In this document: positions 1-64,000 of the stretch, one piece after another
How the letters are laid out: each line of letters opens with the position of its first letter
Position numbering within the stretch: position 1 is the first letter of the stretch
From: a virus
Taxonomy: Duplodnaviria; Heunggongvirae; Uroviricota; Caudoviricetes
Virus record (IMG/VR): IMGVR_UViG_3300028602_000005
Location: 190,911 to 254,910 of that record
DNA: 64,000 nt
Direction: 5' to 3' (one strand)
Notes under the pieces: model-generated
The model's database searches: none
What the model was told of the DNA's origin: nothing
What the model saw: only the letters and a program-made list of their open reading frames with translations
Program-made: the position numbers and the translations under genes

Positions 1-2
1 AT

Positions 3-179
3 TTTGAATTGAATGTTTTTAATCATATGAAATGATCCTTCATATTCATCTTTTTTTAAAAAATCTTTTTCATCTAAAGGAAATGCAGAAAGTCTATTAC
101 CTTTAGATTCAAATATTTCATATTCACATCCATGTATTATTAATTTCTTACCTTTTTCAAATAAATTATTCTCTTCCAT
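3..179 (-). CDS. hypothetical protein, partial (runs off window edge)
   Basis: Manual translation from ATG at 179 gives MEENNLFEKGKKLIIHGCEYEIFESKG..., open to the edge, with a GGAG RBS upstream. Confidence 0.6.
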   Translation of the reverse strand, partial: MEENNLFEKGKKLIIHGCEYEIFESKGNRLSAFPLDEKDFLKKDEYEGSFHMIKNIQFK

Positions 180-543
180 TATCTCCATCTTCCTCATTTT
201 TTTTCCATTTATTTTTTATTGTTCCGTTTCTCCACTTTTCATAATCTATCTCAGTAAATTCTTCAAGAATAGCACCAGATAAAGCGAAAATTTTTATTAG
301 AACTTCATAAACATTTAAAGGAACTGATCCTTGTTTTTCCATTTCATAACAGTTATTCATCCATTCTGGTAATTCTTCACTCCAAGGTTCAGAGAAACCC
401 GACATTAATTTTTGACAATAATTTCCAATTAATATACTAATTAAAGCTGGTGTTATTATGGGATTATCCTTATATAGTCCAAAAATTTTCTTTTCATATT
501 CTCTTTCTTTTTTATATAATTCGAAAACTTCTTCTTCTCTCAA
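166..543 (-). CDS. hypothetical protein
   Basis: 125-aa ORF with AAGGAG RBS, co-oriented with neighbours. Confidence 0.7.
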   Translation of the reverse strand: MREEEVFELYKKEREYEKKIFGLYKDNPIITPALISILIGNYCQKLMSGFSEPWSEELPEWMNNCYEMEKQGSVPLNVYEVLIKIFALSGAILEEFTEIDYEKWRNGTIKNKWKKNEEDGDNGRE

Positions 544-568
544 AACACTTCTCCTTATTTTATTTTTA

Positions 569-1012
569 TTAATTGTTGATAATATTATTTAATAAATCTA
601 TCTGATATTCATGATATTTTTTAAATCTTTTCGCTTCACCAATTCTTAAGATTAAATTATATTTATTTAAAATAAAATCTAAATTTTTATTTTTTATCTT
701 AATTTCCATTTTAAATTCATTATTTGTAAATCTTTTATTTTTTATAATTAACATACCTCTTTCAAACTTAAGTGCTCTATCATATAATATATAATCGAAT
801 TCTTTAGTGTTTAAATATGATTCAAAAATAAATTCATCACAATATACTGATTTGAATCTTATTTTAATTTTATTTATTTTTGGAATCATCATATTTTTAA
901 AAACATTTTCTTTTATTTTTTCTTCCTTTTGAATTTCATTAAATAATGAATGTTCGGCTTCTTCTAATTTTTTCTTTATTTGATTTATTTCTTTTTTAAT
1001 TTCTTCAATCAT
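569..1012 (-). CDS. hypothetical protein
   Basis: 147-aa ORF, tightly packed, N-terminal coiled coil. Confidence 0.6.
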   Translation of the reverse strand: MIEEIKKEINQIKKKLEEAEHSLFNEIQKEEKIKENVFKNMMIPKINKIKIRFKSVYCDEFIFESYLNTKEFDYILYDRALKFERGMLIIKNKRFTNNEFKMEIKIKNKNLDFILNKYNLILRIGEAKRFKKYHEYQIDLLNNIINN

Positions 1013-1016
1013 ATTT

Positions 1017-1985
1017 TCATCTACTCCTTATAACATTATTAGAAACATCAATTAAGAAATTTTCCCAAAATTTTAAATCTGCCTTACTCGGTAAATCTGA
1101 TTTAATAATCAAATTTTCAATCTCTTCCATTAATTCTTCCATTTTAGGTAAAATTTCTTTATGATAATTTAATTTTCCTAATCTAATATCTCTTAAATAT
1201 GAACCTTCTTTTAAAGGAAATTCTATATCTTTATTTATCAAAATAGATTTTATTTCTATCATAACTCTTATTGCATGACAAATAGATTTCCAATCAATTT
1301 TTTCATTATTTTCAATTTTTCTTACTCTTTCACCATAATCATCATATACGCCTTGTAGTATTTCCTTTGAATATTTTATTGTTGCTGTTTCTTGTAATCC
1401 TCTACCACAAACCATATACATTTTTACATCATTTTTAGTAACTGAAAATTCAAAAAATTCACCATTTGGTAATTTATCCCAAATTTCTTTTATTCTTAAA
1501 TATCCTTTTCCAGAATTTATATATTCGTCAAAAAAATCAATAATTTCTTTAACAGCTAAAATTCTTTCTTTTTTAACCATATATTTTGATGCTTGTTTTC
1601 TAGCATATCCTATAAAAGCTTTAAAATTTTTTGAATATAATTTTTCTTTATTTTTGACGATTTCATCCCAAATTTCTGAACTTTTCTTTAACATTTTTTT
1701 TGGAGCATGAATCATATCCAATTGATTTGTTTGTCCTTCACATGCTAGTTCAATAAATCTATGTAAAGAAAATAATTCAACTTCTGATTTTTCTTCTTCT
1801 GGTTTAAAAAGATTTTTATCATAATTATTAGATATTTTTCCTAATAATATTTCTCTTTTAGATGGTAAAATAACTCCTTTATAATCATAATCAGAAGAAA
1901 GAATGTCACTTCCATATAATCGTGAACCAAATAAAGTAACAACTACAAAGTCAGAATCTCGTTTAAATTCATTTTTTTCGAACAT
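1017..1985 (-). CDS. Pol-beta-superfamily nucleotidyltransferase (T4 NrdC.11/RlaP-like)
   Basis: GS..DxD motif FGSRLYGSDILSSDYDYKG, plus FIGYARKQASKY and DWKSICHAIR motifs typical of this phage family. Confidence 0.8.
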   Translation of the reverse strand: MFEKNEFKRDSDFVVVTLFGSRLYGSDILSSDYDYKGVILPSKREILLGKISNNYDKNLFKPEEEKSEVELFSLHRFIELACEGQTNQLDMIHAPKKMLKKSSEIWDEIVKNKEKLYSKNFKAFIGYARKQASKYMVKKERILAVKEIIDFFDEYINSGKGYLRIKEIWDKLPNGEFFEFSVTKNDVKMYMVCGRGLQETATIKYSKEILQGVYDDYGERVRKIENNEKIDWKSICHAIRVMIEIKSILINKDIEFPLKEGSYLRDIRLGKLNYHKEILPKMEELMEEIENLIIKSDLPSKADLKFWENFLIDVSNNVIRSR

Positions 1986-2239
1986 AATTCTTTTTCCTCA
2001 TCATTAAGTTTTCTTGAAGGTATTGCATTACAAAATTCTTCTGACCAACCAAGTAATCTTTTGAGATTATTTCCAAATAGTGCTGCCTTAATAGAATCTG
2101 AATTACTCTTACCATATGTAACAATATTTTGAGATGAATCTTCATCCACTGTCAAAATAATTATCATATCTCTGTCATATTTTTCTGCAATTTCTTTTGC
2201 TACATTTATAGGTATAAGAGTTTTTTTATATTCTTCCAT
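1943..2239 (-). CDS. hypothetical protein
   Basis: 98-aa ORF with AAGGA RBS. Confidence 0.6.
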   Translation of the reverse strand: MEEYKKTLIPINVAKEIAEKYDRDMIIILTVDEDSSQNIVTYGKSNSDSIKAALFGNNLKRLLGWSEEFCNAIPSRKLNDEEKELCSKKMNLNEILTL

Positions 2240-2261
2240 TATTATATCCTTTTTAATTTTT

Positions 2262-2297
2262 AATAAATAAAATGGGGAGTATCTCTACTCCCCATTT
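2262..2297 (-). terminator. intrinsic terminator
   Basis: 12-bp stem AAATGGGGAGTA/TACTCCCCATTT, GAGA loop and T-rich tail on the minus strand, just after the 2308 stop. Confidence 0.8.
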
Positions 2298-2307
2298 ATT
2301 CAAAATA

Positions 2308-4116
2308 TTAATCTTCTGATGAATAAATATTTTTCGATTGAGTTTCTCCAACTGATCTAGATCTATGATAATTATGGATTCCAGCAGAAACAACAAAAGT
2401 AGATTCTTCAACTCCTGTTAAAGTATTATCAAATTTTGCCATATTTCCTTTTGAAATACCATATTTATATTCTATTTCATCTAAATTCTTTCCTAAAAAT
2501 GTAAATGACCATCTTCCAGTTTTTTCAAGTTCTTTTATTTTTTCCTTTATCTGATAGTCATGTTCATATTTTATAGAATGATTATTTAATCCATCTGTAA
2601 GAATTATATATAATACTGAAACTTTAGGATCATTAATATCATCAAGCTTTAACATCCCATCAATAGATAGACCTATAGCATCATTTAAAGCAGTTAATCC
2701 TTTTGGATTATAATCTTGTAATTCAATCTTTTTCAATTTATTAACATCTTCATTCCAAAGAATAGGATCTCTTACTCTAGAACTGAAGTAAACAAGAGAT
2801 ACTCTTTCTTCCATTTCATTAGACCATTTCTTTATTTCCTCAACATATTCATTGAATGAACTAACAATTTCTTCTCTTATTTTAAGCATCGAACCTGATT
2901 CATCAATTATAAACACAATATAATTTTTTAATATATTTTTTTTCTTTTCCATAAAGGATTCATAATAACTTTCAGAAACCTTTTCTGATTTAGTAAATGT
3001 TCTCTTTCTTAAAGAAACTCCATATTCACCTACTTTATTTTGAAAAAGAATAATTCTATCCCATGCTGTTCTTTGATTTGGAAATTTAAAATTACTTTCC
3101 CAAGAAATATTTTTAAACCAAGAAGGAATTCTATTTTTTCCATATTTATGATAAGCATATTCACATATTCTAGTGGAATATCTTAATGCTGGAACAACTG
3201 TATAAATGTAATATTTTCTTTTATTTATAAGTTCTTCTATCTTTTCATTAGATTTTTCAATACTAAAAAATTTTGTATTATTTTCAGGTAAATCAATTTC
3301 CATATTAAAACATGTAACATCTATTTTCTTTATTTCACCTTTAATTTTTTCAACTTCATCATCTTTATCTTTACCATAAGAAAAATCCTTTGTTTCCTCT
3401 ACATCTTTTTCAGATGGAGGAATAAATCCTTCTTTTCTCATGTCACTTATCAGTTTTCCATAATATGTACCTTCTTCAGATAATCTATCGATAAGAGCTT
3501 TTGTTATAAAATATTTTTTAGTGAAAATAGAAACCCATTTATTTGGATGAACAAAATATTTGAAATTAATAAGATTATTTTTATCCATTATCCCATGTTC
3601 AAGTAAAAACTCATTTTCTTTTGCATTTTGAATAAATTCTAAGCTTGACCATGCATCATACCAATTTCCTTCAAAATCTGTGATTGAAAATGCTCTTGAT
3701 GATCCAATATCTCCATCTTTGATAACATTTTGATCCGTTATTCTAACTGAGAATGAGAAGGTCTTTTGATTTGAAACAATACTAGTTATTTTACCATGTC
3801 TATTTTCATTATTTAAAACAACTTCATTTTTAGATTCATTTGAACTTGATCTAATTTTTTTATAATTAGGAATATTAATTACAGCATTTCTAGTACTTAA
3901 TTCAAATAAAAATGTTGATAAATCTAAATCGGTAGATATCTCACCATTAACAAAAAGTTGTCCAGGCTTTCTACTAAAAATATCACTATTCCAATAATTT
4001 AAAACTTCAGTTATTACAGCATCATCAACTGGTTTACTTAAATCCATAATGCTTTTCATAGCATCAGTATTTAAGACATTTTTTAGATCATTAGAAATTT
4101 CTTTCTTTTTAGTCAT
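2308..4116 (-). CDS. vWA-domain protein with ~390-aa uncharacterised N-terminal domain
   Basis: MIDAS motif IVFIIDESGS, GLTALNDAIG and IILTDG in the C-terminal 200 aa. Confidence 0.8.
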   Translation of the reverse strand: MTKKKEISNDLKNVLNTDAMKSIMDLSKPVDDAVITEVLNYWNSDIFSRKPGQLFVNGEISTDLDLSTFLFELSTRNAVINIPNYKKIRSSSNESKNEVVLNNENRHGKITSIVSNQKTFSFSVRITDQNVIKDGDIGSSRAFSITDFEGNWYDAWSSLEFIQNAKENEFLLEHGIMDKNNLINFKYFVHPNKWVSIFTKKYFITKALIDRLSEEGTYYGKLISDMRKEGFIPPSEKDVEETKDFSYGKDKDDEVEKIKGEIKKIDVTCFNMEIDLPENNTKFFSIEKSNEKIEELINKRKYYIYTVVPALRYSTRICEYAYHKYGKNRIPSWFKNISWESNFKFPNQRTAWDRIILFQNKVGEYGVSLRKRTFTKSEKVSESYYESFMEKKKNILKNYIVFIIDESGSMLKIREEIVSSFNEYVEEIKKWSNEMEERVSLVYFSSRVRDPILWNEDVNKLKKIELQDYNPKGLTALNDAIGLSIDGMLKLDDINDPKVSVLYIILTDGLNNHSIKYEHDYQIKEKIKELEKTGRWSFTFLGKNLDEIEYKYGISKGNMAKFDNTLTGVEESTFVVSAGIHNYHRSRSVGETQSKNIYSSED

Positions 4117-4366
4117 TTGTATTGTTTTCCTTTCCTATAAGTTTTAAAAATGATTCACGAACTAAATTTGCACTTTTAATTTCGTTTTCTATTTCAGAAT
4201 TTTCACCTTTTAGTTTTTCAATTTCGGTATCGTTTGAAGTTTTTTGGTCTGATAGATCCTTAATTCCTGCCCCCATATCATTAGACCATTGTTCAATTTT
4301 GGAAACTACTCCTTTAATTTTTTCTCTTCCTGATTCTAACTTTGTTTTTTTCTTTAAAATTTCCAT
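4109..4366 (-). CDS. small coiled-coil protein
   Basis: 85 aa, heptad pattern, overlaps start of the vWA gene. Confidence 0.6.
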   Translation of the reverse strand: MEILKKKTKLESGREKIKGVVSKIEQWSNDMGAGIKDLSDQKTSNDTEIEKLKGENSEIENEIKSANLVRESFLKLIGKENNTND

Positions 4367-4378
4367 TTCTTTTTTCTC

Positions 4379-5245
4379 CTAAATAATATATTTTCCATTT
4401 AAACCGTTTTCAATACCTTTCCAGTTAATACTTATAGCATCACTTTTATGTATTGATTCTTCATGTCTACATTTAACTAACCAATCTATAATAAAATCAC
4501 TTTCTTCTAAAACTTTTGATATTTTTCTAATACTATCCTCAACAAACATTGTATTTTCTTTCGCAATTAAAGCCATATGCATTTCATCTATCCTTTTAAT
4601 TATTGGATAAGGTATTGTAACTATTTCATTTTCTATCATTTTTACCAAATCCTCTATCCATAAAGTTTTTAATTGATTTACTTCTACAATTACATTTGCA
4701 AAAGATCTTTGAGCATGTGGATATCCAATTTTTTTACTATTTATAAATGAATAATCACAAAGAGATTCTGAACAAGGACAATAAGATGCATATTGAATTT
4801 CAACTCTTTCATAAAATTTAAAACCATTGTTTGTTAATCTTCCTTCAAAGGAACAAGGATAATAAACAGGGAAAATATATTCTGAGACAGGTGATTTTTT
4901 ATCTATTGGATAATTAAAATCAAATCTTATAAAACTCTCTTTTGAATTTTCACCTATATGTGTTAAAAATGACCTTAACATTTCTTCAATTTTTTTATGT
5001 TTTAAAGGATTTGAAAGGAAAGGTATAAGTGTCCTATGAAGTCTGGACATACTTATACCTCTCACAGAATCATTTAAATCTACACACATTGTAACATTTG
5101 ATAAAATATTTATTAATTCATTATTATAAGGTCTTTCTATTTTTATCGGAACTTGAATATTTTGAACACCCACAGTATTTATATACATTTTTATTTTAGG
5201 TTGTTCTTTTTGAATATCTGGTAAATAATTTAAATCATCTTCCAT
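4379..5245 (-). CDS. folE2: GTP cyclohydrolase IB (FolE2/MptA family)
   Basis: Motifs PDIQ, VRGISMSR, YASYCPCS, HAQRS, FVEDSIR, EESIH. Confidence 0.92.
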   Translation of the reverse strand: MEDDLNYLPDIQKEQPKIKMYINTVGVQNIQVPIKIERPYNNELINILSNVTMCVDLNDSVRGISMSRLHRTLIPFLSNPLKHKKIEEMLRSFLTHIGENSKESFIRFDFNYPIDKKSPVSEYIFPVYYPCSFEGRLTNNGFKFYERVEIQYASYCPCSESLCDYSFINSKKIGYPHAQRSFANVIVEVNQLKTLWIEDLVKMIENEIVTIPYPIIKRIDEMHMALIAKENTMFVEDSIRKISKVLEESDFIIDWLVKCRHEESIHKSDAISINWKGIENGLNGKYII

Positions 5246-5255
5246 AATATTTCAT

Positions 5256-8200
5256 TTATTTTCCCTTCAAATTAAGATTTAAAGCTGTCATATAAGCCTT
5301 TAATAATTTTACAGATTCTGGTTCCAATAAACTATTATCTATTTCTTTGGGGAGCGAAAAATCAGGATCAATTTGAGATCTAACAAACATACTTTTAAGC
5401 TCTATACAATCAGATTTTAAAGTGATCATTTCATTTAAATTTTCTAATCCATTATGAGCTATTATACAAGCTGTTTCCATTTCTCCACATCTTTGACCAC
5501 CTTTATTTTTTCTCCCACTTATAGGTTGAAATGTTCTTCTTAAATAATTTCCACCAATGCTTCTAGCTGATAATTTTTCTTCTGCGATATGAACCATTTT
5601 AAAGAAATACATCCATCCTGTTGTTATTTCTTCTTGTATATCTTCACCACTTATCATATCTTTTAATTTATTTCTCATCCGAGTTTGTGTATATTTTAAC
5701 GCTTCTATTATTTGATCTCTATTTGAAGACTCAAAAGGTGGTTGCATTATATTTAATTTTTCTATAAATTCTTTATTTATTTCAATTTTGTCTAGCTCTT
5801 TACAAAATTGATTATAATACCAATTGCCATTAGTATTATCTATTATTTTAATGTAATCAGATAAATATTTTTTTAATTCTTCTTGATTTTCTTTTGAATA
5901 TTTATTGGATAATCTTTTAAACATTTCAGTTTTAAGATCATTTAAAGATGAAGTTAAATGTAATTCAAATAATTGTCCAAAATTCATTCTGGATAAAAAT
6001 CCTAATGGATTCAAACAAATATCAACATGTCTTCCATCTTTCAATTTTGGCATTTGATCGTAAGGTAATATATTTGAAATTGTTCCTTTGTTTCCATGTC
6101 TATTCCCTATTTTATCACCAACTTCAAGTTCTCTTGTATAAAAGGCATCTACTTTAACATATATACCATTTATTAATTCACCTTTTATTTTAAATTTTCC
6201 AGTATTATTTGAAAATTTATCTAAGCTATTATCATTTATAAAATCTTTTGCTTGTTCTTCCGGTAAATATTTATAAATTATATTTTGTAGTTTTTTCTCT
6301 TCATTTATTTGTAGTTCAACCTTTTTAGATATATAATCAGCATATCTTTTTATTGAATCATTATAAGTATTTACATAAAGTTCTACATTATAAATTAAAA
6401 CATTGTTTGTTTTTTCAGTATATAATTTTTCAGAATCTTTTAATAAAGTATAATAATCTATAGGACCATTTGGTATTTTTTTCATAATAGCATATGGCTG
6501 TTCAATATTCCTACATACATATTTTTCTAAATTTTCATTTTTACATATCTCTTTTTTAACACCAATTTCTTCAAATATTTTTTGAAAATCTGGATTAGGT
6601 AAAGGAATATAATCATTATCTGATAGACTTAAAAGAATAGCATCTGGAGGTATAGTGAATGATAAATCTAAATGATGTATAGATCTAAATTTATGTTTTA
6701 CTCTATCCGAAATAACAATTCCGTCTTCATAATTAAAGCCATGAAAAGGCATTACTGCGGTTAATAAATTTCTTCCAAAAATTATTTTTTTCTCTTCATT
6801 ACTTATAAAACTACCTCTTACAATAATATCTCCTTTTTGAAATTCAGAACCTACGTCAAGATTACTATAATAATCTAAGTTTTCAGTATAAATATTTTTT
6901 ATACCTATATTGAATATTTCATCTTCGCCATCTATATATTTTACAATTATGAAATTATTATTTACAAAGACCACTTTTCCATCATTTTTTGCCAATCTTA
7001 CAGATTGAGTTTTATCACTGTAAAGTGATTCAACTCCCGCTTCTATCATAGGTTTATCAAATGATGTTAAAAGAATTGCTTGTCTCATTTGCGATGCTGC
7101 CATTTGTAGTCTTGTTTGATCGTTATTTCTTAAGAATGGTGTAAATGAAACAGGAATAGAAACTTTTTCTTCTGCCAGTTCTTCTGAAAATTTTAAATTA
7201 TTATCTAATTTTACATTAGGTAATAAATTATGAAGAATACCACAATTTTCTCTATCCGGTGTATCAACAACACAAACTCTTCCGAACATAGAATCATCTA
7301 TATCTCTCAAATATCTTGGAACATTTGCCTTTTTAAAACCACCTGGTCCTAATAAACTTATTCTTGATAATTTAGTTAATTCTTCTATAGGATTTATTGA
7401 AAAATCAAATTGAATTATATCTGAAATATTTGATTCGCTTAATATTTGTTTAGTATTTATATTAAATTTTGGTTTTCTGGTAGTTCTATTTGCTACGCAA
7501 AAATCAAAAATTATTTTGGCATATTTTGATAGTATTATATATTCAAAACATCTAACTCTTTTATTAATTAAATTTATATCATCGAATTCTTCTGATTTTA
7601 TCGCATAAATTAATTCATCTATGATATTTTCAGTATGAAAAAATTGTTTAGATGGTAAATCAATTTTACTTATAAGATCTAAAGAATACATAAAATCACT
7701 GGCTTTAGATTTATTTGAATTGAATGATAAATATTTTGCGATATCATCTAAGAAATCTTCTTTTTTAAATCCTTCAGATCCTTCACAAAAATCTTTAAGA
7801 TCATATATCAATTTTCCAAATGTTGTATCGGTCTTAATATCTTCAGCTTTTATGTTATCTAAATCAAACATCTTACGTGTTTCTTCTATTCCATATTTAC
7901 ATAAAATAATTAAAACTAAAGGTACTTTTCTACCAAAAGCAGATAACCTAACAAAAGGAAATTTTTTAAATTCTTCAACAACAAATGTTAAGATATTAGT
8001 TCTTAACTTTATTGTTTTTCCTCTAGTAACTATAGGAATATCAAACATTTGAAATAATGGTAATTTCTTTTTACCACCAATAATAAAGTAATTATCATCT
8101 ATCAATCTAGGTATTAATAAACTTAAATCTATATCTTTACTATTTTTTCTTAATTTAACTATAAATTTTTGACTTATTGTTTTGAATAATTCATTTGATC

Positions 8201-8363
8201 TTGATTTAACATTTTTTATTCCAAACTCAATTACTTCAAATCCTATTTCTTCAGCAGGAATTAACATATTTCTGACTATTTGTTCAACTTTATCTAAATC
8301 ATTTTTTCTCAAATTAAAAATATTATTTTCCTGAAGTTTATATCTTGGATTTATTATTTCCAT
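5256..8363 (-). CDS. rpoB: DNA-directed RNA polymerase beta subunit (set 1)
   Basis: GRVCVVDTPDRENCG, RLQMAASQMRQA, GFNYEDGIVIS, GDKIGNRHGNKG, NPLGFLSRMNFGQ, GGQRCGEME. Confidence 0.95.
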   Translation of the reverse strand: MEIINPRYKLQENNIFNLRKNDLDKVEQIVRNMLIPAEEIGFEVIEFGIKNVKSRSNELFKTISQKFIVKLRKNSKDIDLSLLIPRLIDDNYFIIGGKKKLPLFQMFDIPIVTRGKTIKLRTNILTFVVEEFKKFPFVRLSAFGRKVPLVLIILCKYGIEETRKMFDLDNIKAEDIKTDTTFGKLIYDLKDFCEGSEGFKKEDFLDDIAKYLSFNSNKSKASDFMYSLDLISKIDLPSKQFFHTENIIDELIYAIKSEEFDDINLINKRVRCFEYIILSKYAKIIFDFCVANRTTRKPKFNINTKQILSESNISDIIQFDFSINPIEELTKLSRISLLGPGGFKKANVPRYLRDIDDSMFGRVCVVDTPDRENCGILHNLLPNVKLDNNLKFSEELAEEKVSIPVSFTPFLRNNDQTRLQMAASQMRQAILLTSFDKPMIEAGVESLYSDKTQSVRLAKNDGKVVFVNNNFIIVKYIDGEDEIFNIGIKNIYTENLDYYSNLDVGSEFQKGDIIVRGSFISNEEKKIIFGRNLLTAVMPFHGFNYEDGIVISDRVKHKFRSIHHLDLSFTIPPDAILLSLSDNDYIPLPNPDFQKIFEEIGVKKEICKNENLEKYVCRNIEQPYAIMKKIPNGPIDYYTLLKDSEKLYTEKTNNVLIYNVELYVNTYNDSIKRYADYISKKVELQINEEKKLQNIIYKYLPEEQAKDFINDNSLDKFSNNTGKFKIKGELINGIYVKVDAFYTRELEVGDKIGNRHGNKGTISNILPYDQMPKLKDGRHVDICLNPLGFLSRMNFGQLFELHLTSSLNDLKTEMFKRLSNKYSKENQEELKKYLSDYIKIIDNTNGNWYYNQFCKELDKIEINKEFIEKLNIMQPPFESSNRDQIIEALKYTQTRMRNKLKDMISGEDIQEEITTGWMYFFKMVHIAEEKLSARSIGGNYLRRTFQPISGRKNKGGQRCGEMETACIIAHNGLENLNEMITLKSDCIELKSMFVRSQIDPDFSLPKEIDNSLLEPESVKLLKAYMTALNLNLKGK

Positions 8364-8399
8364 ATTTTCTCCTAATCTTTTATATTTTGTGAGTTATTT

Positions 8400-8705
8400 T
8401 TAAATTTTAAATTTTATGGAAATCGCTATAGCTAATGTTATAAATGTTGAGTTGGTGATATAAAAATTTAACTGATGTAAATTCTTATATTCACCATAAT
8501 TTTGAAAATATATAGTTTCAAATATGAAACAAATAATAAATATTATAAAACAAATTAATAAAATAATTTTAAAACTTTTATTTTCATTATTTTTATTCAT
8601 TACAAACATTCTCTCCAAAAACCATTTGATCATATTTACCATAATAATTATATTCATTTTCTTTAAGTCCATCGAGCATACTTTTCTTAGGATTTGAAAA
8701 TCCAA
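8400..8705 (-). CDS. small membrane protein (true start probably downstream, near 8609)
   Basis: Two hydrophobic segments; lies between rpoC and rpoB; the listed N-terminus overlaps rpoC. Confidence 0.5.
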   Translation of the reverse strand: MDFQILRKVCSMDLKKMNIIIMVNMIKWFLERMFVMNKNNENKSFKIILLICFIIFIICFIFETIYFQNYGEYKNLHQLNFYITNSTFITLAIAISIKFKI

Positions 8706-11322
8706 AACCTACTGCCCAACTTTCTTTTTCTGGAACACTTTGGATACTATAAAATATCGGTTTAATCTTATTTCTATTTGGATGCAATCTCCATTTTATT
8801 CTTCCAACCCACATTAACTGCGCTACAATACACTCTATATGAACAAAATTAATATCTTTACTTGAATTATAAATATTAAATAATTTTGAAACAAATAAAG
8901 GTAAATTTTCGTGAACTTTTTCAGGAGTTTTAATATGTAATAATTTTGAAACTTGAGATAAATTATCTATAATATCTGTTTGCATCATATTTGAATTTTC
9001 TTCATGCATAACAGCAACGCCAGATGTATGAAATACTCTCAATATTAATTGAGTATTTATTTCACCCAAACTTTGTGCGGCAATTACTCCTATGAAAGGA
9101 CTGTGTAATTTTTCATGTAGTCTGCCATAACATTTATCGCAAATTTTTTCATTTTGACAATAAATAGGACTTCTTAAATTTATTTTCTTTTTTATTATTT
9201 CTTTATAATTTTCATTTGTAATTTCAATTAAAATTTTACCATCTGAATAAAACCTTCCAATTAACATTTCAGCTTGTTTTTTATTTTCTATTTTTATTTT
9301 GAGATAATCAGTAGTTCCACAATCAGAAGGACTTTTATCTTTCATTAAATTTATAGCTGTAAATATTAATTTTCTAGATTGATACCCAGATGTTCCGGTA
9401 TTTATAGCAACATCAAGAAGACCTTTTCTACATCCATATGTAGATATGAAAAATTCTCTTTCTGTTAAACCATCTAATAAACTGTTTTTTACAGGTTCTT
9501 TTAAAATTTTACCTTCGAAATTTGAAATAAACCCTCTTGTTAAGAGAACTTGTCTAGCTTGATCCCATTTTCCTCTCGCTCCAGAATATATCAAATATGA
9601 AAAATCACAATTATCTTTAACTATATTTTCAATGTCTTTTCTTGACACATTCATAACTTGTTTAGAAATTTCTTCTTCACTATAAATACTATCTCTTAAA
9701 AAATTTAATTCATTACTACTTAAATTTATCAAATCTAATGAAATTGTTGATCCATATAAAGTCGCATATTTAAAACCCATATCTTTTATATTATCAAGAA
9801 CTTTTGAAGTAACATCAGATGAATAAGAATTTTTAATTTTATTTAATAAATCTAATAATTTATTTTTATCTACCACTTCATTTATAACTTCATAATCTTC
9901 TGGAAGACATCTATTAAATAATTCTCTACCTTTAGTAATTTCCACACCTTTAAAATTAACCTTTTCATTTAATTTATTTATTTTATTATTAGTTAATAAA
10001 TATACTCCCAAAACAATATCTTGACTAGGTGTTAATGTTAAATCTTGATTTGCTGGATGAAATAAATTCTTTGAAGGGAGGAATTTTTCCAGAATCTCAT
10101 TTTTAGTTTTTTCAGAAACTGGAATATATACTGCCATTTGATCCCCATCAAAATCTGCATTATATGGTGAACAAACTAGTGGGTGAATTTTTATAACATT
10201 ATCATGAGAAAGTTTTATTTTAAAACCTAAAATACTTAATCTGTGAAGTGATGGTTGTCTATTTAATAAACAAACTTCATTTTCTATAATCTCTTCACAT
10301 ATAGGATATAATTCATAATTTTTAGAATCAATACAATTTTCTATATAATTGAGTGCTCTTGGTAATTGACCAAATCTTCCCAATTGAAGTAGTCTTTTCG
10401 CAACTTGAACTTTAAATAATTCTAAAACCATAAAATATGGTAAAACACATTCATCTAAATTTAAGCTTGGATCTGCTGATATAACTGCTCTACCTGAAAA
10501 ATCTATTCTCTTACCTAAAATATTTCCCCTTAATAAACCTTCTTTCTTTGGAAATTTTTCTATTATATGTTCATACAATTCAAATATATCTTTTTGAAAT
10601 TGTCTAAAATAATTATAATATAAAGTTTTATCATTAATAATATCTATAATAGTAGATTTTAAAGATTCTTTTTTAATTAGTAATTGCATATAATATTTAT
10701 TAATTTTATCAACTATTTGATTCTCAACAATAGCTGCTCTAGTGGAAGGTCTTAACTCAGGGGGAAGGACAATTATTTTATTTATTAAAAAATTATCTAT
10801 ATTATCTAAAAACATTTTCCAATCAGGACTTTTAGTTTCAGCATAAACATCTAAAGCTAAAATTTTTACAAATTCAAAAATAGCATCTGTTCGTTCCCAT
10901 ACTTTTATACTTAAATCGTTAGGTCTTTCATTTGAAACATATAAACCATCTTTATCTTTACATAAAAAACTTTTCTCATCTTTCATTAATTTATTTAAAA
11001 ATTCTTTAACACTATTTCCAGCTAAATTAATAAATAAATCATACATTATAGGATTAACAACTTTCATTGGTAGAACTATTTTGGCAAACCTTCTTCTTCT
11101 TTCAGAACTAGAAGATATTACCATTTTACAAACAGGACACTTTTCGCCTTCTCTAGATTTACCAAAATAAGTACCACATTCACAAGTATAACTCTTCAAA
11201 GGACCAAAAATTTTCTCAGAATATAAACCATTTGGATCAAATTTATTTTTTGAAAGTATTTTTATTGAAGATACTTCTGGTAAATTCTCACAGAATTCTT
11301 CAACATTTAAAATTTTCAGCAT
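8593..11322 (-). CDS. rpoC: DNA-directed RNA polymerase beta' subunit (set 1)
   Basis: Zn ribbon CECG..CPVC, LGKRIDFSGRAVI, NRQPSLH, catalytic NADFDGDQM, TGTSGYQSRKL, TQLILRVFHTSG, HIECIVAQL. Confidence 0.95.
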   Translation of the reverse strand: MLKILNVEEFCENLPEVSSIKILSKNKFDPNGLYSEKIFGPLKSYTCECGTYFGKSREGEKCPVCKMVISSSSERRRRFAKIVLPMKVVNPIMYDLFINLAGNSVKEFLNKLMKDEKSFLCKDKDGLYVSNERPNDLSIKVWERTDAIFEFVKILALDVYAETKSPDWKMFLDNIDNFLINKIIVLPPELRPSTRAAIVENQIVDKINKYYMQLLIKKESLKSTIIDIINDKTLYYNYFRQFQKDIFELYEHIIEKFPKKEGLLRGNILGKRIDFSGRAVISADPSLNLDECVLPYFMVLELFKVQVAKRLLQLGRFGQLPRALNYIENCIDSKNYELYPICEEIIENEVCLLNRQPSLHRLSILGFKIKLSHDNVIKIHPLVCSPYNADFDGDQMAVYIPVSEKTKNEILEKFLPSKNLFHPANQDLTLTPSQDIVLGVYLLTNNKINKLNEKVNFKGVEITKGRELFNRCLPEDYEVINEVVDKNKLLDLLNKIKNSYSSDVTSKVLDNIKDMGFKYATLYGSTISLDLINLSSNELNFLRDSIYSEEEISKQVMNVSRKDIENIVKDNCDFSYLIYSGARGKWDQARQVLLTRGFISNFEGKILKEPVKNSLLDGLTEREFFISTYGCRKGLLDVAINTGTSGYQSRKLIFTAINLMKDKSPSDCGTTDYLKIKIENKKQAEMLIGRFYSDGKILIEITNENYKEIIKKKINLRSPIYCQNEKICDKCYGRLHEKLHSPFIGVIAAQSLGEINTQLILRVFHTSGVAVMHEENSNMMQTDIIDNLSQVSKLLHIKTPEKVHENLPLFVSKLFNIYNSSKDINFVHIECIVAQLMWVGRIKWRLHPNRNKIKPIFYSIQSVPEKESWAVGFGFSNPKKSMLDGLKENEYNYYGKYDQMVFGENVCNE

Positions 11323-11331
11323 TGTTTCTCC

Positions 11332-11589
11332 TTATAATTTAATATCATTAAGAGTAATTTCCTTTTTTCTTTCAGTATCTGAAAGAATTTTCAAAAAGAA
11401 TTCATTAATTTGTTTATTTACTTCTTCTTCAACCTTTTTATTTAAATAGTCATTAAAACATTCAACTATTTCCTTTGCTTTTTCTTTGTTTAACTCTTCA
11501 TTTAGTTTTGTAACTAATTGTTTGATTTCTTCATATAAATCAATTTCAAATTTATTAAATACTTTAGATAAAGTTTCTTTATCATTCAT
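11332..11589 (-). CDS. hypothetical helical protein
   Basis: 85-aa ORF directly upstream of rpoC. Confidence 0.6.
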   Translation of the reverse strand: MNDKETLSKVFNKFEIDLYEEIKQLVTKLNEELNKEKAKEIVECFNDYLNKKVEEEVNKQINEFFLKILSDTERKKEITLNDIKL

Positions 11590-11785
11590 CTTCCTTTTTA
11601 ATATCCTCCTTTTCTATTTCTTTAATATTTAGGATTTCATTTAAGGATTTATTTACATCACTTTTTAAATTATTAAATAATTTATCAACCGTTTTTACAA
11701 TTATTGGTGATATTTCTTTTAAAAATTCTTTTGTTGTTTTTTCAACTACTTTTATTAATACATCATTTATAATCTTCATTTTCAA
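11582..11785 (-). CDS. hypothetical protein
   Basis: 67-aa ORF overlapping neighbours, GGAGG RBS. Confidence 0.55.
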   Translation of the reverse strand: MKMKIINDVLIKVVEKTTKEFLKEISPIIVKTVDKLFNNLKSDVNKSLNEILNIKEIEKEDIKKEDE

Positions 11786-12140
11786 ATATTACCTCCAACC
11801 AGGGTCTAAAATAACAGTCGTCATAATTGAATATTCTTAAAAAATATTCAATCTTATTACATATTTCATCTAAATTTTCTACTTCAACTACTTCTTCATA
11901 AATATTATCAGGAAAACAAAATTCATTAGTTTCTGGATTTGCATTTGGGTGTCTACAATCTAAAAAAACATTTTTTATTTTTAAATCATCTGAAAGAATA
12001 ATAGTATATGAATTAATTACAAAATCTTCAGTTAATGATTTAATATTTTTAATTCTACGATTATCTATAACTTTTGTAGGAACTATTCTCTTATCCACTA
12101 TAATTTTTCTAAATTCTCTTAATTTCGCTTTCAGCATCAC
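11763..12140 (-). CDS. putative E2/UBC-like protein
   Basis: HPN-x8-C (HPNANPETNEFCF) resembles the UBC HPN-x7-C signature; 4-nt overlap with the ThiF gene. Confidence 0.5.
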   Translation of the reverse strand: MMLKAKLREFRKIIVDKRIVPTKVIDNRRIKNIKSLTEDFVINSYTIILSDDLKIKNVFLDCRHPNANPETNEFCFPDNIYEEVVEVENLDEICNKIEYFLRIFNYDDCYFRPWLEVIFENEDYK

Positions 12141-13018
12141 GCTGCTCCCGTTTCTGGTATTAACTCTATCATTTTATTTACTTTAGAAAAAGATACTAAA
12201 TAACTTTGATATGGTAAATTTGATTTTTCTATTAAATCACCTAAATATGAAAATATTTCTTCTTCTTCTTTAAAAAATTTAGAATCTACTTTTCTATGGT
12301 AAAAATAAGCTTCTCTATCACCAATATAGATATTTATATCATTTTTATTATTTTCTATTAATATATTTTTAGAATTATCGATTAAATCAGGAAATAAATC
12401 AAAATATTTTTTATCTGAATCTAATATTAATTCTTGAGATTTATTGTTTTTATTTATTTTATTGATAATAGATCTACTTATATAATCTAGATCTATTTTA
12501 TGCTGCATACCTTTTTTCATTAAACTATCTATGATTCCACTGAATATAAAATTTGTAACACATAACGCAGCATTTTTCAAGTCATTTTTTTTCAAAATAG
12601 CAGTATATTTACCTTCAATATTTTTATCAAAAATAATATTTTTCCTACAATCTATAATTACATATCTACCTGAAATATAAGTTCTAATATCTATTAAATC
12701 ATTTCTATTATAATTAAAATCTCTTGAATCTATCACTAAATCATATTTATCATCTAAAATAGTTTCATTTTCTATGAATTTTTCATTCATTTTAATAATT
12801 TGAATTTCTTCATTATCTATTTTTATCAATTTTTCCAAAACATCAACTTTATATTTTCCAACATCTTTCTTTTTATATATACTATTTTTTATATTCCTTT
12901 CATCGACAATATCATAATCGATAATTAATATTTTTTCTATACCTTCTGTTTCTGATATAAATTTGGCAATGAAACCTCCAAGAGTTCCAAGTCCAATTAC
13001 TGCAATTTTTTTAAACAC
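12137..13018 (-). CDS. ThiF/E1-like adenylyltransferase (second copy)
   Basis: IAVIGLGTLGG, IDYDIVDERN, DVGKYKVDVL, DLVIDSRD. Confidence 0.85.
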   Translation of the reverse strand: MFKKIAVIGLGTLGGFIAKFISETEGIEKILIIDYDIVDERNIKNSIYKKKDVGKYKVDVLEKLIKIDNEEIQIIKMNEKFIENETILDDKYDLVIDSRDFNYNRNDLIDIRTYISGRYVIIDCRKNIIFDKNIEGKYTAILKKNDLKNAALCVTNFIFSGIIDSLMKKGMQHKIDLDYISRSIINKINKNNKSQELILDSDKKYFDLFPDLIDNSKNILIENNKNDINIYIGDREAYFYHRKVDSKFFKEEEEIFSYLGDLIEKSNLPYQSYLVSFSKVNKMIELIPETGAA

Positions 13019-13036
13019 TTATAAAAATCCTCCACA

Positions 13037-13303
13037 TTAAATTATAGTAATTTTTTCATTTTTTGACATTTCCTTCGCTTTTTCGCATATTTCATCCAAT
13101 TCATCTTTTAATAAATAAATTTCTTTTAAAGATAATCTACCCAACTTCAAAAATTTTTCATCTCCATCATTTATGTTTTTTCTTGAAAGTTGAATCTTTG
13201 GATCACCATTATTATATGACATAATAGAAATATCTATAAAAGAATTTTCCGAAACTTCTATTGTTTTTTTAAATAAACAAACATCTTTTGATTTATCGAA
13301 CAC
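13037..13303 (-). CDS. PC4-like nucleic-acid-binding protein
   Basis: ISIMSYNNGDPKIQLSRK...KLGRLSLKE pattern recognised as PC4-like. Confidence 0.55.
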   Translation of the reverse strand: MFDKSKDVCLFKKTIEVSENSFIDISIMSYNNGDPKIQLSRKNINDGDEKFLKLGRLSLKEIYLLKDELDEICEKAKEMSKNEKITII

Positions 13304-13331
13304 GAAAAAAAATCTCCTTTTTAAATTTAAT

Positions 13332-13368
13332 AATCCATAGATGAAGAATATATCTTCATCTATGGATT
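13332..13368 (-). terminator. hairpin / probable terminator
   Basis: Perfect 16-bp inverted repeat AATCCATAGATGAAGA/TCTTCATCTATGGATT in intergenic DNA. Confidence 0.7.
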
Positions 13369-13377
13369 TTATATTAT

Positions 13378-13917
13378 TTACTTACTTGAAATATATATTT
13401 CTGAATTTGTTGGGGTTGGCATATAATAAGCTTTATAAGGAAAAATAGAAGCTAATAATACCATTGGATAATATTGAGGAATTTCAACATTTAGATATGG
13501 CTCTCTTTTTAAAACTTCAATTTCATTGTTTTTTACAGGAATAAATTTTATTTTATAATTTAAACCACTTTCGTTTAAATTTTTTACCAAATTTTGAATT
13601 TCATCAGAAGAATCAAATTTAAATAATTTATTTAAAATGCGATTTCTTCTATTCATTATATTTACAAGATTTATAACAGAGTTATTTTTTTCGTTTTTAT
13701 AAGCGTCATAAGCTCTTGAAAATGATCTACCTCTTCCTTCCACTTTATGATGGTTATCTAAAATTGATCTAATAGAGATTCCTCTTGAAACAATTCGATC
13801 ACCTACAATTAAAAGGCATACGGTAGCATATGCTCCGAGAATTGGTGATCTTAGATAATAAAATTTTGCCTTATCTACACCAATTTCCTTACATTTCTCA
13901 TTAATATCAACCTTCAT
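13378..13917 (-). CDS. hypothetical protein
   Basis: 179-aa ORF with AGAGGA RBS, flanked by hairpins. Confidence 0.65.
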   Translation of the reverse strand: MKVDINEKCKEIGVDKAKFYYLRSPILGAYATVCLLIVGDRIVSRGISIRSILDNHHKVEGRGRSFSRAYDAYKNEKNNSVINLVNIMNRRNRILNKLFKFDSSDEIQNLVKNLNESGLNYKIKFIPVKNNEIEVLKREPYLNVEIPQYYPMVLLASIFPYKAYYMPTPTNSEIYISSK

Positions 13918-13946
13918 AATACAATCCTCTTTCTTTTTATATTATA

Positions 13947-13970
13947 GGGGGTAGTTAAAAAACTACCCCC
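13947..13970 (-). terminator. probable intrinsic terminator after the Ubl gene
   Basis: 10-bp GC-rich stem GGGGGTAGTT/AACTACCCCC. Confidence 0.7.
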
Positions 13971-13988
13971 ATAAATATTCCCTAAATA

Positions 13989-14471
13989 TTAACCCTTCTG
14001 GCCAGAAGGACGAACAAATTCAACCTTATCTTCTGACTTAAGGATTTCTGAACCCTTAACAATCTTCCCATTGAGAACGATTGTAGAAGCAGGATTAATA
14101 TTAAGAATATCCTTAAGAACAGCAAAACCCTCTTCAATAGACATTCCACTGAGAGGATATTCACCAACGAATGCTCCATAAGAAACAAAAACATTCTTAC
14201 TGTATTTCATTCCATCAGGCGCATTTTCATCCTTAAGAGTAGCATTGACGCTAACTGAAACAACTTTAGGCATTCCTGTGCTTACAACAGTTGCCGCTGT
14301 TTCTTTCGCAGGACCATCTGCTGAACGCAACACTGTATCTTGAGATGAAATAATTTTTGAAATAATTTCACTCTTTGTCATTTTTGATGCATTGGGAATG
14401 TTCTTCTGAAGACATATTACTCTTAATTCTCTTGTGGTCTTGTTTTCCAGTTCTACTTGTGTGTAATTCAT
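13989..14471 (-). CDS. ubiquitin-like (beta-grasp) protein with N-terminal Rho-N/HeH-like domain
   Basis: N-terminal LENKTTRELRVIC..NIPNASKMTKSEIISKI; C-terminal ThiS-like IVLNGKIV..ILKSEDKVEFVRPSGQKG ending in Gly; adjacent to E1 and JAB genes. Confidence 0.85.
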   Translation of the reverse strand: MNYTQVELENKTTRELRVICLQKNIPNASKMTKSEIISKIISSQDTVLRSADGPAKETAATVVSTGMPKVVSVSVNATLKDENAPDGMKYSKNVFVSYGAFVGEYPLSGMSIEEGFAVLKDILNINPASTIVLNGKIVKGSEILKSEDKVEFVRPSGQKG

Positions 14472-14546
14472 ACTTCGTTTACTCCTTTTTCTCTTTTTTG
14501 GTTTTTTTGGTTTTTAATTACTAATTTAAATTAAAAATATATTCGA

Positions 14547-15254
14547 CTAAATAATTATTTCTCTTCTTATAGCATTTACCCTAACAGTATTTATATCAAA
14601 ATAAATATCATTAGGAATAAAATTGTTTATTTTATTATCCTTTAAACAATTTTTGACATTATAAAAAATAGCACACATCAATATTGCCGCAAAACAATTT
14701 GCAAAATATAATTGCGGTTCAGATTGACTTAATTCTTCACATGACATTTCATGTGGCATTTTTCCAACTGGATTTTCTATTTCTGGATGATAATCCGTAA
14801 TTTTAGGTGTTAAACTATTTCCATTTAATTTTATAAATAGTTGTGCGTTTCCATCTTCATATTCATTCCCACCAGATATTAAAATTACATTATTTAATTT
14901 ACTTGCATGATCTGAAATTAATTTTCTAGTTGGATGATTATCAACGCATATAAAAATTATACAATTATCTTTAATGATAGAATTAATATTATCTTTATTA
15001 ATATAATCATTAAATGATGAAAAACAAATATTTTTAAATTTTCTATTAAGTTCTTCTAGTTTAGATTCAGCTTTATTTTTCATATTTTCAAATACTTGTC
15101 TTTCAAGATTCTTATGTTCGTATGAATCACCATCAATTAATACAATATCAAAACTATCCTTTATTGAATAGTTTATAAATCTTGAAATTTTTTCTGACAA
15201 TTCTGAACCAATACCACCCAAACCGACAATGTATATTTTATCAAAATTATCCAT
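14547..15254 (-). CDS. ThiF/E1 ubiquitin-activating-like enzyme (PRTRC-type)
   Basis: IVGLGGIG, IDGDSYEHKNLERQ, CVDN..TR, SGGNE and the MSCEE candidate catalytic Cys. Confidence 0.9.
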   Translation of the reverse strand: MDNFDKIYIVGLGGIGSELSEKISRFINYSIKDSFDIVLIDGDSYEHKNLERQVFENMKNKAESKLEELNRKFKNICFSSFNDYINKDNINSIIKDNCIIFICVDNHPTRKLISDHASKLNNVILISGGNEYEDGNAQLFIKLNGNSLTPKITDYHPEIENPVGKMPHEMSCEELSQSEPQLYFANCFAAILMCAIFYNVKNCLKDNKINNFIPNDIYFDINTVRVNAIRREIII

Positions 15255-15257
15255 TAA

Positions 15258-16397
15258 TTATTCTCCATTTACAGATTCTAATAAATTTACACTCTCATTC
15301 ATAGTGTTAATGCCGATATCTCCTAAAGATATTTCCGTTAAAGAATCTTGAAACTCCAGAAAATAATCTCTTAAGTAAAATTTTTTTATTTTTTCACTAT
15401 CATTTTTTTTATCTTCTAATTTTAAATTTTCTAAAGTTTCTTCATCAACATAAACACCATTAATTAGAAAATGTTTAACCCATTCACCATTTTTATTTTT
15501 TGCATAATACATTGGTACTGACGGATATTTATTATTACCGTCACCACTTTTATTAATGTAATTATAAATGTTTCTTTCTGGTTTTGAAACTTTACTTAAC
15601 CACAATTTATTAAAATTCTTTTCATTACCATCCAAAATAAAGTTTGTTAAATATCTTTCAATTTTTTTATAAGATTTCTTTTCCTCCTTTCTATCAAATA
15701 AATTTTTATATCCTAAAATCTCTGCATAATTTTCCCACCAAATACTTTCTGAATCTGATTTATAAGAAACTGTTGTATATGGTTCTTCTAATTCAACAAA
15801 TTTTATTCCTTCGATATAATCTTCAGGATTCTTTTTTATTCTTATATTATTAGATACAAGAGAACAAACCACAGACACTTCTTCTTTATTAAGATTACCC
15901 ACTGTTATATGAATACCATCAAAATATTTCTCATCATTTACATCTGTTCCAGAATGAAAAGCTCCGAAATCAGAATGACTATGAATTGAACCTATCAACA
16001 CCAAATTATCATCGTCATCTTTTTCAGTCCTTCCTTCATATTTAACGGAAGCAGATGAGACTTCTTGATCTGGAACATCTAAGCTATATTCTAATGTATT
16101 TATATTTAAATATAACAGAATTACAGATTCAGTTTTATATTTTTCATAAATCGATTTTAAGAAATTAAAAGCTTTCTTCGTTATTTTTGTGGGTATTTTA
16201 GGAATATTTACATTTACACTTGTTTCCATTTTTTCTAAAAATGGAATTTTTTCTACAGGAACTATGCTTTGAATAAATCCCAATTTCTTTTTAAGATAAA
16301 TACCATTTCCATTTATAATGTAACATATATTATTTTCTTCTATTATTTTTTTACACTCTTCACTTCCATCATAAACAACAACCGGAAATAAAATCAT
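15258..16397 (-). CDS. JAB/JAMM metallo-isopeptidase (Prok-JAB)
   Basis: JAMM motif E...GSIHSHSDFGAFHSGTD. Confidence 0.88.
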   Translation of the reverse strand: MILFPVVVYDGSEECKKIIEENNICYIINGNGIYLKKKLGFIQSIVPVEKIPFLEKMETSVNVNIPKIPTKITKKAFNFLKSIYEKYKTESVILLYLNINTLEYSLDVPDQEVSSASVKYEGRTEKDDDDNLVLIGSIHSHSDFGAFHSGTDVNDEKYFDGIHITVGNLNKEEVSVVCSLVSNNIRIKKNPEDYIEGIKFVELEEPYTTVSYKSDSESIWWENYAEILGYKNLFDRKEEKKSYKKIERYLTNFILDGNEKNFNKLWLSKVSKPERNIYNYINKSGDGNNKYPSVPMYYAKNKNGEWVKHFLINGVYVDEETLENLKLEDKKNDSEKIKKFYLRDYFLEFQDSLTEISLGDIGINTMNESVNLLESVNGE

Positions 16398-16425
16398 ATT
16401 TAAAATGTCCTTTCTTCATATTCAA

Positions 16426-19002
16426 TTAACATTTTTTGTAATCTAGATATTTTTTATTAATTTTAATATCACTATTTTCTTTAATTTCAACTATATTTCC
16501 ATTAAAAGTAAATTTTATATTTACTTTTTTATTACTACCTTTTTTCCTATTTTGAATTTTAGGTTTAAAGTTTTTCAATCTTACATAATTTTCATATAAA
16601 TATATTACTCCAAAAGCTGGCATACTATCTCTTTTGAAACTTAAACCATACTTTAATGATGATTTTTTAGTAAGTATTATATATTTATTATAATTATTAT
16701 CTTTTATGATTATATCACCAATATCTAGATTATTTTGAGGAAACATATTTACAGCACGATAATTTGGTTTATTTATTTCCGAAAAGTCATTTTCTATCAT
16801 ATATTCATTTTCTGGTAATATAAATTCAAAATTCTTAAATAAGTTATCATTTATATAATATAATTCTTTATTTTTCGTTATAAATATTTCATTATCTGTT
16901 GGTTTTTCATCATAAAAACCTATGATTTTATCAATAGTTATTCCATCCTTTTTTATTTCTGTTCCAGATACTAAATCACTTTTATCGCTTTTTGTTTTAA
17001 TTTTTATAATTTTATCTATTGCTAAATTAAAGAAATACTTATTATTGCCTAAATGGTAGTTATAAAAAATCGGAATAGAATTAAACTGTTCATTACCACT
17101 ACAATAATAAAGAATATTTATTTGTTCACTAAGAGATTGTATTGAACGTACTTTACCAAATTCAACCTTATCTACGTTTGATAACATAAAATATTCTTCT
17201 GTTTTAAAATCAAAATGATCTCCTGTTAAATTAAATATAAAAATAGAACTTCTATCTTCTGAAAATGATGAAACTAATCTACCTACTGTTCTATTTAGAT
17301 CAAGAGTACATATTTCTTTAAGAAAATAATCATATGATGTTTGATGTCTTAATTCATAAGCTTTAACAAACGTATTCGATACATCAATATATTTTTTAAA
17401 TCCTTCTTTTTCTATAAATATTTTTTTATTATCAACTTCTAAATCCACAAGTTTATCATAAAGTAAACAGAAATTATTCGGAGGATTAAATTCTGATATT
17501 TCATCATTTAAATTATTTAAATCAAACAATTTTTTAAAATCAAATAAACTAATATTTAAAGATTTACTTGGGGAATCCATCATACAAACCATATATTCGC
17601 CATTAGGATCAAAACCTAAAAATTTAAATTTTATTAATAATTCTGGAAAATCAATAAAATATTTAGAATAATTAGCATTGGTTTTAAATTTTAATGTATA
17701 TTCTTTCTCTTTTTCAAGTGTTAAAGATTCTATTTTTAAAGTATCTTCCAATATTAAATGTTTAAAATTTTCTGCTTTTTTAATATTTAAAAATACTCTT
17801 GAACCATTAATATTTATAAAAAGAAGATCACTACTTATAATTTTAATATTTTCAATTACACCACTCTCATATTTACTATTTTCTTTTTTAAAAGATACTG
17901 TATCTCCTATTTTAAATAATTCGTCATTAATGGTTATTTCTTTTATAATATTAAGTTTTTTATTTAAAAATTCTAACTCATCTGATTTTGAATTTAAAAT
18001 TACTTTTATAATATCTGAATTATTATTTTCAACATCATTATCCTTTAAATATATTATTGCATTATTATCTTTTTCTATTTCGAAAACTTTATATATTTTT
18101 TGATCAATTTCAAAAAGATCATTTAATTCAATAAAACCATATTCAGTATAATGATCAAAATGATTTATTTTTTCCTTATTTTTAGATTTTACGTCAGTAA
18201 AGAAATTTGAAGGTGCTAAAAATCTCTTTAAAGATCTTTCATCAAACCCTTTTTGAATATTTGAAAGTTCTATCATTTTTCTTAAACTATAATTATTTAC
18301 AGGCCAATCAACTTTAAAAATAAAACCTGGATCTTTTTTAGTAAAATGCTCCCATGACATAAAACCTAAAATATTTGATTTTTTAGTAAACTTGAAAAAT
18401 GTTTCTGTTACATCCAGATTAAAAACATTAAAGAAGAAAGAATCGATAATACTTTCTATTTTCATATTATTTTCTATACGACCTATACAAATATTATTAT
18501 AATCATCATATATATTTGGTAAACATGAATTTAATAATGAATCATCTAAACTTGTTAAAGGATTGAGTCTAAAGAAAACTCTCATATCGTAAAATATTTT
18601 ATTTTGCATAGAAATATATAATATTAACCAAGGAAATGAAATAGAAACTCTAGCTGGATCATTAGACTTTAAACTACCATAATCATAAAATCTATTAGAA
18701 ATATCTATTTCTCCTATTAAATTACTATTTTTTAACTGTTGATATTCTCTAAGTAATAAATCAGGTGAAACACTAATTGTTCTTATCATTGGTGGATATT
18801 CTAAAACTATATTTTCTAATAAATTGTAATCTTTACCATAATATCTACAATTTTGCGGTAAAATTCCATCATAAGTAAAATAATCTTTAAAGTTAATTAA
18901 TAAATCTTTTGTACTAATTAAATTTTGTGGTTCAGATATTTCTTCAAAATTTAAATTTTTTACACTAAAAGAATATGAATCATCAATAACTATTTTGTCC
19001 AT
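16426..19002 (-). CDS. prokaryotic E2 (family D-like) domain fused to ~600-aa unknown region
   Basis: FPWLILYI..MRVFFR..PL..LPNIYDDYNNICIG..FFFNVFN in the N-terminal 250 aa; operon context. Confidence 0.7.
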   Translation of the reverse strand: MDKIVIDDSYSFSVKNLNFEEISEPQNLISTKDLLINFKDYFTYDGILPQNCRYYGKDYNLLENIVLEYPPMIRTISVSPDLLLREYQQLKNSNLIGEIDISNRFYDYGSLKSNDPARVSISFPWLILYISMQNKIFYDMRVFFRLNPLTSLDDSLLNSCLPNIYDDYNNICIGRIENNMKIESIIDSFFFNVFNLDVTETFFKFTKKSNILGFMSWEHFTKKDPGFIFKVDWPVNNYSLRKMIELSNIQKGFDERSLKRFLAPSNFFTDVKSKNKEKINHFDHYTEYGFIELNDLFEIDQKIYKVFEIEKDNNAIIYLKDNDVENNNSDIIKVILNSKSDELEFLNKKLNIIKEITINDELFKIGDTVSFKKENSKYESGVIENIKIISSDLLFININGSRVFLNIKKAENFKHLILEDTLKIESLTLEKEKEYTLKFKTNANYSKYFIDFPELLIKFKFLGFDPNGEYMVCMMDSPSKSLNISLFDFKKLFDLNNLNDEISEFNPPNNFCLLYDKLVDLEVDNKKIFIEKEGFKKYIDVSNTFVKAYELRHQTSYDYFLKEICTLDLNRTVGRLVSSFSEDRSSIFIFNLTGDHFDFKTEEYFMLSNVDKVEFGKVRSIQSLSEQINILYYCSGNEQFNSIPIFYNYHLGNNKYFFNLAIDKIIKIKTKSDKSDLVSGTEIKKDGITIDKIIGFYDEKPTDNEIFITKNKELYYINDNLFKNFEFILPENEYMIENDFSEINKPNYRAVNMFPQNNLDIGDIIIKDNNYNKYIILTKKSSLKYGLSFKRDSMPAFGVIYLYENYVRLKNFKPKIQNRKKGSNKKVNIKFTFNGNIVEIKENSDIKINKKYLDYKKC

Positions 19003-19005
19003 TTT

Positions 19006-19359
19006 TCACCTTTCATATTTATCTTTAAAATAATTTAAAATAACTTTATTTAAATCAGAAAAGAATGAATTAATATCTTTATTTATATTTTCATCTAAAA
19101 AGCAAGCAAGTTCAATTATTGATATAGTTTTGTCTAAACCTTCAAAAAATTCTTCTTCCTTTCGATTTTTATCTTTTTTTAATAATATAGTTTCGGAATC
19201 AATACAATTTATATTTAAAGATAATGTTTTATCTAAATTATTTGGGAATTTTAAACCTGTTATTTTAAGTATTTCACTGTTTAAATTGTTTTTTAAACAT
19301 ATTTCTCCTTTTGGGGTATCAGTTTCTAAATAACCCAATATATTCTTCCTGATAACCAC
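19006..19359 (-). CDS. hypothetical protein
   Basis: 117-aa ORF with AAGGA RBS. Confidence 0.6.
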   Translation of the reverse strand: MVIRKNILGYLETDTPKGEICLKNNLNSEILKITGLKFPNNLDKTLSLNINCIDSETILLKKDKNRKEEEFFEGLDKTISIIELACFLDENINKDINSFFSDLNKVILNYFKDKYER

Positions 19360-19375
19360 GAATAAATCCTTTCAT

Positions 19376-20449
19376 TTAATTTTTATGTAATAGATCTAAT
19401 AATAAATCATCTATCATTTCATCATTTTCATTTAATATTTTAGAATGAATCATGCAAGTCCAATTACATTTTTCACATAGTTTATTTTTATCTTCTTTAA
19501 AAGAATTTTTTAAATTTAAATTTAATGTTCCTGTTTTATCAAGTAAATTTTTTATATTGAATTTCTTAGGGGTGTCAATACCCATTATTCTTAAACATAA
19601 TCTTATACTACCATCAGAATCAATTGTAATATTATGAACTTCTTCATCTATTTTACAATCATTATTTGATGGAAGATGTTTGAATATTATTGGAAGAAAA
19701 TCATCTCTCATATTGATGGATAAATTTTCTTCCATCATTTTTTCAAAAATTTCACAAAGTTCTGAACTTTTAAATACCATATTATCATATGATGTAATAT
19801 TTGAAAAATCATAAAAGTTATTTTTAGATATATCTAAAAATGTTATATCACTATTTATCCCAATTCTAGTTAAAATTTTAACTAATGGGTATAAATATGA
19901 TAAAGATTCCTTTGTAACCGTTATCTCTGCAACCAAATCATCAATATATCCAACATATTCAGATATATTAAAAAATCCTTCCAAACTTTTTTTAAAAATA
20001 TCTTCATCATATATTTTATCACTTAAAATTATTGGATCTATTGAAACTGTTAAACTTTTTAAATAACTGATATTATTTAATAGTTCTTTGAATTTACTTT
20101 TTATTTCCCCAGAATAATTTGTTATGAGTGTATAATTTATATCATTATCATTACAGTAGTTTATAATTTTTGCCAAATCATCTCTCAGTAATGGTTCACC
20201 ACCGTAGAAAATGTGAAATATATCGGGATTATGTCTTTTAAATAGATATAAGGTTGAAATGATATCTTCTGTTGAAATTTCATTTTTGTAAAAATAAGAT
20301 AAATCTTTATATTCATTAGGTTTATTAACGTAATTTTTAGATATCCTACAATATGAACAATTCATGTTACATCTTCTCGTCAATAACCAGTTGACTATAT
20401 GAATTTTATCCAAAATAAACCCCCTTTTCAAATATTCAATAGAAAACAA
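19376..20449 (-). CDS. radical SAM protein with C-terminal Cys cluster (SPASM/twitch-like)
   Basis: CNMNCSYC, GGEPLL and C-terminal C..DGSIRLC..CEKCNWTC. Confidence 0.85.
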   Translation of the reverse strand: MFSIEYLKRGFILDKIHIVNWLLTRRCNMNCSYCRISKNYVNKPNEYKDLSYFYKNEISTEDIISTLYLFKRHNPDIFHIFYGGEPLLRDDLAKIINYCNDNDINYTLITNYSGEIKSKFKELLNNISYLKSLTVSIDPIILSDKIYDEDIFKKSLEGFFNISEYVGYIDDLVAEITVTKESLSYLYPLVKILTRIGINSDITFLDISKNNFYDFSNITSYDNMVFKSSELCEIFEKMMEENLSINMRDDFLPIIFKHLPSNNDCKIDEEVHNITIDSDGSIRLCLRIMGIDTPKKFNIKNLLDKTGTLNLNLKNSFKEDKNKLCEKCNWTCMIHSKILNENDEMIDDLLLDLLHKN

Positions 20450-20453
20450 TCAT

Positions 20454-20780
20454 TTACTTATTTTTTTTTATTAAACTATTAATATTTGATACATTTGGTT
20501 TTGGAATAAATAGTTTTCCAAATTTTTCCTGGAACTCTGAAGCAACATTACCTTTTACATTTCCAGAAATAGCCAAAATTTTATCAATATAAATTTTTGA
20601 TTTCTCTTCAATCATAGGGGTTGGAATAAGTTGAAAACCAAATGCTTTCTTTTCATGATCAATACCAGTCTGGAGAAAACATAAATTTTCCACTTCATAA
20701 TACTTTTCTTCCTTATTTTCAGAAATAAGGTCAAAAATCATAAATGCACCATTATCAAGCATTACTACATTAATATTCAT
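20454..20780 (-). CDS. hypothetical protein
   Basis: 108-aa ORF with AAGGA RBS. Confidence 0.65.
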   Translation of the reverse strand: MNINVVMLDNGAFMIFDLISENKEEKYYEVENLCFLQTGIDHEKKAFGFQLIPTPMIEEKSKIYIDKILAISGNVKGNVASEFQEKFGKLFIPKPNVSNINSLIKKNK

Positions 20781-20792
20781 TTTTTAATCCTT

Positions 20793-22997
20793 TCATATAG
20801 CCAAATTATAAACAAAATCAAATTCTAAAATATTTCCTACATCCTTATTATGTGAAATTACATTTATTCCTTTATTTTTTGATAATTCTTTCAATAATAT
20901 AGAAACATACTCAATATTCTTTTCATCTAAACTATCAAATATCTCATCTAACATTATAATATTCATACCCATGTCTTGAATTTTTGATTGTAAGTCAGAT
21001 AATGTAAATATTGTGGCAATATCTATGAGCCTAGTCTGACCACCTGAAAGTGTTTTATAATTAGTATTTTTTGTTTTTGTATCTAATACATGTATTGTTA
21101 TTTTGTCTTTAAATTCTCCGCTTTTATTTGCAGACAATGTATCAAAAGATACTAAATATCTTCCACCAAGTTTATTGAGATATTTTTTTATAGAAGAATT
21201 CATAAAAGGAATAGATTCATCAATCAACATTGAAGGAATACTTTTTCCTGTCATTGAAAAACCATTTTTCCAAAACATATTTATTTTTAATTTTTTTTCT
21301 TTTTCCAATAATGCTTTATTTAGTTTTTCAATATATATTTTTTTTTCTTCTATTTCTTTTTTAGAATTATTTAAAATAGATTCATCAAATTTAGATTCTT
21401 CTTGAATCAGTAATCTATCTTCATATTGAGAAATCCATTTTATAATACTTTCTAATTTATTTTTTATTTCATCTCTTTCTTTTATTTTCAAATTTAATTT
21501 AATAAATTTTTCTTCCAATTTATTTTTTTCATTATTTAAGTCATTTATTTTTTGAGAGTCTTCAATTTCTATATTAGATATTTTATTACTTAATAAATTC
21601 TTTAATTTAGAAACAGCATCTGTATATGATTTACTTAATTGTGCTTCTTCTAATAATTTTTTATCGTTAACTATTTTTTTCTTTTCATCAAAATCTTTCT
21701 TTATTTTAGATGATTCTAATTTTATTTTCTGTAGTTCTTCTATCAGTACCTTTGATTTTTCCTCAAGTGATTCTTTACTTTTTTCACTTTCTGAAATTAT
21801 ATTTTTTTTATCTGATAGAATAATTTTTAGATTTTCAACATTTTCTTTTCCCACAATTTGTTTACATGCAAAACAAATAATTATTTCTTTATTTAAACTT
21901 TCTTCTAATTCTGTAATTTCTTTTTTAATATCTTTAATCTTTTTATCTAAATTATCTGATGATTTATTAATTAAAGATAATTTATTTTTAAGTGTGGAAA
22001 AATTATTATTTAAATCTAATAATTTTTCATTTTCTTCTTTATTTAAAGAATTTAATTCATCATTTTTTTCCATTTTAATAGAATTTATGCTTTGATTATA
22101 TTTATTATCAAATTCAGATTTTTTCTCATTAAATTTATGGCGAATCTCATTCTTTTTATTTTCGATTTCATATTTTAAATTATCAAACTTTGATGATATT
22201 TCCTGAATTTTTAACTTCAGATCTAAATGATCATTTTCTTCTATATTAAATGAATTAAAAAGTTTTTCAGTATTTATTCTATCAAAATTAAATTCTTTAA
22301 TTTTCTTTTTTATTTCTAAAATATTATTTTTTTTATTTTTTTCAAATTCATCTTTTTTTTGAATTGAATTTTTAAGATTATCTTCAATATATTGAAGGAC
22401 TTTTTTAGATTCATTTAAATCTATATTTATATCGTTTATTTCTTTTTCTATTTTTTTTAATCTAGAATCTGATTCCTTATAATAAAACAGATATGAATCT
22501 AATTGAATGACTTTTCTAAAAATCTCTCTTTGTTCGGAATTTTTTAATCCTGTGAAAAAATCTTTTACCTTTTGACCGAATGAAACAGTATTTCCAAATA
22601 ATTTAAACGGTATTATTAATCTCTCTATTTCAGCTTTTATTTCATTAAAACCTTTTTTTATTACTTTATTATCGTTTAAATTAATTAAAAAGCATTCATC
22701 CTTAAATTTTTTATGTTTATAATATCTTTCAGTTCTATAAAAAACATCATTTATTTTAAATGTTGTAAAAACATAACAATCTTTTGGATCTTCTTCATTG
22801 GCCAAATCTGATATTCTTTCTCCTTCAGGAGTCATACCATATAAACCTAATGGTAATGCTTTAAAAATGCTTGTTTTTCCATTACCATTAGGTCCATATA
22901 TTAAAGTTAGAGAGTTATTAATAAAATTGAATTTGAATGGTTCTTTAAAACAACAATATTTATCAAATTCAACTTCTATAAAATCTATTGTGTTCAA
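20793..22997 (-). CDS. sbcC: SbcC/Rad50/gp46-like ATPase
   Basis: Walker A GPNGNGKT, coiled coil with CFAC zinc hook, LSGGQ signature, MLDEIFDSLD, ISH. Confidence 0.92.
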   Translation of the reverse strand: MNTIDFIEVEFDKYCCFKEPFKFNFINNSLTLIYGPNGNGKTSIFKALPLGLYGMTPEGERISDLANEEDPKDCYVFTTFKINDVFYRTERYYKHKKFKDECFLINLNDNKVIKKGFNEIKAEIERLIIPFKLFGNTVSFGQKVKDFFTGLKNSEQREIFRKVIQLDSYLFYYKESDSRLKKIEKEINDINIDLNESKKVLQYIEDNLKNSIQKKDEFEKNKKNNILEIKKKIKEFNFDRINTEKLFNSFNIEENDHLDLKLKIQEISSKFDNLKYEIENKKNEIRHKFNEKKSEFDNKYNQSINSIKMEKNDELNSLNKEENEKLLDLNNNFSTLKNKLSLINKSSDNLDKKIKDIKKEITELEESLNKEIIICFACKQIVGKENVENLKIILSDKKNIISESEKSKESLEEKSKVLIEELQKIKLESSKIKKDFDEKKKIVNDKKLLEEAQLSKSYTDAVSKLKNLLSNKISNIEIEDSQKINDLNNEKNKLEEKFIKLNLKIKERDEIKNKLESIIKWISQYEDRLLIQEESKFDESILNNSKKEIEEKKIYIEKLNKALLEKEKKLKINMFWKNGFSMTGKSIPSMLIDESIPFMNSSIKKYLNKLGGRYLVSFDTLSANKSGEFKDKITIHVLDTKTKNTNYKTLSGGQTRLIDIATIFTLSDLQSKIQDMGMNIIMLDEIFDSLDEKNIEYVSILLKELSKNKGINVISHNKDVGNILEFDFVYNLAI

Positions 22998-23010
22998 ATT
23001 TTATCCCTTT

Positions 23011-23403
23011 CTAAAATGCATCATTTATTGTCGCTACCGAAAATCCTTTTTCAAATAAAATTTGTCTCAATTGCTTGACATTAAATTCATCATATTCTTC
23101 CATAATCACAGCATAAAATTCTTTATCTGGATCATAAGTTGGCTTAGTTTTATCTGGAAGACATTCTTTAAAATCATTCCATGAATTCAAAGGAATAAAG
23201 TTTTTTGTTAATAAAACAGGGGTACATTCACTATCCACTAATGCAATACAAGCTTCAGACTCACCGAAATATAAAATTCCATTCTCATCTAAATATGTAT
23301 CTTTATCTAGATTATCTTTTACATCTTCAAAGAAGTCTTTATCAAAATCTCTTGGTGGAATTAATAACCAATCATTTTCAATCACTTTTTCTAACAGATT
23401 CAT
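23011..23403 (-). CDS. hypothetical acidic protein
   Basis: 130-aa ORF with AAGGA RBS. Confidence 0.6.
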   Translation of the reverse strand: MNLLEKVIENDWLLIPPRDFDKDFFEDVKDNLDKDTYLDENGILYFGESEACIALVDSECTPVLLTKNFIPLNSWNDFKECLPDKTKPTYDPDKEFYAVIMEEYDEFNVKQLRQILFEKGFSVATINDAF

Positions 23404-23431
23404 TTTTTTCCTTTCTTTTCTTTAAAATAAT

Positions 23432-23506
23432 TGGTACTCCTGTAGAGAATTGAACTCTAATTTTAAGATTGAAGGTCTTACGTCCTAACCGTTAGACGAC
23501 AGGAGC
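23432..23506 (-). tRNA. tRNA-Glu(UUC) with C33
   Basis: GCTCCTG/CAGGAGT acceptor, Glu-type D arm, TAAGA-CCTTCAA-TCTTA anticodon arm, TTCAATT T loop, encoded CCA. Confidence 0.88.
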
Positions 23507-23515
23507 ATTTGTTTT

Positions 23516-24397
23516 TTAAATAATTTTTATTTGTGTTTCTTCTACAAATAGAATTGGATATATAGGATGTATTATTTTCTTCTTTTTAAGAGATATTTCA
23601 TTAAATCTATAATTTATATTAAAAAATACATCACCTAAATCTTTAAATTTATATTTATCGAAATAATATTCCATTCTACCATCTATTTCTGATTTTATAA
23701 TATCTAAATTAAAATAATTATCTGACTTTAAAATTCTACAAAGTTCAACAGTTTCCCAAGTATATCCTAATTCTCCCCAATCAGATTGACCCTTAAACAA
23801 ATCAGCAGATGGTTCTTGAAATATTAAAGTATCATCAAGTCCAAATTTTTTACCTAATAATTTAATATTTCTTTTTGAAATAGCTTTTAAAAGATTAAAA
23901 TGACCTAAACCATCACCAAACATTGTATAATATCCGATAAAATCTTCATCGGCATTGGATGTACTTACAACTAAAGCATTATATCTTCCAGCAATATTAT
24001 TTAAATTAAAAGCAATTAATCTCGATAAAATATTTCCATTATGAAATTTAACCTCATCATTTGTATAATTTAATAATTTATCCAATGTATGCATTCTATT
24101 GATAATTTCATTGAAATTATTACTAACATTTAAACTTATAAGGTTATAATTACTATTCTCAAAAAATTTTTCTACTAAAACTTTTTTATTTGAATTAAAA
24201 TCAGTCTCGATAAATACTGGAATAATATCAATTTTAAAATGTTTATTTAAATTATCAAGAATTGAAAATGTTACAAGTGAATCAATTCCACCAGATATTC
24301 CTAAGACAATTTTTCTTCCCATTAAATTTTCTTTTTTAAACATTTTAAAAACACAATCCATATAAAATTCGTAATCAAAATTAGGGAAAACTATCAT
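23516..24397 (-). CDS. nadE: NH3-dependent NAD+ synthetase
   Basis: LGISGGIDS, GNILSR, TSNADE..IGYYTMFGDG, PSADL..GQSD..ELG. Confidence 0.88.
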   Translation of the reverse strand: MIVFPNFDYEFYMDCVFKMFKKENLMGRKIVLGISGGIDSLVTFSILDNLNKHFKIDIIPVFIETDFNSNKKVLVEKFFENSNYNLISLNVSNNFNEIINRMHTLDKLLNYTNDEVKFHNGNILSRLIAFNLNNIAGRYNALVVSTSNADEDFIGYYTMFGDGLGHFNLLKAISKRNIKLLGKKFGLDDTLIFQEPSADLFKGQSDWGELGYTWETVELCRILKSDNYFNLDIIKSEIDGRMEYYFDKYKFKDLGDVFFNINYRFNEISLKKKKIIHPIYPILFVEETQIKII

Positions 24398-24430
24398 TTT
24401 TTAAAACCTTTCTTTTTTTATAAATAAATA

Positions 24431-24507
24431 TGGCTGTGGGGGTGGGGATCGAACCCACGAATCTCCTGATTAACAGTCAGGTGCTCTACCTACTGAGCTA
24501 CCCCACA
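24431..24507 (-). tRNA. tRNA-Asn(GUU)
   Basis: Cloverleaf, CCTGA-CTGTTAA-TCAGG, encoded CCA. Confidence 0.95.
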
Positions 24508-24516
24508 GTAAAATTT

Positions 24517-24954
24517 TTAAGAATCTAGTTTTTTTGCCACACGAATAATATTCTGTTTTTTATTTATTTTTTTACTCTTTAATAGATTTTCTTTGGAAAA
24601 AATCATTTCTATTATTTCAATTGCATGATCCAAGCTATCCCATATCATATCTTGTGAAATTTTAAAATCTATTGATATATCATCTATATAATTATTTTCC
24701 AAAAGATCTTCTTCACAGAAAGATCCTCTTGTGTCTAAAAAGAACATAATAATACCAGTCATAGTAAAAATATAAAAATCTTCTTTAGATGAAATAATAA
24801 TATTATTTTTTATCATATATTTATTAACATCTGTAAGAGATTTAGAAAGACCTTCTTTATATGTTTCAATAAAAGATTTTCCATTATCAATAATTTCGTA
24901 TGTATTAAAAAGTGTCATATCATCTTCTCCATTCCATTGTTTGACACATATCAT
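24517..24954 (-). CDS. hypothetical protein
   Basis: 145-aa ORF; true start possibly at MTLF. Confidence 0.55.
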   Translation of the reverse strand: MICVKQWNGEDDMTLFNTYEIIDNGKSFIETYKEGLSKSLTDVNKYMIKNNIIISSKEDFYIFTMTGIIMFFLDTRGSFCEEDLLENNYIDDISIDFKISQDMIWDSLDHAIEIIEMIFSKENLLKSKKINKKQNIIRVAKKLDS

Positions 24955-25444
24955 TCTTTGTATCTTTATTTTTTGAATATTTTAATTCAACTGATTCTTT
25001 AATATTTTTATCTTTAATTTCTTCTGCATTTTCCATTCGAATTTTAGTATCTACCCTTTTATTTAATTCTTTTTTTATCTTTTCGAATAATTCTAAATTT
25101 ATTCTTTCAAAATGAAATTCTTCTTCAGATGGTTTAAATTTAAATGATAAATATATATTTCCTTTGTATTCTAAAATTTCATTATATAATAATATTGTAT
25201 CATTACCTTCAATATATTTTTCATAATTCTCATTATTTATAGTAATAGTTACATTTTGAATTAATAATGATTTATCAATATTACTCAAATTTACTATCCT
25301 ACCATCAGTTTTATCATCTAAAGTTATATTCTCTATTTTATATGTATTTTTAAATATTAATAAAAAATCCATTGTTGGTGGCATACATGAAGATATCAAA
25401 AATAAACATATCAAAATAATTGAAGTTTGAAGAAATTTTAACAT
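24920..25444 (-). CDS. putative lipoprotein
   Basis: Signal peptide with lipobox-like LISSC. Confidence 0.6.
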   Translation of the reverse strand: MLKFLQTSIILICLFLISSCMPPTMDFLLIFKNTYKIENITLDDKTDGRIVNLSNIDKSLLIQNVTITINNENYEKYIEGNDTILLYNEILEYKGNIYLSFKFKPSEEEFHFERINLELFEKIKKELNKRVDTKIRMENAEEIKDKNIKESVELKYSKNKDTKNDMCQTMEWRR

Positions 25445-25474
25445 TTTTTAATCCTTTCTATTAATTTTTTAAAA

Positions 25475-25551
25475 TGGCGGGACCAACGGGATTCTAACCC
25501 GTAGCCTCATGGTTGACAGCCATGCGTTCTAACCATTAGAACTATGGCCCC
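25475..25551 (-). tRNA. tRNA-Asp(GUC), atypical T loop
   Basis: CATGG-CTGTCAA-CCATG; T loop TTAGAAT; GCCA end. Confidence 0.9.
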
Positions 25552-25563
25552 GTATTTTTTAAT

Positions 25564-26010
25564 TTATTCATATAAATCACTTCTAAGTTCATTAAAAAGA
25601 TCATTATCACTCAAAGGAACTATATCTGAAAATGAATCATGAATAAATAAATCTAGTATTTTCAATATACATGTCAAAGAATTTTTAAAATACAATTTAT
25701 ACCAAGTTAATTGACATCTTATTAATATATATGGTGATTCAGTTTCAGATTTATCGTCAATGTTTATTCCGATTAAAGGATCGTAAATTGCATCTATTTT
25801 TTTTGTAAAATGTCCTTTACCAATTCCCAATAAATACAATCTTTTATGATCCGATTCTCTAGGTCCGATCATCCAAATATCAGGTATATTATTAATTGTT
25901 TCTGAATCAGGTGCTTCTTTTACAATTAAACCCTTAATATTTTTAATCGAATCTTCTATCCAAGGAGCTTCAGTAAATTCTCCATAAAACTGTTCAGATA
26001 TATCTTTCAT
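25564..26010 (-). CDS. hypothetical protein
   Basis: 148-aa ORF with AAGGTG RBS. Confidence 0.6.
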   Translation of the reverse strand: MKDISEQFYGEFTEAPWIEDSIKNIKGLIVKEAPDSETINNIPDIWMIGPRESDHKRLYLLGIGKGHFTKKIDAIYDPLIGINIDDKSETESPYILIRCQLTWYKLYFKNSLTCILKILDLFIHDSFSDIVPLSDNDLFNELRSDLYE

Positions 26011-26039
26011 TTTAATTCACCTTTAACTATTTTCATCAA

Positions 26040-27299
26040 CTATTGTTTCTGTTTCCATATTTGAACTTCAGATCCTTTCATATTATGAATAGGTTTAATT
26101 TTAAAAAGAACATTTACAGTTGGTTCAATTAATAATTCTATTAATTCTGAGTCTTTATAAACTTCTGGAGATTCATCTATTGTTGTTTCATTTAAATTTG
26201 TTGAAAATATACCTCTCATATCATATTGATAATTTTCAACTTTTAAAGTTTTCTTTGCTTTAGATCTGCTTAATACTCGACCAGATCCATGTGGAGCAGA
26301 ACAATTCCAATCTGTATTTGATTTTCCTTCACAGATTAAAATTCCATCTCTCATATTAAATGGGATTATACACCTTTCACCCTTATATGCTCTTATCGCC
26401 CCTTTTCTTATAATATTATCTTCAAAACAGTAATAATTATGTATTGTTTCGATTTTGTCAAGTATTTTTTTATTTAAAATATCATTGACTATTATTTCTA
26501 TAATCTTTTCTCTGTTTAAAGAAGCAAATTCTTGAACGAATTTCATATCTTGAAGGTAAGATTCCATATCTTCACCCTCTAAATATGATAATTCTCTTGA
26601 AACATTATCAAGTTGAAATTTATCTTTTAATTTTTTTATTTTAAGTTGTATTTCATTTTTATCTAATGTTTCATCTAAAACCTTTTTAACTTCTTTCTTA
26701 AATAAAATTTCTCTTTTTGATTCTATATTTTTTTCTGCTCTTTTTTGCCAATATTCACATGTTACTTTTCCAAGATGCCTAGATCCTGTATGAACAGTTA
26801 ACCAAACATTTTCTTCTGGATCTTTTCCAAATTCAATAAAGTGATTTCCGCCACCTAATGTTCCAATAGATTTTAGAAAATATTCATTTTTATTATTCCA
26901 TCTTTTTTGACAAGATTTCTCAAACCAATCATAAGTAAATTCTTTTTTAAATAAAACATTAATTCCATTAATTACTTTTTCTCTTATATTTATTCCAAAT
27001 GGAATTAATTCTCTTATCTTTTTATCAACTTCATCATGATCTAATTCAATCTTTCCAAGATTGACTGATAACATGCCTCAAGAACCATCAACTCCAACAA
27101 TGTTTGGAATTATTTTATCTCCTTTTTCCATTGTGAATCCGATAACTGCTCCTTTTCCAGCATGAGTATCTGGCATCACAATAATTGGATTTGGAAATGC
27201 GGGATTATTAACCATTTGATTTATTTGTTTTAAACACTCTTCTTCAACTTCATCAATCATAATATACGCATTTGTATATTTTCCAGTAATTACTATCAT
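26040..27299 (-). CDS. rtcB: RtcB RNA ligase (419 aa) with in-frame UGA at the conserved Cys; candidate selenoprotein
   Basis: The two listed ORFs are one frame: ..VGVDGS-TGA-GMLSV.. aligns to the RtcB VGVDIGCGM motif. PDTHAG, GGGNHF, HTGSR, HNY, RKGA, SAPHGSGR and DESP..YK are all intact. Confidence 0.9.
27035..27075 (-). promoter_or_regulatory. putative bacterial SECIS element
   Basis: Perfect stem UCAAUCUU/AAGAUUGA with GGA loop starting 21 nt after the UGA; lower CAUG/CAUG and AUC/GAU pairings. Confidence 0.7.
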
Positions 27300-27301
27300 T
27301 T

Positions 27302-27700
27302 TTAATCCTTTAGAAATTTATTATAAAAATCTTTTTCTCCTTGATGAAATCTTCCTTCTTCGGTAAGTCCTTTATTGAAGAGTATATTTTTGATTCTTAA
27401 TAGATATTTCTCTTTTAAAAATTTTTTACTTGGTTTTCGATCCATAGATAGTAATGTTAATGCATCACCCAAACACTCTCTTAGATCGCTATCATTTTCT
27501 CTTTTACATTTTTTTCTATATTCTATTAAATTTTCACTGATTCTCAATAAAATTTGTGGGTAAAATCTAACATATTTATCAATCATTAAAAGAACACTTT
27601 TTAGATGTTTTTCTTCTTCTTCATTTAATAAAACCTTCATTAAATTATTAAGGTCATCAAAAATTTTATTTCTATCTTCTTCTTGTATTCTCTTATCCAT
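27302..27700 (-). CDS. hypothetical protein
   Basis: 132-aa ORF, tightly packed. Confidence 0.6.
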   Translation of the reverse strand: MDKRIQEEDRNKIFDDLNNLMKVLLNEEEEKHLKSVLLMIDKYVRFYPQILLRISENLIEYRKKCKRENDSDLRECLGDALTLLSMDRKPSKKFLKEKYLLRIKNILFNKGLTEEGRFHQGEKDFYNKFLKD

Positions 27701-27986
27701 TTATAATCTCCTTTACAGAAACTCTAACTACTTTTCCAAAACCATTTTCTTCACAATATTTAAATCCATCTGGAGAACACATTCTAACTAAAAATTCCTT
27801 TTTATAAATGAAATCTAGATCATTATCTTTTAAATCCAAATATCCATAATAATCCCCATTTTCATCGATTTCAACTTCGACACCAATTATTTCATTTTCT
27901 GGAACACCACAATATTTAACAACTTTTGGACTAACATAGAAATGATCAAAATATCCATCTTTTCTTTTATGTGCATATAATTTCAT
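27693..27986 (-). CDS. hypothetical protein
   Basis: 97-aa ORF with ATGA overlap. Confidence 0.65.
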   Translation of the reverse strand: MKLYAHKRKDGYFDHFYVSPKVVKYCGVPENEIIGVEVEIDENGDYYGYLDLKDNDLDFIYKKEFLVRMCSPDGFKYCEENGFGKVVRVSVKEIING

Positions 27987-28264
27987 ATAGACTGTATCTC
28001 TTTCAGAAATTTTTTGAAGTTTGGACCAGATTTTGCCATCTTAACTTTTTTATCATTTATTTTATAAATATCAGGATAAAAAACTTCTATAATTTTTTCT
28101 TCGACTAAATAATCTTCAAATTCTTTTATTGGCCCCCACATTACATCATCATCTACCAATCTTAACATTAAAAGTATATAATATTTACTTAATTCTAATC
28201 CCTCTTTTAATATTATTCTTTTTTGCTCATCTGAAACCGGAGGTCTATCTATTAAACTTCCCAT
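27983..28264 (-). CDS. hypothetical protein (start reassigned to ATG at 28264)
   Basis: AAGGA RBS precedes MGSLIDRPP; the longer listed start overlaps a structured RNA. Confidence 0.55.
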   Translation of the reverse strand: MGSLIDRPPVSDEQKRIILKEGLELSKYYILLMLRLVDDDVMWGPIKEFEDYLVEEKIIEVFYPDIYKINDKKVKMAKSGPNFKKFLKEIQSI

Positions 28265-28299
28265 CAAATTTTCCTTTAAATAATTTTGAAAAATGGTTA

Positions 28300-28370
28300 G
28301 TGGGAACAATAGAATTAAAAGGGCTGCTAGAAATTATTCTAACCCACTTACATTAATCTATTGAACCCAC
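28300..28370 (-). ncRNA. candidate structured ncRNA (long bulged hairpin)
   Basis: Nested pairings GTGGG/CCCAC, CAATAGA/TCTATTG, TTAA/TTAA, GGGTT/AGCCC, AGAA/TTCT; lies 10 nt downstream of tRNA-Pro. Confidence 0.5.
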
Positions 28371-28380
28371 TCTTATATAT

Positions 28381-28458
28381 TGGTCGGAGTAGAAGGACTT
28401 GAACCTTCGAAACCCCTCGCTCCCAAAGCGAGTGCTCTACCAACTGAGCTACACTCCG
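28381..28458 (-). tRNA. tRNA-Pro(UGG)
   Basis: CTCGC-TTTGGGA-GCGAG, C1-G72, ACCA end. Confidence 0.95.
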
Positions 28459-28468
28459 ATATTTTTAT

Positions 28469-28759
28469 TTACCAAGGTAAAACCATTTTAACCTCAAGAT
28501 TATCATATTTAAATATATGACTAAGTTTTTCACTGTCAAATCTTATTGAATGCGATAATTCTGAATTAACTGAAATAACACATTCATAGTGTTCTCCAAT
28601 AATTTTTAATAAAATATCATACTCTGTATTTTCAAATGAAATATCATATATTCTTGATTTTTTTAATTTATCAAATATAAAAAATCCTTTTTCAATCCAC
28701 TTAAGTTTATTATTTACTATATCATTTATAATTTTCATTTTATAATTTTCAAATTTCAT
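28469..28759 (-). CDS. hypothetical protein
   Basis: 96-aa ORF between tRNAs, GGAG RBS. Confidence 0.6.
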   Translation of the reverse strand: MKFENYKMKIINDIVNNKLKWIEKGFFIFDKLKKSRIYDISFENTEYDILLKIIGEHYECVISVNSELSHSIRFDSEKLSHIFKYDNLEVKMVLPW

Positions 28760-28781
28760 TGTTCACTCCAAAATTAAAAAA

Positions 28782-28857
28782 TGGAGCCGGTAGAAGGAAT
28801 CGAACCCTCGACAAGATGATTACAAAACATCTGCTCTACCTACTGAGCTATACCGGC
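28782..28857 (-). tRNA. tRNA-Thr(UGU)
   Basis: GATGT-TTTGTAA-TCATC (U31-U39 mismatch), encoded CCA. Confidence 0.92.
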
Positions 28858-28862
28858 TCAAA

Positions 28863-28954
28863 GAGCTAAAAATGGCTTACATTTGATTATTTTTATTATA
28901 GACATAGTTTATATCTAATATTTAAAATAATCTAATCTCATCTGTTTCTAGCTC
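28863..28954 (-). ncRNA. candidate rod-shaped ncRNA with 12x12-nt central bubble
   Basis: 10-bp stem GAGCTAGAAA/TTTTTAGCTC, symmetric 12-nt internal loop, 9-bp stem GATTATTTT/AAAATAATC and apical hairpin; fills the Lys-Thr tRNA spacer. Confidence 0.55.
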
Positions 28955-28967
28955 ATTTTAAATTATA

Positions 28968-29044
28968 TGGTGAGGATGGTGAGGATCGAACTCACAACTT
29001 ACGGATTAAAGGTCCGTTACTCTATCCAATTGAGTTACATCCCC
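28968..29044 (-). tRNA. tRNA-Lys(UUU) with C33
   Basis: ACGGA-CCTTTAA-TCCGT, TTCGATC T loop, ACCA end. Confidence 0.92.
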
Positions 29045-29045
29045 T

Positions 29046-29104
29046 TGGTCATGGGAAGGGCAATACCCTATTCAAAATACTCTAGAAATATTTTTAATCC
29101 CATG
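29046..29104 (-). ncRNA. D-arm-less tRNA-like RNA, CUA triplet in loop (59 nt)
   Basis: CATGGGA/TCCCATG-A-CCA acceptor; AAAATAT-TTCTAGA-GTATTTT arm; AGGG-TATTG-CCCT mini T arm. Confidence 0.7.
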
Positions 29105-29113
29105 ATATTATAT

Positions 29114-29184
29114 TGGCTCACATGGAAGGACTTTAACCTTCATAAAAGAACTCTAGATATCCTTTTATTCTTCCCGACATATGA
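29114..29184 (-). ncRNA. D-arm-less tRNA-like RNA, CUA triplet in loop (71 nt)
   Basis: TCATATG/CATGTGA-G-CCA acceptor; TAAAAGGAT-ATCTAGA-GTTCTTTTA arm; GAAGG-TTAAAGT-CCTTC T arm. Confidence 0.72.
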
Positions 29185-29195
29185 ATATTTCAGAT

Positions 29196-29273
29196 TGGAG
29201 GGGATAGAGAGATTCGAACTCTCAACCCTCAGATTAGAAGTCTGATGCTCTAGATCCATTGAGCTATATCCCC
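29196..29273 (-). tRNA. tRNA-Arg(UCU)
   Basis: TCAGA-CTTCTAA-TCTGA, TTCGAAT T loop, encoded CCA. Confidence 0.93.
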
Positions 29274-29275
29274 TT

Positions 29276-29349
29276 TGGCTCTCAGATTAGGGTTCGAACC
29301 TAAATTGGAGGATTCAAAGTCCTCTATCCTACCATTAGACGATCTGAGA
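29276..29349 (-). tRNA. tRNA-Gln(UUG)
   Basis: GAGGA-CTTTGAA-TCCTC, U1-A72, GCCA end. Confidence 0.93.
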
Positions 29350-29358
29350 ATAAACTTT

Positions 29359-30060
29359 TTATCCTATACCAAAATTTGAAACACTTTTCAATTCTTTTGG
29401 TACACACTCAGGATCATAAATATATTCTTCTTTTTCTTTATCCCATTTAAACCAAAAACATTCAGTGTAAGGATAAAGACCTTCATAAGTTTTTTCAATT
29501 ACTGCAAAATTATAATCACCTTCATTAATATCGCAATAATTTTTTTCTACGGTTTCTCTTGAATGATTATAATTTGAAAACCAACCAACAATTCTCTCTT
29601 TTTTAATATCAGCTTTTAAAAACATCAATGTTGTTATAGTATAAATCCAATAATGCATAACAATCCCATTAGCATTATCAAAATCTATATATTGAAGTTT
29701 TACTTTTTCCCAATCTATATTTTCACTCATTTCTCTAATAAATCCAATAGAAATTGGACAATCAAAACATATATCACTTATTTTCAAATCTAATTGTTCT
29801 AATTTGGATTCATCTACTTCTATATAAAAATCAATCTCAAAATATTTTTTATCTATATTGATATTTTTTAATATAAATGATTCACAAACTCCAATACATC
29901 CAATATCTCTTGTATATACCCCAACAGGATATATTTTTCTTTTTTCTGGATCATCTTTATCATTTTCAAATTTATTGAAAAAATTCAAAAACCTAAAATT
30001 TCCAACTTCTGATAAATCATCTTTATTGTCAAAGAACTTATAAGTAATCACTTTTTCCAT
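29359..30060 (-). CDS. hypothetical protein
   Basis: 233-aa ORF. Confidence 0.6.
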   Translation of the reverse strand: MEKVITYKFFDNKDDLSEVGNFRFLNFFNKFENDKDDPEKRKIYPVGVYTRDIGCIGVCESFILKNINIDKKYFEIDFYIEVDESKLEQLDLKISDICFDCPISIGFIREMSENIDWEKVKLQYIDFDNANGIVMHYWIYTITTLMFLKADIKKERIVGWFSNYNHSRETVEKNYCDINEGDYNFAVIEKTYEGLYPYTECFWFKWDKEKEEYIYDPECVPKELKSVSNFGIG

Positions 30061-30299
30061 ATATTCTTTATTCTCCCAATTAAATTGAAAAATCTTCTAA
30101 AATCCCAAACTGGCCAAATATGATCTCTTCCCCCAAAAATATTATCACATATGAAACTATTTATTCCTGTTACTTTATAAATTTTTGTTTTTTTATAATC
30201 ATCTTTAAAATATAACCATTCAAAAAATTTTTTAAATTTTTCCAAATTTAATATTTGTACATAAATCTTTCTAATTCCTCGAAAATAACTGATTTCCAT
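30048..30299 (-). CDS. hypothetical protein
   Basis: 83-aa ORF overlapping neighbours. Confidence 0.5.
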   Translation of the reverse strand: MEISYFRGIRKIYVQILNLEKFKKFFEWLYFKDDYKKTKIYKVTGINSFICDNIFGGRDHIWPVWDFRRFFNLIGRIKNIWKK

Positions 30300-30667
30300 A
30301 ATTTATTTTCTTTCTTTGTTTTAATATACATTTTAATGAAAATTAAAATCATAAAATATATTAATCCTGGAATTGTTATAAACCAAATTAATGAAGCTAT
30401 AATTAATTTAAAACTTAAAAATATAATAAAGAATACATATGTTTCTATTAATGAATAGTATGTACTATTAAAAGAAATATGAAATAATCTATCAAGAAAT
30501 TCATTTATCCTTATTTTTTCTTCATTAATATATAAATAAGAAGAATAAACTATTTGTAAAATTATCAAAATTAATATAAAAAACAAAGATATTTGAAGGA
30601 AAACTAAAAATACTTGAACATAATTATCTATTAAAAAATACAATAAATATTCGATAACCTTTAACAT
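30248..30667 (-). CDS. membrane protein
   Basis: Several long hydrophobic segments; AAGGTG RBS. Confidence 0.6.
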   Translation of the reverse strand: MLKVIEYLLYFLIDNYVQVFLVFLQISLFFILILIILQIVYSSYLYINEEKIRINEFLDRLFHISFNSTYYSLIETYVFFIIFLSFKLIIASLIWFITIPGLIYFMILIFIKMYIKTKKENKLWKSVIFEELERFMYKY

Positions 30668-30691
30668 TTTTTCACCTTTTTTCTTTAAAAA

Positions 30692-30781
30692 TGGAGGTAG
30701 GAGTGGGATTTGAACCCACGGACCTTTTACGATCTCTAGTTTTCAAGACTAGCTCCATAAACCTAACTCGGACATCCTACC
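30692..30781 (-). tRNA. tRNA-Ser(UGA)
   Basis: CTAGT-CTTGAAA-ACTAG, long variable arm, encoded CCA. Confidence 0.92.
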
Positions 30782-30792
30782 TTAATATAAAT

Positions 30793-30887
30793 TGGCAGAA
30801 GGGATAGGATTCGAACCTACGGGTCTACTTTTATTTTCAACCAATGGTTTAGCAAACCATCTCTTTAAGCCACTCAGACACCCTTCT
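30793..30887 (-). tRNA. tRNA-Ser(GCU)
   Basis: ATGGT-TTGCTAA-ACCAT, long variable arm, GCCA end. Confidence 0.92.
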
Positions 30888-30938
30888 ATTTATAAAATTA
30901 ATATATAATTCATATACTACATTTTCAGTAGTAATAAA

Positions 30939-30946
30939 TTTGTTCT
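30939..30946 (-). promoter_or_regulatory. candidate phage promoter motif AGAACAAA upstream of the tRNA cluster
   Basis: Same 8-mer occurs in intergenic DNA at 53629-53636 and 61938-61945. Confidence 0.4.
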
Positions 30947-31011
30947 TAATTTTTTCAGAAATATTTTTATATTATTTAATACTATCTAAATTTATAATTA
31001 TATTTAATTTT

Positions 31012-31398
31012 TTATTCATTATCAAGCTTTTTTAAATACTCATATACTAATAATGCAAAATTTGATGGATTAACTAAATATCTTAATGGTCCCATTACAA
31101 AATTTGGATCAAAATTTATATATTTATCTGTAACCCAATCTGTAAAAATGAACCAATCATCTCTTTTAGACATCCATTCCCATAAATCGCCTAAATCATT
31201 CCATGTTTTAAATGTTCTATTTCTTACATTTCTATTTTTACATTTTCCACATCTTTCTTCATAATGAATATTAAAATGTGGTCCACTTACAACTTCATGT
31301 AAATAAATATTTTCATGCCAACATAAATCCATTTTTTTAGTAAGATATTTGGCAATATCCTCATTTAATTCTATTTCTGCCATATGTTCCCTTTTCAA
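31012..31398 (-). CDS. hypothetical protein
   Basis: 128-aa ORF with CWH..CGKC motif. Confidence 0.6.
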   Translation of the reverse strand: MKREHMAEIELNEDIAKYLTKKMDLCWHENIYLHEVVSGPHFNIHYEERCGKCKNRNVRNRTFKTWNDLGDLWEWMSKRDDWFIFTDWVTDKYINFDPNFVMGPLRYLVNPSNFALLVYEYLKKLDNE

Positions 31399-31469
31399 CT
31401 AACCATAGATATAAAAAGACCAATAATAAGTCCTAATAATATTAAAATAATAGCAAATATATAAAACAT
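31395..31469 (-). CDS. 24-aa hydrophobic microprotein (not in ORF track)
   Basis: MFYIFAIILILLGLIIGLFISMVS*; fills the gap exactly, AAGGA RBS. Confidence 0.5.
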   Translation of the reverse strand: MFYIFAIILILLGLIIGLFISMVS

Positions 31470-31472
31470 AAA

Positions 31473-32039
31473 TTAATCCTTTTCAAAATATCTTCTTGTC
31501 AAAAATTTAACAGTTCCGATTAATCTATATAATATTAATCGATTTTCTTCCTTTAAGATTGTATCTATATCTTTATCTTTCAAATCCTTAAATTCTTCAA
31601 GAAATTTTATATATGAATTTGCTTTAATACTATTTTCAAAATTTTCTTTACTTAAATTAGATATCTTACTTAATAACACTTTTTCAATTGTAGTGGAATA
31701 ATTTTTAAAATTAAAGTTTTTCTTCTTTGAATTTAAATTTTCCTTTTCACAAATAAGTTTGGAAATTTTTTCTTTATAATATTCAATATTTCCAAGACAA
31801 TTAATCAATTTGTTTTCAGTATTTTCTATTTCTAAAGTTATATCTTCTATTGTAGGTTTGACATCAATTCCTTCTGCATTATAACCATTTTCATAACCAC
31901 CATCAGATGTTTCTCCCCACGACTCTAATGATTGTTGAAGTCTCTCAGAATCGTTGCGATCATCTATATCTAATGCCAAAATCTCATCATGTTTACCACC
32001 TCTATAGAATTTGGTAAATTTTACCCATTGAAATAACAT
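31473..32039 (-). CDS. hypothetical protein
   Basis: 188-aa ORF with AGAGGA RBS. Confidence 0.6.
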   Translation of the reverse strand: MLFQWVKFTKFYRGGKHDEILALDIDDRNDSERLQQSLESWGETSDGGYENGYNAEGIDVKPTIEDITLEIENTENKLINCLGNIEYYKEKISKLICEKENLNSKKKNFNFKNYSTTIEKVLLSKISNLSKENFENSIKANSYIKFLEEFKDLKDKDIDTILKEENRLILYRLIGTVKFLTRRYFEKD

Positions 32040-32059
32040 TTTTTAATCCTCTTTATCTT

Positions 32060-33103
32060 TCATTCTCCATTATTTATCAATTCTGAACATGCCTCTATAA
32101 TTGAAATTCCTTCTTTAAGATATTCTTCATGTTCTTCTTTTGGAGTTTCCATTATTTCTAAATATTTAATCATTTTATCATTCATAGACATTGCATTTGT
32201 AATGCCTCTATTGGTTATATCCTTTTCGATATTATCTATAACTAAAATATCTTCTGATAGATTATCAAATTTAACATTTTCAGAAACTTTATCTAATCTG
32301 ACAAAATTTCCAAGTTTTTTCATTTCATTTGCTTCTTTTATAACTTCTTCATAATTATTTTCATTCAATTCAAATTGACAGTATTTTTTATATCCTTTTG
32401 TTGGAAAAGATTCTATTTTATCATTATCAGTATCGACAACTAAATATCTTTTTTCTTCCCCTTTTTCACCCCAATCTCTTTGAATTATTGATCCAACATA
32501 ATAAACTCTTAATGATTCTTCAATAATTTCTTGAGGTTTATGATAATGACCTAATAATACTGTTTTATATTTTCCTCTTAAATCTTTTAATCCAATATTA
32601 CTTTTAATACTTAATCCTGAATTTAACATACCCTCACTTAAACCAAAATGAGAAATTAAATAATCTGCTTCTTTCTCTTTTATAATATCTATCATTTTAC
32701 TTGAAAATGGAACAAGTAATATTTTACCATTATCTATAAATTCATAATCTCCCTGAACTCTAAAAACATTTGGTTCATTATCTATAGATTTTAATGCTGA
32801 TGTTTGTATTTCACTTTTAGAATCTTTATCATGATTTCCATCCAGAACTATAAAATCCATATCCCTATTATTTCTAAATATATCTAAAAGTAGTGATTGT
32901 GCTATTGTATAAATAATAGATTTATTATGAAGCGAATCACCACTTATAATAAGCGTTTTTATGTAATTACTTAAAAGTTCGGAAATCATTTCTTGAGCAG
33001 CATTATAAGACCAACTTAATCTTTCTGGCAATTTAGAACTTAAATCTATTTTATCTTGTGAGTATCCTGTAAAATGCCAATCTGCTGAATGTCCAAATTT
33101 CAT
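32060..33103 (-). CDS. sbcD: SbcD/Mre11/gp47-like nuclease
   Basis: SADWH, SGDSLH, GNHD, SH, LGHYHKPQ, YVGS. Confidence 0.92.
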   Translation of the reverse strand: MKFGHSADWHFTGYSQDKIDLSSKLPERLSWSYNAAQEMISELLSNYIKTLIISGDSLHNKSIIYTIAQSLLLDIFRNNRDMDFIVLDGNHDKDSKSEIQTSALKSIDNEPNVFRVQGDYEFIDNGKILLVPFSSKMIDIIKEKEADYLISHFGLSEGMLNSGLSIKSNIGLKDLRGKYKTVLLGHYHKPQEIIEESLRVYYVGSIIQRDWGEKGEEKRYLVVDTDNDKIESFPTKGYKKYCQFELNENNYEEVIKEANEMKKLGNFVRLDKVSENVKFDNLSEDILVIDNIEKDITNRGITNAMSMNDKMIKYLEIMETPKEEHEEYLKEGISIIEACSELINNGE

Positions 33104-33309
33104 TTTTTTGTCTCCGAATATATTATGACATCTCTTAATTCATATATCGCATCAACTATCAGTGTATAAAAATCTAAAGTCAAAAATTTTGATTCTCTTA
33201 AATCATGAGCATTATTTATATCATCCTCATGTTTTCTTGATATTTCTTCTATATTTTCTATAAATTTTAAAATATTCTTTTTATCAAACAAGTTACAAAA
33301 ATCCTCCAA
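33100..33309 (-). CDS. hypothetical protein
   Basis: 69-aa ORF with ATGA overlap. Confidence 0.5.
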   Translation of the reverse strand: MEDFCNLFDKKNILKFIENIEEISRKHEDDINNAHDLRESKFLTLDFYTLIVDAIYELRDVIIYSETKK

Positions 33310-33327
33310 ACAAATACAATTTTTATT

Positions 33328-34764
33328 TTATTTTCCTATAACATTTATAACCTCTTCTTTGGTTAAGTCTTCAAACTTACCTTTTTCATTTACATATACA
33401 TATCTAATATTCCATTTTTTTGATTCATAAAAAGATATTCTAGGAAGTAATGTTTCTCTTATATCCAAACATCCTATATCAACAATTTCTATTATTATTG
33501 GAATATTTTTGTCTTTTTTAGATCTAACAACTCTTCCACTTAATTGTTCGATATTTGAAATGGGACTTGTTGTTATCAAACAATCTTTTTTAGGAATATC
33601 AACACCATCTCTTATTTTTAAAGGAGTGGAAAAAACTAATTTACTTTTTAAGATATTATTTTTTTCTGATCCTATAAATTTTACTTTATCCATTTCTTTG
33701 GGTAATTTATCAAATAATAATTGTATGTGGTTTTTTCTTTCACTCATTACAATTATATCTCTTTTATCTTTATAAACTTTTTTAATTAAACTAATTAAAA
33801 ATTCATTTAAAATTTTAGAATTTTTAAGCAAATTCAAATATCTAGGTCTATAAAAATTTCCCCCAAAATAAACATATTTAGAACTTTTTTTAATAATTCC
33901 AAAATCTAAAAAGAATATTGTGACTCTAGCATCCATTACACTAGCTTCACCTTCTGGTATAAAAATATTTCCCATATGATATTCTATTATATCACCATTT
34001 CCATCCCATCTATAAGGAGTAGCACTTAAACCAATTGTTATTTTAGATGGAACGTAAATAGAACATTTTGAAAAAGATGGTGCTCCTATACTTGTATGAA
34101 CTTCATCCCCAACAAATATACCTATCTCTGAATTAAATAATGCTTTTTGAAAATTTATTTTATCTCTTTTTAAAAGAGAGAAAAATGTTTGAGATGTCGT
34201 AACTATTATATCACATTCAGAAAGAACTTTTTTATAATTTAATGATGTCAGTCTTTTTATTTTTTTAGGATTTATATCTGTAAATGATAAGAATCCTTGA
34301 GGGTCTTCTTCTGTTCCTGGCCCAATCCATTGATCTACTAAATTATCTTTATGAACTAAAATTAAAGATTTCTTTTTTAATGTAGCTATTACATAAATTG
34401 TAGTTATCGTCTTTCCACTACCAGGTACTGCTTTTAAAAGACCTTTTTTATTATTTATTAAAAAATTAACTATATTTAACTGAAGTTCATCTCTTAATTT
34501 TATATGATGATTAATATTTATATCTAAACCATCTCCTATAATATCTTCTATTTCGAATGAGAATTTACAAAAATTTTCCAATGGAAAATATCTAGGAATT
34601 AAAAGATATTTTTCATTTTCCTGAAAAAATTCAGTTATTGTATAACTCTTTCTATCAAAATTTCTTGACGATCTAGTTAAAAATTTTTTAATTATCATAT
34701 AAAAATATTCATTTTCATATTTTTTAGATATTAATATTCCAGAAGATCTTTTAAATAATAGCAT
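33328..34764 (-). CDS. SF2 DNA helicase (UvsW-like)
   Basis: PGSGKT, DEVH, GLSATP, QLSGRVVR. Confidence 0.88.
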   Translation of the reverse strand: MLLFKRSSGILISKKYENEYFYMIIKKFLTRSSRNFDRKSYTITEFFQENEKYLLIPRYFPLENFCKFSFEIEDIIGDGLDININHHIKLRDELQLNIVNFLINNKKGLLKAVPGSGKTITTIYVIATLKKKSLILVHKDNLVDQWIGPGTEEDPQGFLSFTDINPKKIKRLTSLNYKKVLSECDIIVTTSQTFFSLLKRDKINFQKALFNSEIGIFVGDEVHTSIGAPSFSKCSIYVPSKITIGLSATPYRWDGNGDIIEYHMGNIFIPEGEASVMDARVTIFFLDFGIIKKSSKYVYFGGNFYRPRYLNLLKNSKILNEFLISLIKKVYKDKRDIIVMSERKNHIQLLFDKLPKEMDKVKFIGSEKNNILKSKLVFSTPLKIRDGVDIPKKDCLITTSPISNIEQLSGRVVRSKKDKNIPIIIEIVDIGCLDIRETLLPRISFYESKKWNIRYVYVNEKGKFEDLTKEEVINVIGK

Positions 34765-34792
34765 AATTTATTTTCCTATTTAATTTAATTTT

Positions 34793-35233
34793 TTATAATA
34801 TACCTGTAAATTCCACCTCTGAATTTTTACCTTCTGTAATTTTTACACACAATAAATCAATATTATCATATCCTAAGAGTTTATTTTTCATATCATAATA
34901 TATAAATTTTGCAATAGATTCTATTGTAGGATTAGATAGAAGTTTAATAAATTTTAAATCGCAATCATGATCATCATTAGAAAGAAGTTTTTCTATATTC
35001 GAACTTAATGAATCTTCATAATTATAAATAAAAGCATGATCAATAAGTGAAACGGAATCTTTTATTATTTTTTCTAATTCCTTAAAATCTATCACCATAC
35101 CTCTATTGTCAAGTTTTTTTGACATTACAGTTACTGAAATTTCAAGATCATGCCCATGAATATTTTTACATACTTCATGTCCACTTAGTCTATGACCTAT
35201 TGAAATATTTACACTCTTTGTTAAATAAAACAT
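34793..35233 (-). CDS. queD: 6-carboxy-5,6,7,8-tetrahydropterin synthase
   Basis: GHRL..CKNIHGH, GMVIDF, DH, PTIE. Confidence 0.9.
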   Translation of the reverse strand: MFYLTKSVNISIGHRLSGHEVCKNIHGHDLEISVTVMSKKLDNRGMVIDFKELEKIIKDSVSLIDHAFIYNYEDSLSSNIEKLLSNDDHDCDLKFIKLLSNPTIESIAKFIYYDMKNKLLGYDNIDLLCVKITEGKNSEVEFTGIL

Positions 35234-35236
35234 ATT

Positions 35237-36565
35237 TTAACTTTTTCTCCTTTTAATAAAATTAGATATAAAATTGGAATATTGATCTAAACAATGTTCT
35301 TCTATTTTTTCAAGTTTGTCTTTATAATATTTTATAGTATTAGATAAATCATTAATATCAATATTAATTGTTAATAATCTATTTATTCTATATTTATTAA
35401 ATAATTCTTTAATTATTTCTTCACTTTCTTCAGATTCTTTTGATATATTTTTTATAATTTCTTCTATATCTTTAATTTTATTTTTAGATAAATAATTACC
35501 TAAAAATGGTCTTATCTTTTCAAGAATTTTATATTCATTTATTACAGTATTTATTCTATTTATTTCAGTATTTAACATTACCTTATTTACATCAATAAAT
35601 TCTTTATATGATTTCAATAATAATTCATCAACAGAAGGTCTATAAACTTTTCCATTTACATCAACAACAGTAATTTCATAATTTATATTTCCAATTACTG
35701 CTTCTTCAAATTTTTCAAGAAAACTTTTAAATATTTCATCTCTATTTCTTAGTTTAGAAACTTCAAATATAATATTAGTTTCTTTCCTTGATAAATCTAT
35801 AATCCCTATATCATTGTTTTCAAATTCTTTTGAAAATTTGGATATTATAGATTTAAATTTATTACCTTCTGGCCAAGAGTTTAAAATTATTCTATTATTT
35901 TTTTTATCTACAGTATATTTACCTCTTACTTTAATACTTTTAGTTCCTTTTTCTAAAAGCTCTTTTAATTCATCATCTTTAGATAAAATAACACAATCAG
36001 TTTTGGGTTTAATTATAGGTTCTTTTTTTATTTTACCTAAAAGAAATTCTAATCTTTTAAACAGATCACTGAGTTCAAAGGTAGGAGATAAAATCCTACA
36101 ACCAAACCCTATTCCCATACTCGATCCCATTAAACAAAATGGAAACATAGTTGGAATAAATAATGGTTCTTTATCTAATTCAGAATCAATTTTTGGAACA
36201 TAATCAATATATTTAAATGCCATTTCAACAACCCAATTTGATAATTTACATTCAGTATATCTCATTGCTGAAGCCTCACATGGTTCTACACCAACACTTG
36301 ATCCAAAATTTCCCTGTTTATCTAAAAAACCATTATTTACCATTTGAATTATCGTTGTATAACAACTTCCATGAGGATGATAATGACCAATCACATGACC
36401 ATCTACTCTGGCACTTTTCACTAATTTACCTCTAGCTATTTCAAAAGTAGATAAAAGAACTCTTCTTTCAACAGGTTTTAAGCCATCTAAATCTAAAGGT
36501 AAAGCTCTGTTTCTATTTACATATAATCCGTATTCTCTGTAAAGATTTGGTATTAAATTATCCAT
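35237..36565 (-). CDS. gyrA: type IIA topoisomerase subunit A lacking the C-terminal pinwheel
   Basis: RALP..DGLKPVERR, KSARV..YHPHG, ASAMRYTE catalytic Tyr; only 442 aa. Confidence 0.9.
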   Translation of the reverse strand: MDNLIPNLYREYGLYVNRNRALPLDLDGLKPVERRVLLSTFEIARGKLVKSARVDGHVIGHYHPHGSCYTTIIQMVNNGFLDKQGNFGSSVGVEPCEASAMRYTECKLSNWVVEMAFKYIDYVPKIDSELDKEPLFIPTMFPFCLMGSSMGIGFGCRILSPTFELSDLFKRLEFLLGKIKKEPIIKPKTDCVILSKDDELKELLEKGTKSIKVRGKYTVDKKNNRIILNSWPEGNKFKSIISKFSKEFENNDIGIIDLSRKETNIIFEVSKLRNRDEIFKSFLEKFEEAVIGNINYEITVVDVNGKVYRPSVDELLLKSYKEFIDVNKVMLNTEINRINTVINEYKILEKIRPFLGNYLSKNKIKDIEEIIKNISKESEESEEIIKELFNKYRINRLLTINIDINDLSNTIKYYKDKLEKIEEHCLDQYSNFISNFIKRRKS

Positions 36566-36627
36566 TATTTATTTGTTACCTTTTTATTGGTAGAATTACC
36601 TTTTATTTTTTCCATAATATATTATCC

Positions 36628-37013
36628 TCAATCTAATACGATTACTCCTTCTGGATAAGCTTCCGTACCAATTGGAATTTCAAAACTTAAATAAGCAGCA
36701 TCTTTGTATAATGATTCATCTTTAAGAAATCTCTTAAGTGCATTGACAGAAGAAATCAAACTAAAATTTTTTTTTGTTCTCCTATAGGTTTTACTCTTAT
36801 AATCATAAATTTAAATGGATGTGTTAAATATTCTTTAAATTTAAATGCATTTTCAAATGTATCAAAAACTAATATTCCTGGTGTATTTGGAATAGGTTTA
36901 ACATGATTACCTTTAAAATAATATAAAGATTCGTTGAGTATTTTACATGTTTTATATATCACACTCCTCCTAGAATTAGTAACCACTTTCCATTTTATAT
37001 TTTCTTTTTTCAT
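36628..37013 (-). CDS. hypothetical protein interrupted by a frameshift at an A9 run
   Basis: The 85-aa ORF stops just after CAAAAAAAAATTTT; the -1 frame continues NFSLISSVNALKRF...PIGTEAYPEGVIVLD* to 36628. Confidence 0.55.
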
Positions 37014-37516
37014 AAAACTTTTGAACCTCTCAATATTGCTAAATCATGATATATATGATATGGAACAAGTCTTCGATATTCTTCATCTTTTCCTAGTTTA
37101 TATAAATCTCTAAAAGCTGAAGAACTATAATAGAAATATTGTGGGTCACACATTAAAAAGAATGTTTCGACATTTCCAATTTCTCTATTTAAAGATGCAA
37201 TCTGAAATTCATAATTAAAATCAGTATTTGATCTTAATCCTCTAATAATAGATATTGAATCAGTCAAAAGTTTTCTTTCATTTACATAATCTTTAACTAA
37301 TCCAGAAAAATTATCACATATAACATATGAATCTTTAAAGCTTTGTTCGATAAAAGATTTTCTTTCTTCCAAAGTAAACATTGTTTTTTTATTTGAATTT
37401 TCAGATATTAGAACAATAACTGTATCAAAAATTTCTAAACTTCTATTCACTATATCAAAATGACCATATGTGATAGGATCAAATGTTCCTGGATATATTC
37501 CTACTTTCTTCTCCAT
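37010..37516 (-). CDS. coaD: phosphopantetheine adenylyltransferase
   Basis: YPGTFDPITYGH, IIRGLR..DFNYE, VETFFL, SSS. Confidence 0.92.
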   Translation of the reverse strand: MEKKVGIYPGTFDPITYGHFDIVNRSLEIFDTVIVLISENSNKKTMFTLEERKSFIEQSFKDSYVICDNFSGLVKDYVNERKLLTDSISIIRGLRSNTDFNYEFQIASLNREIGNVETFFLMCDPQYFYYSSSAFRDLYKLGKDEEYRRLVPYHIYHDLAILRGSKVL

Positions 37517-37521
37517 AAAAA

Positions 37522-39300
37522 TTACTCCATTCCCAATAATTTCCTTTTTTCACTTACACTTTCAAATAATTTCATTATATTTTCAAGATTTTCAGTATAT
37601 TCTACTTTTATCAAATTTCTTGTTTTTTTATTTAAAGCTGAAATTTCTAATTGCCAAGGTTCTAATTCACCCAATCCTTTGAATCTTGTTATATTTTCAC
37701 CCTTTTCTCTATACTTATCTAATGTTTCATTATCCCAAATAGGAATAAAATTTTTTCCTTTTGTTATTCCATATAAAGGCATTTTAGCTAAATAATAATG
37801 ACCTTCTTTTATAATTTCTGGAACTAAAGTTGCCAGCGCAATAGTCAATAAACAAAATATATGACCACCGTCAGCATCAGCATCAACAGCAGATATTACC
37901 TTATCATATTTTAATTTTTTTATATCAAAGTCTGGTCCTACACCTGTCCCAAGAGATTGAATTAATTCAGATATTTCTTTATTTGCTAAAATATCTTTTT
38001 TATTTATTATCGAAGGAATTTTACCTCTTAATGGAAATATTGCATGTATTCTAGGATCTCTTGAATTTATAAATGGTCCTGAAGCAGAATCTCCTTCTAC
38101 GATGAATAATTCCCCATTTGAATTTAAACAATCTCTCAATTTAGTAAATCCTGTTGTTAATCGCTTTCTTGAAGAATTTCCAGAATTTATTTTTTTAGAG
38201 TTCATTTTAATTCTGTAATTTTTAAAATATTCTAAAATCTTATCTAAATCATCATTATTTTTATTTAATTCTATTTCTAAAACTTGCCTAATTTTTGAAA
38301 ATAGTTTAGTAAAATATGTTTTCCTATTAATAAGTTTTTCTTTTGACTGACCAGATAATTCTGGTTTTAATAATTCCAAACTTATATAACATCTTAAACC
38401 ACAAAGAACATCATTAGGTTGAAGTCTTAAATTTGCTTTCTTTGCCTTAATTAATAAATAATCTTTTAAACACTCAAAAAACAGATTTACATGTGTTCCA
38501 CCATCTTTAACAGGTAATATATTTACTGATGAAATTACCTTTGGCATTATAGGAGCATTATAAACATATGAAAATAAAATATCAAAGTTTTCTTTCCCCA
38601 AAGATCCATTTATTTTAAATATTTTAGATGATTCTTTATTATTTAAAAATTGATCTTTGAAAAATGTTTCTTTATCTAATTTTATAACTTCTTGTTTACC
38701 GTCTATTTGTAGGACAAATGTACAATTTTTTAATTCAGCGGAAGCAATTAGAATTCTTTCTCTAACTCTTTCTAAATCTATTTTTTCATCTTCAAAATAT
38801 TTCTTATTTGGTTTAAATTTTATGAGTGTTGAATATGGTTTTTCTTCAGTTTTTATTTTATCTTTTTTCACAATTACTGAATTTTCGAAATAATATCTTG
38901 AATTTTCACTATTTCTAAAAATACTTATTTCAAATGTTTCACTCAAAGCATTTATGGCTACTAATCCTACACCATGTAAACCACTACAAATTTCATAGAC
39001 TGTTTTTCCATCTTGGAATTTTGCGCCTGAAAATAATTTTGTTGAAATTGTAATCGGTATATCCTTTTCTGTGGGAATTCCTCTTCCGTTATCTATTATA
39101 GAATATTCATTTTTTTTAGTATCTATTATTATTGCGATAGCATTTGCATATCCAGATAAAGCTTCGTCTATACTATTATCAAAAGCTTCCTCTAATAAAT
39201 GTACGGGATTACTAGTTTCCCCAATATACATTCCTGGATTCATTCTAACATGTTCAATTTCTTCTACAATTTTTATATCTTCATGAGAATATTCTGACAT
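37522..39300 (-). CDS. gyrB: type IIA topoisomerase subunit B
   Basis: PGMYIG, DNSIDE, DNGRGIP, GLHGVG, VEGDSA, PLRGK, DADADG, RFKGLGE. Confidence 0.93.
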   Translation of the reverse strand: MSEYSHEDIKIVEEIEHVRMNPGMYIGETSNPVHLLEEAFDNSIDEALSGYANAIAIIIDTKKNEYSIIDNGRGIPTEKDIPITISTKLFSGAKFQDGKTVYEICSGLHGVGLVAINALSETFEISIFRNSENSRYYFENSVIVKKDKIKTEEKPYSTLIKFKPNKKYFEDEKIDLERVRERILIASAELKNCTFVLQIDGKQEVIKLDKETFFKDQFLNNKESSKIFKINGSLGKENFDILFSYVYNAPIMPKVISSVNILPVKDGGTHVNLFFECLKDYLLIKAKKANLRLQPNDVLCGLRCYISLELLKPELSGQSKEKLINRKTYFTKLFSKIRQVLEIELNKNNDDLDKILEYFKNYRIKMNSKKINSGNSSRKRLTTGFTKLRDCLNSNGELFIVEGDSASGPFINSRDPRIHAIFPLRGKIPSIINKKDILANKEISELIQSLGTGVGPDFDIKKLKYDKVISAVDADADGGHIFCLLTIALATLVPEIIKEGHYYLAKMPLYGITKGKNFIPIWDNETLDKYREKGENITRFKGLGELEPWQLEISALNKKTRNLIKVEYTENLENIMKLFESVSEKRKLLGME

Positions 39301-39322
39301 CTATCCTCCAATTAAAATAAAT

Positions 39323-40591
39323 TTATAATTTAATTACATATCCACTTCTATCAATTAAATTTGTTTGACCATTTTTATTTACAATCCAAATAATTTTATT
39401 TGGTAATAAATTTCTTGGTATTTTATTTATATCTTCACAGAAACCATCTGTAAAAACTAAAATAACATCATTTTTTATTTCTTTGAATTGTTTTAATGCT
39501 GGATATAATTCTGTTCCACCTCTACCCTTTAAATCATATCTGATATCACTTAATTTTTTTATAGTATATATTTTTTGTATTATAGTATCTATTTCTATAA
39601 CAGTAGTGGTAGTATTTCTATCATGTTCTATAAAATCAACTATTGCCGATAAACCTTCTTTTATATCTTCTATTGCCATACTAGCTGAAATATCTAAAAT
39701 AATACCTATCTTAAAACTAAAATCTTTTCTTTTACCTGGAAATAATGCCATCTTTATTGAATCTTCATTACTTCCTTCTAATAAATATAATCTTTTTTTA
39801 TTTATCCTAGAATATGATTTAGTATATTTTGATCTTTTTGATCCTTTAACTAATTTTCTAACTATATAATAATAAGGAAGTATTGGTTCAAATAATAATT
39901 CATCAATTAATTCTGTTATATATCCTGGGATATTACCTCTATCTCTAATAGAATTAAAAGATTGTTTTACTATATTTTTAATATAATTTTCTAATGTTCT
40001 TATTAAAACTGAATTATCGCTAGATGAAAAATCTAAATTATTAACCCATTTAATATGATTATCTTTTTCATCTTTATTTTCTCCATTATTTTTTAAATTT
40101 TTAAAATATTCATAATAATATTCTGAAGATTGCTTTTCTAATAAACCGACTTTCTTTGGATGATATAATGGATATGGTTTTTCATTTACTATTAATTCAG
40201 AAATATTTAATATACTATTAACAGCACAATCTGCTCCTTTACTCCAATCCTTTTTTATTTTTTCAGCTTTTTTTTGATCTTCATAATTTAAATTTATTCT
40301 TTTTATATTTTCAATTTCTAACATTTTTAAAAGTCTTGGGATGTGTCTATTAAGTATATGAATACCCTCATGTTCTATAATTTTTGTATTATGTGAATAT
40401 GAAGTATTCTTAATTAAATCATTATTAAAAATTAATGATATTAAACCATCATTTTCCAAACTAACCATCATAGGAAATTTAATACTATTGTCTTCTATTC
40501 TTCTTATTTTAGAAAATACATAACCCCAATAATTATCATCTAAAATTAATTTACCTATGATTTTGGAAATAATAGAATCACTTCCGATCAT
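39323..40591 (-). CDS. metallopeptidase-like + vWA domain protein (DUF2201-like)
   Basis: HEGIH, ADCAVN, ILDISASM, GRGGT, VFTDG. Confidence 0.85.
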   Translation of the reverse strand: MIGSDSIISKIIGKLILDDNYWGYVFSKIRRIEDNSIKFPMMVSLENDGLISLIFNNDLIKNTSYSHNTKIIEHEGIHILNRHIPRLLKMLEIENIKRINLNYEDQKKAEKIKKDWSKGADCAVNSILNISELIVNEKPYPLYHPKKVGLLEKQSSEYYYEYFKNLKNNGENKDEKDNHIKWVNNLDFSSSDNSVLIRTLENYIKNIVKQSFNSIRDRGNIPGYITELIDELLFEPILPYYYIVRKLVKGSKRSKYTKSYSRINKKRLYLLEGSNEDSIKMALFPGKRKDFSFKIGIILDISASMAIEDIKEGLSAIVDFIEHDRNTTTTVIEIDTIIQKIYTIKKLSDIRYDLKGRGGTELYPALKQFKEIKNDVILVFTDGFCEDINKIPRNLLPNKIIWIVNKNGQTNLIDRSGYVIKL

Positions 40592-41811
40592 AATTTTTCC
40601 TTTTTAAGATTACTCAATTTCTGATAATAATTTTCCATATAAAGAGGGAGCTTTTTCATCTTAATATGTAGTTTTGTAAAATATTTATATTCTTCTGAAG
40701 CACTTCCATATGTATCTATTACAGATAAGAATGAAGTAGCAATATCTATTGGAATATCTGTTAAAAACATTCCTATATTATTTATCAACTCATCATTAAT
40801 TTCAGGTCGATGCGTTAAAGTATAAATTGAAAATGACTGCATAATATTAGATAATTTAACATAATTATTATTTTCTATTAAATTTAAAATATATTTTCTT
40901 ACATCATTATATTTTTCTAATATATCTTTTGGATTAATATCAAAACCTTCTTTTATAAAATCTATAAACAATCTTGCATGTGATAAATTTATTTTTCCAG
41001 CTATCAAAGGAAGTAATTCTTCAGAATTTTGAATTAAATTAAAACCTGATAATTCATAACCATATAAAATAGTTGAAACTTCTTCCCAACTTCCAGGATT
41101 AGAATAAACACTCCCTAATTTTTGTGAATCATAATCATATAAATAATTAGGATGAATAATAATCCAATCAATTACGGAATTATGAAATTTTTTCTCTTTC
41201 GCATAATTTAAAAATGATTGTACATTGACATCAGTATAAATATGAAGAGTTCTTCTTAAACCAGCCGCATCTTCAAAAGAATTCATTGAATATTCTCTAT
41301 CATCTGGATTATCTAAACAAATTACAAACCAACCTTTAGGAAATTCTTTTAAATGTATTTTATATTCGTTTTGAATTTGCCACATTAATTGTTGGAGGTT
41401 ATCATCCCCTCTACTAAATTCATCTATTACAAAGATTCCAAATGAATCTTCTTCTTTGGGAATAAATTCAGTATAAAACATTTCAAATGTCTTTTGATCT
41501 GGAAGTGGATATGGACCCATTAAATCATCTCTCGATATAACTGGAGATGTTATTTTTATATATTTAAAATCGATATTTAAAATTTCACTTATTTCTTCTT
41601 GAATTTGTTTACATATTTGAGTTTTACCAACACCTGCTGGTCCTATAATATGAAATGTTTGTTTTTTTAAATCAAATCCTTCATTCCAGCAATTTATTGT
41701 ATTAATAATATTTTGTTTAATTAATTTTTTAATTTGATCTATAGATAATACTGATATATTCAACTTTTCAAAATATTTCTTCTCTACTTCACCTTCCATT
41801 TTTAACCTCAA
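40588..41811 (-). CDS. MoxR-like AAA+ ATPase
   Basis: GPAGVGKT, FVIDEFSR, LRR, NPGSWE; coupled to the vWA gene. Confidence 0.85.
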   Translation of the reverse strand: MRLKMEGEVEKKYFEKLNISVLSIDQIKKLIKQNIINTINCWNEGFDLKKQTFHIIGPAGVGKTQICKQIQEEISEILNIDFKYIKITSPVISRDDLMGPYPLPDQKTFEMFYTEFIPKEEDSFGIFVIDEFSRGDDNLQQLMWQIQNEYKIHLKEFPKGWFVICLDNPDDREYSMNSFEDAAGLRRTLHIYTDVNVQSFLNYAKEKKFHNSVIDWIIIHPNYLYDYDSQKLGSVYSNPGSWEEVSTILYGYELSGFNLIQNSEELLPLIAGKINLSHARLFIDFIKEGFDINPKDILEKYNDVRKYILNLIENNNYVKLSNIMQSFSIYTLTHRPEINDELINNIGMFLTDIPIDIATSFLSVIDTYGSASEEYKYFTKLHIKMKKLPLYMENYYQKLSNLKKEKL

Positions 41812-41921
41812 AAAATCATTTTATAAAAACCATAAAGAAAAATAAATGTTATAATTAATGAAATGATAAAAATAGTTAATAAATATTTTTCATTTAAGGA
41901 TTTTCTATTTTTAAAAATCAT
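41808..41921 (-). CDS. 37-aa single-TM microprotein (not in ORF track)
   Basis: MIFKNRKSLNEKYLLTIFIISLIITFIFLYGFYKMIF*; GAGGAG RBS. Confidence 0.55.
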   Translation of the reverse strand: MIFKNRKSLNEKYLLTIFIISLIITFIFLYGFYKMIF

Positions 41922-41944
41922 TTCAAATTCTCCTCATTATTAAA

Positions 41945-41969
41945 GGGGGTTAGTATAATACTAACCCCC
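41945..41969 (-). terminator. intrinsic terminator
   Basis: 11-bp stem GGGGGTTAGTA/TACTAACCCCC followed by TTT on the minus strand. Confidence 0.75.
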
Positions 41970-41993
41970 ATATATACGTGATAAATACTCTAT

Positions 41994-42926
41994 TTAGAAA
42001 ACAAAATCATCTGTAACAAATTTATTTTCTTTTTCACTAGAATTTGTATTGTTAACTGGTTCAAATTCTGGAATAGAATCTTCGTCATTATTATCATCAA
42101 AAATTTGATCTTCTGAAAAATTACTTCCAACACCAACAGCAGCGGAGCCTGACATGTTTTTAGACCAATCAAACTTTTCTTTAAATTCTTTTTGTGTTTC
42201 TTTTGCCATTTTAAGAAGCTTAAAAACATCACTATTTTCCAAAAATTCTTTGCTTTTATTAAGCTGAAATACCATTTTATCTCCATATCTGGTATTTTGA
42301 GAACCAACTGTTATTTTTGTGAGATGTCTTTTATTATTTGAATATAGTTTCTCAAATTTCTTAGTTTCATCTGTAGCAGGTTGAAAAAGAGGTGGATATT
42401 CAAGCTTGGATAATTCGTCTAAATATGTTCCGACATTATTATATTTAGCTCCCTTTCCTCTTATAAATCCATAAACAATTCTTCCTTCACTATCTTTAAT
42501 TAATCTCTTTTCCAAATTTCTTTCTCCTGGATTTACAAGAACTCCAGCTACAATCAATTCTGTTTTACAATTTTTACAAAAATCATTTGCGGCTCTTTCA
42601 GTTCCATTCTTACAACAAATTTTTCCTGTCGTAGATTTCCAAGGCCATTCACCTTCTCTAAAAGAGAAACATTCAACCTTATTTTTATCATTCTTTTTCA
42701 ATAATACTTGGTGAGTATGAAGAATAATCATATAAACTTCAGTCAAATTTATATTAAAACCTCTAATTTGAAGTTTACCTCCTTCTTCTACTTCATCCTT
42801 ATAATTTTTCCTTGTTGATCCTGCAATGTAAATAGAATGGAAAAACTCATCTTCTGGTTTTATTTGAGGTCTTGAAATTCCTCCTCCATAAACACTACCT
42901 TTATAATCATTAAAACTTTCACTCAT
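41994..42926 (-). CDS. putative ssDNA-binding/replication protein
   Basis: Acidic C-terminal tail ending DDFVF, Cys cluster, own terminator; function inferred. Confidence 0.45.
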   Translation of the reverse strand: MSESFNDYKGSVYGGGISRPQIKPEDEFFHSIYIAGSTRKNYKDEVEEGGKLQIRGFNINLTEVYMIILHTHQVLLKKNDKNKVECFSFREGEWPWKSTTGKICCKNGTERAANDFCKNCKTELIVAGVLVNPGERNLEKRLIKDSEGRIVYGFIRGKGAKYNNVGTYLDELSKLEYPPLFQPATDETKKFEKLYSNNKRHLTKITVGSQNTRYGDKMVFQLNKSKEFLENSDVFKLLKMAKETQKEFKEKFDWSKNMSGSAAVGVGSNFSEDQIFDDNNDEDSIPEFEPVNNTNSSEKENKFVTDDFVF

Positions 42927-42947
42927 AAAAAATGTTCCTTTCTTTAA

Positions 42948-43550
42948 TTATTTATTTAGTTCGAGTAAAAAGTTACAAAACCCATTTTTCTTAGGTAATG
43001 TAACGATACTATATGTTGAATCAAACCAACATTTTGTAGGTTCTTCCATAATAGATGATGATGAAAATTTAATTATTTTTCTATCTTCAAAATTAGAAAT
43101 ATCTTTAATTTTTTCATCTTTTAAAATTATAAAATTTATTTTCCTTACCTTAGAATCTGTTAATTCACCTGTTATTAACTTAGTATGAGGGCAATATATA
43201 ATTATTATTTCATCATCACTTATTTTTCTGAAAATTTCATTTTTATATAAATATAAATTTGAATCAATATCATACGCCAAAGACTTTCCTTCAAACACAA
43301 CTCTTTCGATTGAAGTATGTTGACGACATAAATTTATGCCTATTTTTTTCTTTTCTTTACAAACACTACAATTAGAATTATCTATCGAATAATTTGGAAT
43401 TATATCTTTTATTTTTTTATCATTAGAAGATACTTTTGAAATAGTATTTAATATTTTTTTTCTGTTTAATAATAATTTTAAAATTGTAACTGGAAAAACT
43501 TCAATTTGTAGGTTTTCAGTAAACTTTTCAATGAACAGATTCTTCTTCAT
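42948..43550 (-). CDS. hypothetical Zn-finger protein
   Basis: CSVC..LCRQH motif. Confidence 0.6.
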   Translation of the reverse strand: MKKNLFIEKFTENLQIEVFPVTILKLLLNRKKILNTISKVSSNDKKIKDIIPNYSIDNSNCSVCKEKKKIGINLCRQHTSIERVVFEGKSLAYDIDSNLYLYKNEIFRKISDDEIIIIYCPHTKLITGELTDSKVRKINFIILKDEKIKDISNFEDRKIIKFSSSSIMEEPTKCWFDSTYSIVTLPKKNGFCNFLLELNK

Positions 43551-43604
43551 ACAAACTCCTATAAAATTTTTTGGGAAAAAAGCATGTTAATAAAATTTCA
43601 CAAA

Positions 43605-43740
43605 TATACTCCTGACGTAAACTATTTTTTAATTATCAAAAAATAGTTTTAACATCAGGAGTATAAAATATATATTCACCATGTCATAAACTATTTTTTT
43701 TAATAATATAAAAATAGTCACGACAGGAATTTTTTCTGTC
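43605..43740. repeat. tandem imperfect inverted repeats in a long intergenic region
   Basis: Two hairpins share an AAACTATTTTT..AAAAATAGT core; the first is closed by TATACTCCTGA/TCAGGAGTATA; a third hairpin GACAGGAA/TTTCTGTC overlaps the second. Confidence 0.7.
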
Positions 43741-43786
43741 CAATACTACTCTTTTTTAAACAATATAATATAATTATTTTATAAAA

Positions 43787-44029
43787 CTATTGTTGCGGTG
43801 TTATTTTAAATTCTTTTACTTCAATTTTAAATAACTTTGCAACAGAAAAGAGAATTTCATCATCAGCCTCTTTTCTTAAAAAATCTTCTAATTTTCTTCT
43901 CATTTTTTTCTTATCATTAATTATTGCTATGTCTAAAATTAAGGATAATGCATCTAATTTTTCTTCATTAATTTCTTTTCTTAAAAACTCTTCACATCTT
44001 CTCCTTAGCTTTTGGAAATTAGTTATCAA
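43787..44029 (-). CDS. small protein with internal duplication
   Basis: KLRRRCEEFLRKE and KMRRKLEDFLRKE repeats; strong AAGGAGG upstream. Confidence 0.65.
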   Translation of the reverse strand: MITNFQKLRRRCEEFLRKEINEEKLDALSLILDIAIINDKKKMRRKLEDFLRKEADDEILFSVAKLFKIEVKEFKITPQQ

Positions 44030-44083
44030 ACTTAAAATCCATACCTCCTTCCAAAATAAAAATATTTAAAAACTACTTCAGTG

Positions 44084-44096
44084 ATTAATATATATA
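44084..44096 (-). promoter_or_regulatory. candidate phage promoter TATATATATTAAT
   Basis: 12/13 match TATACATATTAAT at 45062-45074; both copies are intergenic and upstream of a gene. Confidence 0.4.
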
Positions 44097-44130
44097 ACAT
44101 TTATAATTTAAATGAAATTTAAATTTTTTA

Positions 44131-44448
44131 CTAATTTTCTATCAAAATAGACACTGGTTTACGATAATTAGCTAAATCTACTTCCAAATCTCTATCTAAA
44201 AAATTATTTATGGAATTTGTAATAACTTCCTTCGTGCTATTAGGCATATTCATATCATATACATAAAACTGAATTCCGGTCTTTATTTGGAATGTTATTC
44301 CATCATGAGTTTGATCTACAGATAAAAGATCGCTTCTTAAAACTTTAAGAGAAAATTCCGGTCCTCTTCTTCCGTCTTTAATTGTTATTAATTTTGACAT
44401 TTTAAGTTTCCTTTCTATTTTCATAATAAATAGATAATAATATTCCAT
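44131..44448 (-). CDS. hypothetical protein (likely start MSKLIT)
   Basis: ORF with AAGGA RBS before the internal Met. Confidence 0.6.
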   Translation of the reverse strand: MEYYYLFIMKIERKLKMSKLITIKDGRRGPEFSLKVLRSDLLSVDQTHDGITFQIKTGIQFYVYDMNMPNSTKEVITNSINNFLDRDLEVDLANYRKPVSILIEN

Positions 44449-45013
44449 TTCTATTTTTTTCTGTTATTTTTTTTAAAAAATCTAAATGATTATCTACATC
44501 AAAAAAATCCTTTATCAATTTAGGATTTTCAAGTTTACTTAAAGTTTTATCTATATTCTTTGATATATCTAAACTTTTAGCATGATTTAAATAATATTTT
44601 GCAACTCTATCAAACATTTTTATATCTAATTTTGAATCTATTATATTTGACCAAAATATCTTAATAAAATCAAGATTATCAAATTCTAAAAATTTCACAA
44701 AATTTAAAATTTCTTCTACCGTTTCCTCTGAAAATAAATCAAAAGATTTATCAAATTCAAAATCATATACTTCTTTTATTTTTTCTAATAATGATTTACA
44801 AAATAGAGCTTTCCATTTAATATCTATTTCTTTAAATGATATTAAATAAAATAAATGTTTAAAATCTTCTTCTCCAACATTGTCTATTAAATCTTTCATA
44901 TGATAAACATTTGTTACTATTTCTATTTTTTCATCACTATATTCATCATCATCATATTCGTCTAATGGTGTTAGATCAGAAATTAAATTTTTTAAGTTAT
45001 TGTCATTATTCAT
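44402..45013 (-). CDS. hypothetical protein
   Basis: 203-aa acidic ORF. Confidence 0.6.
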   Translation of the reverse strand: MNNDNNLKNLISDLTPLDEYDDDEYSDEKIEIVTNVYHMKDLIDNVGEEDFKHLFYLISFKEIDIKWKALFCKSLLEKIKEVYDFEFDKSFDLFSEETVEEILNFVKFLEFDNLDFIKIFWSNIIDSKLDIKMFDRVAKYYLNHAKSLDISKNIDKTLSKLENPKLIKDFFDVDNHLDFLKKITEKNRNGILLSIYYENRKET

Positions 45014-45095
45014 TTTTATTTCCTTAATAAAAAAATTTTAAATAAAAATATATTACCAAATATTAATATGTATACTTTCTAACTTAATACTGAAA

Positions 45096-48000
45096 TTATC
45101 CTCTTTCAAGCATTAGAGCAATAAAATATGAATTTAATAAATCTCTAACTGGAGATGTTTTTGGAACTTTAAAATCAGCATTTCCTGACTGAATTATTTC
45201 TGAAATTATTTCATTTTTAGTTCCTGCATCATCACTCAACGGTCCCAACATTTCAGAAAGAAAATTTATACAATTATATGATATTAATGAATATGTATCA
45301 GCTTCCCCTAATCTCTGACCACCATCTTGTCTTTTTCCAGCAGTTGGTTGACCAGTTTTCATTTTTAATGGACCAGTAGATCTTGAATGGATCTTAAGCT
45401 CTCCTAAATGCTCCAATTTTGAAATATACATATACCCAACTGGAACTTCATTTGCCGTTTTAACTCCAAATTCTGGAAGATATAAATTATAACCAGATTT
45501 AAGTCCTAAAATTTTCATAACTTGAATTATCTGCTTATGATTTGGAGCTTTAAAGGGCGTAATAATAAGAGGAAAAAATTCATTTTCTTTTACTTGATTA
45601 TAAAATTTATCAAATTCGGATTTTGGTAATTTTTCTAAATTAGATAGAAATGTTGTACTAAATTGTTTTTTAGGACTATTATCTAAAATAGGTAATGTTC
45701 TTTTTAAAATATCTATTATTTTATTTTTATCTTTTGCTTTTAAAATTCTTATTCCTAAATCCTTTGATATTAATCCTGCGTATAATTCATATAACTGACC
45801 AGCATTCATTCTACCAATTAAACCTATAGGATTTAATAGAACATCTATTCTATCTCCCCAAGGAGTTCTAGGCATATTCATATCGTCTTCTATTAATGAT
45901 ACAATTCCTTTATTCCCATGCCTATTACATAATTTATCTCCTTTATTTATTTTTAATTCTTGCTCTAATTTAAATTTTATTAAAATTCCTTCAATTGGCG
46001 TTCCTCTTACAGTAAATTTTTCTTGATTTTTTGTTCCATATCTTTTTCTAGTTTTTATAATAAGATCTTTTATAAAAGGAAATTTATCATCATCTATATT
46101 TGAAAATATTTCAATATCAACTACTTTTCCTCCAGGACTTTTCATAATCATTTCTTGACCTGATAATTCAAATGTTTCATCTTCTTCTATTCCTAAAAGT
46201 TCTTCCAATTCACCAATTGTTTTTCTTATTAAAGGATCACCTTTTTTTGTAAATGTTCCTATTTCAGATAATGAAATTATTCTATCTTTAACACCAACTA
46301 AAATTTCTTCTTCTATTCCATGAAGAGATGTTAAAGAATCATTTTCTATTAATTTTCTATTTAATACTATTCCATCTTCAAAATTATATCCTTTATATGG
46401 CATGAAAGCAACACATAATGTTCTTCCAAGAGAAATTTCACCACTATTTATACAACTTCCTTCCGCTATTATATCACCCTTTTTAACATTTTGTCCTATT
46501 TCAACTATTGGTTTAAAAACACTTAATGTATCTTTACCAACTCCAGATTTTAAATGTACTGGATTTAATGCTGAAATATGTTCTCTTCCATCTTCTTTAC
46601 ATATTATTCTTATTACTTCATCTGAAACAAAATCAACTTTACCGTTACATGGTGATTTTTTTACAAAATTATCAGATAAAATGCTTGTTAAAATAGATTC
46701 ATAACCAGATTTAACTATAGGAGATTTTGGATTTTTTAAAGGCAACATCTGTCTTGCTTGATTTACCGCCATAATAACTCTTGCTCCGTCATCATTTTCA
46801 ATAAATGGAATCATTGATGAAGAAGTTGATAAAATACCAGAACCGTCTTCATTTGATATTTCCTTTTGCCTAAAAATACCTCTCGCATTTGTTATTAAAG
46901 CGTCCATAGCTAATTGTTGTGTTATACCTATACTGCCTCCTTCTGGTGTATCCAAAGGATCAATATTTCCAAAATATGTAGGATGAACATTTCTTGCTTT
47001 TGTTTGAATAGCTTGTTTGTCAGGAATACCACCTAAGTTTTTTCCAACTGGCGCAACTCTTGTCATAGTTGCCATTTCTTCAATAGGATTTGCGTATTCC
47101 ATATTTGTTACTATTTCTGAATTTAAAAATTGACTTAAAACTTTAGTTTGACTTATTTCAAATTTGGCATTTTTATTTCCAGATAATATCTGCTCTCTAT
47201 AAACAGTATAAGCCGCAAGTACTTGTTTTTGAATTAAATGGACAATTACTTCAGATCCTCTAATTCTTTGATTAGTTAAATCATTTCTATCATCTTCTAT
47301 TCCTAAAATAACTTTTTCAGACATATACTTAATTATATTTTCAATTTCATATGGAAGTTGTTGATTTATAAGAACTTGTTTTGCGACAGGATCAACAATA
47401 TTATCCAAATTAGATATAATTCTATATGTTGAATTTGTTTTCCCTGTCATTGCTAGAATTAAATCACTAAAATATTCTTTTGTTCCGAAAGGTTTAGTAA
47501 CTTTAAAAGAATATATTTTTTCTCTTACAAAAGACTTAACTATTTGTCTTTTTAATTCCGTATCTACTTTTTCGAATATTATATATTGACTATCATTTAT
47601 TTTACAAGAAATATCTGGATCACCTTTTTTATCTGATATTGTATATGTAATTCCATAACTTTTCAATACTGAATCAAAACCAAAACTATATCCCATAAAA
47701 ACTAAAAATGGTAATTTATATCCCATGAATATTTGCAAATATTTTTCTCTTCTTAAAATTTTACTATAAACATAGAATTTAGAATAAGAACTTTCAAATC
47801 GAGCTTCATATTTTTTTGGAAAAGAAATTGGACATAAAATTATTTGATTTATAAGACATTTTCTATTACCATTTAATCTAAATGTTCCGAAATTTGGATC
47901 TATTTCTGGTATATCTATATTTATTAAATGTTTATTTCCAAAAGAATCTACTAAAACTACTCTAACAACACTAATATCTGATTTATCTAATTCACCAGGT

Positions 48001-49211
48001 TTTTTTCTTTTCGGCACTATTAAAATACTTTCAGTTTTTATAGAAACTTCTTTAGATTCCAATACCTTAAATGAATTATTTATATCATTTTTTAAATTTA
48101 TTTCAAAATCTATTTGTCTTTTTTGAAATAAATGATATGGTGTTTTTTCATCAACAGCTTTAGAAAGATTTGTACTATAAACAACAACATTATTAGAAGT
48201 AATTTTAGGTTTTGATTTAACTAAAAGTTGATCCGCAAAAGTTTTTTCTATTGCTTTTAAAATAGAATCTGTATTTGCTTTTAGTCCCACTTTTTCACTT
48301 TTTTTAACTATTTTATCAATGGTTTTTTCAGATTTCTTTAAATCACCACTATTTCTATATAAAATAGATTTTGAAACTAATTTATTTGCCTCATCTTTTT
48401 CTATTTTATTATCATCTATTATTTTTCCAGTAGAATCTGGTTTATTATTTAAATATGTTGTAACTATATCTTTTACTTTTTCTTTATTTTCTGGTGAAAC
48501 ATTAACATCAACTTTTTTTAATATAATATCAGAGGCTTTTTCAACATCTTGATCATTAATATCTGAAGTATCTATTTTTAAATTTCTTAAATATGTAGCT
48601 AATTTATCTATTTTATAATTTCTATTTTTTATTAATAATCTAAATTTAGTATGATCATTGTAAATCATAGCTAATAAAAGATGATCAAAATTTAAATCCC
48701 CATCCTTTAATTTCATCAATAATGGAAATATTTTTCTATTCGCAAAAGAAGGTAATGGTTTTGACATATCAACTGAATAAATAAGAATTTTTTCATAATT
48801 TTTATTATTTGAAAATACATTATATAATGTATCCATTATTAAAGTACCTTCTCTTGTTCTATAACTGTTAGGTTTAAATTGAAGATCAACAGCAGAAACA
48901 TAATTGGTTATATCATATATAACATTTCTATTTTGAGGAACAGGCATATTTGATTGATATGGTCTTAACTTAAAACTTTTAAGTTTTTTCATTAAATCTG
49001 GCGTTAATTTAGTTCGTGGAAATTTAGTATATGGAATAACAGCCAATTTTAAATCTATAAGTCTAAAATTTAATTTAGGATAATCTGTTATAAAATCAGA
49101 GTTTTCAGAAAAATAATTTATAAGATATGGATTTTCTCCTGGCTTTGGTTGATTAAAAATAATTTCTGATACTACCTGAGTATATTGTCTTATTAGTTCA
49201 AATTTAAACAT
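45096..49211 (-). CDS. rpoB: DNA-directed RNA polymerase beta subunit (set 2) with long N-terminal extension
   Basis: GNIDPLDTPEG, RVIMAVNQARQ, GYNFEDG, GDKLCNRHGNKG, NPIGLIGRMNAGQ, GGQRLGE. Confidence 0.95.
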   Translation of the reverse strand: MFKFELIRQYTQVVSEIIFNQPKPGENPYLINYFSENSDFITDYPKLNFRLIDLKLAVIPYTKFPRTKLTPDLMKKLKSFKLRPYQSNMPVPQNRNVIYDITNYVSAVDLQFKPNSYRTREGTLIMDTLYNVFSNNKNYEKILIYSVDMSKPLPSFANRKIFPLLMKLKDGDLNFDHLLLAMIYNDHTKFRLLIKNRNYKIDKLATYLRNLKIDTSDINDQDVEKASDIILKKVDVNVSPENKEKVKDIVTTYLNNKPDSTGKIIDDNKIEKDEANKLVSKSILYRNSGDLKKSEKTIDKIVKKSEKVGLKANTDSILKAIEKTFADQLLVKSKPKITSNNVVVYSTNLSKAVDEKTPYHLFQKRQIDFEINLKNDINNSFKVLESKEVSIKTESILIVPKRKKPGELDKSDISVVRVVLVDSFGNKHLINIDIPEIDPNFGTFRLNGNRKCLINQIILCPISFPKKYEARFESSYSKFYVYSKILRREKYLQIFMGYKLPFLVFMGYSFGFDSVLKSYGITYTISDKKGDPDISCKINDSQYIIFEKVDTELKRQIVKSFVREKIYSFKVTKPFGTKEYFSDLILAMTGKTNSTYRIISNLDNIVDPVAKQVLINQQLPYEIENIIKYMSEKVILGIEDDRNDLTNQRIRGSEVIVHLIQKQVLAAYTVYREQILSGNKNAKFEISQTKVLSQFLNSEIVTNMEYANPIEEMATMTRVAPVGKNLGGIPDKQAIQTKARNVHPTYFGNIDPLDTPEGGSIGITQQLAMDALITNARGIFRQKEISNEDGSGILSTSSSMIPFIENDDGARVIMAVNQARQMLPLKNPKSPIVKSGYESILTSILSDNFVKKSPCNGKVDFVSDEVIRIICKEDGREHISALNPVHLKSGVGKDTLSVFKPIVEIGQNVKKGDIIAEGSCINSGEISLGRTLCVAFMPYKGYNFEDGIVLNRKLIENDSLTSLHGIEEEILVGVKDRIISLSEIGTFTKKGDPLIRKTIGELEELLGIEEDETFELSGQEMIMKSPGGKVVDIEIFSNIDDDKFPFIKDLIIKTRKRYGTKNQEKFTVRGTPIEGILIKFKLEQELKINKGDKLCNRHGNKGIVSLIEDDMNMPRTPWGDRIDVLLNPIGLIGRMNAGQLYELYAGLISKDLGIRILKAKDKNKIIDILKRTLPILDNSPKKQFSTTFLSNLEKLPKSEFDKFYNQVKENEFFPLIITPFKAPNHKQIIQVMKILGLKSGYNLYLPEFGVKTANEVPVGYMYISKLEHLGELKIHSRSTGPLKMKTGQPTAGKRQDGGQRLGEADTYSLISYNCINFLSEMLGPLSDDAGTKNEIISEIIQSGNADFKVPKTSPVRDLLNSYFIALMLERG

Positions 49212-49214
49212 ATT

Positions 49215-49907
49215 TTAAAATTCCTCTTTTTCTTCTACTAGAGTTCCTGTTAAAACTTTTTCTAGAATAGATGGTGGTAAATTTGTTTCATTTATTAATC
49301 CAGTATTTAAAGCTTTTCCTACATTTTCAAAAGCAAGACCCTGTAAAAATCCTGTATTAAAAACACTAGTTTTTATATTCATCATAACAGGATCATCAGG
49401 ATTTTTACTTAATCTGGCAGGTAACGCAACATTATCTTTATTTCGTAAACATTGAGATAATAATACTTCTAAATGAACAAGATCCATATCACTAGCAATG
49501 GGACCATAAACTTTAAATAATTTTAATAATAAATGAGATGTATCCTTATAAACTCCTCTTCCACCAAGCAATCTTTTAACATATAAAACCTGTTCTTTCA
49601 TTTCTTGTTTTGCCAAAGATACATTTAAAATTGAATCATCTTTTTCATAATATAATATTATTTTTTCCTTTTTTATTTTTTCCATTTGATAAATATTTAC
49701 TTCAACTGGATAATCTAAAATTAAATTAAACATAATATCATCAAATTCTATTTGTGAAATTAAACCATTTACCCATATAAATTCTTCAGAAATATTTATA
49801 TTATCTCCTACATTATAATCTCTTTTTAATTCTATTGTCAATTTACACGGTTTCAAGCATATTAAAGAATTTTCAACTTGATTTAAATAATTTGTAATTT
49901 TACTCAC
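49215..49907 (-). CDS. rpoC: RNA polymerase beta' C-terminal fragment (set 2)
   Basis: LVHLEVLLSQCLR, GFLQGLAFEN and LEKVLTGTL match beta' C-terminal regions (KHIEVIVRQMLR, SFISAASFQE, KENVIVGRL). Confidence 0.8.
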   Translation of the reverse strand: MSKITNYLNQVENSLICLKPCKLTIELKRDYNVGDNINISEEFIWVNGLISQIEFDDIMFNLILDYPVEVNIYQMEKIKKEKIILYYEKDDSILNVSLAKQEMKEQVLYVKRLLGGRGVYKDTSHLLLKLFKVYGPIASDMDLVHLEVLLSQCLRNKDNVALPARLSKNPDDPVMMNIKTSVFNTGFLQGLAFENVGKALNTGLINETNLPPSILEKVLTGTLVEEKEEF

Positions 49908-50787
49908 TATTATGTTCCTTATTTTTTATAGAAAATTTTAAGCTTCCACAATCCCATATTTTAAGATACTTTTTTTTTATTTCATCACTTTCATTTAAAT
50001 TCATAAAATCTTTACCAATACCAACTGAAAATCGATATCTCATTCTAGTTTCACTAATATACCAAAAATTAGGATTAGTTATTTTACATGAATCAAAACA
50101 TTCATCATTAAAAGATTTCAAAAAATCCCATCTTCTATCTACATAATAAATTATTTCTTCCCATAAATATTTTTTTTTAAAATAACCTAAAATATTTTCA
50201 AAAATACCTGGAATTATATAATTAAAGTCTATAGAAAATCTACTTATCTTCCATTGATGTTTTAATTTATTTAAATAATTAAATGTCATTACAGCAACTA
50301 ATTTATTCTTATAAAATACTCCAATATTTACAAATGAGTAATCTGTTCCTTGAATATTAAATTTTTCTAAAAAATAACTTTTCTTTTTATTTCCTATTTC
50401 TATGATTTTACAATTTTTATATTTCAACCTAATATATTTATTTTTACTTAAAATTCTTCTTAAATTATTTTTAACTATATTCTTTTTAAAAATCCATTCA
50501 TCTTCAAAAATCTGAATTAACTTAATATTTTTTTCTAAACAATTATTTAATTTATCTAAATGATTATATTTTTTAATCCATTTATTGGAATGCCAATATA
50601 AACCATTTAATTCTATTGCTATTTTTTCTTGTGGTATAAAAATATCTAATTCTTTAGGTGGAATTATATCATATGTATTTCTAATAACTTCACCTTTATA
50701 AATCATATTAATAAAATCAAATAATTCTTCTTCTTGAGAGAATTTTTTATTTTTATCTATATATTCACTATTTTTTTTATCTTTCAT
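49900..50787 (-). mobile_element. free-standing homing-endonuclease-like gene (Vsr/PD-(D/E)XK type) inside rpoC
   Basis: ELDIFIP..IAIELNGLYWHS, LIQIFEDEW, YVDRRW, IWDCG; sits between the two beta' fragments. Confidence 0.78.
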
Positions 50788-50796
50788 TATTAATCC

Positions 50797-53148
50797 TTAT
50801 TTAGTTAATGTTATAAGGGGATCTCCTTCTAAAACATCATCTATGATATTTCTTACAGATAATGAAACTGCTCCTCCTTTATGAAATGATCTCATAATCA
50901 ATTGTGTTCCTCTTTCACCAACTTGTTGTGCTGCTAATATTCCTCCAAATGGAGTTCTATGCTTTTCTAATAATCTTCCATAACATGTGTGACAAAGTTT
51001 TGGTGAAATACAATATAATGGAGTTCTTAATTTTATCATTTGACCTATTTTAGCATTTTTTGGATCAAATTCTTCAATTTTTCCATTTACAATTACAAAT
51101 CTTCCTATTAATCTTTTTATTAAATCAGAATCTAATTTAAGTTCCAAATATTTTTTTGTTCCACAATCTATTAAATTAGGATGTATTTCTACTGAATTTA
51201 ATAAAAAAACAAGCTGTCTTGTTGTATATCCAGTATCTGCTGTATTTAAAACTCGATCTATAATTCCTTTTCTTGCTCCCGCTGTTGCCTTAAAATAATC
51301 TTTGGGACTCAATCCCTCACCTAAAGAACTTTCAATAGCTGGAAGAACATTTCCTTCTGGATCGGCCATGATACCTTTTGAGGTAATCATCTGTTGTGGT
51401 TGTTCCCACCCTTTAGTTGCTCCAGAATCTACTAAATCAAATAACCCACTTCCTTTTAAATTATCCTGCATTAATTTATTAACATGATCTAAAATCTTTA
51501 TTTGTTCTTCTAATGGTTTTTCTTCTATATTTTTTTTTAATTTAGCTATTTCATCTGGTAGAACTAAATTATCAATAATTATTGATGGAGCTAAAATTGT
51601 GGCAAATTTAAAACCTAATGTTTTTAATCTATCAGCAGTATCTTTAGCTTCTTGATTTCCATATTTTTCAAAAGTTTCTTTTATTAATCCGTTTAATTTT
51701 CCTTTATTTAATTGATCATCAATAAATCTAAATCCTTGAGGGAAACAAGAATTTACTAAAGCTTTGCCCATAGTTGTCCTTCTTCCATTGTAAATAACTG
51801 AAACATAAGGATTTGTAGCTCTATCGAAATCATCTTTCGTATAAGTCATAGGAGAATTAGTAGGATTCATCGGTTTAGTTAACATATAAATTCCTACACA
51901 CATATCTTTAGTTAATTCAAAATTTATGGTAGGAGTATTTCCAGTATTAACAGTAAACATCTTACTTTTTACTTCATTTTGAGCTTCATTTGTGATGGGA
52001 TGAAATATTGCCATTTGATCCCCATCAAAATCTGCATTAAATCCGCCTACTTGTGTTGTTGCAATTTCAATTGAATTTTCTCTTATAATTACGGGGTAAA
52101 AACATCTTATAGATTCCCTATGAAGAACAGGATCTCTTTTAGCCACAACAACTCTATTTTTTGAAGCTAATTCTGTAGCTTCAAAAAAAATCTCAAAAAG
52201 TCTTTCAGGAATTTTATCATCATTTTTTATAGCTTTTATTACTCTCTTTATACTTTCTATTGATTTAGTATTTCCAGTATAAGATTTAATAAGAGAATTT
52301 AATTCTTCATTATCAATATAATTAGGATTTTTAGTTAAAATATTTATAATAAAAGGTTCAAAAAGATTTGCCGCAAGTCTCAATGGCAATCCAATTTGAT
52401 CATTTTTCAATGTTGGTCCAGATGTAATACCTGCCCTTCCAGAAAATTCAACTCTCTTTCCTAAAATTTGATTTCTTATTATTCCAAACTTTTTACCAAT
52501 TTTTGCCTCTACGAAATTCATTAATTCATTTACTGAATTTTGAATATCAGCATTTATAATATCAAAAATTGGACCAAATCCACCAATACTTTTAATATTA
52601 GCGGCTCTTTTAATTATTGTTAAGTAATAATCATTTAGAGGATCATATGTAAATTCATTTTTTTCTTCATCTTTATAAGCAGGTCTTTGATTAGGGGGAA
52701 TAACCGGAACTATATCAACAAAAAGTCTTTTATCGTTATAGGATTCTTTAATTAAGTTAATTAAACTTTTTCTTTCAGATGTATCTTCTCTAAACTTTAT
52801 TTGAGGGAAAATTCTTTTAAATTCTTGAATACCAGCAGTACCATTTTCATCTTCGATTAATTCACCTTCTTTATTTAAAGAAAATGTATTTTTTACAGAA
52901 ACAAAATCTAAAATTTTCCTATCAAGTCTTGCTAAAATCTTTAATGCTCTAGGATGTATTACCTGGCAATTCAAATCAATATAAGAAAATGTCCTATCTC
53001 TTTCCATAGAACCTATAGGACCAAAAATAATTTCTGAAAATAAACCATTTGGATGAAAACTTTCGGTTCTTGTTAAAATTTGTGAAGACGTAACAGGCAT
53101 CAAATTTTTTTTAAATTTATTTAAATCTAAAAATCTAATATCAGGCAT
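50797..53148 (-). CDS. rpoC: RNA polymerase beta' N-terminal/catalytic fragment (set 2)
   Basis: GLFSEIIFG, LGKRVEFSGRA, RDPVLH, NADFDGDQM, TADTGYTTRQL, TQLIMRSFHKGG; no N-terminal Zn ribbon. Confidence 0.95.
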   Translation of the reverse strand: MPDIRFLDLNKFKKNLMPVTSSQILTRTESFHPNGLFSEIIFGPIGSMERDRTFSYIDLNCQVIHPRALKILARLDRKILDFVSVKNTFSLNKEGELIEDENGTAGIQEFKRIFPQIKFREDTSERKSLINLIKESYNDKRLFVDIVPVIPPNQRPAYKDEEKNEFTYDPLNDYYLTIIKRAANIKSIGGFGPIFDIINADIQNSVNELMNFVEAKIGKKFGIIRNQILGKRVEFSGRAGITSGPTLKNDQIGLPLRLAANLFEPFIINILTKNPNYIDNEELNSLIKSYTGNTKSIESIKRVIKAIKNDDKIPERLFEIFFEATELASKNRVVVAKRDPVLHRESIRCFYPVIIRENSIEIATTQVGGFNADFDGDQMAIFHPITNEAQNEVKSKMFTVNTGNTPTINFELTKDMCVGIYMLTKPMNPTNSPMTYTKDDFDRATNPYVSVIYNGRRTTMGKALVNSCFPQGFRFIDDQLNKGKLNGLIKETFEKYGNQEAKDTADRLKTLGFKFATILAPSIIIDNLVLPDEIAKLKKNIEEKPLEEQIKILDHVNKLMQDNLKGSGLFDLVDSGATKGWEQPQQMITSKGIMADPEGNVLPAIESSLGEGLSPKDYFKATAGARKGIIDRVLNTADTGYTTRQLVFLLNSVEIHPNLIDCGTKKYLELKLDSDLIKRLIGRFVIVNGKIEEFDPKNAKIGQMIKLRTPLYCISPKLCHTCYGRLLEKHRTPFGGILAAQQVGERGTQLIMRSFHKGGAVSLSVRNIIDDVLEGDPLITLTK

Positions 53149-53151
53149 TTT

Positions 53152-53580
53152 TTATTCCTTATTCAAATAATCTTTAATATTATTAAAAAACTTGGTAGAA
53201 TTCGATTTATATTGACTCCTATTTGGTGGTTTTGGAATATCCTTACTAAATCTATTTTTTAAAAATTCTAGTTTCTTTAAAATTAAAACTACTTCTTCAT
53301 TATCTACATTAAAATCATTTCTTTGTGATAATTTATTTATTATATTTATAGAAATATCTATTATTTTTGGATCTTCCATAGCCATTCTATTACAAATAGG
53401 TAATATCATTTGTTCATTATCACCATATCCATTTAACTTTAAAAAACATTTTGGATTTTTATCCCAAAATTTTTTAATAAAATTTTTATCTTTTAACCAA
53501 TCTGTTGAATTAAAATCATTTATACCAGAAAGAACTTGAGCTTGTCTTAAAATTTCCTCTAAATTTTCAAAATTAAACAT
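53152..53580 (-). CDS. hypothetical protein, first gene of the RNAP set-2 cluster
   Basis: 142 aa, GGAGG RBS. Confidence 0.65.
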   Translation of the reverse strand: MFNFENLEEILRQAQVLSGINDFNSTDWLKDKNFIKKFWDKNPKCFLKLNGYGDNEQMILPICNRMAMEDPKIIDISINIINKLSQRNDFNVDNEEVVLILKKLEFLKNRFSKDIPKPPNRSQYKSNSTKFFNNIKDYLNKE

Positions 53581-53595
53581 ATTTTCCTCCAGTTT

Positions 53596-53636
53596 AAATT
53601 ATAAACATGATAATTATCATATTTATAATTTGTTCT
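53596..53636 (-). promoter_or_regulatory. 36-bp palindrome adjoining the AGAACAAA motif
   Basis: AAATTATAAA-C-ATGATAATTATCAT-A-TTTATAATTT (one mismatch). Confidence 0.55.
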
Positions 53637-53653
53637 AAGTTTAGAAAATTAAA

Positions 53654-55099
53654 TTAAAAATCATAATCTACGAATTTTTGCATTTTTTTAAAGTTTTCTT
53701 CCATTTCTTCTGCAAACCAATGTGTAAAGAAATCTATTATTTCAGATTCTAATTTAATTATTTGAACATTTAATCTTTGATTTGTAAAAATATTTGAAAA
53801 TTTAAGCCTTGAAATTCTTCCAATATAATATCTCATAGCATGACTAAATATCATCTTTGATTTAAAACCAAAAAACTTTTTTGTTTCTGCTGTGTTTATA
53901 AATTTCATTACATCTTTTAAATTATATGTTGTTGCTATAGCAGGTTCTTGTTCTGGATAATATTCCAAAATAGATATTAAATTTTTATATTTTTCTTCAA
54001 ACACATTTTTCATTATATCTTGTAAATAAATTGATAGAGTTAAAGCTTCTTCAGGTGTTACCTTTTCAAAATAATCATAAGGTATTTCTGTTATTTTAGA
54101 TAAAATTGGAAAAACAATACAATTTGAAATTGGTGATATCGCTTTGACATTTTTTAATCTATTTTGAACATTTATTAATTCATCGTCTATAGATTTATTC
54201 ATATTAGATTCAAAATGAGTTCTAATATTTTTTTCTATTTTTTGAAATATTTTATTTTTTGCAATTATTTTTAATCTAGCTAATGTATCATTATATGCAA
54301 ATGTTTTCAAAATATCTTTTGAATTTGAATTGAATAAATCATCAGAAGAAATTTCATCATCATAAATAATAGAATCTTTATAAATAGTCCTCAAAAACCA
54401 TTTTACTGATTCATCAACTACACTTAAAATATAAATAATTGGATTTTTTGTTTCTTCACATAAAATTAAAATATTATTCATAACAAAATTAAATATTTCG
54501 GTAACATGATCATCGATAGATTTACATTGGACGTTTTTAATATATTCCCACATAAATTTATCAGTTATATTATATCTATATGTTTTTGTTTTTATAATTG
54601 TAAATATTTTAGATACAATATTACTATCCATTATTTCTGAACAAATCATATTATAAATAAATTTATGTGATCTGTAGTCTAAACTCAATTGCTCAGAATT
54701 AGATAAAATAGAATATATTTTAAGATATGATGATGTTTTTATTATTAATTCTATTTCATCTGGTGTAAATAAAATACTATTCTTTTTAGATTTACTTTCA
54801 TCTACAAAATCTTCAAAGTTTATATTTTGTTTATCAATAAAATTGTTTACAAATGTTTTAATTTTTTCTATATTTTTTTCTAGAACCTTAAATTTTTCTA
54901 ATTCAGAATAATATTCAATTATGAAATTTTTAAACCAATTTGTAAATTCTTCTGAATCCTCAGACATTCTTTCTATAAATCCTGATATTATATTAAATTT
55001 ATTAGTTAAAGATGTCTGAACAAAATTTAATTCTACTATTTTTTCTTCACCATCAAAAATTGAATATTTTTTAGATTCAATTTGATTAAATTTTATCAT
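53654..55099 (-). CDS. hypothetical helical protein (481 aa)
   Basis: Long ORF with GGAGG RBS; no recognisable motif. Confidence 0.7.
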   Translation of the reverse strand: MIKFNQIESKKYSIFDGEEKIVELNFVQTSLTNKFNIISGFIERMSEDSEEFTNWFKNFIIEYYSELEKFKVLEKNIEKIKTFVNNFIDKQNINFEDFVDESKSKKNSILFTPDEIELIIKTSSYLKIYSILSNSEQLSLDYRSHKFIYNMICSEIMDSNIVSKIFTIIKTKTYRYNITDKFMWEYIKNVQCKSIDDHVTEIFNFVMNNILILCEETKNPIIYILSVVDESVKWFLRTIYKDSIIYDDEISSDDLFNSNSKDILKTFAYNDTLARLKIIAKNKIFQKIEKNIRTHFESNMNKSIDDELINVQNRLKNVKAISPISNCIVFPILSKITEIPYDYFEKVTPEEALTLSIYLQDIMKNVFEEKYKNLISILEYYPEQEPAIATTYNLKDVMKFINTAETKKFFGFKSKMIFSHAMRYYIGRISRLKFSNIFTNQRLNVQIIKLESEIIDFFTHWFAEEMEENFKKMQKFVDYDF

Positions 55100-55163
55100 A
55101 TATTTCCTCCATTCATGATTTTTAACGCAAAATATTTGTAAAAATAATTTTTTTTGTTTTTTT

Positions 55164-55886
55164 TTAAAGAATAACTTGAGATGATTCTTTTAGATAAAGA
55201 CTGGATTGAGTTATTTTATTTGAAAGATCATTATAAATGATATCTACTGTATTTACTGTTTTTTTTATATTTTCAACATTAACTGGATTTAATCCTTCAA
55301 TACTATTTAAAAAAGCATCTGTATCAAATGCTCCTGTATCGTTTCTAATATAAACAACATCAAGAAATGAATTTAAAACGCTTAATCTACTAGCAATTGT
55401 ATATCCACAAAGACTACTTAAACAACCAAGGGCAGAATTCAATTTACTTAAATAATCTGATATTCCTAAACCTTCAATACCCTCTTTATGAAGTCTTATA
55501 TAATCAGATGCTTGAAATTCTGGCATTCCCGATGTAAAATCACTTATCGTCGTTCTTAAAATACTTGACGCATTATTATATAATGATCTAGATAAAGCTG
55601 ATGGATATTTTAATGTCTCATGATTAGTTAAAAAATTACAACTAGCTATTATATCAGCTATTTCATCGAACTCATTTAAATTTGGAAGAAGTAAAGAACT
55701 ATTCAAAAGTAAATTATTACACATACCGTCTATTATTTCAGATGGTGAAAAACTTAAATTTTTTATAAATTCTTTTATTGTTTCTAAAGTTGATGAAAGT
55801 TTTCCTTGAAAACTAACTAATTCATCTAAAAACCCATCAGTCTCTCCCGCAATTTTACTACAAATAGCAGATTTAATCAATGACAT
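55164..55886 (-). CDS. hypothetical protein, probably virion-associated
   Basis: Coupled to the baseplate spike gene; Ser/Leu-rich. Confidence 0.55.
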   Translation of the reverse strand: MSLIKSAICSKIAGETDGFLDELVSFQGKLSSTLETIKEFIKNLSFSPSEIIDGMCNNLLLNSSLLLPNLNEFDEIADIIASCNFLTNHETLKYPSALSRSLYNNASSILRTTISDFTSGMPEFQASDYIRLHKEGIEGLGISDYLSKLNSALGCLSSLCGYTIASRLSVLNSFLDVVYIRNDTGAFDTDAFLNSIEGLNPVNVENIKKTVNTVDIIYNDLSNKITQSSLYLKESSQVIL

Positions 55887-56902
55887 TAATCTCTTTCTCC
55901 TTCTGGATTTGAATCTTCAGTTTCGTTTGGAATTTCTGAATTATCAGCAGTCTCTGGTGAAATACCATAATAACCAAAAATTATAGATCCACCTTCTGGA
56001 CAAACTCCCACTAAGCCATTAGTATGTATCATTGAACCTATTATATTCATATAATTGTTTGATTCCAAAGACATAGAATCATTTGATTTTAAACTCATTT
56101 TTTCATTTGATTCTATTTTAACTTTTTTACTGGATTTTATATTTACATCGCTTGATGATGCCATTTTTGAATTACCATTCGATCTTTGATTAAAAGAACC
56201 ACCTTGTTGTGTATTTAAATCTCCACTTGCTTTTATATTTATATCATCTAAAGCTTGAATATTTATAGAAGAATTTGACTTTAAATTTATATCACCATAA
56301 AATGAAATATCTAATTTTCTTTCTTCTATATTTATATTAATAAAATCTCCTTTATGGGTTCTTATAAGCAATTTTTCCTTACCAGATCTTTCATCTAGTA
56401 AAATAGTAGTTTGATTATCATCAATTTTAAAAACAGATTCTATGTCACCTTCTGGTGGATCTTTTATTAATCTCTTTTTTCCAGTAATTTCAACTCTTTC
56501 ATCATCCACATCATCAGATACTACAATACATCTTCCACTTTTAGATTTTAAAATTACCCATTTATCTGAATAATTTGTTCCAGTCTGAACTTCAGGAAGT
56601 GTTTTTGATGTAGCAACTTCTAATGATCCGAAATAAAAAGGTCTTGATGGTATACCTGCTTCAAAAAATATCCAAACATATGATCCTATTCTAGGTATAT
56701 AAGATGTTCCAGAATATGATGAATTTTCATTTTCGTTATTTCTTCCACCTACTTGATTATTTGCCGAAAATGCCCAAATTCCATACTGTTTATCTATATC
56801 AGGCATAAGATCAGGAATCCATACTTTTATTCTACCGTAATATGAAGGATCTCTATTATCAACAACTAAAGCTCTATAGTTTCCATAATATCTTTTTTCC
56901 AT
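55886..56902 (-). CDS. baseplate hub/spike protein (gp5/VgrG-like)
   Basis: YRALVVDNRDP..GRIKVWIP..WA..PRIGSYVWIFFEAG..RP OB-fold followed by 8-residue beta-helix repeats. Confidence 0.85.
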   Translation of the reverse strand: MEKRYYGNYRALVVDNRDPSYYGRIKVWIPDLMPDIDKQYGIWAFSANNQVGGRNNENENSSYSGTSYIPRIGSYVWIFFEAGIPSRPFYFGSLEVATSKTLPEVQTGTNYSDKWVILKSKSGRCIVVSDDVDDERVEITGKKRLIKDPPEGDIESVFKIDDNQTTILLDERSGKEKLLIRTHKGDFININIEERKLDISFYGDINLKSNSSINIQALDDINIKASGDLNTQQGGSFNQRSNGNSKMASSSDVNIKSSKKVKIESNEKMSLKSNDSMSLESNNYMNIIGSMIHTNGLVGVCPEGGSIIFGYYGISPETADNSEIPNETEDSNPEGERD

Positions 56903-56909
56903 TAGATTT

Positions 56910-57806
56910 CTATTTCCTAAAAGCTAGTTTTGCAATTTTTATAATTTTATTATATTCCTCATCATTATAACCATGAATAAAAGTGGGTACGATATTAGAA
57001 CTTGTGATATTTGATGTTACCATTACTGAAAGAAATCTAGATAAATCTTCTAATGCTGGAAGAAAATTTATAGATAAAAGTTTTAAAATTCTTGAACTAA
57101 AACTATATTTATCTATTCCTGAGAGAACACCAAAAACTGAAAGAGATTTAATAAAATCTTCTATTTTAGTAAAGTCAAATTCATCTAACCTTTCTCCAAA
57201 ATCTGTATATTTAACAGTTGATATCACACTTGATCTTATATAAGAATCTTTTTTACTCACATCAAAAAATGATTGTAAAATATAACAAGATAAAAGAAAT
57301 TTCAATCTTATAATTTCATTTGAAAAACTTCCTAATAATCCGTATTCTTTTCCAAATAATCTAACAAAAACTGTCAATAAAAAATTAACAATAACAGCAA
57401 ATTGTGAAGGAACAGGAATATATTTCTTAGTTACAATATTTCTAAAGCATATCGCATAAACCATTGAAGCGTAAATATTCATTGGATCAGGATCTGATGG
57501 ATAAATGTCAGTAACACCAAATGGTGATATATTCAAAACCATTTGTTTAGTTGGAATATTATATGAAACATGTAAATTATATGTCGGCATATTAATAACA
57601 GAAATTCCACTTCTCTTTTCTTTACTATCAAGTTCAGCATAAACAAAAGGTTTTGTAAAGTGATTTATTTTATATTCCATTAATTCTAAAACTCTATAAA
57701 TCTTTTGTGATCCATTAACTATTTCAAACGCCTTAATTTTTTGAGAAGATAAGTTTAAAACATTAGGTACATTTCTTAAAAGTGAAAAATTTTCTTTTAC
57801 ATTCAT
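56910..57806 (-). CDS. hypothetical protein, structural-gene cluster
   Basis: 298-aa ORF with TAATG coupling. Confidence 0.65.
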   Translation of the reverse strand: MNVKENFSLLRNVPNVLNLSSQKIKAFEIVNGSQKIYRVLELMEYKINHFTKPFVYAELDSKEKRSGISVINMPTYNLHVSYNIPTKQMVLNISPFGVTDIYPSDPDPMNIYASMVYAICFRNIVTKKYIPVPSQFAVIVNFLLTVFVRLFGKEYGLLGSFSNEIIRLKFLLSCYILQSFFDVSKKDSYIRSSVISTVKYTDFGERLDEFDFTKIEDFIKSLSVFGVLSGIDKYSFSSRILKLLSINFLPALEDLSRFLSVMVTSNITSSNIVPTFIHGYNDEEYNKIIKIAKLAFRK

Positions 57807-58195
57807 TAAATATTTATCTCCTCTAATGAATTTTTATCAACTTTAGAATATTTATCATAACAAATTTCAACAATAGCATCCTTTTCTGGAATAATTACAT
57901 TAATTAAATCAAAATCCTCAATTTTATAAACAAAATTTACATACATTAATAAATAATCCAAAGTAACAGTTCCATATTCATCAAATGATAAATAATCAGG
58001 TTTCATTTTATAAATTGATTTAAATTCTTCTTTTCTTGAATTTTTTAAAAGAAAAAATAAATTTTTTTCAATTGTCCAAAGACTAGGTGAAGTAAATGTA
58101 TAAATTCCACTAGATGTTTTATATCTTTTAGAAAAATAATCTTGATTAGTAGCTAATCTAATTCTTGATTTTGATTCATCTTCAATGGTTATCAT
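57806..58195 (-). CDS. baseplate wedge gp53/LysM-like protein
   Basis: YKMKPDYLSFDEYGT..LLMYVN pattern. Confidence 0.65.
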   Translation of the reverse strand: MITIEDESKSRIRLATNQDYFSKRYKTSSGIYTFTSPSLWTIEKNLFFLLKNSRKEEFKSIYKMKPDYLSFDEYGTVTLDYLLMYVNFVYKIEDFDLINVIIPEKDAIVEICYDKYSKVDKNSLEEINI

Positions 58196-58209
58196 TATTT
58201 TAATTTACC

Positions 58210-58872
58210 TTATTTTAATCCAGGATAATCATTTCTATGCCATTCTTGATCAAATTTTGATATCGATAATCTTTCATTTATAATATTATTATCATCATCA
58301 TCTAAATATTTACTATAATCTTTTAAAAATTCCATATAATTACCTAAAATTAACTCTCTGGGAATTCTTAATAAATTATTATGAAATTTTTCATGCATAC
58401 TTGAAATTAATGCCACATAACCTATTTTATTTTGATAATGTAATTGAATACATTCCGAACAAATATCGAAAGTACAAAATTCAATTCCACCGTCTATATT
58501 TTTATTTATTATACTTTTTACTACTGAATATAAAGAAGGAATATGATGATGAATTTCAACCGTACATGCTTCTCTATTTTCTTTAGTAATGGCACAGTAA
58601 TTTATATTTAAAACATCAGTAATATATTGTCTCCATTCTTTATATTCATTACTCCCTCTAATAAGTTTTTCACAATTCTTCGTAAATTTATTATATTCTG
58701 ATTCATTTTCAAAAGCCTTTATTCTTAAAGATAATTTTAAAGGATATTGATTACTTTTTAAGGTATTTTCTTCAATATCAGAATCTATATCACCAATTGG
58801 AATATCATCTAAATCGATAATTGAATTTAAATCTATCTCTTTGTTTATTACATCCATATTTATAGATTCCAT
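58210..58872 (-). CDS. HNH-fold protein
   Basis: CAIT..EIHHH..SMHEKFHN. Confidence 0.6.
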   Translation of the reverse strand: MESINMDVINKEIDLNSIIDLDDIPIGDIDSDIEENTLKSNQYPLKLSLRIKAFENESEYNKFTKNCEKLIRGSNEYKEWRQYITDVLNINYCAITKENREACTVEIHHHIPSLYSVVKSIINKNIDGGIEFCTFDICSECIQLHYQNKIGYVALISSMHEKFHNNLLRIPRELILGNYMEFLKDYSKYLDDDDNNIINERLSISKFDQEWHRNDYPGLK

Positions 58873-58884
58873 TTTAATAAATCC

Positions 58885-60132
58885 TTATTTTTTAAATAAA
58901 TTTCTACCATTTACAGACATTTTGAAAAATGGACTTGCTGATTTTCTAACATCCTCAAGATTTGCATAAACTCTGTGAGCATCTCTAGATATACTGACAT
59001 ATAGGAAATCATATGCTACAGAAGAACACATACCATTAAATTCTTTCATACAAAAAGTAGCTCTTTTATTAATATCATCTGCCACTATTAAAGAAGACCA
59101 TCCCATTCCAAATAAATTTGATACAGTATTTGGATTTAATTCTATATTATTTTCAATATCTGACTTATTTAAAAGAAGAAAAATATTTTTACCATGTTGT
59201 GTACTAGAAAAAAGAATTGCTTTCTCAGGATCATCATTTATAACTCCACCTGATAATTTAGGCAATTTAAATTTATTAGCCATTTTATAAAATAGAGATG
59301 CTCCTTTTCTAAAATGTTTATTAACTAATTTTTCAAAACCTTTTAGTCTTAAATCTGTATTCATCATTTTTAAAATATTTGAATCTGTATTTATTTCAAA
59401 AGGAACAACTTTAATACCTATAATTCTTGTTCCTTTTCTAGTTGATGCAGTAACATACGTAGGTTCTATATTAATACTTGTTTGTGAATGAAATTCCAAA
59501 TCTACTTTTGCATCAGTTTTTGAATCCAATAATTTTAAAAATTCTTTTGCTTTTTCTAATTTCGCTTTTTCATCATCTAATCTAAGTTTTTCCCTGTCTA
59601 TTGCTGCTTTTTCCACTGAATTAGTATTTTTATAATTTTTCAATTTTTCAATTTGACTTTGTTGATATTTTATATCATTTTCTCTATCTTTAAGAGATTT
59701 TTCTATTCCATATATATAAGATTTCACTTTTTTAGGATCATTGTCAAAGTTATTAAAAAATTCTTGATCAGATTTAGATATTTCACTTAATATTGACATA
59801 TGATTTGGAAATAAATTATAATTTTCTAAATTATTAACAAATTCTTCATGATTTATAAACAAAGATTTAAAATCATTTGTATTTTCATCTTTTAAAAACA
59901 ATTCTTCATGATTCTGAAATAGACTTTCACCTTCTTCTACTTTTTTTGCTAATACTGTAGCTGCGGTAGCTGCTATTTGAATGCCTTGTGCTGCTATACC
60001 TGCGGCATTAATAGTTTCTAAAACAGAATCTAATTTATATATTAAAATAAATTTTTCCAATGTTTTACATATTCCAGGAATAATATTTGGTGAAACTGAT
60101 TTAGACATTAATAAAGGAAATAAGACTATCAT
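58885..60132 (-). CDS. hypothetical protein, possibly virion structural
   Basis: 415-aa ORF with Ala-rich and coiled-coil segments. Confidence 0.6.
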   Translation of the reverse strand: MIVLFPLLMSKSVSPNIIPGICKTLEKFILIYKLDSVLETINAAGIAAQGIQIAATAATVLAKKVEEGESLFQNHEELFLKDENTNDFKSLFINHEEFVNNLENYNLFPNHMSILSEISKSDQEFFNNFDNDPKKVKSYIYGIEKSLKDRENDIKYQQSQIEKLKNYKNTNSVEKAAIDREKLRLDDEKAKLEKAKEFLKLLDSKTDAKVDLEFHSQTSINIEPTYVTASTRKGTRIIGIKVVPFEINTDSNILKMMNTDLRLKGFEKLVNKHFRKGASLFYKMANKFKLPKLSGGVINDDPEKAILFSSTQHGKNIFLLLNKSDIENNIELNPNTVSNLFGMGWSSLIVADDINKRATFCMKEFNGMCSSVAYDFLYVSISRDAHRVYANLEDVRKSASPFFKMSVNGRNLFKK

Positions 60133-60146
60133 GATTTAAACCCTCG

Positions 60147-61013
60147 TTAAATTTTAAAATTAAATTCTTTTTTTATCTGTACTTTTTTAATTTTTGGTTC
60201 TAATTTATCATTTTTACAATGAACCGAATAATGACAATCATTACATAAATTTTTATCAGTATATTCCAAAGATGGTGGAATTTTATTATTTATAGCTTTT
60301 AATAATATCTTAGATTTATATATTAATTTTTCAGCTAATTTTTTATCATATTTTAAATCAAAAGATAAAGGATCTGAATAAATTTTATCTATAAATTTAT
60401 AAATTATAGTTATTTCATTTATTTTATATCCAAGTTCTTCATTTAAAATAAAAGAAAAAACTAATCCTTCATAATAATGTTTATCTAAATATTTTCCATT
60501 AAAAAATTTTGATTGAATAACTCGTATTAAAAATATAATATTATTGTTTAATGCGTCAACAGAGTCTTTTATATTAAAATTTTCACTTATTATTATTTTT
60601 TCTTTTTCCTTAAAATCATAATCGTTTACTATACTTTCAGCTATTTTATTTTTTAATATATTAACTAATTTAATATATGGTTCTTTGAAAACTTTATCTT
60701 CTTCAAATTTATATTTCATTCTCATAAAAAATGATTTTCTAATACATCCAGAAATAATTTCATTAACACTTATATATGGCTTTTCGAAACTATTACTATT
60801 TATATAATTTTTAATTAAAGATTCTCTTGATATTTTTTTATATTTATCCAAATCAAAATTAGAGCTATTATATTTGAATTCTTCATCTAATTTTAGATCA
60901 AAATTTTTTTTATCTTCTTTTAAAACTGAGATTTCTTTAACTGGACTTTTAGAATTATTCAAATTTTTATTTTTATCTAAATATTCTAAAAGTCCAGAAA
61001 ATTCATTAATCAT
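60147..61013 (-). CDS. Cas4-like Fe-S PD-(D/E)XK-fold protein, catalytic motif degenerate
   Basis: ISVNEI..GCIRKSFF and C-terminal CNDCHYSVHC give four Cys; DSVDAL present but no ExK. Confidence 0.65.
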   Translation of the reverse strand: MINEFSGLLEYLDKNKNLNNSKSPVKEISVLKEDKKNFDLKLDEEFKYNSSNFDLDKYKKISRESLIKNYINSNSFEKPYISVNEIISGCIRKSFFMRMKYKFEEDKVFKEPYIKLVNILKNKIAESIVNDYDFKEKEKIIISENFNIKDSVDALNNNIIFLIRVIQSKFFNGKYLDKHYYEGLVFSFILNEELGYKINEITIIYKFIDKIYSDPLSFDLKYDKKLAEKLIYKSKILLKAINNKIPPSLEYTDKNLCNDCHYSVHCKNDKLEPKIKKVQIKKEFNFKI

Positions 61014-61580
61014 TTATATGAGGCCATCTTTTATAATAAATATAGCAGTATTTATAAGTTCTTCTTTCAAAAATTTATATGAATCTTCTAAAATTCTTCC
61101 TTCCCATTCATTTATTTGTTTATAATCTTTTGATTCATTTAACATACTTTTAATGAGAAGATTATCTAAAGCAATACCAAAAGATTTAAAAAGAATTTCA
61201 TGCTCAACAATTTTTTCAGGTTCTATTTCAGAATCTTTATTTTCTTTAATAATTTGTCTAATTCTTTCCCTTATGTAATCTTTTGAACCTTCATTTTTTA
61301 ATATTTTTTTTGATTCATTTATACAATTACTTGCTATTTTAGATGCATTTTCTATTAAAGATTTTCTTTTTATACTAAAATCTTTATTAATTTTAGGTGA
61401 ATATTCGACCAATCTATACATTTCACCAAGAACGGAAAGAAGATTTCCTTTTATAGTTACATATTCCTCTTGAAAAACAGGGCAACAAACTTCCACTTCT
61501 GAAAGTTTTTTACCTAAAAGAATATAATCTATAGCATAAAAATTTTCTATTATTTTTACTTTTGCCTCATTTGCTAACAT
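61014..61580 (-). CDS. hypothetical protein
   Basis: 188 aa, GGAGG RBS. Confidence 0.65.
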   Translation of the reverse strand: MLANEAKVKIIENFYAIDYILLGKKLSEVEVCCPVFQEEYVTIKGNLLSVLGEMYRLVEYSPKINKDFSIKRKSLIENASKIASNCINESKKILKNEGSKDYIRERIRQIIKENKDSEIEPEKIVEHEILFKSFGIALDNLLIKSMLNESKDYKQINEWEGRILEDSYKFLKEELINTAIFIIKDGLI

Positions 61581-61606
61581 TTTAGGATTCCTCCATTTAA
61601 TTACAT

Positions 61607-61897
61607 TTAATCTTTTCTATTAAAATTTGAATCTTCATCTTCTATAATCTCAATACTAATACTTCTTTTATCTTCTGGAAATTTAGTATTCTTTATAGCA
61701 GATGTAATAATATTTAGAGAATCAATATTTCTTCCTTTTTTTCCAATAATTTTTCCCAAATCCGATTTATCTGCCTGAACTTGAATAATAACATTTTTAG
61801 TTGAAACATTAACATCTACCTTAACAGAATTAGAATCATCTACCATTTTTTTAACAGTGTCTTCTACGAAGTTACCAATTGTTTCAATAATTCCCAT
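61607..61897 (-). CDS. khpA: KH-domain RNA-binding protein (KhpA/UPF0109)
   Basis: DLGKIIGKKGRNIDSL GxxG loop and single-KH length. Confidence 0.85.
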   Translation of the reverse strand: MGIIETIGNFVEDTVKKMVDDSNSVKVDVNVSTKNVIIQVQADKSDLGKIIGKKGRNIDSLNIITSAIKNTKFPEDKRSISIEIIEDEDSNFNRKD

Positions 61898-61966
61898 AAA
61901 CCTTTACTCCTTTATCTCTAATATATTTTCTTTTTATTTTGTTCTAAAAAATTTTCAATATTATTC

Positions 61967-63328
61967 TTATGAAATTTCTTCTTCTTCTGAAAGATCATCA
62001 TCATTTTTATCTAAAATAAAACCATCATCTTCCATAATATCAGGATCATATTTTTCAACAATTTCTTTTTGAATTGAATCTTTAACTAATTCATCATATG
62101 CTCCTCTAAAAACATCATCTGTTTTATATAAATATTCAGCTTCTTTAGTTCTAAATTTTCTTTCAGGCATATTTAAAAGACTATTCCAAGCACTAGTTAA
62201 AATTCTTTCTTGCTTTACTAAAAATAAATAATTTGTCCAAAAATTAGAAAATCCAGTTTTAAAATTTCCAGCTATGAAAAATGGTATATTTGGAGTAAAA
62301 GCCTTATTTTTAACAGCAGATATTTGTGAAATAAACCCATTAAATCCATATTTCTTTTCTTCTGCTTTTTCCTTAAATTTCATTTCTAATAAATGAAAAG
62401 CATTAAATTTAGCAGCATTTCCTCCAGGCATTGTTTTTCCGAAAGATAAGAAACTAAGATCTCTAGCTTTTCTAACTCCGCCTATACTTATTTCATCTCT
62501 TAACTGATTTATTGCAATTAAACAAATATTGAATTCTGCTATTTTTGAAACGTATTTTGGAATAAGCATAGATAAAATTCTTCCTTTAAGACCTATTACC
62601 TTATTTGGATCATCTACCTCCATTTCAGCTTCACTTAAAGTATTAGCTATTGAATCCCATATTATTAAAGAAGGAGAATCAATTAAATTATTTTGAAGTT
62701 TAAATAAACATAAACCTTCTATATATTTGAAAACTCTTTCGATAGTAATAGATTCTGAAAAAGGTTTTATTGGTGGATTGTTAACTCCTAAATTATATAA
62801 TCTTCTTTTTGTTGTAGCTACTTCTGAGTCTAGATAACCTATTAATATTTTTCCATTATATTTTTCTTGTGTTTTTGCAATTGATTTAATTCCTAAAGTA
62901 CTTTTTCCAGATCCAGGAGATCCAACAATAACTGAAAATGTTCCAGATACAAAACCTCCTCCTAAATATGCATCCAAAACATCAAGACCTGAAGGAATTA
63001 TATCTCTTTCTTTTTTAGACTCAATCATACCAACTGTTTTTTCAAGAAAGAAATTAAACTCTTGATACATTTCTTCTACTGTTGGTTCCAATTTAATCAC
63101 TTCTTCATCTGACATTTGATTTAATTCAGATTGTGTTGGATTATCTTTCTTTGATTTTCTACCTCTTTTCTTAGGAATATCCTCTTTCTTTATTTCAATT
63201 TTTTCCATTATTTTTTCTTCATTAAATTCTACATTATCAAATTCTTCATTATTTTCTTCTTTATAATCTTCTTCTTCTTCGTTTAAGTTTTCTACTTCTT
63301 CACTATCCCCAAACTGTTTAGTCATCAA
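61967..63328 (-). CDS. recA: RecA/UvsX recombinase with acidic N-terminal extension
   Basis: SGLDVLDAYLGGG, GSPGSGKST, IIWDSIA, INQLR, PGGNAAKF, KNK. Confidence 0.9.
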   Translation of the reverse strand: MMTKQFGDSEEVENLNEEEEDYKEENNEEFDNVEFNEEKIMEKIEIKKEDIPKKRGRKSKKDNPTQSELNQMSDEEVIKLEPTVEEMYQEFNFFLEKTVGMIESKKERDIIPSGLDVLDAYLGGGFVSGTFSVIVGSPGSGKSTLGIKSIAKTQEKYNGKILIGYLDSEVATTKRRLYNLGVNNPPIKPFSESITIERVFKYIEGLCLFKLQNNLIDSPSLIIWDSIANTLSEAEMEVDDPNKVIGLKGRILSMLIPKYVSKIAEFNICLIAINQLRDEISIGGVRKARDLSFLSFGKTMPGGNAAKFNAFHLLEMKFKEKAEEKKYGFNGFISQISAVKNKAFTPNIPFFIAGNFKTGFSNFWTNYLFLVKQERILTSAWNSLLNMPERKFRTKEAEYLYKTDDVFRGAYDELVKDSIQKEIVEKYDPDIMEDDGFILDKNDDDLSEEEEIS

Positions 63329-63330
63329 AA

Positions 63331-63741
63331 TTATCCTTTCTTATTAAATTCAATCACTTTTTTTTCAGTTTCATCCTGGAATTTTTTAACCTTTTTTGCT
63401 AAATCTCTAACATTTATTTTGTCTAAAATCTCAGAAAAATCATCAACATTTTTAACTTTATTTCTCAAATCAATTTCATCTTTTATACTTTTAATAAGTT
63501 CCTTTCTAATTTCTAAAATAGATTTAAACAATTCAGTAACTGTTTTTACCTTTTCTTGAAGGAATAGAATATTTCTTGCATTTAATGTTTCTGGAAACAA
63601 CTCAGAAATACTTTTTTTAATTATCGTCAATTCATCTATCATTTTAGATAATTCTATTCTCTCATTACCAAACATATCTATAAGATTACTTATTTTTTTA
63701 TTTTGCTCTAATACCTCTATATTTTCATATTTTTCTTCCAT
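63331..63741 (-). CDS. hypothetical coiled-coil protein
   Basis: 136-aa ORF with AGGA RBS. Confidence 0.6.
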   Translation of the reverse strand: MEEKYENIEVLEQNKKISNLIDMFGNERIELSKMIDELTIIKKSISELFPETLNARNILFLQEKVKTVTELFKSILEIRKELIKSIKDEIDLRNKVKNVDDFSEILDKINVRDLAKKVKKFQDETEKKVIEFNKKG

Positions 63742-63754
63742 TTAATTAATCCTA

Positions 63755-63979
63755 TTATCCATGAATTATTTCCATTTTTCCAGTTTTATTTTCAGAATTA
63801 ACTAATTTTCCCTTTAAATCTTCAAACTCACCCCTTTCATTTACTAAATCACAAATAAATTTAGTTTTTCTATTTTTATCGAATCCAGCACATCCACTAT
63901 TATAAGCAGATGAATTCTTATTATATGGACAATTTCTCCCAAAAGGACAAACTTCATTTTCACTTAAATATAAAGACAT
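63755..63979 (-). CDS. small Cys-rich protein
   Basis: CPFGRNCPY..C..C; AAGGAG RBS. Confidence 0.6.
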   Translation of the reverse strand: MSLYLSENEVCPFGRNCPYNKNSSAYNSGCAGFDKNRKTKFICDLVNERGEFEDLKGKLVNSENKTGKMEIIHG

Positions 63980-64000
63980 TTTAAATCTCCTTATCTTTTT

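Follow-up and report, generated by a model that had tools for sequence, protein, structure and literature searches.

A UGA codon at the metal-bridging cysteine of a jumbo phage RtcB ligase, followed by a SECIS-like hairpin: a predicted selenocysteine gene

Introduction

The RNA ligase gene rtcB of a jumbo phage is interrupted by a single in-frame UGA. Is this codon a stop that leaves the ligase in two pieces, or is it read as selenocysteine (Sec) by the machinery of the host? An earlier note, made from the letters of the window alone (the window being the whole 64,000-base stretch of DNA analysed here), had proposed the latter. The codon concerned is a critical one: changing the Mn-bridging cysteine of RtcB to alanine abolishes all steps (PMC9745838, excerpts), and this cysteine is a known weak point under oxidation, which inactivates Cys-RtcB (excerpts of PMC9745838 and PMC13247085). 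Viral selenoproteins are known from poxviruses (PMC8310308, excerpts).

Results

Phage genome and setting of rtcB

The window lies at the end of a phage record of 254,910 bases (IMGVR_UViG_3300028602_000005, designated G000), which has 25% G+C and is ~82% complete. Features around rtcB are listed in Table 1. Two multi-subunit RNA polymerases are encoded in G000, as are a T4-type capsid protein (PF07068) and a terminase (PF03237). In this gene content it resembles the mReC-like RNA polymerase-encoding Caudovirales (PMC7481178, excerpts). The two separate beta/beta-prime polymerase gene sets were at window positions 5256-11322 and 45096-53148.

Table 1. Features at the rtcB locus, in window coordinates
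Feature	Position	Strand	Basis
Cluster of 10 tRNA genes enclosing rtcB, none of them tRNA-Sec	23432..30887	minus	tRNA calls
rtcB, 419 codons with the single in-frame TGA read through	26040..27299	minus	Pfam, alignment, structure model
Possible 4-bp lower stem around the hairpin; whole element -10.4 kcal/mol	27035..27075	minus	folding
SECIS-like hairpin, 8 Watson-Crick pairs, GGA loop starting 21 nt past the UGA	27046..27064	minus	folding, codon-aware controls
In-frame TGA, codon 74, at the D-x-x-C cysteine bridging two Mn ions; predicted Sec codon	27078..27080	minus	alignment, second assembly
Shine-Dalgarno-like AAGGA before the rtcB start, overlapping the end of the upstream gene	27306..27310	minus	sequence

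A kit for translation and for RNA and NAD repair was also seen in G000: bS21, an RF-1-domain protein, a CCA-adding-type enzyme, an ATP-type RNA ligase, TROVE, NADAR and NAD synthase (L215:10016-10291, L214:8974-9309, L217:997-2058, L220:17100-17726, L222:764-2296, L221:11431-11892 and window 23516-24397). The ATP-type enzyme (PF09414) is a second RNA ligase, and the ligase, CCA and TROVE genes are of the same kind as the RNA-repair gene set of jumbo phages (PMC7824862, excerpts). One canonical-looking tRNA of G000 (G000:C1:17286-17359, in L214), to which ARAGORN gave the label “Pyl”, has a CUA (amber) anticodon, and such a tRNA was likewise present in four related records (L388, L270, L396 and L420); TAG is an ordinary stop in G000.

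Genome-wide recoding of TGA (code 4 or 25) was rejected. G000 follows table 11: TGA is an ordinary stop that closes 43 of 305 ORFs, and coding density barely shifts, from 0.903 to 0.920, when TGA is left open. Scanning of G000 gave no tRNA-Sec above the cut-off and no call of a UCA-anticodon tRNA, and no Sel family was detected among the 236 G000 proteins scanned, which are part of its ORFs. Three public runs containing rtcB were landfill metagenomes, with no RNA run among those listed. Host searches with bS21, TnpB, the CCA enzyme, the capsid protein and the RNA polymerases returned distant or viral matches only.

Reading frame and product of rtcB

ORFs of 73 aa (27078-27299) and 344 aa (26040-27074) were found to share a frame with one TGA between them, as the earlier note had read them, and together they give a 419-aa RtcB. 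The stop of the upstream gene is 2 nt ahead of the rtcB ATG. Promoter and terminator scans performed no better than chance level. The joined protein matched Pfam PF01139 over its full length (profile positions 1-426, E 3.6e-56), and a structure model with Cys placed at position 74 was predicted to adopt the RtcB fold (pLDDT 89; Foldseek E 1e-19 to 3e-13 against RtcB structures). The 73-aa product is recorded from 2 contigs, and both rtcB halves are recorded as separate proteins.

The active site was intact apart from the UGA, again in line with the note, which had regarded all other RtcB motifs as preserved. By alignment, with the metal-ligand list (Asp, three His and the guanylylated His) taken from PMC9745838 (excerpts), the metal and GTP ligands D71, N152/H153, H170 and H287/N288 and the nucleophile H337 were all present, and 47 of 47 invariant columns were kept when U was scored as C. 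Conservation across the protein was at the low end: 115 of 124 well-conserved columns were kept against a homologue median of 121, an equally low score being found in 3 of 118 homologues. Either a long branch or relaxed selection could account for such a score. Identity to the RtcB of cultured and gut phages was ~40-45%, and to the nearest homologues ~55%.

Re-initiation at the ATG two codons past the UGA was considered and rejected; the resulting piece has neither D71 nor residue 74. Since termination at the UGA would leave just the 73-aa stub and a 344-aa piece minus the metal-bridging residue, an active ligase would depend on the host selenium pathway.

UGA at the metal-bridging cysteine

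The TGA column was Cys in 119 of 119 full-length homologues in the protein alignment. Because TGA forms are invisible in protein sets, DNA loci were examined too: 125 of 126 RtcB loci (124 viral and 2 metagenomic, with near-duplicates among them) had TGT or TGC, and the remaining locus did not cover the column. On alignment to Thermus thermophilus RtcB, residue 74 fell on the cysteine that links the two Mn ions (PMC9745838, excerpts), the role that the note had given to the D-x-x-C cysteine.

An assembly error, which the note had named as a possible refutation, was made improbable by a second assembly. A Logan contig from run X1 (708 nt, depth 3.9; a contig, not raw reads) spanned 26977-27300 with 0 differences, the TGA and the hairpin included, so that more than one assembly carries the TGA. 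Further rtcB pieces in X1 were short and of depth 2-3, which makes it unlikely that the long contig was assembled from X1, although X1 may represent the same site. Contigs of runs X2 and X3 gave no cover across the codon. When G000 and seven related records were compared using 2367 query genes, this TGA was the only single-stop interruption in G000 to pass the filter, in a test that reaches the roughly half of G000 with relatives to compare.

A SECIS-like hairpin downstream of the UGA

Folding recovered the 8-bp hairpin, its G-led loop and the extra lower pairs that the note had described. The eight pairs had probabilities of 0.65-0.97 in a 150-nt context, and the AU-rich upper stem was worth -5.5 kcal/mol. 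All four bSECIS constraints, after the bacterial SECIS rules in the Fig. 2 legend of PMC13188914, were satisfied (GGA loop, 8 bp, 21 nt, -10.4 kcal/mol), as evaluated with a custom script rather than with bSECISearch.

This plain rule is lax: it was passed by 10 of 105 distinct Cys-RtcB loci and by 38 of 900 phage Cys codons. The whole region folded no better than its dinucleotide shuffles (z -0.98 to 0.01), and an Rfam search gave no SECIS family match at the gathering score or at E up to 10. Only controls that take position and codons into account set the hairpin apart. Hairpins with a GG or GU loop and at least this stability (-5.5 kcal/mol) were found after 1 of 105 Cys-RtcB codons; for phage Cys codons the count was 4 of 900, and for random codons 20 of 1919. 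With the peptide fixed, synonymous recodings produced the hairpin 14 times in 20000 under genome codon usage and 32 times in 20000 under gene usage (0.07-0.16%), a rarity due to the uncommon codons GTC (5%), CTT (17%) and AAG (11%), all of which are needed for the pairing. The hairpin was the strongest of its type in rtcB, in range of just 7 of 390 codons, and the best among the 94 G000 TGAs open to read-through.

For calibration, 20 selD genes of one phylum (10 TGA, 10 Cys) were used. All 10 TGA genes had a 5-8 bp stem and a G-led loop at +17 to +20 nt, the loop being GGA in two, and an equally stable hairpin occurred in 1 of 10 Cys genes. The phage hairpin is similar to these selD SECIS elements; its upper stem was weaker than all 10 of the selD SECIS stems (-5.8 to -14.8 kcal/mol).

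Search for relatives with the same UGA

Single-protein scans of viral and metagenome contigs revealed no close copy of the phage RtcB. DNA patterns for the UGA form, by which forms with other flanking residues would be missed, gave 34, 9 and 14 viral (IMG/VR) matches and 10 GTDB matches, none of which was an RtcB with an in-frame TGA at the column. Related jumbo phages were found via their RNA polymerase (50 of 80 loci taken, 41 records searched). RtcB was present in 3 of these 41 mostly partial records, all with TGT, and was absent from the sole complete one; no tRNA-Sec above the cut-off was detected in the 41 plus 4 further related records. The note had proposed to check homologues for the TGA and a covarying hairpin, and this check came out negative: no relative found in this RtcB subfamily (the nearest ~55% identical) shares either. 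In these searches the phage UGA-RtcB locus is a singleton in its subfamily.

Two 74-aa N-terminal RtcB pieces, 51% identical and from contigs of 8.6 and 3.5 kb (P0141 and P0144), end exactly before the Cys column. They are a possible second UGA case judged from protein sequence, and were not counted as copies, being protein-level only and ending in a stretch that is an intron and intein hot spot. The C-terminal piece P0280, with the same Met start, was likewise set aside as more likely intron-split: its longest contig has the same length (10149) as that of P0211, which ends at a probable intron site. The G-V-D-x-x-C motif of phage-type RtcB is generally prone to insertions. Among 120 short pieces listed, 14 end directly after G-V-x, a probable intron site, and pieces at the hot spot include P0132, P0172, P0181, P0184, P0185, P0204, P0211 and others. 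Intein-like inserts at the RtcB Cys were seen in P0103, L045 and L111. Other N-terminal pieces (P0136, P0137, P0138, P0139, P0142 and clusters) leave the frame at or beside the D-I-G-C codons; they have many members, some on contigs >150 kb, suggesting recurrent frameshift or recoding.

A bacterial UGA-RtcB

An RtcB gene with D-I-N-TGA-G-V was detected in a bacterial genome, G049 (L213/L323, G049:C22:5151-6437), together with a -16.5 kcal/mol hairpin and a tRNA-Sec above the cut-off. Across 251 genomes of one phylum, TGA was found in one RtcB match among the matches listed, and no further bacterial UGA-RtcB besides that of G049 was found in 41 class-level and 26 related genomes. Like the phage gene, that of G049 has UGA at the same column and a G-led hairpin about 20 nt downstream, but it belongs to the archaeal-type subfamily and sits in a genome with its own tRNA-Sec. 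In a quick tree of 56 RtcBs, G049 fell in the archaeal-type group, whereas the phage RtcB was nested among Cys-bearing phage-type sequences, next to three with the same unusual D-G-x-C motif. The long, well-supported branches between the two indicated two separate TGA origins, and a seleno-RtcB has probably arisen separately in the phage.

UGA-containing spike-tip-like genes in related phages

Related jumbo phages carry a small spike-tip-like gene, which we take to be PAAR-like. Among 66 loci of this gene, TGA stood at conserved Cys columns in L467, in L481 (twice) and in L515/L516, and the bSECIS rule was passed by 3 of 4 of these TGAs against 10 of 168 Cys codons. L467:601-900 is in G407 (polymerase 54% identical to the G000 one); L481:601-900 is in G408, and its second TGA has an 8-bp stem and a GGA loop at +21, the geometry of rtcB; L515 and L516 are in G409 and G410. 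The same TGA and hairpin recur in G258, another member of the family (L408:9852-10158), in a copy that fails the strict rule and also carries a frameshift. A long hairpin is shared by the G407 and G258 genes, and its 3′ arm is absent from three Cys forms. No spike-tip-like homologue was found in the ~82% complete G000. Such UGA/hairpin genes in the family indicated that some of these phages probably infect Sec-using hosts; for G000 itself they would be indirect evidence of such a host.

Discussion

With a probability of roughly 70%, the UGA and hairpin of the phage rtcB direct SelB-dependent Sec insertion by the host, giving a full-length seleno-RtcB. This was the central proposal of the earlier note, and it is the reading with the best support: the UGA at an otherwise invariant Cys, the intact site, the SECIS geometry, the rare codons, the bacterial case in G049 and the genes of related phages all point the same way. 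Counting against it are the lack of a second UGA copy among the subfamily members searched, the weak AU-rich stem, a region that folds no better than shuffles, the laxness of the plain bSECIS rule, the low conservation of the protein and the frameshift in the G258 gene. In the proposed mechanism, a host SelB-Sec-tRNA complex would bind the GGA-loop hairpin just past the UGA and insert Sec at codon 74, both Sec-tRNA and SelB presumably being supplied by the host, and the two Mn ions of the resulting ligase would be bridged by a selenolate. The UGA would derive from a Cys codon inside the phage-type RtcB lineage, apart from the bacterial UGA-RtcB. The seleno-RtcB may seal 2′,3′-cyclic-phosphate/5′-OH breaks in tRNA or other RNA during infection; this substrate, nuclease-cut tRNA or other RNA, is suggested by the protein family and by the place of the gene. 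The role usually assigned to phage RtcB is to mend tRNAs that anticodon nucleases have cleaved (PMC7824862, excerpts).

Other explanations have to be set against Sec insertion. A recent TGT-to-TGA nonsense allele, with a dispensable ligase inactivated, the allele spread locally and the hairpin present by chance, is in our view unlikely, though it has several points on its side. One base change is enough, 94% of the Cys codons of the phage being TGT; TGA was found in no relative; RtcB occurs sporadically in the family (in 3 of the 41 mostly partial records) and is low in conservation here; and the phage has its second, ATP-type ligase. Such an allele nevertheless needs two independent coincidences, the hit on an invariant Cys and a hairpin whose chance rate was 0.07-1.8% depending on the control, in an rtcB without other lesions and a genome where no other single-stop gene was found. 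That the TGA is an assembly or sequencing error is very improbable indeed. The support does consist of contigs and the confirming one is of depth 3.9 and maybe from the same site, but this independent contig has 0 differences at the codon, and the 73-aa product was recorded from two contigs.

The remaining alternatives accept that the UGA is read and differ in how. A SelB-like factor could deliver cysteine on a Sec-like tRNA (selC*/tRNA-ReC), making an ordinary Cys ligase, and the same sequence signal would be expected. These tRNAs occur in anaerobic Firmicutes, Thermodesulfobacteria, Nitrospirae and delta-proteobacteria, where UGA with a downstream SECIS means Cys (excerpts of PMC5389517 and PMC13582414). 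They are a minority, in about 13-17% of the genomes in PMC13582414 (excerpts) and beside a full Sec system, and no UCA-anticodon tRNA was called in the phage; we regard this reading as improbable. Still less credit is given to low-level read-through independent of SelB, by near-cognate Trp or Cys tRNAs or weakened termination, with the hairpin merely stimulating. The RF-1-domain protein, bS21 and the CUA-anticodon tRNA of the phage might speak for it, but TGA is an ordinary stop in G000 and the CUA tRNA reads UAG, not UGA. Trp would not bridge the metals of RtcB. Only Cys or Sec is expected in that position (PMC9745838, excerpts).

Returning to Sec insertion by the host, a broader picture is one we somewhat favour. 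The jumbo phage would have evolved its seleno-RtcB on its own, so that the Mn-bridging ligand of this enzyme family would have changed from Cys to Sec twice independently, and it would belong to a phage family in which several genes (rtcB here, the spike-tip-like gene in relatives) rely on host SelB. RNA repair would then be gated by the selenium pathway of the host, and with a selenolate the enzyme may escape oxidation. A benefit of selenium under oxidation is a hypothesis built on the sensitivity of the Cys form.

The phage RtcB has its fold, GTP/Mn residues and guanylylated His motif in common with Cys-type RtcB (Pyrococcus horikoshii 4dwq/1uc2, T. thermophilus TTHA1785 2epg, human RTCB and the enzymes of Bacillus and Clostridioides phages), and differs from them in its UGA at the metal-bridging codon and in its SECIS-like hairpin. 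It matches bacterial selenoprotein genes with an in-ORF SECIS (PMC13188914, main text) in having UGA at the catalytic Cys, a 3-nt G-led loop, an 8-bp stem, 21-nt spacing and -10.4 kcal/mol; unlike them, the phage has no Sec machinery of its own that was found, and its stem is AU-rich and weaker. Reliance of a virus gene on host Sec insertion has a counterpart in the Sec glutathione peroxidases of the poxviruses molluscum contagiosum and fowlpox (PMC8310308, excerpts). Those are captured antioxidant enzymes with a eukaryotic SECIS, whereas the phage gene encodes an RNA-repair metalloenzyme with a bacterial-type signal.

The note knew of no described phage Sec-RtcB, and our literature search on RtcB with selenocysteine and on phage selenoproteins, which mostly left subscription literature outside its scope, likewise found no report. 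The main text of a 2026 review (PMC13188914) and the text of BSepDB (PMC13326102) have 0 mentions of RtcB, phage or virus, and one possibly incomplete BSepDB supplement has 0 mentions of RtcB.

If the Sec reading is true, selenium would be put to an unusual use, away from redox catalysis, in bridging two Mn ions, and a natural Sec form would make the effect of selenium on metal choice and oxygen tolerance directly testable. Two separate origins, if true, would suggest a real advantage. A core counter-defence gene of the phage would also have come under the control of a recoding system of the host, which would restrict the phage to Sec-using hosts. The case would further illustrate how gene calling breaks up such genes, here into the two halves of the phage rtcB.
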